NCBI GenBank assembly: GCA_050273025.1
Contig: CP158635.1
Span: 6,448,001-6,512,000, forward strand
Origin: Cenococcum geophilum
Lineage: Eukaryota
Direction of reading: 5' to 3'
DNA: 64,000 nucleotides
Shown: in pieces, positions 1-64,000 of the stretch
How positions within the stretch are numbered: position 1 is the stretch's first letter
Layout of the letters: each line of letters begins with the position of its first letter
Program-made: the position numbers and the translations under genes
Notes under the pieces: model-generated
The model's database searches: none
Told to the model about the DNA's origin: nothing
What the model saw: only the letters and a program-made list of their open reading frames with translations

Positions 1-3000
1 CTGAAGCGTTTGAAATGAACGACCAAGAACTCAGGGGCACGTGTAATGGTGATTTTTTTAGTGGCCTCGCGCTCCACACGGCAACGTGGGCACCGCCACA
101 CCTCATCACCGGACAGCCGTTCAGAGGAGCAGTAAGAGCTGAGACAGTCCCTCAGATCTGCTGGCCGGTCACGGGGAATTTCAACGCTGATGCTCCAAAA
201 AGCTTCATAGGTTGTACTAGTATTCCCACACGTCGTGCAATGTAGGCATGAGGCGTGTTGGCCCGCAAAGAGGTTGCCGATGACGGATTTTTCGCGGTGT
301 GTATAACGGCCCCATTCAACTTTTGCGGCGTAAGCTCTAGGGAGGCGCTCACGAGCTTGTTCATCGGCCGCGGTAAGCTCGCGAAGAGGTGGTTTAGCCC
401 ATGTTGTGTTGAGGTCTTCGTGCAAGAGGTCGAGGAGAAATTCAAGAAACTCTTTAGCATCTTGTTGCCGGTCCATGCCCCATTCGGAGTTGAAGCGAGC
501 GCATAGTCTCTGTAGCTGGGGGTCAGATGTGATGTAGTAAGAGGGACTGAATTTGAAGTTGGACCAATGGTGCTTGGTATTAAAGGGAGAATTGAACTTA
601 CTCTTAACGAACTGGGGCGGACAGATGTGACATCGTTCTTCCATAAATTCTGGATGAGAGTGGCGTAGTTCTCTGACATGAGACCTTTGGAACCCTTCCA
701 GTTATCCCGTTGGATCTCTTTCAGGTATTGATTGCTAAGGAAGATGCCGGTTAGTGGTATAGTGGCATTCAGACACTGGATCGTGGAGTTCATGTAGCAA
801 GTGACTCCAAAGTTAATCAAGCCGGTCCGAGGAAGTCTATTTTGAGGGTGGTGATTAGGAGAGACGTATGCGGGAAGTTGAAAGGTTCGTCCATGAGGAG
901 TGATTTGCCGTTCGTGAACTCCACCATAACTCATCCGTGGCACAGAAGGTGGTGGCCGTGATGGGGCAGATGGAATAGCTGGAGCGACGTAGGCGTTTGG
1001 AACCGGAGGCCGAGACGGTGGATAAATCATAGATTGCTGCTCTATCTCAGATGGATCTGGATAGCGAAGTATGAAATCCTCAGTGGTTCGGTATATTGGT
1101 GAGACATCTTCATTCTCCCCTTTAAGCATGGGCCTTTCCCGTCGAGCTTCCTCCAACCATTTCCGTTCTTCTTCAGCATCCATAGGAGCATAATCGCGGA
1201 AACGTCTCCTTTGGAGATTGAGTCTGGCAGCATTACTGGCCACCGGGACTCTTCCGATGGCTCGTGATGGCTTCGCATATCCAGCAGCATAAGCGGCAGC
1301 TGTTGTCGAAGTTTTTAGAGACCTCGACCCTAGAATACGTGTCCATGCGTCAATACCACCCATCAAAAGAATCGGAGGTCGCTGTAGTGGCTTCTCCGAG
1401 TTGAACTCGTAAAGAGTATCGAAGAGACGCTGTAGGGCGATTTCACTCCCATTTCGATTTAGCTTGCTTCGAAAGTTTACACTTGTAGTTGATTGATCGT
1501 AGTACACCACCAAGTCATATTGGTCTCGACGATCGAACATGGTCTGCTCCTCATCTGGGGAGAGCACAAGCCGATCCGTTAATTGCTCTGCTGAGTAGCC
1601 ATCCACTAGTGCAGTAGGCTCAACACAAATAATGGAGTCGACATAAATATGCCCTTCGTCAAACTCCTCGCGATTCCGAACGTCAATTAGAAGTATGTTA
1701 TACATCGCAATGTAGTCGAAGAGCTTTTCAGCACTAATCTGGAGCTCCAGGGGCATGTGAATGGATTTCCGCCTGCTAGAAGCGGTCGTTTGGGAAGTAT
1801 TGGAAGAGTTGGTGAGATATGAGTCTGTCTCGCCATTAGTGCTAGGTGGATGAGACGAGACACTCGAAGCTGCCATGGAATTGCTTCGACCACCAGTTCC
1901 TACTATGCTGCGAGCAGTACTCCTTGGTGGAGGAATACTGGCGGGAGTTGACAAATTTCGCGCTGGACTGTATGTTGGACTCGGTTCTTTCGGCATAGAA
2001 GCTGTAATTTGAGTGTTGAGGGGTAGTTTTGGCGGGTGTGGAGGCGGACCGGGTGGAGGGGGCGGCATGTCCCGGGGCCCTAACGGTCTGCTTGAAAGGT
2101 GAAAATCTGTAGGAGATGGCATCTTCACAGATAGATCTCCCGCCGAACCGCGGGGACCAGTATCAATAGGAGGTGTAGGTCTTAACTTTGCGAAGCGTTC
2201 CACAAGTACGTCAACTGGAGGTACTTCATTGGTGGGCATGCCATTTGGTGTTATAGCCCGTCCATGTAAACGTCTAGGTTTGGGTTGCACAGAAGGTCTC
2301 GATCTAGGTGATCCAGATAAGCTTGATGGAGATACGCGACCGGTTGACAACTCCCCCGTGCTATCCAAAGATGCGCGCGGGGGTAACATGAGCTCACTAT
2401 CTCGTATCCCCTTTACAGGTCCGTCTGGCATAGAGTAACGCGGATTTTGGTATGTTGGTGTCATTGACCTGTGCTGAGCATCTCTTGATGATGGTTGAGA
2501 TGAACGGGCATACTCGGGTTGTGCATTGCTTCTCTTGTTGTCATTTATTATTATATCCCTAACTTTAGAGAATCTGTCCTCGAAGGAACGGATCTCCTAG
2601 AGTGGTGTCAGCTAGTAGGACCAAGAAAGATGGTTTGAAATATTAACTCGTGTCTCGAGAACTTCAGGATGGCATTCAGTACCTTGACTAACTCCCTATT
2701 CTGTCTGTGCTTCTCGCCCCTATTTCCCTCAAGGTCTACATAATCTCTATGCCGTGGTATTCGATTGGCAATAATCTCAAACGCAATTAAGTAATCCAGA
2801 TATGCACGGTCTGGTCGGCGGCCCTCTAGTAAAAATTTTGCCGACTTAAGCGATTTTTGGGCTTCTTCTACAAGGTGTCCAATCTAAAATGAGTTAGTGG
2901 GGTACATATATGGGGGAACGAGGCTCAACATACCGAGGCATGTTCCATTTGGTCGACTCTGCCCTGGGCAGCCACGAATATATCGCTGATATGTGCTATT

Positions 3001-3149
3001 GCACCTGCTGGGCCCCTTCCATCATCACCCACCCCTTCACTTGCTATCCAGCCTTCAGAGCCCATGCTAGGGCCGCCATGCCCGTAGCCGTTCATGGTTG
3101 GTCTCGGAGGAAGTCCTGGAGGTGGAGGGAGAGGTGCAGCAGCGCTCAT
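1..3149 (-). CDS. DOA4: Ubiquitin carboxyl-terminal hydrolase (USP/C19), Doa4/Ubp4-like, with rhodanese-like domain; 3' end lies outside the window
   Basis: Exons 3149-2934, 2883-2683, 2596-602 and 509-<1, with GT..AG introns; CTRAC branch sites in each. Rhodanese-like segment LLIDVRNREEFDEGHI, Cys box GLINFGVTCYMNSTIQCL, then QQDAKEFLEFLLD and CPRC/APEFLVVHFKRF in the last exon. Confidence 0.9.
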
Positions 3150-3684
3150 ATTCGCTGATTATGACCCGGGGGATTATACATTATAGGCGGGGGAAGCTGG
3201 CGACGACACTCAAACCCGTCCGCTGCTGGAAATTCAGGGTCTTATGTTGAAGCGGAGGGTGGTTGAGAAGTCGGAGAATGGTGTGAGCAGAGGAGATGTA
3301 TCGCAAACAGAACAACGAGGAAACTAGTTAGGTGTCGCTGAAAAGTATTGAAGAGATTTTAGGGGTATTAAAGACGGCGGTTCTTTGAGGTGGGCGTCGT
3401 AGGCGGGCGTGCAATCAACAGCTTCTTAGTGAGGTGGGTGTTCTGTGGCGGAGTTGAGCCGCTGAGTGACGACGGAAGCCAAGCCTAGACGTTCAAACCT
3501 CGCCCGCCTCTAAGCTGCTACCTGGTCGTGAACCATAAGCAAAGCATCCTCGACACGCTTTGTAACAACCTTCTATTTGCCTCCACCACTCTCAAGCTTT
3601 CGACAAGCTAATATATCCTTTTCACCATCATCTCGCTATCTAGGATAACCATAACCGGACCTTAACCCTCCCCCAACAGCCACT
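3150..3684. promoter_or_regulatory. Putative bidirectional promoter between divergent DOA4-like and VPS27 genes
   Basis: Only 535 bp separate the two start codons (3149 on -, 3685 on +). No specific sites identified. Confidence 0.5.
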
Positions 3685-6334
3685 ATGGCGGGTTGGTTTG
3701 CATCCTCCAACAGCGCTCTTGATGAGCAGATCGAGCGCGCTACTGCCTCAAGCTTGTATGTTGATGAAGCCTGACGTGCTAACGATAATATTCCGAGGGC
3801 ATAATGCAGGATTAACTTTACAACAGAGAAGACATTGCTTTGAATCTCGAAATATCCGACATCATTCGGTCCAAGACTGTCCAGCCTAAGGAAGCTATGC
3901 GGTCTCTGAAGCGGCGGATAGGGAACAAGAATCCAAACATCCAGCTTGCGGCACTGAACGTAAGCGCCCGTAGCCTGTCTCTCCTTGCCACGCAAGCTGT
4001 AGCTAATAACTCGCCCTCAAGCTTACGGATACATGTGTAAAGAACGGAGGTTCACATTTCATGGTCGAAGTAGCTTCACGGGAGTTTATGGATAACCTTA
4101 CATCTCTATTAAAAGCTTACGGAGCGGCCGCGCCAAATCAAGACGTCAAGAATAAGATTTTAGAAATTATACAAAGTTGGGCCACAGCTGCCGAAGGTCG
4201 AAGCAATCTCATCTACATCAACGAGGTCTACCGAACATTGCAGAGAGAAGGTTTCAGGTTTCCACCAAAAGTTCAAGTAGCGAGCAGTATGTTCGATAGC
4301 AGTGCGGTAAGTCTTTGCTGTTATTCTGACCCTCCATTTCAGATCGAACTAATTGGTGCCTTGGGACCAGCCTCCAGAATGGACAGACTCGGATGTCTGT
4401 ATGAGATGCCGAACTGCGTTTACTTTTACAAATAGGAAACACCATTGCAGGAATTGCGGAAATGTATTTTGCGGCTCATGTTCAGGCAAGACTCTTCCGT
4501 TGCCACACCTGGGTATTACGGATGCGGTGCGAGTTGACGACGGCTGCCACGCGAAGTTAACAGATAAGTCTCGCGGCATGCCTGTACCGAAGGGATTCGA
4601 TGCAACGAAACCGACCAGAACATTATACCAAGGCTCGATGGAGCCGCGTAATGCTAGGGTGGAGGACAGCTTCGATACCGATCTGAAGAGAGCACTAGAG
4701 ATGAGCTTGGAAGAAGTCAAGGGACATTCCGGCTCTGGATATGTTGTACAGTCTCAGGTACAGCCACAGTCCAAGGCTCCAGTTACAAATGGCAATTCCA
4801 AGCCATCACAACCACAAGCCCAGTCGGAGGAAGAGGATGACCCTGAACTAAAGGCTGCGATTGCCGCTTCGCTCGCAGATATGGAGGAGCAGAAGAAGAA
4901 ACATGCTGCCACATTGAAGCAGCATGCATCCTCTTCAAATGGCGTACCAGCCATTGCGCCAAAAAATAACTATGAGCTCACTCCTGTCGAGGCAGAGAAC
5001 ATCAATTTGTTTTCCACTCTTGTCGATCGATTACAACATCAACCCCCAGGTACAATATTGAGGGAGCCACAGATACAAGAGTTGTATGAGAGCATTGGCA
5101 AGCTCAGGCCTAAGCTTGCAAGGACATACGGCGAGACGATGAGCAAGCATGGTATGTGTTGTCGTCTAGGCGTGTTTATACTTAGCTGACTTGCCTAGAT
5201 ACTCTTCTTGATCTGCATGCGAAACTATCAACTGTCGTCCGCTATTACGATCGTATGCTAGAAGAACGGTTGTCAAATACCTACACTCAACATGCAGCAT
5301 CTTATGGCCTTCCTCCAAGCATGCAGCGCCCTGCCTCAACGCTTTATCCCACCATACAATCAGGCATACCAGATACACAGGCTGGAGAAGGCTTCTATAC
5401 TGGCAAGGCTGTACCATCAGAGCCTTACGCACGACCCCAGTCCACGTATGCGAGATTTCAACCTCCACAACAGCTAGCGCAATCCTCGTATGCCCAATAT
5501 GACAAGCGGGCATCTGTAGCACAGTTCAACTCTCCTCCAGCTGAGCAACAGTACCAGCAGCAGCCTCAACAGCCATATCCAAACTTGTCTTCACATAGCG
5601 GTGGACCCCTTGCCCAACAACAGCAGCGACCGCCTAGCACGATTTATCAGCAGCAGCAATCTACTGCAGAGGGCTCACCTCAGATACAACGTCGTGTTTC
5701 CGTACAGCAGTATCCCTCACAACCACCCTCCCAATATGCGCCATCCCAACCCCCGCAATCCTCCGTTCCTGATGACCAAAATTCCTATTATTACGGCGAA
5801 CAAAATGCCTCCCAACCAACTGCACCTCCACAGCAGCCGTCAGAGCCACCTCAACAAGTACAAAACTATGGAGGTCAATCGCAACATCTCACACAACCCC
5901 CTTCCCCAGAGCTCTACCACCGCGCCCCACCGAACAGCATCTCGCAACAGACTCCTCTCTCCCCTCCACAGCAATCCCAACCGCTTCAAACACCGCAGAA
6001 CACACCATACCCAACACAAGCCGTGCCACCAACACCATACTGGCAGCATGCGGAACCGGTGCCTGTACCACAACAGCAAACGCAGCCTCCGCAGCCGCAG
6101 CCGCAGCAGCAGACACAACCACAACCGCAACCACAACAACCGCCATCGCAGCGACAACAGCAGCAGCCGCCATACTGGCAGCAACCGCCTCAGCAGCGCG
6201 CACCGCCCGTCCAGACACAATGGCAGCCTCAACCGTTCGCCTCTGGGGGCTACGGGCCGGAAAGTTTCCCCGCCGCACCGCAGCACCAATTGCAAGCCAC
6301 TCCCAAAATCGAGGAAGCACTGATTGAGTTGTAG
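3685..6334 (+). CDS. VPS27: ESCRT-0 subunit Vps27/Hrs (VHS, FYVE, two UIMs, Q/P-rich tail, clathrin box)
   Basis: Exons 3685-3755, 3827-3959, 4022-4306, 4371-5151 and 5199-6334. VHS (DEQIERAT..., [10 protein letters not shown]), FYVE ([19 protein letters not shown]), UIMs ([20 protein letters not shown]), C-terminal LIEL. Confidence 0.96.
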
Positions 6335-7441
6335 CCGCAAACTCGCATAAATTTCCAGGCTAGGGAGGGTGTGTGAAGGACGGCATGGTAGGCTGTAGTT
6401 GTTTATTTTCGCGCCGGTCGTTGCATACTACCTTGCATTTGCGAGGCGTTCAGGACACCCCATTACTTTGTGCGTTGTGGGAGGGGAGGGAGGGATTTGT
6501 GACTATTTCCTTCTTTGTTTCGCGGGCTCTAACATTGATCGGGTCATCTGTGATTCCACTAGGCTTATTTGTAGGTAGCGGTTTGAAGGGCTGAAAGTCT
6601 TGTCGTGGGTCGGAGAGCAAACAGGGGATGAAGTGCGTGTATTTGTTCTAGCTAGTTGAGCTGCCGCTCATTGAGTGAAATAGACCATCCTATTATATCG
6701 TCCAATTGTGTGAAATAGCGTCACTGCATTGATTCGCCCGGAGTTCTTCCGTGTTGAACATTTCAATGATCTGATTTAATTCCACCGCCCCACCACCGCC
6801 TTACGCGGGGTGGACTACTTTCGATCTGGCCCAATCACATCTTCCCTGCAGTCATATACACCAGTAAGCCTTTTATCCACACAAACGCTCCACTTCCAGA
6901 ACCGCCACAAAAAGCCGCGCGTACAGCAATAAAGCCGACATACAGTAGATGTTACGCCCAGCGGCAGCAAAAAGACGAACACGCACAGCTGAAGGAAGTT
7001 GAACACAGCAGAAGAGATAAACAACGGAAATAGAAAAAAAGACACAGAACGCGAAGTATGGTCCAGATAAAGTGACGTGTAGACAACTCCCGCTTTTTAA
7101 AAACATGTTAACCCGTACGCGCCATTCTATGGGGCGCGTGTGGGGAGTAGAGGTACATATGGGGCAATAAAACAGGATGATGAACTCCGACTCCGGGCGC
7201 CGTCCTATGAGCCGAATTCGTGGAAAAAGTCCCTAGGAATATGAGCGGTCAAAAAAGGGGTTTAAAGCGAAGAACGGCACGCGGCGGAGGCCACAGCAAC
7301 ATGATAAAACCCCACGCGCTCGCGCCCAGCTGGGTGCACGGAAGAAGAGCACCGTAAGCTGGCGGGCGAGCCAGCGGACAGGAGGCCGCCCCACAAGGCG
7401 AACCCTGGGTCGAGAAACGAGGAACGAGTGAGACCTCAGGC

Positions 7442-9552
7442 TCACACGAACTCCGGCCAGTAGTTGTAGGGCATGATGCCCGGACCAGCCCATTTCTCGC
7501 TATAGGGGTTGGAGCGCGTGCCTGCGAAGAAGCCGTCTTGGGCATGCTCGAGGACTGATATCCATGAGGAGGGTTCGGGGTGCTTTAGCCACTGAGATAA
7601 GGAGGATTAGCCAGCGATTTGTGTACTTGGTCGGATATAAAATCAGGGTCTATGTGGGGGAGCATCAGGCGTTCGCAGAGCGAGTTGCACAGAGCGATTT
7701 CCGCAATGCAAGCAGCGACGCAACGTGAAGGAGGGGAACTAGAAAATTATTTAGCGCTTACCTGATTGTGAATGTGGTATGTCCATGCTCCGCGGAAGAA
7801 ATTCTCTAAAGTGCGGTTGTTTGGAGGGAATTTATCTTCTTCAAGCAAGTAGTCGGCGACAACGCCTGCTTTTCGCAATTCGGCCTCCTCGTCCATGGTG
7901 GCGCTGAAAGAATCGAGGGTTTCGGCGGCACGCGTTGGCGCTGCAGCAGATACTGGTGCGTTTTCGTCACGGCTTGTTCGCCTGCGGCGGGAGGGAATAG
8001 GAGCAGCCGTATAGATTTCAGCGGTACCCTCTTCTGCGTTCCGTATCCTCAGCTCCTTGACTTGAACTTGGGCTAGGTCCACGAGCTCCAATTGTGGGCC
8101 ATCGTAGCTCTCCCATTCATCCCTGATAGCGCCTTTCCTACCCTTAAACGCCGCTCCATAGTCACGCAGGCATGGAACAGTGCATCTGCCTTCTCTATCC
8201 CAGTTGAATTCTGTCCAAATTGGGTCGAATGCCGCGGTTTCCAACATTAAGAACTCCTGATCGCGTCCATCCTTCCATGCCATCCTGCCTAGAACTCTTG
8301 GATGGAAGTTCAAGCCCATGCGAACGCCACCACGGAGGAGATAAGAGGAAAGGGAAGAGTTAGCAGTAAGTGACATGATGGCAGTGTTGTAGTCGCCAGG
8401 GTGGGGGTGCGCCGCCCATCGTTCTGCGAAAGAGTGCTCCTTTGGTAACAGCAATGGTCGCATGTCTCGTAACATGAGTACGTCCATGTCGAAATAAGCC
8501 CCGCCATGAATATGCAAGACGACGAATCGGACAGCATCTGATACAGCGACTGGTAGAAACGTCATTTGCTTCGGGGTAAGCACCAGCCATTGCTGACCAT
8601 CCTTGTCCTCCACAATTCCGTCAGCGACAGCTCTTTCCCCCTTAGAGTTTGGTTTGCCGGGAGGGTTGTAGTAGCCGATACCATCAGTATTGTCTTCAGC
8701 CTTGGGTAGGGGAATTCTGGAAGGGAACTTCCATGCTTTGAGGACGATGTCGCCACGTTCGACTAAAGGAAGGAAGCGAGCGAAAAGAGCATCTTTGTTA
8801 AGCATATCATGAACAGCCTTAGGGTTTCGATCGCTGTCAAGCCATATCCAGAGGCGTGAACAAGCAAGGTTTTGCGTATAAAGATAGCTCTTGACGAAGA
8901 CTTCGACGCGCCACGTTGCCGGTCCAGTCCAGTACACGTGATAGGGAATGATAGGTCCTGGGCAAGTTCCAATGCTAGATTTGTTGGCCGGTGCTGCTTC
9001 TGAAACTGGAACGTATCTGCTCAAAGAGTTGTCATGGCCATCCGCACTCTTATACTCCGCTTGGCGAGGATCTTGTGCACTGGCCCGATTCTCTTCATCC
9101 GGCAATTGGTAGTACCGGCCCTCGTCGTTTGCGAAGAACTGTAAGCAGTCGAAGACGTTTCTCATCTTTTCTATCCCAGAATATGTTCCTCTGCACTGTT
9201 CCACCAAGAGATGGAGATCTGCCTCAGTATCCACATGAGGTCGAGGTCCCATGTAGTCGTCCTTCGCCTTGACAGCACTGATTGGTCGGTTGAACACATT
9301 TGCGTGAGGGTTCATGGTAACGGTCGTGGGCGAGCTAGCGAATTTGACTTTAATACCCGCTTTTGTGGTTTTAATGAGTTCTGCCGGGCCGGTCTTGTCA
9401 AGGAAGGCGGGTATGCCCAGCCTGCCCTTTGCAGCAACATTAGGATTTCGAGCAATCGTGATTATGCCGTAAATAGTTGCGTATAGTAAAGATGCTAGAA
9501 AGAGGTTCTTGATTAGGGCCAAGAACCCTCTTGTCCGCCGTCCTTCAGCCAT
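7442..9552 (-). CDS. Type II membrane glycosyltransferase, GT32/DXD-like
   Basis: N-terminal hydrophobic anchor; SDAVRFVVLHIHGGAYFDMDVL DXD signature. Exon 9552-7762, GTAAGC...CTAAT...CAG intron 7761-7592, final exon 7591-7442 (WLKHPEPSSW...WPEFV*). Confidence 0.8.
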
Positions 9553-10382
9553 GTCGAGTCCTTGCTAAGGGGTGTTATTCCCCGCCGCCGGTGCTCGTAG
9601 AGTATATTATAACCTGCCCTCCAGGTCTACCCGTGTTCCTATCCCTATGCTAAAGGTTAAGCCGAACTTGTTCGGTCGCAAAGGAGCGCTTGCTCTCCCG
9701 ATGTCGCGTGAAACGGCGCCTAGACCGAAAAGGAGAGAAGCCCGTTGGCGGCGTATGTACTGTGACCTTTGGTTGGCGTCCTACGATTTCGGGGCTGGAG
9801 TAATCAATTGGCAAGAGCCGTCTCAGAGTCGCAAGGCAGAGTCGTTATCGTGTGCCAAATATGTACGTGGAATCGAAGTGGTGGATAAGGAGCGACAGAG
9901 GGAGGCTGTGCAAACTGAGTTTACAAAGGTATACTGTTGAAGGGCTGTGAAGGTGATAAGGATAGCAAGAAGGTGAAAGAGGAGAAAGCAGGCTGGGCGA
10001 GCTGAAGGAAAGGCTTGGAGAGGCGGCTCGAGCTGTAGGATTGGCAGGTCCAAATTAGAGAGTACGACGGGCGGGTTTGGCAGGATTTTGGTGGCTGAGG
10101 GGCTAGACGGGCTTAGACTACTGTACTTTCCAGGGGCTGAGTCCGTGAGCAGAGAGACCTGACTTAACAGGGGAACCCGCTAAAGTTTGGGGCTGACACC
10201 TGCGCATTTCAGTCCGCTTCACTAGTATTTATGGGGGCATATACGCGATACGCCAACTCCCACACTCCACGGACATTTCACTCGCACTAGGCGCATCAAA
10301 CGCACTTCAACCCTCCGAAGCGCACATTGCATCACCGAACGACCTCCGCAGCACGTCTACGTACTCCCTCTACCTCACACAC

Positions 10383-12398
10383 ATGCTGTCGCCCTCGCCA
10401 TATGCATGTGTAAAGGCGATTCTAACTAATAACCCGCTCCTGCGGAGCACCAGAGCCGCCCTCTCTACTCCAAAGTCCAGATTCTACTCTACCATCAGCC
10501 CGGCCAGATCCGAGGAAGTCAGGGTATCGTGTCGGTCCAGCGGCTCTATCACACTCACGTATGCAGCATTTTTCCTTTGTATCGAGCCTATCAATGAAAT
10601 CATAATTGCTGTGGGATTCTTGGAGTCTGCCCAACACCGAAGATCGCATGTACGATGAAGTCACAAAAATGCCTCATTCGCATTGATCCTGGCGATTTTC
10701 TAGACCTCGCAAATTTACGCTTCTTGGCCTAATTCTTTAAGGTTACATTGAAGCTTTTTTTTGGAATTTCCTTTACTTTTCATTCTAAGTTATCATATCT
10801 AATTAGAATATTCCTGTGTATCCATTGCCCGAAATTTCATCTTTAGCAGTAACATCAAAGAGCGAAGCCGATGCAGTACAGCGGGGAGCTTCAAAGAACC
10901 AGGGGTCTTCAATAATGTTATTCGGGATATTGCACAAACTCAAATGACCTCGCCGTATTCTATCAAGCCACTCGGGAACTCGTTGAAATATTTCAAAGAG
11001 ATTGCCGGTGTGGGTGACGAGGTTGACTCAATTACATCTTTCCAGCCCATATTCTTATACCTTTTCTTTTCGACTCGGACCCAAAATAGTCTAATACAAT
11101 AATGATTCACTCTAGACTCCACTTACCCACACATTTCCGTCTCCAAAGCGTGTCGGACTAATATGTTCCACAGGATATACCATCCCTCAACCGCTCTCCA
11201 ACCCTCGCCCGTACTTATCTACCTTCCGTCTGGTCCCTTCTTTCCAGACCGCCCAGTTCACAATGAAGATCACTTCATCTCTGCACTCTCTGGCTCCTCC
11301 CATTGCACTGTCGTACGCATTAACTACCGGCTATCCCAGAAACATCAATTCCCAACTCCAGTTTATGACGTTTTGACAGGCTACGACTGGATACTAGAGA
11401 ACTTGGTCTCTAAATTGGCATCAGCATCTTACCATGGCCGAACTAGCCACACAATTGCCCGTTTGGGTGTCTGCGGCGAGCTAGCCGGAGGTGGACTTGC
11501 TACAATGCTTGCCCTAACAGAATGCAAGGCTGGAAGTAAGAGGCTGGTAGCCGCAGCCGTGAACAACCCCATCTTAGACTGGGCCTTTCCTTTCGGGCTC
11601 CCTGCCACAGAAGAAGAGGCTGCACTTGAGGGCGAAGACATTTTCCAAACTGGCAACGACCTGCTGAACTGGTGGAACCAGCTTGAAGCCAAGGAAGCAA
11701 ATTCGACACCGAAGAAGACGACACCAGTCCGAGCGTCATCCTGGGAAGCATATGCTGATAGTCCCATCCTACCCACAACAACCCTCCTCCGCGCACGGGA
11801 AGCCTTCTTTCGCAAACCGGAAGACTACTTCGATCATTTCGCATCTCCCATCTGCTTCTTCCGCTCACCAAGTGCCGAAATCATATATCCTACAGACGAA
11901 GACAAACTAGCATCCTTGTCGCCCTCTTCAGACCCAGACTCGGTTATACCACCAGATCTCTACTCCGACACGGATTCCATCTTCACGCACAATCCTCCGC
12001 ACCACCAACAGTCTCCCCAAAACCCTGCAGACCTCCCAACCCTAATAAAACGCCAGACCTACCACCGCGTATACCCACCCTCAAACTCCGGCCTTCTGCT
12101 CCCTCACATGTACATTACTTCCGGCAGCGAAAGCCCCCTTCTCGACCAAGCATCTGAGCTTACGCGGCTGACGAAACGCAGCGTTATGCGCCAGACCCGC
12201 ACGATCTACCGCGCTGAGGACGACGAGATAGTCCGACAGCTAGAGGAGCAGGATAAGGAAAGGGAACGGCAAGAGTCTGATCGGAAAGTTAGGATGAATG
12301 TTGACGCTGGCGTTGGGCTCTGGAGCAGGGCAGCTGAGGAGGAGTGGAAGCCACGGGTTGAAGATGTTGGTATGTGGTTGAGGGGAGTGATGCGGTGA
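10383..12398 (+). CDS. Alpha/beta-hydrolase-fold protein (abhydrolase_3-like), probably mitochondrially targeted and lacking the canonical nucleophile
   Basis: Exon 1 10383-10558 (R/S-rich presequence-like, RFYST), intron 10559-11173 (GTATGC...CTAAT...CAG), exon 2 11174-12398 in frame. Motifs VVRINYRLS..FPTPVYDVLTGYDW and LGVCGELAGGGLA. Confidence 0.78.
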
Positions 12399-12475
12399 GA
12401 GACACAGTTTCAGCAGTGTATCGATATGTATTTCCATACCTATACCAGCTTTTTCGCCCTTTTCTCGTACTCAAA

Positions 12476-14110
12476 ATTAAATGGCATTACCCACTAAACC
12501 TCCTCAACTCCGCACCCTCGAGCAACTTCTCCACCACATCCCTCCTCGCGGATACCAAAACATCAACCCCGCAATCCACCCAATGCCGCCTCCTCCCTCC
12601 CCCGTGTCCACATCTTCATCCCCCTCCAGTCCCCTCTCCCACAACACCACCAGCCCATCCATCGCCGGCATCACCGGCTCCACATGCCTCAGCACCTTGC
12701 TACCGAAGAAGTCGACCTCGTATACCCCCGCCCGCACCCACGTCGTCACAATCGTGTTGCACACCCCCAAAAAGCGTCCCAGCAGCGCTGCGGCTACGAC
12801 ACGAACGCCGCCTCGCGCAGGAGCGCGGCAACCTTCTCAGGAGTAAACGGTGCGATGAACGCGGAGAGGGATGCCGCGGCTGCAGGTAGGTCTATGGCCG
12901 GCATCGGTGTTTCTGCGGGAGTAGCAGAGGTACGGGTTGGGAATGATGGCGGCAGGCGCGCTGCGGTGTGCATGATTGGCGAGCCGAGGAAGGAGGCCGG
13001 GAGGGGTGACCGCATGTGAAGGGAGAGGGAGAGGGTTATGTGCGCGGGGGTGGAGGGGGAGAGGGGGACGCGGCGTGTGGGGAGGCCGTGCCAGATGCGG
13101 GCGAGGAGGGCGGTGTGGGGGGGTTATTTGGGTCATTGAGGAAGAGGAGGGATGAGGGGTTGCGCGGCGGCGTGGATGGCATGGATCTAGGTTGTTAGGA
13201 GTGCTCGGTTACAGGAGGAGTGGAAAGGAAAGGGGGCAGGTGCATACCTCGGAGCGGGTGAAATGGAGCAGAATTTTTCTGCACTAGCACGCCTTGGTCC
13301 CAGAGCTCCCAGGGTATAGGGGTCTTAGGAGGCTCGATTGTTGTTGGATCGATTTCTGGGGAGATTTCCGTGGCTTTTTGAGCCCATAATGGGCATTTGC
13401 TGCTGGGGCCCAGTAGTCGTATCGGGTGGGGAACGGATTGGGCGATGGCGAGGATAGAAGGGCTAGGCTTAGCAATATTAATATTGCCGGAGGCATGGCA
13501 GGGAGGGATTGAAGATAGGCAAAAGTGTTGGCATAGGGGTGTCGGAGAGAAGACTGGCGAGGGAGTGTAAGCAGTATTCAGAGATACCAAGCAGCGATGC
13601 TTCATAATATGCTGCATGGACAACAATGGCAAAAGAAAGTTCATTAGAATACTCACCTCTAATTTACAGACGACCAGTCTTGCATAAAAGTCACCATTGA
13701 TTGCGCATTGGCAAGTGCGTGCGCTATCTTAACCCCAGCAACAATTCCTCCACATGCAAACGTAGTAAGCTGCATCCTTGGTAGCATCTCATAATCGACA
13801 GAATTCAATAGAGGTAGCTTAGTAGGGGGAAATAGGTCTTTTGAGGGGAGCTCTGCGATAAACCACCGTTTCGTGAACCTTTTGGATGCCTCTAGCCCAT
13901 TGAGGGTAAGCATCGAGAGTTTTCCGGAAACTCATTCTGAGATGAGGGATTGAGTAAGAGTCCTATCTAAGTGCATCATAGATTTAAGATGCACCAGTAG
14001 GAGAAAAACAAACGATGGAAGCATCGACTACTGATAGAGGAGTAACGACGGGCCCGACATTGAACTGCTCAGAGAAGACACGTTCTTGAGAGACGGTCTC
14101 GAGATTAAGG
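12476..14110 (-). pseudogene. Decayed HXXXD-type (transferase/BAHD-like) acyltransferase
   Basis: Colinear fragments in several frames: PLSVVDAS..FSPTGAS*IYD, MQLTTFACGG..KIAHALANAQS, RYDYWA, LPASFLGSPI, VTTWVRAGVYEVDF..VEPVMPAMDGLV. Stops and frameshifts lie between them; boundaries approximate. Confidence 0.72.
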
Positions 14111-14675
14111 CATTAAACAGACGTGATTGTAAAATAAGGAAGAATTTAGCTACTCAAAAACAGGAAGGAAACTATTATATATCAAAGCAATACATAAAGG
14201 GCATACCCCGAGAATAAATGCAAAGCATCAGGAATTGCTTGTATGAAAGTACGTAGTTGTGAAAACGTACGTCTCCTACTGTTCTCATCACCTGCCTGAT
14301 CGGAAATCACTTTTAACTCATCTAAATACAGCATTTCAACTAGATCGATGTTTTTTTGCGCAAGCCTCACTGCTAACCTGTTATGCACCGCTCCTCTGAT
14401 CCGATGGTACTCATTATAGAGGCTTTACCAACTCATACAGGAAACTTTCATGCACCTATGCGGACAAAGAAACCATTTTTATTGAGAGCCATTTGGGATG
14501 GTGACCCGAATATTAAAGGTTAACATTATTCCACCCGAGTCATGAAGTCTTGGCATGATTGTCTCCATGATTCAGCTCCTAAGTATCGACATCGCATCAG
14601 ATCACCGCAAAAGACCAGGGCATCCATTTCATCATCTTCTTTTCGCCTTTAGTTTTTCCTGGATGAGCTGTAAAA

Positions 14676-15680
14676 ATGACCAGCCCCTCAGCTCTGCCCC
14701 TAAAAATTGACATTCCGGCCGCAGAACATCCTCTCCTCTCCGCAGCCCGCTCCAATCCTTCCACAATCGATTCCCTCCTCTCATCCCGCCTCCGCTCTGC
14801 CACTCTACCCACAGAGCTTGCAAATCTAATCGAAGGCCAAATTAGCCTCGCTATAACCCCGTCACTTTACGGTACCGGGTCGCCGCATCGACCGCCATGG
14901 TATTACGCAACTTGCCTCGTTCATGCAACGTTGTTAGGGCGTGCCTACGCTTTACTTTCCACCCCAACCCGGCCTCCAAACGAGCTGTCTAACCTCAAAG
15001 ACTTTCCATTTCCGCTTCTCCCTGCCGAACTACGTCTACAAATCTATGAACACTACCTTGAAGACCTGGAGCAACGAGAAAAGTACTGGAAAGTTATGAC
15101 GACGGTATTCATCAAAGCACTCTGGTCGGGCCGTGACCCTGAAGAAGGATCGCGCTACATTACAGGAATCCTTCTCTTGACCTGCGGGAATGCGCTCGCA
15201 CCGACTCCCAATCTTCAAGGCCGTGGCAAGGGATGGGTATGGTGGGACGACAGAATCAGCGAACCCGAGGACATCTGGAGTTGGGAAGATTTAAAACAGG
15301 CAGTGATGAATACGGAAAAGCTACCGCGTGGGAATACGAACATTATTGCGTTGCGAGAGCGCTGGGAACGGGTACACGAGGAATACTATAAACGACGGCA
15401 GGAGACGGGCAGCAGCGATGACTTTTTTGAGGAGCATAGGAATTGGGATGAGCAGGCAGAGTACGTATCTGCACAGGTGCTAGAGGTATTAGATGTAGCG
15501 CGCGAGCATTTGAGGGCTGGTGAGAGGGATTGGACACCCGCAGAGATTATGGCCAAATTCTTGAATCAACTATTTGAAGGCAGAGAAGACGCGAGAACTA
15601 ATTGGGAAGCCGCTGGGGAATCTTTCCCGAATCGGTGGGATGAAAATGATGTTGGATGGTTCAGTAGAACATGGTGGTAA
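14676..15680 (+). CDS. Hypothetical protein with a 2EXR/F-box-like motif
   Basis: Uninterrupted 334-aa ORF containing FPFPLLPAELRLQIYEHYL. Confidence 0.65.
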   Translation: MTSPSALPLKIDIPAAEHPLLSAARSNPSTIDSLLSSRLRSATLPTELANLIEGQISLAITPSLYGTGSPHRPPWYYATCLVHATLLGRAYALLSTPTRPPNELSNLKDFPFPLLPAELRLQIYEHYLEDLEQREKYWKVMTTVFIKALWSGRDPEEGSRYITGILLLTCGNALAPTPNLQGRGKGWVWWDDRISEPEDIWSWEDLKQAVMNTEKLPRGNTNIIALRERWERVHEEYYKRRQETGSSDDFFEEHRNWDEQAEYVSAQVLEVLDVAREHLRAGERDWTPAEIMAKFLNQLFEGREDARTNWEAAGESFPNRWDENDVGWFSRTWW

Positions 15681-16364
15681 AGCAGGACGGTAAAACATCT
15701 TTGTAACAATGCACATGTCTGAGCACAGTACAAGAGTTCCATTTTGGATGGCAATACTGAAAGTGAGTTGCAGATTGTATCACTCCAACTCTGACAATAG
15801 TATATTCGCTTAATCAAGGTTACACTACTTGGACGGAGCCATTTATTTTGCCTGACCTCACCAACAACTCCTCCAAAATGGGCGCAACTAACCAGGCTAG
15901 CTTGATCAACCGGGAATCCGAAAGTAAAACCCGTTTTTTAAAAGGGGAGCTAGGCCAATAAAATCAACTTGGCTAGTTATTTTAGTGTATAATAGATAGG
16001 GTGCAATTGATGTCGACATTTAGTGTTGATTCGTCTTATATAAGTCTTATAGTTTATAGCTTAGATATGTGGAGTTTGACACCAGCAGGGATACTGGCTG
16101 GCGTTTGTAGGCTGCGAGTTCAAAATAAGGCTTAGTTCCGTTGAGACGGCTGGAAATCTCCGGCAGGCGAGCATAGCCTTTCTTAGTCCTTCCCCAGACA
16201 CTTTGTTGTCCTTAAGTCGCCATCGAAATCTCTTTTTTACCTTGGCTGTAAGTATGGAACGCTATGCGCTATCTCCGCTGTAACGTGGGACCCCAGGAAG
16301 CGAGACACCCCCCTAGCGAACCATTCACGCCTATGCCTCCCCTTCTTCTTCCCCTGCCAAATTA

Positions 16365-16480
16365 GGGGTCACAGCTCGGCGTGGTCCGGAAAAAACTCGC
16401 CGTGGTCCGAAAGTTCAACGTGGTCCAAACTTTAAATTTAACTTTAGACCATGCTTAGCTTTGGACCACGCTTAGCCTCC
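16365..16480. repeat. Terminal/subterminal repeat array of the MULE-like element
   Basis: CGTGGTCC at 16380, 16401 and 16419; inverted copies AGACCATG (16446) and GGACCACG (16463). Coincides with the onset of RIP. Confidence 0.65.
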
Positions 16481-17221
16481 GCATATACAATATATATACA
16501 ATTTAAATAAAATAGAAAATATAAAGTTATTAATCTATAAATCGCGAATATTGTAGTATATGTGTAGGGCATATACGTAGTATATGCCCTAAGGTGGCTA
16601 TATAAGGTAATAGTAGTTAGTTATTAAAATATAGCCTATATACACACGTAGTATATCCACAATAATAGTCGCACTATAACTTCTTTTCTATAATATTACT
16701 GTATATGCCACAAGTATATATAGCGCAATATAGGTATAGGTCTTATATATACTAACAGAAAGGCTAAGGCGAATTCTTAATACTAAATTTAACTATTGCA
16801 TACGCCGCGTATACGCTAACTATAAGCAATTTAATAATTGCGGATTTTAATAACCTATAGGTGGCCTCCGCTACTAACCCTTTCCCCTTTAGCTATTACT
16901 ATAGTAAGCGTATACTCCGTATATACTTATACCCACTTATAAGCCTTATAGGTCCAATCCTAAATCTAAATCCTAATTAGGTAACTTCTAGTAAGTTATA
17001 ATATTACATATATATAGTATATACTTATAATAACTATAGCTTATACTACTGCAGCTCTCGCTAGAAGAAGACGTAAATGTATATAGTTGTATATTTAGTG
17101 CATATACTAACTATATATAGCCCTAGCTATTACGGTTTAAGATAATATAAGTATATACAGCTCTATATACTGCGGAGGTATATATTAAGCGTATACTAGA
17201 CCTACCTAATACCGCCTTAAG

Positions 17222-17334
17222 GGGCTCGATGAAATCGGCCTCTGTACCTCCACGCGGTGGAGCCCGGGAACCTGGCAGCTACTATTGATGTTCCATTTGG
17301 ATCGTGTCAATAGACTACCAGAGCAAACGCAGAG
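17222..17334 (+). ncRNA. HDV-like self-cleaving ribozyme (predicted)
   Basis: P1 GGGCTC/GAGCCC; P2 CTCTGT/GCAGAG; P3 ACC/GGT; L3 TCCACGC; P1.1 GG at 17266-67; long P4 hairpin 17272-17321; J4/2 AGCAAAC with candidate catalytic C17324. Confidence 0.75.
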
Positions 17335-17887
17335 ACGTGTGTACGGCTGCGCAGCGCCTGCGCAGCGACGTGGTGGTGGTAGTGTAAAAAATTTTCACTA
17401 GGGGGTGAGCCCCAGCAAAAAGTTTGAACACAGCTACTACGTTTATCGTACACGTTCGGTCATTCAAATTAACAAGTAATCATCCCTCCGGCGTACCCCC
17501 TCCCTCCTATAAATACTATATACACCGCACAGCAACCACATACATACGCAAATAATCCGCGCCCTAAGCGTAGCAGAAGCCCCCTATTTTAACATTACCT
17601 AGTAACCTAGGTATCTAGTTATAGGGACTAGTCACCCCTATTAAATACTAGAGCGTCCTCCTATACCTCACGAATAGGTATAAGGGCCTAGGGTTAGGAC
17701 CTAGGGCAAAAGCAATACTAAGTTATATACACCCCGTTGTAGAAACCTTTTAATAAAGGAATGGATAAGAGACCTTAGCATGCAGGCCCAGGCGGAGCGC
17801 AAGCGTTATTATTATTAAGAGATATTCATAGGAGACTTAGAAAAGAAGCTAGGGACAGGCACATAACTTTATATAGGCAATACACAG

Positions 17888-20800
17888 TGTAACGGAACCT
17901 TGTAGCAAGAACTACGATGGGCTCGTTATTGGGCTAGGTGTGTAGGAAATGCAAGTACAAAAGTCAACAACGTAATAACAACTGGTGGAGTGGTTGCCCA
18001 ACAGATTAACTCTAATTATATTCTAAGAATCACTACAAAGAAGGAACCATCTAGGTAGGGACTAAGGGTCCTTAAATACATAACCGTACTCCTATAAAAT
18101 CCTTCTTATATATAATATACGTCTTATCTATATTAAACGTAGCATTTCTTATATTTAACGCAGCTAATACGTTTAATTATTATATAACTTGCTTACCATT
18201 TCTTATTATATAGTTCTACGGGTTCCATTCTAGATTATACTTATATTAACTAACTAGCTTCTTCTAACTCCTCTCTAAGTAGTCGTAATATTATACTTAA
18301 AGCGTCCATAATACTATCCCCCTCCTCTTTATCTTTGTCCTTAAAGATACCTAGCATCTTTAGGTTATTTACTAGAGGTATAATATCCATCTAATTAACT
18401 TAGTTAATATTATTACTTATTATACCTAAAGCAATTTCTTCTCTCTCTTAAGTTAAGCGTTGCCTTCGTACCATCTCCTTAATACTATTATTAGGTAAAG
18501 TAATAGCAATCCCTTACTCTTGTTGTGCGAAAGAGGGGTTAAGTTATATTGCAATCGCGAGTTCTTTTAGTTACTAACCTTCCTTTTATTTTAAATGCAC
18601 TTATACTAATATACGTTTATTATATAACGTTTATTCTATATCTAATACTAAATATACACAACCTATTATTCTTAATAGTCGTTTAATTCCCTAATTAATT
18701 TGTCTTAGGGTCTTATATTTAATCTACTACTATAAAACTTAATAGTAAGCTAGCCTCTATATTGCTTAAGGTTTAGTATACCTTAAAAGAGTCCGCGCGT
18801 ATCCTTAAAGCTTAATGTCTAGCTTATGCTTATCTTTAACGTTTAGAATATATTTATAAGAAAGTTCGTTTAAAGGAGTAGAAACTTATTTAATAAGGCC
18901 TCTAGAAACTAGGTAATAAAAGAACGGATTCTCCTCTAATAGAGAAGGAAATAGATCTAAATAGTTTAGCAACTGCTCTTCTTAGGTCCCCCTTAGGTAA
19001 CTTATTCTTTAGCGATCCTTCTTTATTAATACTACCTAACCTAATCTCTTCCAATACTCTTATACCTTTCCTATAGCGTTCTTTAAATTCTCTAGTAGCT
19101 CCTAGGTAGTCTTAGTATAACCTATCTACTTAACCTTATACTATATTTTATTGTTAATATCCTTATAATTAACGATCCTTAAAACTTGCTATTCGTCTTC
19201 TTCCTACCCTCTATACGTGTTTGCTTTATAAACTAGTGGCTTAATATTCCTATATACTAGCTCTAGCATTGCGATATACTATACAGGGTAGATCTTCATT
19301 TTGGCTAGTAGGTTTAACTTAAACGTAACTAGTAAAATTTTTTATATAATTTCGAAAGGTCCTAGTCTAATATAGTCTAACTTCTTACTTAGTTGTTAAC
19401 TCTTAAAATTTTTATATAGTAACTATACTTTATCTCCCTCCTTAAGATTTAGTCCCTTAGATCTCCTAGTATTATAGTACTTTTTTATTCTCTCTTATAC
19501 TTTCTTCGCTAATTCTATAAGGTCTATATAAAGATTTATTAACGTCTTTATTCTCTCTTTAGCTATACTACTTATTTTCTTTACTTACCGTGGTAATAAT
19601 GATGTTCTTAGCTTATATCCGTAATTTGCCTTAAATAGTAATATGCCTATTCCTTCTTAAGGTGTTGCATTATATGCAAACTGTATAACTAATAATAGTA
19701 ATACCCAATTGTTCTATATATAATTGATATAATGCCTTAGATACTGCTCTAGCGTTTAATTTAATCTTTCTGTTTAACCGTCTATTTGCGGATAATATAC
19801 GGTAGAAGTTGCTGCTTAAACTCCTTGCTCCGCTAAGAACACTTCTTAAAATGCTACTATAAATCTTAGATCTCTATCCAATATAATCTTACTTAGTGCT
19901 CCGTGTCTTATAAATACTTCCTTAATATAGATTCTAGTAACATCTTCTGCTGAGATTTCCTCTATATATGCTATAAAGTATCCCCACTTTATAAGCTTGT
20001 CTACTATTACTAAAATTACGTTATAATCTTGTCCGGTAATAGGATCTCTTAACTTTAGTAACTTAATAATAAAGTCCCATAATATGACCTCCTATAGTTT
20101 TTCTAGTATTTTAATAGGTTGTAGCCCTCTATATAGCTTATGCCTCATTAGTTTATTCCTTTAGTAATCTAAATATTCCTTTATAACCTTTCTAGCTATC
20201 CTCTAAATTCCGTTAATGATATACTCCTTCTAGAGTCTTAATACTAAGCCTATAGCTCCATTGTGTCCTTAAGTTAGTCCCTTATAGAAGTCTTCCACGA
20301 ACTACTCTGCTATGCTTCTTAGGATATACTTTACTTCTCGATTTTCGTATATATCTATCTATAGATCTTTTAGCTATGCTTTTAGAATTCTTTATACCTA
20401 AAAGCTTTCTAGTGTCTTGTAGACTTTCTTTAGTTTATCGTTTTCTTAAGTTGCTATAATTTTCGGATAATTATACCTAATTAATCCGTCTATATCTTTT
20501 CGTAATAAAGCCCCTAATGGCTTTTCCTTATTTTATAGTTTAGCTTTACGGCTTAGAGCATCTGCCCGCGTATTATCTGTACCTTTAGTATACTAAATCT
20601 TAAAATGGTATTCCGTAAGTATCTCCGCCTATCTAACCTATCTCTAGTTAAGTTCCTTTATTATTAAGAATCCTATTAGGTTCTTATAATCCGTTTTAAC
20701 TATAAATAGTTTCTCTATACCTTGCAAGAATGCTCTCTATTCCTTTAATGCTGTAACTATACCTAATAACTCCTTATTGTAGATATTATAGTTTAACTCC

Positions 20801-23800
20801 AGTAGTGTTATCTTCTAACTATAGTATGCCACTAGGTGCTATCTATTTTAATATCTTTATATAAAGCACGCCCCTAGTATATAGTCTAATACATCCGTCT
20901 CTATAACCGTCTCTAGTCCTAGTTAATAGATCTTAAGAACTAGCTCTTAGGTAAACAACTTTTTAACTCTTTTAAAGAGTTCCCTTTACTCCTCTCCCTA
21001 TACCTATAGTTCTTCTTTCTTTGTTAACCTTATAAATAGCTTAATATCCTTTAACCACTGCGCTATAAACCTTCTATAGTAATTGCAAAACCCTAAGAAC
21101 AATCTTAACTATATAACGTTCTCTGGTTCCTACCAATTTACTATAGCCTCAATCTTCTTTAAATCTATACTAAGTTAGCCTAGTTTAATAATAAATCTAA
21201 CAAAATCGGTCTTCCTAGTAAAGAACTCGCATTTCTTAATTACTACTAGTATCTATTCTTCTTATAGTCTCTTTAAGACCTATTTAACATATTCCCTATA
21301 TTCTTCCTTAGTTATTAAGTAGATAATAATATTATTAAAATATACCATAACAAATTCATCCAAGTATTCTCCTAATATATTGTTAATACGCTTTTAGAAC
21401 GTTGCTAGTATATTTATAAGCCCAAATTACATAACTAATGGTTTATACAGTCCTTCCTTTAATCTAAAGGCTGCCTTTTATTTATCGCCTTCCTTAATCC
21501 TAATCTAATAGTACGCCTATCTTAGATCTATCTTTATAAAGATTTACGCATTGCCTATCCTATCTTAAATTTTGCTAATTAAGGGTAAAGGATACCTATC
21601 CTTTCTAGTAATACTGTTTAACTATCTATAGTTAATACACAGCCTTAGTTTGCCATTCTTCTTTAATACGAATAGTACTAAATAACCCGCTAATAACTGT
21701 AATGGTCTAATGTATCCCTTTTATAAGTTCTCTTAGATAAACTCTTTTAATGCTTTACCTTCTTCTTTAATAAGCTTATAGATTAGAAAGAACCTTAGAC
21801 TTATTCCTAGTTCTAATTCTATTTTATAGTCCTATGCTATATATTCTAATAGCTTTTTACTTTCCAGTAACCATAGTTTCTTGCCGTACTTATAGTATCT
21901 CTTTAGTACATGGCTTAGCCCTTTTTCTATTTCTTCGTAGGTCGCTCCTACTTAATACTATACTAACTTAGCTTATTATTGCATCTTGCAGCGTTAAGTA
22001 TTTCTAATATTAACCTGACCTATAATCCAATCGATCCTTAGATTGTATTTCTATAACTAAGGCATACCTAATACTGCCTTATCCCGTCCTAATGGTAGGA
22101 TATTAAAAGACATCTTAATTTATCTTCCTTTAATAGTTATCTAAATAGGTCCTATTTCAAGATTGATAATCCCTCCTCCGTAGGTTATTGGATCTTCTAA
22201 AATTATTACTAATAAGTAAGGTTACTCCTTTTATCTATAAGGTAGTCCCATTCTCTTAACTGCTATTAGTAAGATATAGTTTCGCGTTACTCCACTATCT
22301 ATTAGCGCTTTAAACTACTAATCTTACTAATTAACTTATAAATTTAGGTGTTGTCCTTAAATTCCTTTAAGGGTCTAAGGCTCTACTACTAGCTCCCTCT
22401 GGTCCTATAGGCCTCTACTTTTCCCAACTATTAGCTGCTTAATCCTAGTGCACTTGGCTTACTCTTTAGCCAATATCTAGTTCGCTTTTTATCTTTAATA
22501 TACCATAGACACGTGTTCTCTAGGCATTCCTACCACTATTATCCGTCTAAGTATTCTTCCGTAAGAAATCTTTCTAGTTAAAGTACTAAACTTCCTTCCT
22601 CTTAAACCTCTGCTGGATGCTATCTATATATATATTTAGCATTTCTGTACTATTACTCGTCCGTTATCTAGTATATCCTTATAGGGTATTTCTAATTCTT
22701 TTCCTTTAGATTCTTATATATGTTGTATATATTGTCCATATACGCAATCTATAATAATATATAGTGTACTAGGTGCTTTAGGTTAACTCTTGGCTTATTT
22801 TCGTCCCTAAGTTTAAACCTTTATTATGCTAATCTAAATGTTATAACTTTATTTATAGGTACTAAGATGTGTTTCTTACTTCTCTAGTCCTCTAAACGTT
22901 CCTCTAGATCCTTTAACGTTATAATTAAGGCTCCTTTAATATGCGTTATAGCCTTTTCTATAATTAGGTGGTCCTAGATAACTTTTTCATCTAACTATAT
23001 ATAGAAATCTTCCCACTTATTATTGTGTCTTTATTTATACCACTTTTAGTACAGCTGCTAAAGTATATACGGTCTATCCGTAAGGAAGTATCTTTTTATT
23101 ACTATATTGTAATAGCCCTTTATATGTCGTTCCTTGAACCTAATTAGAATCCCTAAATCCTCTTCTTATTCCAGTTTAGTAAGCCACTTAGCTCTTAGTA
23201 TGCCTACTCTCAGCCTATTAGTAATTCTTTATACTAGTGCTCTATCCTTTATACGTCCTAATATACTAGATCTCTTATCTAGTTTCTATTCTTGCTATAA
23301 GGTAATTCTTGCTCTAAATTCCTCCATAGTTTCTTTTACGTCGCGTCTTACAAGTAGATTCTTAAAGTCTCTTTGCTTCTTAATCTTGGTATTAACTTTT
23401 TAATCTTTAGTTTAAACACTTCGTTTAACTAGTAAATCTTCTAGGTCTATATATTCGTCTCCTAGTCTAATTGCTGTTTATGCCGCAGATTCTCTAATCT
23501 ATAAGGAAGCTCCTTACCTTTTATCTATGGGTGTCCTGATTTATACTCCAAATTCTTAACCCCTTAGGTTCTTTAATCCCAAGCTTGCTTCTAACTTAAG
23601 CTTAGCTCCAGCCTTAGTCCAACTAGGCTTAACTAGTGTCCTTATCTCATCTTAAGAGTTTTAGATCTTACTTATCTCGTCTTAAAAATCTTATACCGTT
23701 AGGAATTCTTATCCCAAGCTTATTTATATATCTTTAAACTAAGCTACTACTCTGCTCCATCGGTTATCGTCTATTATAGGTCCTTAAGCTTACCTTATCT

Positions 23801-25843
23801 TATTTTAAGAATCTTAGTTATCTCTTATCTTGCTATAAGAATCTTAAGCCTTTAGCCTTTTGCCTTTATTAAGTGCCAAAGTGGTTTACTATCCTACTTC
23901 TCTTGCGTCTTATAAGGCGATAGACATTATATCTAGTGGGGTCTTAATCCCTACTAATATTCCCTATTCTATAGTGGAATTATCCTCTACCTCTAGTATA
24001 ACATCTCTAAGGTCTACTTGCTCCTAGTAAGCGGCCCTTATTGCCTTATCGTCACGGAATATTTCGCCTAGGTTAAATTTATCATCCTTAATATCTAATC
24101 TGCGAACTAGTTTATTAGTTCCTCTATATCCTGTAGGTACTAGCTCTTATAGCTAATAGCTTACGCCGTACTTAGCGTCCTTATAAATTTGGTATACGTT
24201 GTTATAATAAAACGCAAAACTTCTAATTAAACATTCTTTTATTCCTCGCAGTATATTATCGTCCCTTTATATATATATATCGTCTACTAGTCTTATACCC
24301 TTTACTATATAGTAACTCTGCCCACTTTTACAGTCTCTAATATAATAACCCTATTTTCCATAATTTATGTAAGCTCCTTCTTTAAACTATTTCTCTTATT
24401 ATAGAGTCCGCCTAAATATCTTCTGCTATTAAGATCCCTAATTCGGCCTCTTCTCCTTAGACCTTTAATTACTTAATCCTTATCCTCTAGGTTTCTATAG
24501 TTTGCTCTATCTCTTATAGGCTTCTTTAGTACCACTTAGGTCTATTAGCTCTACGCTATACTATAGTTTCTAACTTGGCTTTTGTTATTGCGTACTCTGC
24601 GCCTTATATAACTATAGAACTCTATCCTAGCCCCTCTTAGCCTGTTCCCTTTAGTAGATCCAATTATTAATCTTAATTACCTAATCTATTAGTTCCCTTA
24701 GGGTATCTACATCTTCCATTAGAATAATTGCGTCCTAGACTTTAGCCTTAAGTCCCTATTTATACTATACTATAAGCGCCCTATTATTCCACTCTACTTA
24801 TATTACTAGTGTCTAGAACTATATTATATACTTAATTACTAAAGTTTGTTGCACGAGGTTCTGAAGTTTTCTTTCCGCTATAGTTATTTTTTCTAGGTCT
24901 CCAAATATCTGTATAAGTTACTCTGCGAATCCTTCCCAACTTAAGAACATAAATCGCATATCTTAGTTAGTGGTCGTTATTCCGTTTGCCTATATCTCCA
25001 TAAAATAAGGTTTAAACTACTTAAGTGCTTTTCCTAACAAGAATAGTCCTACGTAGGCTATCCGATCTACGGGTATAGGTAACTTTACTCCCTCTTGCGA
25101 GACCTTAAAGTGTATCTGCATAAGGAATCCTTTAAGCTTTAACCTCTCTCCTATAAATCTCTTAATTGATAGTAGCTTAATCTTTACTACTTCTATCCCG
25201 TTAAGTCTTTCTTCTAATACTATATTATTAGCTATTAGCTAGTTAACTATTTCCTATAGCTGTCTAACCGTTACAGGTTACTATAAGTTAGTATCTGCTA
25301 TACTGGTATTACCTTCTATCCTTAAAGTAGTTGCTACCGTTAATGGCGTCATAGTGGCTGCTTTTAGTGGCATGTTATTCGACTTCTTATATTAATACTG
25401 TAACTAGGTAGTAATTGTGTAACGGAACCTTATAGCAAGAACTACGATAGGCTCATTATTGGGCTAGGTATGTAGGAAATATAAGTATAAAAGTTAACAA
25501 CATAATAACAACTGGTGGAGTAGTTGCCTAATAGATTAACTTTAATTATATTCTAAGAATTACTACAAAGAAAGAACTATCTAGGTAGGGACTAAGGGTC
25601 CTTAAATACATAACCGTACTCCTATGAAATCCTTCTTATACGTAATGTACGTCTTATCTGTATTAAACGTGGCGTTCCTTACGTTTAACGCAGCCAATAC
25701 GTTTAATCATCATGTGACTCGCTTATTATTCCTCATTACATGGTTCCACGGGTTCTATCCTAGACCGTGCTTATATTAACTAACTAGCTTCTTCCGACTC
25801 CTCTCCAAGTAGTCATAACATTGTACTTAAAGCGTCCGTAATA
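17888..25843 (-). mobile_element. Ty3/Gypsy chromovirus, family A copy 1, full-length, RIP-inactivated
   Basis: 426-bp LTRs at 17888-18313 and 25418-25843; TSD CACAG (17883-87) / TATAG (25844-48, RIP version); PPT complement at 18314; degenerate gag-PR-RT-RH-IN-chromo on the minus strand. Confidence 0.93.
18422..19030 (+). pseudogene. Antisense accessory gene of Gypsy family A (Cys6 Zn-cluster-like plus coiled coil), copy 1
   Basis: RIP-corrected MPKAISS..., CSxCAKEGLSC...SCSECT..N....CDV; end approximate. Confidence 0.6.
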
Positions 25844-28800
25844 TATAGACGTAGTAAAAATGGTTTAAATGGCAGATAAGGGCAAGATAGGCATTTTAGA
25901 CACTCTCGCGTAAGGGGAGTCTTAAAGCAGCAACCTAATAGTGTTTTTCTCCTCCCGTTAATGTAGTACGGATGCTATCTAGAAGTATTACCTCTTACGT
26001 TTCCCTTGGAGGTTTTTTGTTCACCTAAAAAAATGGGTTTTCTTAGTATAATATAAGCTTTTCCTATAGGAATTAGTCTGCGTGGACCTATTAGGGGGAC
26101 TAGGTCGGACGGTAAATTAAATCTACTACTAATACCGCCTTAATACTCTTCTTAGTTAATACTATAGTATATATTACTTATCTGTGCCCTATATATAGCA
26201 TATACTAAGACAAAGTTTAGGTATAATATTGCAGTTAATAGTACGTAGATATACGGTTATGTCTTTACTGCCTAGCTAAGTATACGTTTTGTATATATAT
26301 AGCACCTATAACTATACTAATATAGCTATAGTATCGCCGGCATATCTGTAATAAGCACAGCGGTGCCTATATATACTACTATATTATTATAGTAGCTTTA
26401 GCATATACTTACTATATATAGTAACTAACCTAACCACTAATAATACGCTAGTTGGAGAGCTAATTACGGGTAAGAAGTATATGCTATATATATATAGCGT
26501 ATATACAAGGCTAATATATTATAGCTTTCTAAAACTATTTGTTCTCTTTAGTGCCTAGTAAGATATTAAATACCTATATAAGCCCGGGTATATCTATACC
26601 TATATATTGTATATACATTACTAATAGTATCTATAGTTATAGCCCTTTAGGGTCTAGGATTTTAGAGTATATAGATACTTATATACTCTTTATATATATC
26701 CACTTTATACTATATATACACTTAGCCTAAGCTAATTAGACATAGTGCCTAGGACTAGGGGTTTACGGCCTAGTTTAGTAGGCAATTTTACCGTAAGGTA
26801 AGAGCACTAGTGTTACTTCTATATATACGCACCATACCCTAATATATATATCTATCTATCTATATACTTATTCCTCCTAAGTTTAATTTTAGACCTAAAG
26901 GTACTTATAGGCCTAAGGGTAGTATATATAAGGAATAAGTACGGCTACTACTAAGGCTACTACCTAATTCCGAAACTAATGCACGACTCTATATTTAGGA
27001 GACTAAAAAGGTCTAATTTAGCGTATCCCCTATATATACATTACTAAAACTACTATTTAGTTATATTGCTAGCTTATACGCGTATATACTACGCATATAT
27101 AAACCCCTAATGTCTTTTACTAACTATAGGCTAATACGCGCTTATACTAGGCGTATGCTAATATAAGGAAAACAGCGTATTAGCCCTACTACTCCCTCTA
27201 CTGGCTTAAAGCGTAAAGTTAGTATTTTACCCGTATATATTTAGTATATGCTAATTATATATATAGTGCGGCCTAACCCCCCTAGGCGACCGCAAGGAAT
27301 CCCCCTCACCGTCTATACGCCGTTAAAGCGGTATATTTGCATTACATATGTCCTATATATATACTACTAATATTTAATATAGGGAGTAAAAGAATAACAG
27401 GCCGCTGCCGCGGTAGTAGTAAGAGCTTTAGTAAGTTTAGTTCATTCTATTGCATATATTATGCTTATACTCTATATAAGCAACTCCTACCCTAGGTGGA
27501 ACCTACCGCTCGTCTTACCTTATAGGTTAAGTCCTAGTATATACTAGGCCTGTACACTACATATATAATATATAGTATATATATTTAGAGTTTTGGTAGA
27601 GTTTATAGGGTAAATAGGTTAGGTATATACCCAATATAGGGCTTGGGGGCTATAGGCCTATATTAATTAATTCTTTATTTATAGTAATAAAACTCTATAA
27701 TACTTACTCTCTATATATTATATATATACGCCCTATATACTAACACTATACTCCTACGCCCACTTCTTAAGCTCTACTAGTTCCTTTGCTTTATTATATA
27801 CATCTTTAACCTATTTTAATTTATTAATTTATTACTTTATATTTTTTATATATAGTATATATACCTCCTTTTTTATCTCCTCTATAGATAGGTTAGACCT
27901 ATACCTCTTACCTATAATCCGGGGTGTTTAACTTTAAGATAGTATGGGCAGTATCTACGTTATATATACAGTAGATACGTAAGACGTATCCAATACTAAT
28001 ATAATATTATTATCTGCTATACTTATCTGCGATATAATCTGCCTATTATATATAGTAGGCTTAGAAGTATTAAATAGGTTCTAGGGATTCTAGAAAAGAT
28101 TTAGCTTAGAATTTCTAGCTCGCCGCTTAACTAATTTCTGCTGTTTTTAGGCTCCTTAAGCTTAGTATATACTTTATATTTATAGCGTATATATATATTG
28201 TTTCTATAGCTATACTGCTATCCGCTTTAAGTTACTATAATTTCTCTATATATTATTTATTCCCGTCTTTTTATATAGCTCTTAGAGGTTAAACATTTCT
28301 TATATATAGAGTTTAAGCCTATATTAAAATATTAGAATATGCTGTGCATATATAGAGCGTATACACTATCTTAGTACTATAATAAGTATGCTTAAATTTC
28401 GTCCTGTAAAGTTATTGTCTTAAAAGTGACTACTTTTACTAATTTTAGTATGCTTCCGTATATATACCCACCACTTATAAGGGACTTTTAACTTTTTCTT
28501 TATAAGCCTAGCTAATATCTATATTTTCTTTTTATTATTTATCTAAGACGCAAGCTTCGGATGTAGTATATATATACTTTATATACGCGCAGTAAGTTTC
28601 TGCTTTATTTCTGCTTCTTATATCTACTTTATAATATATCTTGCTTTATAAAGTTCCGTTTAATATATACTATATAGAATACAAGTATATACTAAAGGTA
28701 TTTATCCTATTTATGGGATAGGTTAATTATATATAGGTAATCTCTAAAACCTATATATTGTTAGCATATGCTTGGTATATATAATATATATAGTATATAT

Positions 28801-29863
28801 ACTTACTACTAGCTTATTTCTTATACATATTAACTATAGCCGTATAAAGTCTGGTTCCGTAAATATATACAAATTATATAAATAATTGGGCAGTATTACC
28901 TAAAACCTTAAATACCAGCTTAAATATTGTTATATATGCAGCATATATTTCTAGGTTAAAAAAGGCGTATACCTATACCTTAATTCTTATTATAAGTATT
29001 AGCTTATATACAGTATATATATAGTATAGGGCGCATATATATTTAGAATTCTTATCCTATTTAGTAATTAAGAACAGATTTGTTTTACCTTATACCATTT
29101 TAAATAATAGGTCTATTTTAATATATATTATATATTAGAATGCCTTAGCTTATATATATAATAAGGAAATACTTATTATTAAAGTTATAAATTACCCGGA
29201 TCTATTACTTAGTATTCTCTTTATATTAGTCTATAGAGAATTTGCGTAGCACACTTGCTACGCTTAAGCTCTATATATACTTAGCGTGTATTAAATTTAT
29301 ACTTACCTATATATGCCGTTCCCTTTAGGAATTATAGCATCCTCTCCTTTTAAATTAAAGTAGTAATTTAATCCTTAATATTAAGACTCCTATATACTGC
29401 ACGTAGTGTCTACGTTCTATACTTCCTATATAAAGTATAATATTCTAGTAATAGGATAAATTGACCTATACTATAGTAAGTAGTTTTATTAGTATATACT
29501 ATATATATATACGGGGTATACATATAGTAAGGCTTAGAACTTCCACCTACCTTATTACTTTAACTACATTATTAGTAAGGTTAATTAGTAGCTTTATTAG
29601 GTATAGTGGATAATATATATAAGAATTTCGTATAATAAGGCAAATGTAAAAATACCGTGCTATATTAATAGGAATATAGCAATTTAGCTATGCACCGTAT
29701 ATTTGGCCTACTAATTTACCTTAGCTTTATAGGTGGTTAAACCCTATATAGAGTTAATATATGCCTAGCGTATACACGATATAATATTATATACCGCAAT
29801 ATTTTCGCTTTAATGTTAAATGTCTAATATAGGTATATTCTTATTTTAGTTCTTAAACTTTAT

Positions 29864-30637
29864 TATTATAGGACGGGGGTAGTTGTTACGGCTCGTATAA
29901 ATGCCTCTAAACCGAAGCTTGTAGAATGCTATATTACGAAGATACTAAGCTGAGGAGCAGAAGAAGGTCGAGGAAAGGATAGGTCTATATACACGAGCCA
30001 AGTCTCTAAGCGAGCCCCTGACTAGGCTGCATGTAGACGTCGTAGGGGCGGTGCCCCAGCGCCGTCACAGTAGTGGCTATAGAGCGTATATATTTGAGGA
30101 GTCTATAAAACGTTACGCGATCGATTATAAGGGTTAAGGGCGTAAGGAGGTAATATACCTACGCGTAGCTAATATAAGCTATATATAAGGTATACGCGAG
30201 AGCACGGGGCTCTCCTATAAAGGCCCCTATAGTGGGGTTCTATAATACTACCCCCCCTTTTTATAGAGGCGGAGCTCCGGCGACGCTGTAGTTACTATAT
30301 ATATAAAAGGGATACTTAAGGTATAAAAAAGAAGAAAAGGGGGGGTATTGCTAAAGGCTTAAAATAACGTTATATAATAAGGCTTGGCATTTAAGAATCT
30401 AACTAATTAGATAACTTTAACCGCCGGTTAAAGTTCCTAAATATTTTAACGATATTCCGGTTATATAATCGCAATTTACCGCAATCTAACGGTAATTTAA
30501 CGGTAATTTGCCCTTACGTAGTAATGTATAACGGTTTAACTCTATAAGGGCTCCTATAAAGGATTAGGTATAAAATCTCTGCTTAGGCCCGGTTTTTATA
30601 GGTTTGCGTAGTAAAAGTCGCTAATTAGATCCTTTAC
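29864..30637 (-). mobile_element. Ty3/Gypsy family B: 3' LTR and adjacent internal sequence of a minus-strand copy
   Basis: LTR 29864-30247 (interrupted by a solo LTR) is the reverse complement of 30638-30830 and is followed by the PPT complement CTACCCCCCCTTTT. Confidence 0.8.
29884..30069. mobile_element. Solo LTR (186 bp) of another family, inserted into a family-B LTR
   Basis: TGTTACGGC...GCCGTCACA termini; TSD GTAGT at 29879-83 and 30070-74; little RIP. Confidence 0.88.
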
Positions 30638-31209
30638 TATTACGGAACCCCACTATAGGGGCCTCTATAGTAGAGCCCCGTGCTTTTATATACACCTCGC
30701 GTATAGCTTATATTAGCTACGCGTAGGTATATTACCTCCTTACGCCCTTAACCCTTATGATTAATTATATAACGTCTTGCAGACTCCTTAAATACATACG
30801 CTCTATAGCCACTACCTCTATTCTATAATATTATATTACGCCTTTTTACTACTAACGCTTAGCCTATAACTAATTCTACGTCTCTATAATACTATAGGCG
30901 CTGCTAAAAGCAGTGTATTTATAAATTACCTTACTTTATACTTCTAAGAAACCTATAATAGTAAGATAATATTCCTTACTAGCTACTATATTAAACCTAA
31001 AGAATAATCTAATACCTATACTTAACCTATAACGCTAATTAATCCTAGAAGAATTTAATTTATTAGCCCTAGCCTTAACCCTTAAGAAGATAGACACTAA
31101 TAATATCTTATCTTTTATTAACTATATAACTACGGATAAGTAAATAAAAGGGCTACTACCTATTAAAATTAAAATATAAGACGCCAAGACGTTTATAAAA
31201 ATGGTAGTA

Positions 31210-34200
31210 ATAATAATTCATTACTTAACGTCCGATTCGGATCCCTATTAGGCCCACGCGGACTACTCCTTATATACATATGGGGAGAAAACTCTATTTA
31301 AGAAAACCCTATAATCCATCTCCCCGCCTTTTGGGACTCGCCTATAAGGCGCCTATAGGGCGCCTGCGAGTTACCTATAGTGCTCCTACTACCTTACTTT
31401 TTAACCTCCTTAGGAACCACTGCTGCCGTAACAAGCCTACAGACGCGCTAGTATCGCATACTTTACTCTACTACTGTAGAGTTATCAGGGGGCGCCCATT
31501 GCTCGCCCCCCTACCCTTTATTACCATTTCCCTTATAACCCGGAACTGGTTTAGTATATTTTGGCTAATAAGCCACTAGGTAACCGCCTTAAGGCCTTTT
31601 TATATCGAGAGCAGTATATTATAGTTCTCTGTGCTAGCTACTAAGAGTATTACTTCTCGGTTAGTGCGTAAGGGGCATAACAGTATTACGTGTTTTGGTG
31701 TCTGTCTTAGCTAGCCACATTTACATCTTAGGCTACCTACTAGAATACCCACCTAGTAGAGCCAGTCTTTTAGTCCTATTATTTCTGTTCTTAAGAGTGT
31801 TGCTATTATATTTTTTACCTTCATTAGGCCTTCTTGGAGCCCTAGAGTATTTACCCCCTATAGCGTTAACTATGCTACAGCTTAAGTTCCTCTTACCTTA
31901 GTCAGCCTCTATACCTTTAACTCCTATACACCTCTCCAGCGTTGGTCTAACTAGTATTATATTACGGTAGATAGTTTCCTAGCGTTCTTTTATGCTCTAC
32001 TTTAGCTCCTTTCTCTCTCTTACTATTATCTTTACTGGCCTCTTGCGCGTTTCCCTTCCTCCTCTATATAGGCCTAGGCCCTAAAGCAGCACTATTCTTC
32101 TTCTACTTTCTTTACTTGTTTCTCTAATATATCTTCCCTACTTTAAGGTTATTAGTTTATTCTCCTATAGGGCGCCCTAAGGTCCCTCTATAGTTTATTT
32201 AGGCGCGTCTTAATATACTTTATAATATTAGAGTTACGTTTATTTTACGCCCTTTATATTATAGCGGCTTTAATATATAGTTATAGGGGGGGAATATTAG
32301 CTTCCTTCTTAAGCAGTGCTGTAGCCGTTCGCTTATATGCGCCTATTATACTCTAGAGGCAGGCTATTTAGACCTTTTAAAGTGGTTTAAGAAGCGACTT
32401 AGGGGGGCCTTTCTTAGATTCTCTAATGGCCTAAATACTAGACCTATACGTTATAGTTGGCCAAACAACTGCTGTATATAGTAGGCGTAACCTCTAGAAG
32501 TATGGACCCCATATAGAATTAACGATCCTGGATAATACGATATACTATACTTAGCCCTTACGGGCCGCTTATGCCGCATATACGCTCCACCGGAGCTTAC
32601 TATCTACCTATACTTCTAATACTCTTAGGCCCTAAACTGGTTAACCCCTAAAGCCTTAAATGCGGATTATGTGCTAGAGATCTATAAATTGGTTGCGTTT
32701 TCTTATAAAATAGATTAGCTGGTATTTCTCTAGTAAGAATTAAACTCTATATCGTCTTACCTATTCTATATAGGTATTATAAGCTTTCTCTAGTATTCTG
32801 CAATTCTTTACGGCTGTTGGCCCGTATATAATTAGGTTTATATCATTAACAAAGCCTATCCCTTAGGTCGCCCCTTTTTTAAAGGAGTTAAGTAGGTTGC
32901 TTATAAAGAAAAGGAAGAGTATAGGCGAAAGGGGTAATTCTTATAGTATTCCTGTTATAACTGCAATAAGGGGGCTCTAATATCCGCTAAAGATTAGTAA
33001 TATTTCTTTTTAACCTATAAACCCTTAAATAAATTATATAATCCATTCTAGGAAGCCTTTTACCCTAAGGATATATAAGAGACGCTTATGGGGTACGTTA
33101 TTATAGGCGCTACTAATATCTAAGCTGAGCATTAATACTATAAAGTCCCTTTGCATCGCCCATACAGATTTAATAGTAGCAGCGAGTAGCGTAAGTGCTA
33201 ATAGTATTAAGCGGTTCTTTCTTGCCCCTATTTAGCTCTGTAGTAATAGGGCGTATTCCTTAGCCGTGTCTGCTATATGGTCCGCTATTACCTTTTCTAA
33301 GATCTTACTAAGGGTGTTTTCTAAGGCAATAGGGCGGTAGCTTCCTGGGATTAAGTAATCTGCTTTACCTTCTTTTTATAGGATAACCGTTGTTATAGAT
33401 CTTTTAAGTCGCGGGTAGTAGCCTATAGTAAAGTATACTCTAGCTATATCTGCAAGCTAAAAAGCTATAAGTGGTCTATAGGTCTTTAGGGCCTTATTTA
33501 GAATCCTATCTAGTCCTAGTGCTATATTATTTAAAAGGCAGCTAATAGTTCTAGCCATTTCCTCTATTATTATATCGCTGTTAACCCGTAGGCAAGTTAC
33601 CGGTATTTCACCTATAATATTACTGAGGTCTACTAGAGCTAGTTAGGGGAAGAACCTTTCTATAAGGATCTTTACCTTCTTATCGTTATTATTAGTGGCC
33701 TATAATTCCCCTACTCTTTATAGGGGTAGTAGGTATAGGTCTTCTGCTAATCGCCCTACCTTTTTCTTTACCTATTTTGCTATAGCCCACAGGCCCTTAT
33801 TATAGGGGAGGCTTAGGTTAGACGTATACTTGTTTATAAATCGTCTTCAGTTATTCCTTGCTTCTTTTTTTAGGGTATTCTTTAACTAGTTTCTTGTGTC
33901 TTTATATTATCTCTTATCTTTAGGGTTATAGCTACTTAAGTATTTCCTTCTTACTTATTATTAGCTAGCTATAAGAACCGCGTATTATGCGGACCATGCG
34001 TATTGCGTATAGGGGCCCGGTCTTAAGACCGGACAGTGCTCTTTTAACCCGTTTTTAATCGCTGCCTAGATCCTTTCTAGTCTTTAGTTAATTTCCTTAG
34101 GGGTGGCTAATAAGCCTCGCTCGTTTAGTATCTGGTGGATTTCTTCTAGGTCTTAGAGTTATTATTTAACTGTATTAAGGAAGCTGTCTGCCTTAAGCAT

Positions 34201-34377
34201 CCTTATTGCGTATCTTTTGCTATTTAGATGCGCCTTAATGTCCAAATCTAGCTATATCTAGATGGGGATATGGTCTAAAGTGAGTGCCTATTCTTCTTCG
34301 GGATTGCACCTTTTAAGTCTCTGGTATAGGCCTTCGTCCATAAATATAAGGTCAATTATACTTCTGGCGGATCCTCG
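31210..34377 (-). mobile_element. Tad1-clade LINE, 5'-truncated in the endonuclease domain
   Basis: Minus strand gives IDL..SDHIPI (end of APE), GSYRPIALENTLxKILEK, G(I)PQGSPLSPILF and GFVDD after RIP correction. (ATT)n tail; 14-bp TSD TAAAAATGGTAGTA (31196-31209) / TAAAAATAGTAGTA (34378-34391). Confidence 0.9.
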
Positions 34378-35645
34378 TAAAAATAGTAGTATAAGACCCT
34401 AATAAATACTACCGCCTTTTATAGAACTACTACCTAAAGCTTATACGAGCTAAAATGCGTACTGCCTAAGATTATAATATTATTTAAGACCTATAAGCTT
34501 ATAAGGCGCTCGCCAATAATATACGTTAAGAAACTAAAGATAACTTCTATATATCTAAATGCGACGTTTAACAGTTAAAGAAGAATAAAATTATACTAAT
34601 TACTATAGTTACTAAAAAAGAAGGCATAATTAAATACTTATAATCTTAGCTTAATAAGCATATTTATAATAACGCTAGATACCTCTTTACTATATATAAT
34701 GCCACCTAAGTCTTTACGCCCCTGGTAACTTTACCTACTTAATACTTAATAGAGGGTTAGCGCTAAGTAGTTTTACCTAATAAAAACCCTTACTAAAGTA
34801 GTAATAATAAAAGCTATAATAATTAGACCTAAACTATTACTATAGGGTTTAATATATGCTACCTTAATCCCCTAGTCTTTTAAGGAGACCGTAAGGAATA
34901 TAGCCACTAGAAGATATAAATCTATAAAAAAAACTAACTTAGAGCGCCTACCTTTTTCCTATAGAAGATACTAAAATTAGCTATATTATTAGGTAAATAA
35001 AGGGTATACTATTTAATAGACTCTTCGCCTAATAGGAGATTAGTAGCCCCTAGAAGTAGTAGTCTTACTAAAAAGTTCTTAATAATCTTAACCTAATATA
35101 CCGCGACTATAACCTACTAGCTACTAACTAAGCTAAATTATATACTCTAAAAATAAGCCCTATTAAATTATTTAATAAGTTTTATATTAAATTCTAGGAA
35201 TATACTAGAGCCCTCACTTAAGACAACACTAAAGACTAAAAAGATCTCCTTAAAAAAGTTATTTATTGCCTTAGTTACGCAGCTACTAGCTATAACTATA
35301 ATAATATTTATAATATAGTAGCAGCCCTATAGAAGATTAAACGATAACTAAATTAGATTACTACTATTAACTTTTACCTAAAGACCTCTTTATAGAAGCC
35401 CTCTAGACCTATTAAACCTATATATACTAAGCCACTAACACCTACTACTTTTAATACCACTAGAGCTAATATTAACCTCTTTATACTAACCTTTCCGTAA
35501 AAACTTCTAAATAGAGAGCGTAAGCTACTCTAGAAACTAGGACACTACTATAAATACTATTAAAAAGGCTGCTATTATAATAACCTAAACTACCTAATAG
35601 CTAGGTTTAGTAGCTACCGCCTAATACCTAGCTTAATACCCTAAA

Positions 35646-36069
35646 TGTAACGGAACCTTGTAGCAAGAACTACAATAAGCTCGTTATTAGGCTAGGTGTA
35701 TAGGTGATATAAGTTAAAGTTAATAACGTAATAATAACTGGTAGAGTGGTTGCCTAATAGATTAACTCTAATTATATTCTGAGAATTACTATAAGGAAGG
35801 AACTATCTAGGTAGGGACTGTGGTCCTTTAAATATACAACCGTACTCCTATAAAATCCTTCTTATACGTAATATACGTGTGCTCTATCTACTCTGTCGCG
35901 GATTATATAGATTACACAGATCATACAGATCACGTCATGTGACCTTAGTTACCATTCCTCGTTACATAGCTCTACTGGCTCCATCCTAAACCGTGCCTGA
36001 ATTAACCAACTAGCTTCTTCCGACTCTTCCCCAAGTAGTTATAACATCGTACTTAAAGCGTCCGTAATA
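35646..36069 (-). mobile_element. Solo LTR of Gypsy family A
   Basis: Matches the family-A LTRs; TSD CTAAA at 35641-45 and 36070-74. Confidence 0.93.
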
Positions 36070-39000
36070 CTAAATACTAAATATATTATTATATACTACT
36101 ACTATATAAAATAAAGACGTAGTAATAGCAGTAAAGTTAGATAAAGAAGTAAAAAAACGCTAAGTCCTAACTTTAAGTTATAGGTTAAAACGCCTTAATA
36201 ATAGAGGGATCTATATATCGGCTTACTTAATAAATAACTTAGTAAAGATAAATAGATAGAAATAGATAGTTTTATCTATAATAGAAACTACTACTAAAAA
36301 ATAATATAAAAGCCGTTTTATAATTAATTGCGGAGCTATTAATAAATTTATAGATACCTAGTTTATATATACTTATAACCTACCTACCTTGCCCCTTATT
36401 AAAGCCCGCGCCCTATAACTTACTAATAGTAGTTATACTATATAGAAGATTACCTATATAGTATAACTCTACCTAGATATAAATAGGCACTAGAAAGAAC
36501 TTTAGGCCTATATTATACTACTTACTAACTACTCTATTATCCTTATAATAAACTAGCTTAAATAATATAATCTTACTATTAACTAGAAGAAGAGAAAAGT
36601 AACCTTTAATTTTAAATACTATAAAAAGACTTACCTAGGATATAGCCTAACCGCCTTTATTTACTCCCTAGGATATTAACCTAAGAAACCCCTTATTACC
36701 CTACCTATAACTAACTACTACTATATAAGTGCTCTAGCCTTCTACTATATAGTATATAAGAAAGGCTAGACCGTTATTATAGCTTCCTAATTATAATTAT
36801 ATAAGCTTAATAAAGAATAAAACTACGTCCTTTATAATAATAGAATAAATATAATTAACCTTTTAAAAAATAATGCCTTTACGGAACTTTATAGACTTTT
36901 ACCTTTAGACTTTAAAAAGGTTATAAAGTTTAAAAAAGGACTTACTAATAAAAAACTCCATAAGCTTCTCCCTAAGAGGTATTATAACTTTACTAATATA
37001 TACTTATAAAAGGGCGTAGATATACTCCCCCTATATTAACCTAATAACTATACTATTAATATTAAATAAGGAAAAATGCTACTTTATAAAAGACTCTACC
37101 TAATATTAAAAAATAAACTTTTAGTTATAAAAAAGTATATTAACAAGCACCTTAATAAAGGATTTATTTGTCCCAGTATATTACTAGTAGCTACCCCTAT
37201 TCTTCTTATTAAGAAGCTAAAAGGAGGTATTTAATTCTATATTAACTATAGAGGACTTAACGCTATTATAATTAAAAACTAATACCTAGTACCGCTTATA
37301 CGTAAGACCCTTAAGCGGCTTAGTTAAGCCAAAATCTATACTAAGCTTAATATTATCGCCGCCTTTAACTACCTCTAAATATAAAAAGGTAATAAATAGA
37401 AAACTGTATTTATATTACGCTTTAGCCAATTTAAATATACTATTATACCCTTTAGTGTATATAACGGCCTAGGCACCTTCTAATACTATATTAATAACGC
37501 CTTATAGGACTACCTTAATAATTTCTGCTCTACGTATCTAGATAATATACTTATTTATAGTAATAACCCTTTTAAGTATACTAAATATATTTAAAAGGTC
37601 CTATAACGCCTTAAGAACGTAGGACTTTATATTAATTTAAAAAATATATATATAATTTTAGTTATAGAAGTAAAATACCTTAAACTAATTATTACTACTA
37701 AGGGTATCTATATAGACCCTAAAAAGGTATATATAATTACTAAATAGTAAGCCCCTAACTGTATTAAGGATGTATAAGCCTTTCTTAGTTTTACTAACTT
37801 CTATTAGAAATTTATATATAACTTCTTAGACGTAGTAGTATTAGTTATAGTAATAATATAAATAAATGGCCTTTTTATAAAAGGAAAAAAACGCACCTAT
37901 GCTTTACCTAGACGTCTAAATATAAGAAGGCGTTCTAAGACCTTAAAAATGCCTTTACTAAAGCACCTATTCTAGCTTACTTTATACTAGGATAATAACT
38001 CTATCTTAAAACTAACTCCTTAGACTACGTTATTATAGGTATTTTTCCTAAATGGGTAATAACGGTTTTCTTTACCTAGTTGTATTTTACTCGTCTAAGC
38101 TTATACTATAAAAGTATAACTATAAGATCTATAATAAAGAACTCCTTATAATTATATAAGCGTTTAAAGAATTCTAATTAGAACTTCCCTTAGTAGAGCC
38201 TAACTAGCTAACTAAAGTCCTTATGGACCATTATAACCTTAAGTACTTTATAACTATAAAGTAGCTAAACTAATACTAAGTATATTAGAACGAGTTCCTC
38301 TCTAGTTTTAACTTTAAAATTATATATAAACTAGGAGTATAAGGTACTAAACCTAATAGCCTAATACGCCGCTTATAAGACCTTCCTTAGTTTAAAGGTA
38401 ACCCCTATAATTAGTTCTAATAATAAATAATCCTAAAAGTATAAAATTTAGCTTTAGGTATACTACCTATAATAAAGCTAACTATACCTTAGCTTTATAC
38501 TATAGGACTAAAGTTACCTTTTAAAATTAATAAGCTTATTACTACGGTATATAACAACTCTATTAACCTATTATTATATTAACTTATTACTATAAAGACC
38601 GCTAGCGCCTATATACTACCTACTAACCTCTAAAGCTTAGGCTAGATTAATATAGCAGTTTTAAAAGTAAAAGAGAATAGGCTCTATTATAGAGGCCGCC
38701 TATTTATCCCTAACTTAGAAAATTTATAACAGCAACTAATTTAAATAGCCTATAACCTCTAATTAAGCGGCTACTTAGGTAAAAAAGGAACGCATAAGCT
38801 TCTTAGTCAATACCACTTTTAGCTAAAAATAATAGACTTAGTTAAATACTTTATAGATACCTACTATAGTTATAAGCGCGCTAAGGCCTTTAATATAAAG
38901 TACTAAGGACTACTATACCCTCTATTAGTACCTATATAATAATAGGTAGATATCGCTATAAATTTCGTTATTAACCTACTACCCTATAAATAATACGGCC

Positions 39001-42000
39001 GTACCTATAAGAATATTTTTATAATAATATACCGACTTATAAAAGAGCGCCACTACGTCCTAACTAAAGGTATAACCGTTAGCAATATTACTAATACCTT
39101 TCTTTATAAAGTTTATTAACTATATAGGTTACCTAACTTAATTACGTCTAACTAAGGTATATAATTTAACTTTAATATATAAAGACAAATCTACTAACGC
39201 CTTAGTATCTTTATTAAGATATCTATATTCTTTTATTATAAAACTACTAGGTAACTAGAAAACACTAATGCTAATATAAAGCGTACCTACGATAGGTAGT
39301 TGCCTATAGTTAAGATAACTAGGTAAATTACCTCCTACTAGGTAAATTTATAGCGAATAATTACGTCTTAACTACTATAGGACTTACTGTAAGGGATATT
39401 ATTGCGGACACCTTGGGTTGCCCTTAGGACAACCCCTAGACGCCCCTTAGATGGTCGCCAGTTACGTGCTAGAGGCACGTGCCCGTAGTATATAGTCTCC
39501 ACAATCCTAGAGGCCTTACCTCCTTAAGGATTTGTCTCTCTTACTAATCTATCCTATTCTACAATCATGTCCTTATAGCCCCCTATCTATAAGATCCCCT
39601 TATATTTAAATCCTTCCTACTCTTTTTTAGAAGGGTAGTTGGCTTTAAGGACTAGATTGTTTATTTATATCTTTTATTTACAACTACCATCTTCCCTTAA
39701 AATCTCGCGATAATTTAAACGGAAACTCTATAGATACCTTATGGAAAGCCGTCGCGCAAAGGCAGGAAGGCTCCTCCAATAGCGAGAGATTGCGATAATA
39801 TAACCCTCTAGGTAAGATAGCTGAACGAGCCCTAATACCTAGATGCTCTAGGAGCTCAAAAACTCTTATATACCTACGGTTACTAGCAATGCTAAGGAAA
39901 ATATAAACACCCTCTATAACGGTTATAATGCTACTAAGAAGTAACCGGAACCCCTTTAGCCCTACCTAGGCCAATTAGAAGATTAAGCGCTAGAGGCAAC
40001 TCTAAGATCTTCCCTTAAGCCAGAAATACTAGAGGAATATACTAACGTGTCTAATTAGGGAACCAACCGAAACCCTTCCGGAAGACTATCAGCCTATAAT
40101 TAGTATAGTGGTAATATATAGACTACTTACGAGCTAAGTAGGCCTACCCCTTTAGGTAATCTAAGCTAATTACTAACTTAAGACCCAAGCCTTGTTAGGA
40201 AGCCTATACTAGCTACTAATACTAACACTACCTCTATAATAGGAGCTTCCCTAGGCCCAAGTTTAAAAGGTTAAGAGCCCTATACTAATCTCCTTTAAGA
40301 TAAATATTAGGAAGCTATTATAAGGCTTTTAAAAGCTATTAATAAATATATTAGAACCCTTTAAGGGTAAATTTAGATCTAATAGGGTCTAATCTAAGCC
40401 AGGTAAATTCTTTTATAACTTAGTTAAGGCTAAGGGCTTCCTAGGAGCTACCTAGTACCTACCTAAGGAGGTATAGAAGACTTAGAGAGTTATCTATACT
40501 ATAAATAGGAAAAGAATATAAATCAACTAGCTAAGGCCTTTAGTAGTTTAGAACTCCGCTATAGACCTAACGCCTAGTAGTTAAACAATTAGGTTTATAG
40601 GGTAGACAACTTCTTTAAAATGCTAATAATACGAGATAATACTAAAGAGCGTATACGCTAGATTATTAATAAGATTAAAGACCAATTACTAAACTAGATC
40701 GCACTTAATTAGCTTAATAAAGAGTAAATTACTATATAGCTATAGCTGTAAACCTTTCTAAAGAAATGGACTTAAGATCCGTATATTATATAATACGATA
40801 ATGCAAAGCTATTTTAGAATGGGATATAGCTAGACCGCCATAACTTCCGTTAGTTTATAAACTTTATAAAAACTTATACTTAGCAGATAGATCTAAAGCC
40901 CTTTAAAAATAAGGACAGTAGCATCTATAAAAAGGAGAAGATTAGGTTTATCTAGGCTAGAATTAAGCTAGTAATTTATAACGAAATAAAGTATATAGGA
41001 GCCCTATCGCGGATTATTATATATACGGATTTTAAATAAGCAGTTCTAAACGCTAAAGATATAATAAGGAACTAGACCTCTTCTAGTAGGAAGCTAAGAG
41101 GTTACTAAAAGCGTAGGCACTCTAGTAGTAATATAGGGCAGATCTAACCTTTAAAGAAGCCGTTCTTAAAGAGAACTTTAAAAGGGTTAAAGTTAGGAAC
41201 CTGAAATAATAGGAAAGACTCCTGTAGCTAACCTAACACCTATCCAGCACCTTTACGGAAATACTCTAAGAAGTTAAGAGAAAACTCTAGAGGTAGATTC
41301 TATTAGAAAAATAAGTAGGGCGATAATCGCACTAATAATTTAAAAAAAGAAAAGCCCTAGTTATAGACTTCTCCTAGCTATAACTAGGGCAAGATACAAA
41401 AGGAGAGACTCTCTATATTGCTATTAAGCTGGAAATAATACTCCCTATAGGTAAGGTATAATAGTTCTAAGCACTATATAACAGCGGCACCGAAATTAAT
41501 CTTATATAATATAATTTAGTAAAAGAGTATAAACTTATCCTATTATAAAGGTAGCGGAAACCTATTATAAGCTTTTTAGATAAGTATTAGATTAAACTAT
41601 ATAATACCTATAAGCTTATAGTATTAGTGGCTAATATACACAACCGTACTAAGGTAGTCAGCCCGCAACCCTTTTAGGTAGCTAACTTTATAGGTTATAA
41701 CCTTATCCTTAGATACCCTTAGCTTGCAGAAGTAAATCCTAAGATACGCTTTAAGACTAGAGCCTTTAAATAGTGGAATAATAAAGATTTAGAAGGGCGT
41801 ATATTACTAATAAGCTTAAAAGATATCCTAGAGAATATAGCCCTAAGTAAAATAGTATACGCTCTATACCTAAAGAAGTATTAGATCTAACCCCTATTTA
41901 ATAGCAAGATAGATATAAAGCCTAGTATAGGTAATAACCCCTTTATAATAGAGACCCTATAGAGAACTACTAGATAGGTCGCGGAGATATTATAGGGAGG

Positions 42001-44482
42001 CAGCGATCTTAAGGATCTTATAAGATACTTTAACCATTATAGGTTACTCTAGCTTAAGTAATATACGAAGAGTATACTACAGCATCTTAAGCGCTACGTT
42101 AAGGATTTCCCTATCCTCTACTAGCTACTATATAAAACGGTATAATATACGGTAGCAACTATATATAAGCAACCACTATAGCGTATAACGCTGCTCGTTA
42201 GCATTTTAAGGGAGCTCCTGGACTTATCTAATAATAACGCAGAGGACAAACGCGACCCTAATTTATTAAATATTCTAGTAGGCCTAAGGGACTTACTAAG
42301 GGTATTTTTGGGTAGGAAAGTAAAATTCCTACCATAGAACTCGGAGTATAATTATATAATTAATCTAGAAGAAGGCAAATAACCGCCAAACCTTCCTATT
42401 TATAACCTCTTGCGCAAAGAGCTTAAGATTCTACAAGAGTACCTTAATAGGTCACTAGAAAAGGGGTAAATCCGGCCTAATAAGTCGCCGTTAGGCGTAC
42501 CGATCCTCTTTATTTTAAAACTAAATAGAACTATAAGGCTATATATAGACTATCGCGGTCTTAACAAGATTATAATTAAGAACCGTTACCTACTACTACT
42601 AGTTAGTAAAATGCTGGATTAACTATCTAGGGCGAAGATCTTCACGAAGCTAGATCTATAAGACGCCTACCATAGGCTCCGTATTAAAGAAGGGGATAAG
42701 TAGAAGACCGCTTTTAAGACCCGATACGGCCACTTTAAATATTTAGTAATACTTTTCGGGATAGCCAATACGTCTATAATATTCTAATCGTATATTTATA
42801 GAGCCTTAGGGGGACTAGTTGACCGCATATACGTTATCTATTTAGATAATATCTTAATCTACTTAGAAGATAAGGATTAACACAAGTAACACGTCCGCGA
42901 AGTGCTAAAACGTTTAGATAATTAGGGCCTCTACGCCAAGGCGTTAAAGTATATCTTTAATACTAAGTAGGTTGAGTTCCTAGGTTACATTATAACGCCT
43001 ATAGGTATAGTTATAAACCTAGTACAGGTGTAGATAATTTAGGAGTGGCTAGAGCTAGAGAGCTATTAGGATATTTAAGTGTTCCTAGGCTTTACCAATT
43101 TCTATAGGCACTTTATCTATAACTACTTAGACGTTGCTTAATACCTATCTAACTATATTATAGAAGCTTCCTAAGACCTAACTTAAGAAGTAAAAAGCTT
43201 AAAGGCGGTAAGGAAGAAAACTAAAAAGGGACTAACTAAATAGTATAAGCTATAGTTATAGCCTAGAAAGGTTTAGGAGGCCTTTTAGGAACTTTACGTA
43301 AAGTTTATAAAAGCTCTATTACTGCGGCATTTTAACCTAGATTAGCTATTAATAATAATTACTAATATATTAAATTTTGCCCTTATTAGTATCCTACTAT
43401 AATCTAATAGGTATCCGGACGCTACCCAGCTCTATTAGAGACTAGTAGCATTTTATAATAGAAAATTCTAGGGACCTAAAGTTAGGTATTATACCCACAA
43501 TAAGGAACTACTGGCTATAGTTAACTGCTTTAAATAGTAGCGACACTACCTTAAGCACGCGAGCTATACCACTTATATACTCTTAGATTACTATAATCTA
43601 CACTACTTTATAACTATAAAGGAGCTTATACCTTAATAAGCTAGATAGGCAAAGAAGCTTACGTGATTTAATTTTAAAATTAAATATAAGCTAGGGGAAA
43701 ACAACCCTGCCAATAAACCGTTACGACGGCTAGACTATACTAAAGGCTTTAAAACGGGAGAAGGAAAACAAATAATAGATATCTTACTCCCTATATTATA
43801 GAATAAGCTCTAGGTATAGGATACTTAAGCACCTATAGCTCTATACACCAAGTCTTAGGTGGTATAAGCCCTATTAATTTCTACTAACGTTCTAGCTAAT
43901 ACCCGGTCCGTTACTAATAAGGGTCTAAATATACCTAGATAGGATGTCCCTAATTATTAAGCTATTCCCTTAAGCTAATAGCGAAGCTATAGAGTAATCG
44001 GAACTCGGAGCCCTATAATAACTAAAGGACTTTAACCTTATAGCGGCCTTCCTAATATATACGTATTAAAGAGTTATAAGATCTATGGTACTATCTAGTC
44101 TTATACTTAAAGCAGTACAGGACGAAATAGCTTTTACTTAAAAACCATCTAAAAGGTTAACGGATTTCATCCGTAAGGTATAATAGAGGGACGCTTTTTA
44201 TGCTATCCTTAATACGGAAGTAAACTAGAAACGTAACGGAAAGAAAGCTACTAGGCGCTATTATTAGGAACTAGACCTAATGGGCCTACTATATAGAGGT
44301 GGTAAGGTTTAGGTGCTATAAGAAGTAAATCTATAACAAAAGATTCTTATAAAGAATTACGATAATTTTCTAGGCGGCCACTATAGTTAAGTAAAGATAG
44401 TGGAATTACTTTAGCGCAAATACTATTGGCTAAGGCTTAATTAGAAAGTAAAGGAGTATATTAGCTATTGTGAGAAGTATTA

Positions 44483-47400
44483 TATTACGGACGCTTTAAG
44501 TATAATGTTACGACTACTTAGGGAAGAGTTGAAAGAAGCTAGTTGGTTGATTTAGGCACGGTCTAGGATGGAGCCGATAGAGCTATATAACGAGGAATGG
44601 TAACTAAGGTCACATAACGTGATCTGTATAATCTGTATAATCTATATAATCCGCAATAAAGTAGATAGAGTACACGTATATTACGTATAAGAAGGATTTT
44701 ATAGGAGTACGGTTGTGTATTTAAAGGACTATAGTCCCTACCTAGATAGTTCCTTCCTTATAGTAATTCTTAGAATATAATTAGAGTTAATCTATTAGGT
44801 AACCACTCCACCAGTTATTATTATATTATTAACTTTAACTTGCATTACCTATACACCTAGCCTATTAATGAGCCTATCGTAGTTCTTGCTATAAGGTTCC
44901 GTTATATAATTACTACCTAGTTACGGTATTAAGTATAGAAAGTTAAATAATATACCACTAAAAGCAGCCACCATGACGCCATTAACGGCGGCAACTACTT
45001 TAAGGTTAGGGGGAGACACCAGTATAGCGGACACTAACTTACAGTAACCTGTAACGGTTGAACAGCTACAAGAGATAGTTAACTAGTTAATAGAAAATAA
45101 TATAACGTTAGAAAATAAGATTAATGGGATAGGGATAGCAAAGATTAAGCTACTATTAATTAAAAGGTACTTAGGGGAAAGGTCTAAACTTAAAGGATTC
45201 CTTATGTAAATGCATTTTAAGGTTATATAGGAAGGGGTAAAACTACCAATACCTATGGATCGAATAGCCTACGCAGGACTATTCCTGTTAGGGAGAGTAC
45301 TTAAATAGTTTAAACCTTACCTTACGGAAATACAGGTAAATGGAATAACGACCACTAGTTAAGATATATGGTTTATATTCTTAAGCTAGGAAGGATTTAT
45401 AGAACGACTTATATAGATATTCGGAGACCTAAAGGCAGTAACCATAGCAGAAAGAAAACTCTAAGATATTACGTAACGAACCTTAGCGATTAAGTATATA
45501 ATATAGTTCTAAACGTTAGCAACACAAGTAGAGTGGAATAATAGGGCGCTTATAGTATAGTATAAATAAGGACTTAAGGCTAAAGTCTAGGACGTAATTA
45601 TCCTAATAGAAGATGTGGACACCCTAAGGGAACTAATAGATTAAGCGATTAAGATTAATAATTGGATCTACTAAAGGGAATAGACTAAGAGAGGTTAGGA
45701 TAGAGTTCTATAGTTGTATAAGGCGTAGAGTACGCATTAACTAAAGCTAAGTTAAAAACTATAGTATAGCGCAGAGTTAATGGACCTAAGTGGTACTAAA
45801 GAAGCCTATAAGAGATAGAGTAAGAAACTATAGAAACCTAGAGGTTAAGGATTTAGTGATTATAGGACTAAGGAGTAGAGGCTAAACTAGGGATCTTAGC
45901 AGTAAAAGATGTTTAGGCGGACTCTATAGTAAAGTTAATAGTTTAAAGATAGAGCTTATATAAATTATGGGAAACAAGGTTATTTTATAAGGGATTATAA
46001 AGATAGTTAGAGTTACTATATAATAAAGGGAACTAGACTAGTAGCAGAAGATATATATGTATAGAGGGACAATAGTATACTATGAGGAATAAAAGAGTAT
46101 TTAATTAGAAGTTTTGCGTTTTGTTATAATAATGTATACCAAATTTATAAGAACGCTAAGTATAGCGTAAGCTATTAGCTATAGGAGCTATATTTAGCGG
46201 AATACAAAGAAACTAATAAACTAGTTTATAGATCAGATATTAAGGACGATAAATTTAATATAGGCGAAACATTTCATAATAATAAGGCAATAAGGGCCGC
46301 TTACTAGGAGCGAGCAGACCTTAGAGATATTATACCAGAGGTAGAGGATAATTCCACTATAGAATAGGGAACATTAGTAGGGATTAAGACCCCACTAGAT
46401 ACGATGTTTATCGCTTTATAAAACATAAGAGAAGTAGGATAGCGAACCACTTTAGCACTTAATAAAGGCAAAAGGCCAAAGGCTTAAGATTCTTAAGATA
46501 AGACGAGAGACGACTAAGATTCTTAAAGTGAGATAAGGCATACCTAAGGACCCACAACGGAAAGAAACCGATAGAGTAGGGTAGTAGCTTAGTTTAAAGA
46601 CATACAAATAAGCTTAGGACAGAGTTTCCCATAGGCATAAAACTCTTAAGACGAGATAAGTGAGATTTAAGACTCTTAAAGTAAGATAAGAATACTAAGT
46701 AAGCCTAGTTGGACTAAGGCAGGAGTAAAGCTTAAGTTAGAAGCAAGCTTAGAATTAAGAATCCTATAGGACTAAGACTTTAAGACATAAATAAGGACCA
46801 TTAACTAGATTAGAGAATCTGTAGTATAAATAGTAACTAGACTAGGAGACAGATATATAGACCTAGAGGACTTACTAGGAGAATATAGTGTTTAGCCTAA
46901 AGATTGAAAAGTTAATACCGAGATTAAGAAGTATAAAGACTTTAAGGATTTAAGCGCGAGACGCAAACCAAAGGAAACTATAGAAGAATTTAGACGAAGA
47001 ATTATCGCATAGCAAGAACAGAAACTAGATAAGAGATTTAGCATATTAGGACGTATAAGGGACAGAGCACTAGTACGAAGAATTACTAATAGGCTTAGGG
47101 TAGGTATACCTAGAGCTAAGTAGCTTACCAAACTAGAAAATAAAGAGGATTTAGGGATTCTAACTAGGTTTGAGGAATGATATACTAAAGGCTGTTACGA
47201 CGTAGTAATAAGAAGATACTTTCTTACGGATAAGCCGTATATACTCTAGCAGCTGTACTAAAAGTGGTATAGATAAAGGCATAATAATAAGTAGGAGGAT
47301 TTCTATATGTGGTTAGATAAGAAAGTAATTTAAGACCACCCTATTATAGAAAAGGCGATAAGTTACATTAAAGGAGCCTTAATTATAACGTTAAAGGATC

Positions 47401-50400
47401 TAAAGGAACGATTAGAGAACTAGAGAAGTAAGAGACACATCTTAGTACCTACGAACGAAGCCGTAACGTTCAGATTAATACGATATAGATTTAAACTTAA
47501 GAACGAAGATAAGCTAAGAGTTAACCCAAAACACTAAGCATACTACATATTAGTATAGATCGTATGCGTAAATAATACGTGTAATATATATAGAGCACCT
47601 AAGGATAAGTATAAGAAATACCTTATAAGAATATATTGGTTAATAGAAGAACAGAGGTACTAAAATGCTAAGTATATACATGGCTAGCATCTAGTAGAAG
47701 TTTAGGAGTTAGGAGACTTAATACTTTAGCTAAAAAGATTCCTTACGGAAGAATGCCTAGATGGACGATAGTGGTGGGAATGCCTAGAGAATATATGTCT
47801 ATAGTATATTAAAGATAAAAAGCAAACTAAGTATTAGCTAAAAGTGGACTAAGTATAAACAAGATTAAGCAGCTAATAGTTAGGAAAAGTAGAGGCCTAT
47901 AGGACTAGAGGGAACTAGTGGTAGAGCCTTAAACCCTTAAAGGAATTTAAGGACGGCACCTAAATTTATAAATTAAATGGTAAGATTAATAGTTCGAAGT
48001 GCTAATAGATAGTAGAGTAATAAGAAACTATATCTTACTAGCAGCAGTTAAAAGAATAGGATTACCATATAGGAAAAAGGAGTACCCTTACCTATTAGTA
48101 ATAATTTTAGGAGATCCGATAGCCTATAGAGGAGGTATTATTAATCTTAAAATAGGACCTATTTAGTTAACTATTAAAGGGAGATAGATTAAGATGTCCT
48201 TTAATATATTACCATTAGGGAATAATAAGGTAGTATTAGGAATGCCTTAGTTATAAAAATATAATCTAAAGATTAATTAGGTTATAGGTTAAGTTAATAT
48301 TAGGGATACTTAATGCTATAAGATGTGATAATAAGCCAAGTTAGTATGGTATTAAGTAGGAGCAACCTATAAAGAAACGGAAAAAGGACTAAGTCATATA
48401 CTAAAGAAATACCATAAGTATGGTAAGAAACTATGGTCACTAGAAAGTAAAAAGCTGTTAGAGTATATAGCGTGGGACTATAAGATAGAGTTAGAACTAG
48501 AAATAAGTCTAAAGTTCTTTCTAATTTATAAGCTTACCAAAAAAGAAGGTAAAGCATTAAAAGAGTTTGTCTAGGAAAATCTACAAAAAGGATATATTAG
48601 ACTATTGCAGTTATTAGCGGGTTATCCAGTACTATTTATACTAAAAAAGAATGGCAAACTAAGGTTATACATTAACTACAAATAGTTAAATAGCATTACT
48701 TAAAAGGATAGGTATTCTTTACCCTTAATTAGCGAAATCTAAGATAGGATAGGCAACGCGTAAATCTTTACGAAGATAGATTTAAGATAGGCATACCATT
48801 AGATTAGGATTAAGGAAGGTAATAAATGGAAGGTAGCCTTTAGGTTAAAGGAAGGACTATATAAACTATTAGTTATGCAATTTGGGCTTATAAACGCACT
48901 AGTAACGTTCTAAAAGCGTATTAACAATATATTAGGAGAATACTTAGATGAATTTATTATGGTATATTTTAATAATATTATTATCTACTTAATAACTAAG
49001 AAAGAGCATGGGGAATACGTTAAATAGGTCTTAAAGAGACTATAAGAAGAACAGATGCTAGTAGCAATTAAGAAATGCAAATTCTTTACTAGGAACACCG
49101 ATTTTGTTAGATTTATTATTAAACTAGGCTAACTTAGTATAGATTTAAGGAAGATTAAGGCTATAGCGAATTGGTAAGAACTAAAGAACGTTACGCAGTT
49201 AAGATCGTTCCTAGGGTTTTGCAATTATTGCAGAAGGTTTATAGCGCAATAGTTAAAGAACACTAAGCTATTTACGTAGTTAACGAAGAAAGAAGAACTA
49301 TAGGTATAGGGAAAGGAATAGCAGGAGCTATTTAAGAAAGTTAAAGAGTTATTTACCCAAGAGCTAGTTCTTAAAATTTATTAACTAGGTCTAGAGACGG
49401 TTGTAGAAATAGATGCATTAGATTACATACTAGGGGCATATTTTATGCAGAAATATTAAGATAGATAGCACCTAGTAGCGTACTATAGTTAAAAGATGAC
49501 ACCACTAGAGTTAAACTATAACATTTACAATAAGGAGTTACTAGGTATAGTTATAGTATTAAAGGAATAAAGAGCATTCTTGCAAGATACAGAAAAACTA
49601 TTTATAGTTAAGATGGATTATAAGAACCTAATGGGGTTCCTAATGATTAAAGAACTTAATTAAAGATAAGTTAAATGGGTAGAAATGCTTGCGGAATACT
49701 ATTTTAAGATTTAGTATACTAAGGGCACAGATAACGTACGGGCAGATGCTCTAAGTTAAAAGGCTAAACTATAAAACGATAAAAAGCTATTAGGGGCTTT
49801 ACTATGAAAAGACACAGATAGAGTAATTAGGTACAATTATCCAAAAATTGTAGTAACTTAAGAAAATAACAAACTAGGAAAAGTCTATAAGATACTAGAA
49901 AGCTTTTAGGTATAAAGAATTCTAAAAGTATAGCTAAAAGATCTACAGTTAGATATATACGAAAATTAAGAAGTAAAGTATATCCTAAGAAGTATAGCAG
50001 AGCACTTTATGGAAGACTTCTATAAGGGAATGACTTAAGGACATAACGGAGCTACGAGCTTAGTATTAAGACTTTGAGAGGAGTATATTATTAACGGAAT
50101 CTAGGGCTTAGCACGGAAAGTTATAAAGGAATATCTAAATTACTATAGAAATAAACTAATAAGGTATAAGCTATATAGAGGGCTATAACCTGTTAAAATA
50201 CTAGAGAGACTATAGGAGGTTATATTATAGGACTTTATTATTAAGTTACTAAAGTTAAGAGATCCTATTACCGGATAAGATTATAACGCGATTTTAGTAA
50301 TAGTAGATAAGCTTATAAAGTAGGGATACTTTATAGCATATACAGAAGAGATATTAGCAGAAGATGTCGCTAGAATCTATATTAAAGAAGTATTTATAAA

Positions 50401-52435
50401 ATATAGAGCACTAAGTAAGATTATATTGGATAGAGACCTAAGATTTATAGTAGCATTTTAGGAGGTATTTTTAGCGGAGTAAGGAGTTAGAGCAGCAACT
50501 TTTACTATATATTATCCGTAGACAGACGGTTAAACGGAAAGATTAAATTAAACGCTAAAACAATATCTAAGGTATTATATTAATTACGTACAGAATAATT
50601 GGGTATTACTATTACTAGTTATATAGTTTATATATAATATAACACCTTAAGATGGAATAGGCATATTACTATTTAAGGCAAATTATAGATATAAGCTAAG
50701 AATATTGTTATTACTACGATAAGTAAAGAAGATAAATAGCATAGCTAAAGAAAGAATAAAGACGTTAATAAATCTTTATGCAGACCTTATAGAATTAGCG
50801 AAAAAGGTATAGGAGAGAATAAAAAGGTACTATAACGCTAAGAGATCTAAGGGACTAGATCTTAAGGAGGGAGATAAAGTATAGCTACTATATAAAATTT
50901 TTAAGAGTTAACAACTAAGTAAGAAGTTGGACTATATTAGACTAGGACCTTTTAAAATTATATAAAAGATTTTACCGGTTATATTTAAGTTAAACCTACT
51001 AGCTAAGATAAAGATCTACCCTATATAATATATTATAATGCTAAAACCAGCATATAGAAATGTTAAACCACTAGTTTATAAAGCAGACACGTATAGAGGA
51101 TAGGAAGAAGACAAATAGTAAGTTTTAAAGATCGTTAATTATAAGGACGTTAATAATAAAATATAGTATAAGGTTAAGTAAATAGGCTATACTAAGACTA
51201 CCTAGGAGCTACTAGAGAATTTAAAGAATACTATAGGAAAGATATAGGAGTATCGGAAGAGGATAGGTCAGGCAGTATTAATAAAAAAGGATTACTAAAA
51301 AATAAGTTACCTAAGGGGGACCTAAGAAAAGTAATTGCCGAACTACTTAGATCTATTTCCTTCTCGGTAAGAAGAGAGTCTATTCTCTTATTACTAAGTT
51401 CCTATAAACCCTATTCTATAAGTTTCCACTCCTTAGAATAAACCTTCTTACGCACCTTCTTAAGACGAATTAACTAAGCGGACGCCGTAAGACGAGACTT
51501 AAGGGCCCGTTGTTAAGTATCGGCAGCCTCTTATTTAGCGTTATAAGAACGGCGTAATTCCGCTAGAGTAACAGACAGTTTATTATCTAGCTGTGTAGCA
51601 GTAGATTAAATATAAAACCCTAAGATAAATTAATTAGGGAACTAGACAACTATTAAGAGTAATAGGTCGCGTATACTTAGCATTAGAGATAAAGCGAACG
51701 TTACAGGACGAATAAATATTCGCTTTAGTGCACTTTAAATAAGAGAACGGTTATTGCGAAGATGGGTTTACTAACGTAACACAAACTAACCCCTCTTTTA
51801 AGCAGCGAGAATACGGAGACGGTATAATTTTACTAAGAGACAATATCGCAGCGATAGTGCGAGCACGACGAGCAGTTGAGGACGAAGAAATTGCTTTAGG
51901 CATAATAAGTAATAATATTAACTAAATTAATTAGACGGATATTATACCTCTAGTAAACAACTTAGAGATATTTTAAATCTTTAAGGACGAAGATAAAAAG
52001 GAGGGAGATGGTGTTATGGACGCTTTAAGTATAATATTATAACTACTTAGGGAAGAGTTAGAAGAAGCTAGTTAGTTAATTTAGGCATAGTCTAGGATAG
52101 AGCCAATAGAGCTATGTAATAAGGAATGGTAACTAAGGTTATATAACGTGATCTATATAATCTATATAATCTATATAATCCACAATAAAGTAGATAGAGT
52201 ATACGTATATTACGTATAAGAAGGATTTTATAGGAGTACGGTTATATATTTAAAGGACCATAGTCCCTACCTAGATAGTTCCTTCCTTATAGTAATTCTT
52301 AGAATATAATTGGAGTTAATCTATTAGGCAACTACTCCACTAGTTATTATTACATTATTAACTTTAACTTGCATTACCTACACACCTAGCCTATTAACGA
52401 GCCTATCGTAGTTCTTGCTATAAGGTTCCGTTATA
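44483..52435 (+). mobile_element. Ty3/Gypsy chromovirus, family A copy 2, full-length, inserted in the integrase HHCC region of family C
   Basis: 424-bp LTRs at 44483-44906 and 52012-52435; TSD TATTA on both sides; PPT before 52012; CCHC knuckle ~45960, protease ~48005, RT YFDD ~48965, chromodomain ~51110-51230. Confidence 0.93.
51290..51903 (-). pseudogene. Antisense accessory gene of Gypsy family A, copy 2 (best preserved, ATG intact)
   Basis: ATG at 51903: MPKAISSSSTARRARTIAAILSL, then RIP-corrected PCSRCxKEGLVCV...SCSECTKANIxSSCDV, a short intron and a coiled-coil exon; end approximate. Confidence 0.65.
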
Positions 52436-53910
52436 TATTAAGTATATAAGATCCGCAGGCACAAGCTATAGGGTTTACTTAAATTAGTTCCCCCTACTAG
52501 TAAGCTATAGTAATATTATACCATAGACTTTATTACGGATCTCCTACTATCTAAAGATAGCTAAGGATAAATATACAATTCGGTCCTTATACTTATTAAT
52601 AGGTTTTTAAAGTATGTTTAATACCTTCCTATTAATAAGACGATTAATATATAAGCGCTAGCTAACTTAATTAAGGAGAAATACTTTCTTAAAGTAGATT
52701 AGCCGCACTCTATTATCACTAATAGGGGCAGCGTCTTTATAAGCCAGTACTAGTTAGACCTATAGTTCTATTTAAAGATAGACCACCATTATAGTATAGC
52801 TTTTTATTTATAAATGGATAGGTAAACAGAATGCCAGAATTAGGAACTAGAGTCTTACCTACAAATATATTTAAACTACTAGCAAGATAATTAGTGTAAG
52901 CTACTTCCGTACGCGGAGTACGCTTACAATTTAAAGGAATATATATTATATAAGTATATACTAATCTAGATTACCTATAGCGTTTAGCTATTTGGGTTTA
53001 ATAGTATACCTAATAATTACTAGCTAAGGCCGTATAATTAGTTATAGGATCCTACCAGGAAGTCTAAGGACATCTACTAAAGAGTATAAGGATACCTCTA
53101 AAAATAGAAGGAGTAATAAAAGTATGCGAAGTAGAGCCTATAGGATGTCTAAGAGTAGTAGAGACTTTAGTACAACCGCAAGCACTAGGATAAGCATTTC
53201 GGAGTAGGCGATAACATCGGCAAAATATGGTACCCTGCCAATGGCCTCAATGGTTAGTGGTTGACGCAATTGGCGCGCAGTTGAGGGCATTTGGCAACTC
53301 GACCGACTAGCCTACGTCGTGTTTTTTTGACACGCAGCCTGCGCGCAGCCTGCGCGCAACCTGCCAGCAATCTGCGCATTTGGCAACCATAATTGTATTT
53401 ACCTCTTTTAAATAAATAAAAGCTACTTTAAGGCTATTTATAAGGCTAGCAAAATAAATATTATTTTAGATAATTTAATATAATATAGCGATGGTTCTCT
53501 TCTACCTATCTACCTATTGACTTACCTACCTGCCTATCTACCTACCTGCATCGCCTACATCGCCTACCTATCTGCATCGCCTACCTGTTTATATCTGCCT
53601 ACCTGTCTATATCTGCCTACCCATTAGCATCTACCTACCTGTCTATATCTGCTTGCCTATTTATATCTACTTATCTATCTATATCTGCCTACCTATCTAT
53701 ATCTACCTACCCGTCAGCATCTCTATATTTATGCCTACCTGTCTATACTACCTTAATTTGATCAATTAATCAAATCGTTTATAGTGTTCGCTGGCTAGTC
53801 GTTATTGTCTGGCTCTGGCGACGGTGGTCTGGTTCTGGTAACGGTTGTCTGGTTTTAGTAACGGTTATCTAGTTCTAGCGACGATAGTCTGGTTCTAGCG
53901 ACGGTCCTCT

Positions 53911-54154
53911 CCTACCTACCTACCTACCTACTTACCTACCTACCTACTTACCTACCTACCTACCTACCTACCTACCTACCTACCTACCTACCTACCTACC
54001 TACCTACCTACCTACCTACCTACCTACCTACCTACCTACCTACCTACCTACCTACCTACCTACCTACCTACCTACCTACCTACCTACCTACCTACCTACC
54101 TACCTACCTACCTACCTACCTACCTACCTACCTACCTACCTACCTACCTACCTA

Positions 54155-54193
<39 letters not shown>
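53911..54193. repeat. (CCTA)n microsatellite ending in (CCTG)n
   Basis: About 60 CCTA units followed by about 9 CCTG units. Confidence 0.97.
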
Positions 54194-54590
54194 ATATTAG
54201 TGTATAATTTAATTTGGGGGAGGGGTCGGCCTGATTAAAGGCCCTGATTATATTCGAACGGTAGTCGTCTAGGGTGCCTCCCTAGGAGGCCTTGATTTGA
54301 TTCGGTAATAGGCCAATATTAAAGCTTTGGTTCAATTCGATCGATCAATTGATTAAATCATTCGTGGTGTTTGCTAGCTGGTTATTCAAACGGTCGTCGT
54401 CTGGTTCTAGTAACGGTCGTCTAGTTCTGGCGATAGTCGTCTAGTTCTGGCGACGGTCCTCTGCTAGCTGCTGTTCTGGTGCCTCCCTAAGTAGGGAGGA
54501 AGTAAGGAAGGAAGGAAGGGTAAAAGATAATATGGCTATATAGGGCAGAGGCACGTGTAGAGGCTATTGGGAATATAGCGGGGACCTAAT

Positions 54591-54935
54591 ACAGAGCTTT
54601 GTGTAGAGCCTCTGTACGTAGAGCTTCGTGTAGAGCCTCGTGCAGAGCTCGTGCAGAGCCTCTGTACGCAGGGCTTCGTATAAAGCCTCGTGTAGAGCCT
54701 TATGTAAAGCTTCGTGTAGAGCTTTGTATAGAGCTTCGTGTAGAGCTTCGTGTAGAGCTTCGTGCAGAGCTTTGTGCAGAGCTTCGTGCAGAGCTTCGTG
54801 CAGAGCTTTGTGCAGAGCCTCTGTACGCAGAGCTTTATATAGAGCCTCTGTACGCAGAGCTTTGTGTAGAGCTTTGTATAGAGCTTTATATAGAGCTTCG
54901 TATAGAGCTTTATATAGAGCTTTATGCAGAGCCTC
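54591..54935. repeat. 12-bp minisatellite, consensus ~TGCAGAGCTTCG
   Basis: More than 20 degenerate tandem units with C>T/G>A variants. Confidence 0.92.
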
Positions 54936-57900
54936 TAAGTAATAAGACTATATAAGATTATATAAGATTATATTAGATAATATATAATAGTTAAATATAT
55001 AGTATATAACTTTACCTTAATTACGTGTTAAGAAATATATAGTTACCTTTTAAAGTTATTAAGTAGGTTAACTGCGTATTAAGGAACATACAGTTAGCTT
55101 TTAAAGTTATTAAATAGGTTAACTACATGTCAAGAAATATATAGTTAGCTTTTAAAGTTGCTAAGTAGGTTAACTGCGTGTTATTTAACTTTTAAATGTG
55201 TCAATTTGGTTAATTGCGTGTCAAGTTAGTTAATTACGTGTCGAGTTGGTTAAATTACATGTCAATTACGCGAAATACGAAAATCAAAGTCTACTTAAAT
55301 CTCATCCTGCGAATATTTTCCCGATGAAGGTTCTATTACGGTCAACGGATGTTGAGACCCGTTAACTATTAAAGAAGCTTAATACAAGATACCTAGGTCT
55401 CTTCTAAGTTAAGGAACAAATTAGTAAGCTAGCCTACTGTCTCTAGCTACCCCTATCTATAGCCTATATATATCTAGTGTTTTATATAAACCTATTAGAG
55501 CTATAGCATAGACTACCACCAAAAAAGAACTTCCATTTAGGCCCAATTAAACACCCTAAGGTAGTAGGCGAGTGGTACGAGGTTAAAGCTATACTATGCT
55601 ATAAGTCTATTAAGAACAAGCTTTAATTTAAAGTTAAATGGCTAGGCTAGCCCGCTAAGGACTCTATATAGGAACCAAAGGATTACCTTAATTATTGCGA
55701 AGATATTCTAAAAGAATATTAGGACTAAGGTCTATAATCTATAAGTTATAAAAAGCGCTCTAATACTATAGTGTTATCGCGACCTATAAAGAAAGCTCGC
55801 GAAAAGAGTAAATAGGTTAAATTAGATATAGAATAGATAGGCTCTGGAAACTATAGAGATAGGGCTACAGCCTAAGGCAGGACGGGTCCTTAGCCTTTTT
55901 ACGTATATAGCATAGAGTTAATAGGGCATTTTGCTAGAATTGCATTTCTATTTATTAATCTATACTAGAAATATTATTTTTAGGGCTTCTAAGCCCTTTC
56001 TAAAAGCCTTTTAAGGCCTTCCTAAGCACCTAATTAAGGTCCTCGATTGCCACTATATATAAGAATAAATCCCAAATGCCTAATCTGAAAAGCCACTATG
56101 CCTTATCCTTAGGAGTAGGATTAGTATCTATTGGCCCTCTAAGGGATGGCTAACGAGAATAAGATCTAGAACCCTTAGTAGGCGTATAAGTAGGCATAAA
56201 AACAGGGGTAGGATAATAAGGTGTAGCTAGAGCAGAGACTCTTAAACGCTTAACACTAATATTAGGTCTAAACTAATACTAATAAAGCTCTTATGGCGTA
56301 AGCTTATAGTTAATAAAGATATACTTAAGCCTAGAATAAACAGAGATGTTAGCTGGCTGGTATAGTTTAGAACTACCAAGACCTTATTACGGTAACTATT
56401 AGTTACCTATCTGCTAGGTACCCGAAGGGTAGCCTACCTAATACCGTATTATGTTATGCTCTTTTAAAACTTAACGCGTATATATAAACTCCTTTCTATA
56501 GTAGACAGCGACCTTCTTTTTATTACCCCTATTTTTTACCCTATCCTTAGTATACTAACCTTACTCTCATATTAGGCGTTACTAGCTAGCTTGCTAGGAA
56601 TTATAGGCGGTGTAGATAGCTGTAGTATAGTCTTAAATTCGACCTAGATATTTAATATTAGTGCTTAAATAGAAGAGAGCCTGGGCGATGTAGTAGTTAA
56701 GGACATTAAAGGAACGTCGCCACTTAGGCCTAGGCTATTAAAGTTAATAATAGATATCTATTAAGGATAGAAAAGCTTATCTTAATGCAACTGCCGCTCT
56801 TAGTACGCATGCATTAATTATAAGGACTAAAGGTATTAGATCTAACGTAGTGCGTCTTATTATAAGCCTTTAGAATTTTATTATTAGATTTCTAGTCTTT
56901 TAAAGACGTATAGGCAAAATTATTTAGGTAGGACTAGCACTAGTTGCGGGTTAGTAGGGGTTAGGGTTCTATATGCAAAGGCAAGGCTAGAATACGCTAT
57001 AAAATTTGCTTAAAAGAGCAGTTAGTAGGAGAACAAAGAGATATATTAAATTAATAATAAAAAAGAAGAAAATCTTAATAATATATTAAAGATACGTCTA
57101 AATTGGACAAAGGTTAATAATGGGAAGTAAGGTGTTAAGGAAAAGGATTAAGCTTAATAAGTAAAGTGTCTTTATACTTTACCGTCCAATACCCTTTTAG
57201 TAAATAGCCGCAACCTTACTAATATAACTCCGTTACAATAGCGTTATTTAAAAGGAAGGAAACACGCGTATAAGTTATTTAACCATCACTTCCTTATAAA
57301 AACTAACTACGCGGCCGGGGGAAGGCAATTAAGACGTTAAATTAGACCTAAAATAATACTGTAGTATTAAAGAACAACGTTATAGACGTTCTTAACAATT
57401 GTATAATAGTTGTAATTGCTATTACGAAATGTCCCTATTTGCTAGGCAGTAGAGCTACGCCAAATATATAGCATAGGACCACCAGATTTGAAAGTATATA
57501 CACTAAATCTTAAGAGATAAGTCTCTTTAACTAATTAATTAATACCTTAACCGCATCTAATAGCCTAAGGGTAAATACGGGAGTAATGCGTTAGTGACGT
57601 AGAGGATTATAAGAAAAGGATTATAAGAAAGAATTATAGACTATATCTTAGTAGTTAAAGACAACGGCAAGCTAAGGCTCCGTATATTAAATCCTATACT
57701 AAAAGGTTCTACGGAACTATACTAGAACACTAAATTACCTATAATACTTATAAGTAATTGCAAACCGGTATAAAGGCTTAGAAGTAGAGTTATATAAAAA
57801 TCCTTATATTAGCCTAGGTAGTTACCGGCATGCTTCTAGTAGGCTTCTAATAGGTCTCCTAGCAATCTTTACGTCTTTTCTCTAGTTATATTTTTTCCTT

Positions 57901-58317
57901 ATTAAGGTTTTTTAGGAGTTTAAAGCAGGGGTTAGATAGATAGATGATATATAGCGGCATACTAATACCTCTCTAATATCTCTCCGAACCTCTTCTAGGA
58001 CGAGCCCTTATAATCTCCCTACTATAAGGTAATAGTAATCAGGGGCTGACCGTAAGAAGGGGGGGGCAATGTAAGGGATATTATTGCGGATACCTTAGGT
58101 TGCCCTCAGGACAACCCCTAGACGCCCCTTAGATAGTCGCCGGTTACGTGCTAGAAGCATGTGCCTGTAGTATATAGTCTTCACAATCCCAGAGGCCTTA
58201 CCTCCTTAAGGATTCGTCTCTCTTACCAATCTATTTTGTTCTACAATTATGTCCTTATAGCCCCCTGTCTATAAGATCCCCTTATACTTACCCTATTTTT
58301 TTTATAAATAAGGGTTA

Positions 58318-58510
58318 TATCTAAATAAGTTCGAACGGGAATTTATGGACGTAATCACGTGAGCTAAGCGAGCTTAGGAAACCCCTTAAATTCTACCTAT
58401 TTATGTACGATTAAAAGAAGAAGTCACCACTATCCAAAAGAGTATACGATACTATACGTATTTCGTGCCCCTGGATATGACTTAATTGTATTATTAAGTT
58501 AATACAAATA
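58318..58510. mobile_element. Solo LTR (193 bp) of a further family
   Basis: TSD GGTTA at 58313-17 and 58511-15; termini TATCT.../...AAATA are consistent with RIP-altered TG...CA. Removing it restores the integrase motif P(F)F.N.GYHP. Confidence 0.7.
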
Positions 58511-58846
58511 GGTTATTACCCCTAATCTAATATAGAGCTACTAAAACCTATTAATAAGAAACTAATATATAGAAAACGCCTTAAGATACTACTTACTAAC
58601 TAGTATACAGACTATATAAAAAATCTACTTAACTACTATAAGGGAGAAATAGCCTAGGCTTAAGTAAAGTAGGTTTATTTTGCTAACTATTATAAAACGC
58701 TACTACTAGAGATATATATTAGCGACTAAGTATAGCTAAATATATATAATATCTCTATATAGAGGCCTATAAAGTTACTTAATTATAAAAACCTTAGCCC
58801 CTATTTAATTAAACAAGTTATTAATAGGGGAGCTATATATAAGCTA

Positions 58847-59178
58847 TCCCTTGCATTGATAAATGCGTCCTCAGATCGTGCTCCGTGCGCATTAATTAGG
58901 AAGCTGCATACGCAGGCGGTCAATCGTTCTGCCAGAAAACTAAGATGGGGAGACGCTCGAAGGAAGGTGGTGGTCCGGGGGCTGGAGGTGGCTTTTTCGT
59001 GACCCGACTTTTGGAAAAAGGATATTGAGTAAGCTGTACAAGATCTATGTTATTAGAAGTGTAGTTACGACCCATTGTGGTGGTGTAATTAATTGATGAA
59101 GTTATCTACGTGAGGAAGTTAATATTCTTTGATCGCGTGCACGGGCCACATCTCTAAGTACACAATCAATGCAAGGGA
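58847..59178. mobile_element. MITE (332 bp), Tc1/mariner-type
   Basis: Perfect 14-bp TIR TCCCTTGCATTGAT/ATCAATGCAAGGGA flanked by TA on both sides; second imperfect inner inverted motif; no obvious RIP. Confidence 0.9.
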
Positions 59179-59350
59179 TAACTCCTACTTACCCTAGCTA
59201 CCCGTAGGATATAGCCTATATTTTACTTATAGCTACTATACCTCTATTAGCTTAACCCCTTACTAAGGTAAATATAGCCTAAACCCCTACTAGTACTAAT
59301 TTAAGATAAGAATTAAAATAAAAACTATAAGTAGTATAATAAAGCCTTAT

Positions 59351-62300
59351 TGTAATGGAGCCTTATAATAGGAACTACGGTAGACTCGTTAATAGGCTAG
59401 GTATATAGGTATTGCAAGTAAGTTAACAACGTAATAATAACTAGTGGAGTAGTTGCCTAATAGATTAACTCTAATTATATTCTAAGAATTACTATAAGGA
59501 AGGAACTATCTAGGTAGGGACTAAGGGTCCTTAAATACATAACTGTACTCCTATAAATCCTCCTTATACGTAATATACGTGTTATATATAAGGTATATAA
59601 GTTCCTCTTATTCCTCGCGTTTACTACGTAGCACGTTATATAACCTTAGCTACTATTCCTCGTTATATAGTTCCACGGGTTCCATCCTGGACTATGCTTA
59701 TATTAACTAACTAGCTTCTTCTAACTCTTCCCTAAGTAGTTGTAATATTATACTTAAAGCGTTCGTAACACTATCTCCCTCCTTTTTATCTTTGTCCTTA
59801 AAGATACCTAGTATCTCTAAGTCGTTTATTAGAGGTATAATGTCCGTTTAATTAATTTAGTTAATATTATTACTTATAATACCTAAAGCCTCTTCTTCTT
59901 TATACGCGCAACGTTATGCCCGCACTATTACTGCAATATTGTTGCTTAGTAAAATAATACTATTTTTATATTCTTGTTATTCAAAAGAGGGGTTAGTTTA
60001 TATTATGTTGGCGAGTCCTTTGTCTTAATAGCCCTCTTCTTATTTAGAGTGTACTAAAGTAAACATTTAATCGTCTTATAATGTTTACTTTACTTTTAAC
60101 GCTAAATATACGCGTCTTATAACTCTTAATAGTCTCTAAGTTCTCTAAGTAATTTATTATAGGGTCTCGTGTTTAATTTACTGCTGTAAAGCTTAATAGT
60201 AACCTGGCGTAGGCCCTTGCGAAGCTTAAGTGTTCTTAGGATACGGAACAGAAGGCCCTAGATGCCCGCATTACGGCGTCTGCCCATCTACTTTATCTTA
60301 AGAAAGTTTATAAAAAGGTCCGTTTTAAGGAGTAAAAACTTATAGAATAAGGTTTATAGGAACTTAGTAATAAAAGAACGGATTCTCTTCTAATAGAGAA
60401 GGAAATAACTCTAAGTAGTTCGGCAGTCGCTCTTCCTAGGTCCCCCTTAGGTGGCTTATTCTTTAGTGATTCCTCTTTATTAATATTACCTGGCCTTTTC
60501 TCTTCCGATACTCCTATACCTTTCCTATAGTATTTTTTAGGTTCTCTAGTAGTTCCTAGGTAGTCTTATCGTAGCCTATCTACTTTACTTTATACTATAT
60601 TTTATCGTCTATGTCCTTATAACTAACAATTCTTAAAACTTACTATTTGTTTTCTTCTTATCCTCTATATGTGTCTACCTTGTAGACCAGTGGCTTAATA
60701 TTCCTATATACTAGTTCTAGCATTGCGATGTGTTATATAGGGTAGATCTTTATCCTAGTTAGTAGGTTTAACTTAAATATAACTAGTGAAATTTTCTGTA
60801 TAATTTTAAAAGGTCCTAGTCTGACGTGGTCTAACTTCTTACTTAGTTATTAACTTTTGAAATTTTTATATAGTAGCCATACTTTATCTCCCTCCTTAAG
60901 ATCTGGTCCCTTAGATCTCTTAGCATTATAGTACCTTTTTATCCTTTACTATACCACTTTAGCTATTTCTATAAGGTCTATATAAAGATTTATTAAACTC
61001 TTTATTCGTTACTTAGCTATATTACTTATCTTCTTTACTTAATATAGTAATAATAAGGTCCTTAGTTTATATCCGTAATTCACCTTAAATAGTAACATAC
61101 CTATTCCTTCTTATGGTGTTGCATTATATATAAATTATATAACTAGTAATAGTAATACCTAATTATTTTATGTATAATTAATATAATGCCTTAAATACTG
61201 TTCTAGTATCTAATTTAATTTTTCTGTTTAACCATCTGTCTATAGATAATATGCAGTAGAAGTTACTACTTAAATTCCTTGCTCTACTAAGAACACTTCC
61301 TAGAATACTACTATAAATCTTAGATCTCTATCCAATATAATTTTACTTAGTGCCCTATATCTTATAAACACTTCTTTAATATAGATTTTAGCAATATCTT
61401 TCGCTAATATTTCTTCTAAATATGCTATAAAGTATCCCCACTTCGTAAGCTTATCTACTATTACTAAAATTACATTATAATCTTATCTGGTAATAGGATC
61501 TCTTAACTTTAGTAACTTTATAATAAAGTCCTATAATATAACCTCCTATAGTCTCTCTAGTATTTTAATAGGTTATAGCCCTCTATATAGCTTATATTTT
61601 ATTAGTTTGTTCCTTTAGTAATTTAAATATTCTTTTATAACTTGCCTAGCTAGTCCCCAAATTCCATTAATAATATACTCCTCTTAAAGCCTTAACACTA
61701 AGCCTATAGCTCCGTTATGTCTTTAAGTTAGTTCTCTATAAAATAACTTAATAAACTCCTTTGTGATAGATCTTAGTACATATATTACTTCTTAATTTTT
61801 ATACTGCTCTAAGTCTAGATCCTCTGTTTATATGTCTAGGATCTTTTATATTTAATTACTTTCTAGTAATTTGTAGATTTTTTCTTCTTGTGTTATTATA
61901 ATCTTTAGATAATTATACCTAATTAATCTATCTATGTCTTTTCGCAACAAAGCCCCTAATGGCTTTTTATTATTTTATAGTTTAGCCCTTCTACTTAGGG
62001 CGTCTGCTTGTGCATTTTCTATACCCTTAGTATACTAAATCTTAAAATGGTATTCTATAAGTATCTCCGCCTATCTAACCTATCTGCGATTAAGTTCTTT
62101 CGTTATTAGGAACCCTGCTAGGTTCTTATAATCCGTCTTAACTATAAATAGTTTTTCTATACCTTATAAGAATAATCTCTATTCCTTTAGTGCTGTAACT
62201 ATTCCTAATAACTCCTTGTTATAGATATTATAGTTTAGTTCTAGTGGTGTTATCTTCTAACTATAATATGCCACTAGGTGCCATCTATCTTTATATTTCT

Positions 62301-64000
62301 ATAGAAAGTACGCTTTTAGTGCATAGTCTAATATATCTATTTCGACTACTATCTCTAGCTATAGTTAATAGATTTTAAGAACTGGCTCCTAGGTAAACAA
62401 CTATTTAATTTTCTTAAATAGTCCTTTTTATTTCTCTCCCTATACCTATAGTTCTTCCTTTTTTATTAGTCTTATAAGTGGCTTAATGTCCTTTAACTAT
62501 TAAGCTATAAACCTTTTATAGTAATTGCAGAACCCTAGAAATGACCTTAACTATATTATATTTTCTAGTTCTTGCTAATTTACTATAGCCTTAATCTTTT
62601 TTAGATCTATACTAAGTTAGCCTAGTTTAATAATAAATTTAATAAAATCTGTCTTCCTAGTAAAGAACTCGCATTTTTTAATTACTACTAGTATCTATTC
62701 TTCTTATAGTCTTTTTAAGACCTATTTAACGTGTTTCCTATATTCTTCCTTACTTATTAAGTAGATAATAATATTATTAAGGTATACCATAACAAATTTA
62801 TCTAAATATTCTCTTAATATATTGTTAATACGCTTCTAAAACGTTGCTAGTGCGTTTATAAGCCTAAATTGCATAACTAGTAGTTTATATAGTTTTTCCT
62901 TTAACCTAAAGGCTGCCTTTTATTCATTACCTTCCTTAATTCTAATTTAATAGTACGCCTATCTTAGATCTATCTTTGTAAAGATTTATACGTTGCCGAT
63001 CCTATCTTAGATTTCGCTAATTAAGGGTAAAGGATACCTATCCTTCCTAGTAATGCTATTTAACTATTTATAGTTAATATATAGTCTTAGTTTTCTATTC
63101 TTCTTTAGTACAAATAGTACTAGATATCCCGCTAATAATTGCGATAGTTTGATGTATCCCTTTTATAGATTTTCCTAGATAAACTCTTTTAGTGCTCTCC
63201 CTTTTTCTTTAGTAAGCTTATAGATTAAAAAGAACCTTAGACTTATTTCTAGTTTTAATTCTATCTTATAGTCCTATACTATATAATTTAATAACTTTTT
63301 ACTTTCCGGTAACTATAATTTTTTACTATACTTATAGTATCTTTCTGGTATATAGCTTAGTTCTTTTTCTATTTCTTTATAGATCGCCCCTACTTAGTAC
63401 TATACTATCTTGGCTTATTATCGCATCTTACGGCGTTATATATTATTAATATTAACTTAACCTATAACCTAATTAATCTTTAGATTATATTTCTATAACT
63501 AAGGTATTCCTAATACTGCCTTATTATTCCCTAATGGTAATATATTAAAAGATATCTTAATTTATCTCCCTTTAATAGTTATCTAAACTGGTCCTGTTTT
63601 AAGATTAATAATGCCTCCTCTATAGGCTATTAGATCTCCTAAAATCGTTACTAGTAGGTAAGAGTGCTCCTTTTGCCTATATAGTAGCCCCATCCTTTTA
63701 ACTACTATTAGTGAGATATGGTTTCGTATTACTCTACTATCTACTAACGCTTTAAACTGTTAATCTTGCTATTTAACTTTTAGGTTTAGGTATTGTCCTT
63801 AAATTCCTTTAAGGGTCTAAGGCTCTACTACTAGCTCCCTCTGGTCCTATAGGCCTCTACTTTTCCTAACTATTAGCTACTTAATCCTGTTATACTTAGC
63901 TCTTTCTTTAGCTAATACCTAGTTTGCTTTTTGTCTTTAATATACTATAAATAGGTATTCTCTAAACATTCCTACTATTATTATCCATCTAAGCATTCTT
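59351..64000 (-). mobile_element. Ty3/Gypsy chromovirus, family A copy 3 (3' LTR through protease; continues beyond the window)
   Basis: LTR 59351-59770 (TG...CA), PPT complement, then sequence colinear with 18314-22560. Confidence 0.93.
59879..60490 (+). pseudogene. Antisense accessory gene of Gypsy family A, copy 3
   Basis: Same Cys spacing as copies 1 and 2; inferred 55-nt intron 60108-60162; end approximate. Confidence 0.6.

Follow-up and report, generated by a model that had tools for sequence, protein, structure and literature searches.

LTR retrotransposons are usually thought to need gag and pol only. The window analysed here is a stretch of 64,000 nucleotides from the fungus Cenococcum geophilum (contig CP158635.1, positions 6,448,001 to 6,512,000), and it contains three copies of a Ty3/Gypsy element in which an initial annotation had described a third, spliced gene on the strand opposite to pol, coding for a zinc-cluster and coiled-coil protein. 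This raises the questions of whether such a gene is real, whether it was of use to the element that carries it, and what its product may do.

Copy 2 of the element, which is used for reference in this study, is flanked at both ends by a 5-bp target duplication (TATTA) that can be read from the sequence (Table 1). The raw open reading frames of the window match 0 Pfam families; with pol read in the correct frame, RVT_1 (72.5 bits) and RT_RNaseH (77.3 bits) are detected in the window, and a Chromo domain scores 28.8 bits in the relative L052.

Table 1. Positions of the element, the antisense gene and neighbouring features within the window
Feature	Position	Strand	Remarks
Ty3/Gypsy element, copy 2 (7953 bp)	44483-52435	+ (pol strand)	LTR pair spaced 7529
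LTRs of copy 2	44483-44906 and 52012-52435	+	boundaries read from sequence
Antisense gene, copy 2	51903-51231	-	between pol and 3′ LTR
Exon 1, copy 2 (229 nt)	51675-51903	-	ATG 51901-51903; basic N-terminus and six-Cys cluster
Six cysteine codons, copy 2	51703-51813	-	residues 31, 34, 41, 55, 58, 67: TAT, TGC, TGT, TAT, TGC, TGT
Intron, copy 2 (55 nt)	51620-51674	-	donor ATACGC, CTAAT near 3′ end, acceptor TAG
Exon 2, copy 2	51231-51619	-	includes stop TAG 51231-51233; long-helix region and conserved C-terminal motif SPLGNLFFSNPFLLILPDLSSSDTPISFL
First pol-frame stop common to nearly all relatives	51461-51463	+	TAA or TGA in 82/84; transferred by hand from L052 2439-2441
Polypurine tract adjoining 3′ LTR	51985-52011	+	~80-110 nt upstream of antisense ATG; sequence read directly
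3′ LTR of copy 2, likely antisense promoter site	52012-52435	+	
Antisense gene, copy 1	18422-19076	+	exon 1 18422-18653, intron 18654-18708, exon 2 18709-19073, stop 19074-19076
Antisense gene, copy 3	59879-60530	+	exon 1 59879-60107, intron 60108-60162, exon 2 60163-60527, stop 60528-60530

An antisense frame is present at the described starts in all three copies. It had been reported to begin with MPKA throughout, which is the case for copy 2 only, as copies 1 (18422+) and 3 (59879+) read IPKA, with ATA at the start codon and with 10 and 9 internal stops, respectively. All three copies of the antisense gene in the window are dead and have been inactivated by RIP. The end of the gene in copy 2, previously placed at 51290, had to be moved, since coding continues to the TAG listed in Table 1. 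The proposed frame-restoring intron of about 55 nt is exactly 55 nt long in the three copies, which share the donor ATAC and the acceptor TAG. Two bases further upstream, copy 2 also offers a GT (51676-51675), which was considered as the donor and rejected because the resulting 57-nt intron would not shift the frame, leaving the exon frames unjoined and contradicting the spliced proteins described below. The antisense region is also more diverged between copies than pol is, as had been noticed (74-77% versus 87% complementarity of repeat arms). In tblastn searches, un-RIPed relatives find nothing in the window other than the three antisense genes, each matched in two segments (E-values down to 1e-27); in copy 2, residues 34-105 of the protein P0042 match 51879-51661 (exon 1) and residues 20-138 of P0004 match 51605-51234 (exon 2).

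A profile of the window's exon 2 matched 37 proteins, and a locus scan of metagenome contigs based on a 7-sequence alignment found 563 coding relatives, from which 80 loci were kept. In 76 of these 80 loci, the tblastn match of the spliced protein P0004 begins at residues 15-23, which correspond to the splice junction. The aligned set comprised 85 copies (82 genomic copies from metagenome-contig loci and the three window copies), all of which have the antisense gene at the same position in the element. The intron is 55 nt long in 83 of the 85 copies and ends in AG in 84. Its donor is GT in 18 copies, where GT relatives read GTACGC or GTGCGC, and AT in 66, a distribution that fits RIP of TpG and upholds the earlier reading of the window's ATAC as a RIPed GT. 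Exon 1 occurs in five different lengths and exon 2 in 13, all differences being multiples of three, and the coding length is divisible by 3 in 84/85 copies.

Start and stop codons were tallied over 84 copies, with L019 left out. ATG was found at the start in 21 copies and ATA in 62, and the final stop is TAG in 81. The internal stops (585 in total) are mostly TAA (391) and TAG (188), with only 6 TGA; the 10 commonest readable stop columns carry CAA, CAG, CGG or TGG in other copies, and the worst column is a stop in 72/84 copies. Judging from these alignments, the damage to the antisense gene is accounted for by RIP. In addition, the RIP-corrected exon 2 of the initial annotation (RLEKVRKKVRSKEWKLVEQGLQEL) is nearly letter-identical to un-RIPed natural relatives, such as P0005 (RLEKVREKVRSKEWKLVEQGLQEL).

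Splicing of the antisense transcript is supported by two kinds of sequence. A 568-nt contig from a root metatranscriptome (run X6) covers 51273-51895 and has 55 nt removed at exactly the predicted sites (the alignment skips 66 letters and has 11 intervening ones, so that 55 are lost net). With an identity to copy 2 of only ~84%, this contig derives from a relative and not from copy 2 itself; DNA can be present in RNA libraries, which should be kept in mind when a spliced contig is interpreted. Four database proteins (P0004, P0016, P0041 and P0042) cross the junction uninterrupted (...SDAEW/SRVQSAAAKLD..., with the slash at the junction). The intron predicted earlier is therefore precisely missing from both the contig and the proteins. 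No junction-crossing read was found in X19, the sole raw RNA run with the same species label (57 reads aligned, 54 of them partly), and no junction was seen in the contig sets X20 and X21; coverage is absent or sparse, and these negative results do not speak against a spliced transcript. From the sequences above, the gene appears to be intact and expressed in related elements. With regard to the origin of the transcript, residues 3-23 of P0042, a 5′ read-through, match 52036-51974 in tblastn (23 bits), which weakly indicates an antisense promoter inside the 3′ LTR, its likely site.

An open frame opposite to pol may also arise without any gene, as a mere shadow cast by the pol tail or by conserved cis-acting sequence and made to look protein-like by RIP correction. 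The pol frame indeed probably enters antisense exon 2 by ~230 nt, because its first near-universal stop lies at the position given in Table 1, and it is free of shared stops for ~75 codons into that exon; another sense frame is largely open in the RIP-corrected consensus. In the consensus of the three copies, this second sense frame gives the impression of a long pol tail, but pol is read in another frame. The distribution of transversions, counted in columns where they are present in at least two copies, argues against such a shadow. In exon 1, they affect 20/77, 6/76 and 38/76 columns at codon positions 1, 2 and 3, respectively (p 5e-8), and in exon 2 the corresponding values are 26/127, 28/128 and 52/128 (p 3e-4). 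The transversion variants of exon 1 comprise 37 synonymous and 45 nonsynonymous changes in the antisense frame (mean BLOSUM +1.7), versus 4-17 synonymous changes in the three sense frames. Where the gene overlaps pol, 14 synonymous and 25 nonsynonymous variants were counted in the antisense frame (mean BLOSUM +0.9), whereas 0 of 38 are synonymous in the pol frame (mean BLOSUM -2.0), and no protein-level selection on the overlapped pol tail was seen in this analysis. The synonymous excess is hence confined to the antisense frame, and the substitution pattern shows that this frame was under purifying selection in the past. Moreover, the spliced contig and spliced proteins, the preserved GT..AG boundaries and the 361 related clusters (E<=1e-3) of a representative protein library, among which un-RIPed proteins share the layout of the gene product at a length of ~200 aa, are all at odds with a frame that codes for nothing, so that this explanation is extremely improbable. 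The antisense frame is almost certainly a real, once-functional gene of the element.

A gene carried by an element need not serve it, and a gene of the host, coding for a small zinc-cluster protein, might have been captured once and retained as a useless passenger. In annotations of fungal genomes, the un-RIPed relatives of ~200 aa appear as ordinary hypothetical proteins (e.g., in Lachnellula arida and Pseudogymnoascus), which would suit such an origin. On the other hand, the frame, the intron and the cysteines have been kept across many diverged subfamilies, the 13 lengths of exon 2 all being in frame, and substitutions are biased by codon position, which together imply selection while the element was spreading and make a mere passenger very unlikely. 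A scan of viral contigs with the distant group of relatives revealed no relative.

The protein predicted from the element's gene has ~205 residues and consists of a basic N-terminus, a six-cysteine cluster, a helix of ~100 residues and a conserved C-terminal motif. In the subfamily of the window, the cysteines are arranged as C-x2-C-x6-C-x13-C-x2-C-x8-C, with x6 and x13 replacing the x5 and x12 given originally. At these six columns, no codon other than Cys or Tyr occurs in any of the 85 copies; residues 31, 34, 41, 55, 58 and 67 are Cys in 32, 51, 21, 35, 73 and 36 copies, respectively. All six positions are Cys in un-RIPed relatives, in agreement with the earlier correction and with the claim that the cysteine pattern is conserved, but only four of the six are Cys in at least one window copy, residues 31 and 55 being Tyr codons in all three. 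Un-RIPed distant relatives have the pattern C-x2-C-x6/7-C-x8-C-x2-C-x6-8-C. The spacing of the Zn2Cys6 family is C-x2-C-x6-C-x5-12-C-x2-C-x6-8-C, and the 13-residue loop between the third and fourth cysteines in the window's subfamily is thus one residue above the range; few basic residues are present between its second and third cysteines.

Pfam Zn_clus (PF00172) never reached its gathering threshold of 21 bits in the members tested (best 18.0 bits, P0175), with sub-threshold matches listed for 3/10 exon-1 translations, 3/4 close relatives and 6/12 further relatives. Because of this, we call the antisense protein Zn2Cys6-like and not a member of the family, retaining the original Zn(II)2Cys6 identification as a likeness only. 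DUF3716 (PF12511) fits about as well, at 17.4 bits against a cut-off of 22; it likewise remained below threshold in L052 (17.4 bits, spanning profile positions 4-59 of 59), L013 (13.6), P0044 (15.4), P0052 (16.4) and P0176 (13.4). A 39-member profile compared with solved structures yielded 12 matches at E<=10, including marginal ones to PUT3 (1ajy, E 0.005; 1zme, E 0.007) as well as GAL4 (3coq, E 0.46), CYP1 (E 4.1) and HAP1 (E 5.2), and the cysteines are aligned in the three printed profile alignments (PUT3 twice and GAL4). P0042 alone found nothing significant among PDB sequences. In the ESM Atlas, the whole protein scored 0.91 to unnamed Ascomycota clusters and to one cluster automatically named 'Zn(2)-C6', and the N-terminal part at most 0.86, all of which serve as leads only.

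AlphaFold models of P0042 and P0184 (mean pLDDT 75.6 and 84.4), built without metal, place a short helix at each CxxC pair and, after these, one long helix (pLDDT 91-99). Among the Foldseek matches, 10/11 for P0042 and 14/19 for P0184 are titled Zn2Cys6 DNA-binding domains, all of them weak (E 0.35-8.6), and the VIA structural matches are weak as well (Z 2.0-3.5). The amphipathic downstream exon described initially corresponds to this long helix and has heptad character: the hydrophobicity of heptad positions a and d is reached by 0/2000 shuffles for P0184 and 17/2000 for P0041, and the test is not significant for P0042 (178/2000). Gal4, Put3, Hap1 and Ppr1 share with the antisense protein the same order of six cysteines at nearly the same spacing and, as far as the models indicate, the two short CxxC helices before a long helix. 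However, the dimerisation element of Gal4 and Put3 is much shorter than the ~100-residue helix, and the antisense protein differs from all four in lacking a large regulatory middle domain, in its size of only ~205 aa and in being encoded by a retrotransposon; further differences from the Gal4-type family are the 13-residue loop of the window's subfamily and the sub-threshold Pfam scores of every member tested. Based on these features, the product is somewhat likely to be a Zn2Cys6-like, dimeric DNA binder.

The same architecture could belong to a zinc-binding cofactor of retrotransposition, for example an integration tether, or an aid to nuclear import or particle assembly that docks onto Gag or integrase via its C-terminal motif. 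No part of the protein is better conserved than this motif (...SPLG.FF.DPSL.LP..SSDTP.PF), which falls within the stretch of fewest transversions (29/224 columns), and DNA binding is only predicted, given the Zn_clus scores. Nevertheless, cluster, linker and long helix follow one another as in DNA-binding domains, and the matches to PUT3 and GAL4 are likewise to such domains. In Pfam and PDB sequence searches, none of the known integration or assembly factors resembled the protein, which leaves a cofactor role rather unlikely. Still less probable is a product that acts on the host, either as a counter-defence or anti-silencing factor, which the initial annotation had also suggested, or as a regulator of host genes to the advantage of the element. 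Such a role would be in keeping with the general consideration that these elements are exposed to RIP and RNA silencing. No tie to silencing pathways was found, the only likenesses being to DNA-binding domains.

The explanation that we favour overall, with moderate confidence, is a RIP-dead accessory gene for a dimeric, DNA-binding self-regulator of fungal Ty3/Gypsy chromoviruses, in which zinc binding, DNA binding, dimerisation, target and promoter position are what we infer. In live elements, the antisense gene would be transcribed opposite to gag-pol, probably from inside the 3′ LTR, and its 55-nt GT..AG intron would be removed from the antisense mRNA. Being antisense to the genomic RNA, the intron would be left unspliced there and survive reverse transcription. 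The six-cysteine cluster, which has the Gal4/Put3-type Zn2Cys6 layout, would serve DNA binding, the helix of ~100 residues would most likely form a dimeric coiled coil, and the hydrophobic and acidic C-terminal motif may activate transcription or serve as a docking site for a partner. Most probably, the product would then be a dimeric, sequence-specific regulator made by the element and acting on its own LTR promoters; an effect on transcription of the element itself is a tentative proposal, which we hold to be possible rather than probable. A CGG-N12-CCG site occurs once in the LTR consensus of the relatives, where by our own estimate ~0.4 would be expected by chance in 600 nt, and it carries no weight as evidence because it is within chance expectation.

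The arrangement of the gene, between pol and the 3′ LTR and on the opposite strand in the three window copies and 82 related copies, is that of a brtn-type gene, and brtn is reportedly also located between pol and the 3′ LTR. This closest precedent had been named in the initial annotation and is real according to two citing papers (PMC8365987 and PMC4227169), in which brtn is cited as an extra antisense gene of Boty-like Ty3/Gypsy elements of the grey mould Botrytis cinerea (Zhao et al. 2011, Virology 417:248), the first report of such an arrangement. As far as these citing papers describe it, brtn is likewise an opposite-strand extra gene of a fungal chromovirus-type element, a comparison of arrangement alone. 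No protein matched in our profile and relative searches is named brtn, and our literature search found no paper describing brtn or a similar antisense gene as a zinc-cluster protein, and nothing relevant on a zinc-cluster protein in a fungal retrotransposon. Extra ORFs, some of them antisense, are also described for plant LTR retrotransposons, in which they lie between pol and the 3′ LTR (PMC7264820; Retand, PMC11963269); these belong to a different host kingdom and different element lineages, and the likeness is one of arrangement. Another report describes the DUF3716 proteins REP9-1 and REP9-2 as carried by the IS3EU DNA transposon of Zymoseptoria tritici (PMC8232023), another case of a small cysteine-rich fungal domain as transposon cargo, in an element of a different class. 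With regard to function, we may compare the antisense protein with a retroviral one. The HBZ protein of HTLV-1, a vertebrate retrovirus, is a bZIP protein made from a spliced antisense transcript that starts in the 3′ LTR. The two have in common a regulator-like nature, a dimerising helix (predicted to dimerise in the fungal protein), antisense coding and splicing, with an LTR start that is weakly indicated for the fungal gene, and they differ in that the fungal retrotransposon protein has a cysteine cluster in place of a bZIP domain.

A wider possibility, which we regard as rather speculative, is a circuit common to chromoviruses, in which a spliced antisense mRNA from the 3′ LTR encodes a minimal Gal4-type dimer that binds the LTRs and balances sense (genomic) and antisense transcription; the small zinc-cluster/coiled-coil 'hypothetical' proteins of many Ascomycota genomes would in that case be copies or domesticated descendants of this gene. 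Direct testing of a regulator is feasible, as the candidate target LTR adjoins the gene and the protein is short, and intact natural versions (e.g., P0041, P0042 and P0184) are available in public data. RIP-degraded copies can be read reliably once they are aligned with less degraded relatives, and, in annotation, fungal genomes and metatranscriptomes offer small unnamed ORFs and 'hypothetical proteins' by the hundred that can be assigned to this retrotransposon gene. If the product binds DNA, a spliced antisense third gene conserved throughout the family would mean that these elements bring their own regulator, and the chromovirus circuit, if true, would give retrotransposons a counterpart to the HBZ/Tax logic known from HTLV-1.

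The gene encoded opposite to pol, between pol and the 3′ LTR, in three LTR elements degraded by repeat-induced point mutation (RIP) is a real gene that is spliced in its relatives, and its three copies in the window are dead. These are copies of one element (LTR pair spacings of 7530 and 7529 nt) and lie in the part of the window where G+C falls to 27-40%, from approximately 17.8 kb onward; the preceding part is gene-rich and gives way abruptly to the block of RIPed repeats. Copy 2 is flanked on both sides by the 5-bp target duplication TATTA, and a domain search of its + strand detected reverse transcriptase (72.5 bits) and RNase H (77.3 bits). Since a chromodomain was also detected in L052, a less degraded relative from a metagenome contig (28.8 bits; cut-off 25.1), the element is classed, on its sequence, as a Ty3/Gypsy chromovirus. 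Another LTR of the same family, in the opposite orientation and with 88-91% complementarity to the copy 2 LTRs, has no antisense-gene match beside it in a translated search of the window and reads as either a solo LTR or one end of a copy that has been truncated. The window also contains repeat arrays: a long one of 8-nt period (CCTA/CTAC type) has tandem repeats of 18 and 20 nt on its flanks, and farther on there are a tandem repeat of 12 nt and three repeats of 51 nt.

Positions of the features discussed, in window coordinates
Feature	Position	Strand	Remark
Gene-rich part	1-17800		~50% G+C
Long open frames (examples)	152-2596; 7747-9564; 11106-12398	-; -; +
Antisense gene start, copy 1	18422	+	ATA
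LTR of the same family	35643-36072
Copy 2 element	44483-52435	pol on +	LTR pair and flanks read from sequence
Copy 2 LTRs	44483-44906; 52012-52435
Copy 2 polypurine tract	51985-52011		sequence read
Antisense gene start, copy 2	51903	-	ATG
Antisense intron, copy 2	51674-51620	-	55 nt
Antisense terminal stop, copy 2	51231-51233	-	TAG
First near-universal pol-frame stop	51461-51463	+	TAA
Pol/antisense overlap	51231-51463		L052: 2442-2668
Spliced contig, aligned parts	51273-51610; 51677-51895
P0042 5′ read-through	52036-51974
Repeat arrays	53486-54220; 54643-54935; 55017-55183
Antisense gene start, copy 3	59879	+	ATA

As the initial annotation had proposed, the antisense frame is present in all three copies, the protein of copy 2 reading MPKA at its start. 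The helical part lies in a second frame, shifted by one base, which closes with a TAG common to the copies, and cutting out the predicted intron connects the two frames in copy 2. Every indel that distinguishes the three copies has a length divisible by three. The six-cysteine layout also held, but the spacing first given for it (x5 and x12) did not, the actual arrangement being C-x2-C-x6-C-x13-C-x2-C-x8-C; at two of these positions, each of the three copies has a Tyr codon. The copies have 7, 9, and 10 internal stops, and the donor is mutated in each of them to AT, the change that would be expected from RIP at TpG. Of 853 columns compared among the copies, 201 are C/T or G/A columns versus 100 transversion or mixed columns, an excess that is the signature of RIP.

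A profile built from the three exon 2 translations, with stops read as X, matched 37 database proteins, none of which is named and all of which derive from JGI or ENA. Two of these, P0004 and P0016, are unbroken across the junction (...SCDVRSVS(N/D)AEW-S(Q/R)VQSAAAKLDGEL...) and pass from exon 1 through a junction codon T|GG into exon 2, exactly as in the splice initially predicted. When metagenome contigs were scanned with seven relatives, 611 stretches were matched, 563 of which encode a relative, and the best 80 loci were taken further. For 76 of them, the alignment with P0004 starts at residues 15-23, which indicates an interruption of the genomic copies at the junction. An alignment of 85 copies was then generated from 82 near-full-length copies in these loci and the three window copies. 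The intron is 55 nt long in 83 copies and 54 nt in L071, while L019 has a 22-nt deletion; no intron-less genomic copy was found among the 85. The donor is GT in 18 copies (GTGCGC or GTACGC) and AT in 66, and the acceptor is AG in 84. Exon 1 measures 226, 229, 232, 238, or 241 nt and exon 2 has 13 different lengths (347-401 nt) with the frame preserved in all, the coding length being divisible by three in 84 of the 85 copies. Of the 84 copies other than L019, 21 start with ATG and 62 with ATA, the terminal stop is TAG in 81, and there are 585 internal stops (391 TAA, 188 TAG, and 6 TGA), with the worst column carrying a stop in 72 copies. At the 10 commonest readable stop columns, other copies have CAA, CAG, CGG, or TGG codons, and these, together with the stop types, show that RIP explains the damage.

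Evidence of splicing was obtained from sequencing runs, which were searched with the gene-rich part of the window as the query, the gene region then being compared with four runs at 80% likeness. In contigs of a metatranscriptomic library from a root sample (X6), a 568-nt contig (depth 9.35) matches the gene region in two parts that skip 66 letters and are separated by 11, a net loss of exactly 55 nt at the predicted sites. On the minus strand, the end of exon 1 (...GCTAAAT) is directly joined to GGTCTCATGTTTAATCT..., the start of exon 2 as in relatives such as L012. The contig has 90 mismatches to copy 2 in 557 aligned letters and hence originates in a related copy with less RIP damage. The junction was not found in raw RNA run X19, which has the same species label, among only 57 reads (54 partial), and X20 and X21 had no match to the gene region at 80% likeness. 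A search with the exon 1 protein detected P0041 (152 aa) and P0042 (239 aa), both un-RIPed and spliced, whose source contigs measure 1246 and 1423 nt. The alignment of the P0042 5′ read-through is weak (23 bits) and runs through the polypurine tract to just inside the LTR, which hints that the antisense transcript may begin in the 3′ LTR. Many ORFs called in RIPed relatives (P0044, P0052, and P0062-P0073) have an upstream extension of 85-100 codons before the conserved MPP start, crossing the polypurine tract into the LTR through a notably stop-free region; these extensions are probably an artefact of longest-ORF calling. Variant forms were also observed (P0071, P0174, and P0059), two of which have lost the latter half of the cysteine cluster through an internal deletion. 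P0059 has the six residues CTFHVR at the junction where others have WSRVQ, which could represent a different splice or a different subfamily.

Selection was assessed using only transversions, which are not made by RIP, counting columns with a transversion in at least two copies. At codon positions 1, 2, and 3, such columns amount to 20/77, 6/76, and 38/76 in exon 1 (p = 5e-8) and 26/127, 28/128, and 52/128 in exon 2 (p = 3e-4). In the antisense frame of exon 1, 37 variants are synonymous and 45 nonsynonymous (mean BLOSUM +1.7), compared to only 4-17 synonymous variants in the three sense frames. The antisense protein was therefore under past selection. In the true pol frame, the first near-universal stop (82 of 84 copies) lies within exon 2, and with none before it the pol frame probably overlaps this exon by approximately 230 nt; that TAA could itself derive from CAA by RIP in the subfamily of the window. 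The chromodomain ends approximately 10 codons inside the end of the antisense gene, and the last ~75 antisense codons overlap the chromodomain end and a pol tail of ~65 codons. This overlap is highly conserved (transversion in 29 of 224 columns), and its variants comprise 14 synonymous and 25 nonsynonymous changes in the antisense frame (mean BLOSUM +0.9) versus 0 and 38 in the pol frame (mean BLOSUM -2.0). The pol tail behind the chromodomain thus seems to be unselected read-on over a selected antisense exon.

All 85 copies have only Cys or Tyr codons at the six cysteine columns. A profile search of 1.84 billion representatives detected 361 clusters at E<=1e-3, of which 113 reach E<=1e-10 and 8 reach E<=1e-30, including a distant un-RIPed group of 145-227 aa (e.g., P0184, P0142, and P0194). 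Its members have an N-terminal MPP.R... with a basic helix, the layout C-x2-C-x6-C-x8-C-x2-C-x6-8-C, GPS..W after the cluster, a long helix (...RL.KQR..R..A.EMLRRGL..LDELE...), and a tail that is acidic, rich in proline, and marked by an FW motif. The only named members are "hypothetical protein" entries from Lachnellula arida and Pseudogymnoascus. Family members tested against Pfam remained below threshold for Zn_clus (best 18.0 vs 21 bits), for which reason the protein is not filed as a member, and for DUF3716 (best 17.4 vs 22 bits). When a 39-member profile was compared with all solved-structure sequences, PUT3 ranked first (E 0.005 and 0.007), followed by GAL4, CYP1, and HAP1 (E 0.46-5.2) among 12 matches at E<=10, and the cysteines are aligned in the three alignments given. 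AlphaFold models of P0042 (69-row alignment; mean pLDDT 75.6, cluster 63-75) and P0184 (39-row alignment; mean pLDDT 84.4, cluster 91-96) have short helices at both CxxC pairs and long helices at residues 98-199 (pLDDT 91-99) and 65-153, respectively. Foldseek gave no match at E<=0.001 for either model; its weak rows are PUT3, GAL4, HAP1/CYP1, Pho7, or PPR1 DNA-binding domains in 10 of 11 cases for P0042, the eleventh being 1cld (LAC9), and in 14 of 19 for P0184. A second structure comparison, with VIA, yielded Z of 2.0-3.5. Hydrophobicity at heptad positions a/d is above that of shuffled sequences in P0184 (reached by 0/2000) and P0041 (17/2000), and not in P0042 (178/2000).

The protein resembles, and probably functions as, a DNA-binding domain of the Gal4/Put3 type equipped with a dimerising helix; zinc binding, DNA binding, dimerisation, and a target are what we infer for it. 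The most economical function would be that of an element-made regulator acting on the element's own LTRs, while the product may instead be a cofactor in integration or assembly, or may act on the host. A majority consensus of 30 loci has one CGG-N12-CCG palindrome at about -202, within chance expectation and no more than a lead for a candidate binding site. The same consensus has approximately eight short CGTAC-containing repeats in the relatives' LTRs, ~235-310 nt upstream of the antisense ATG.

The precedent named by the initial annotation, brtn of Boty-like elements in Botrytis cinerea (reported in 2011), is, by its description in citing papers, likewise an antisense extra gene in a fungal LTR element (PMC8365987, PMC4227169), and a review also treats antisense extra ORFs of plant elements (PMC7264820). 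No description of a fungal retrotransposon that encodes a zinc-cluster protein turned up in our literature search. An antisense extra gene as such was already known, and what is added here is the clear evidence of splicing, the evidence of selection, and the description of the protein at the family level.
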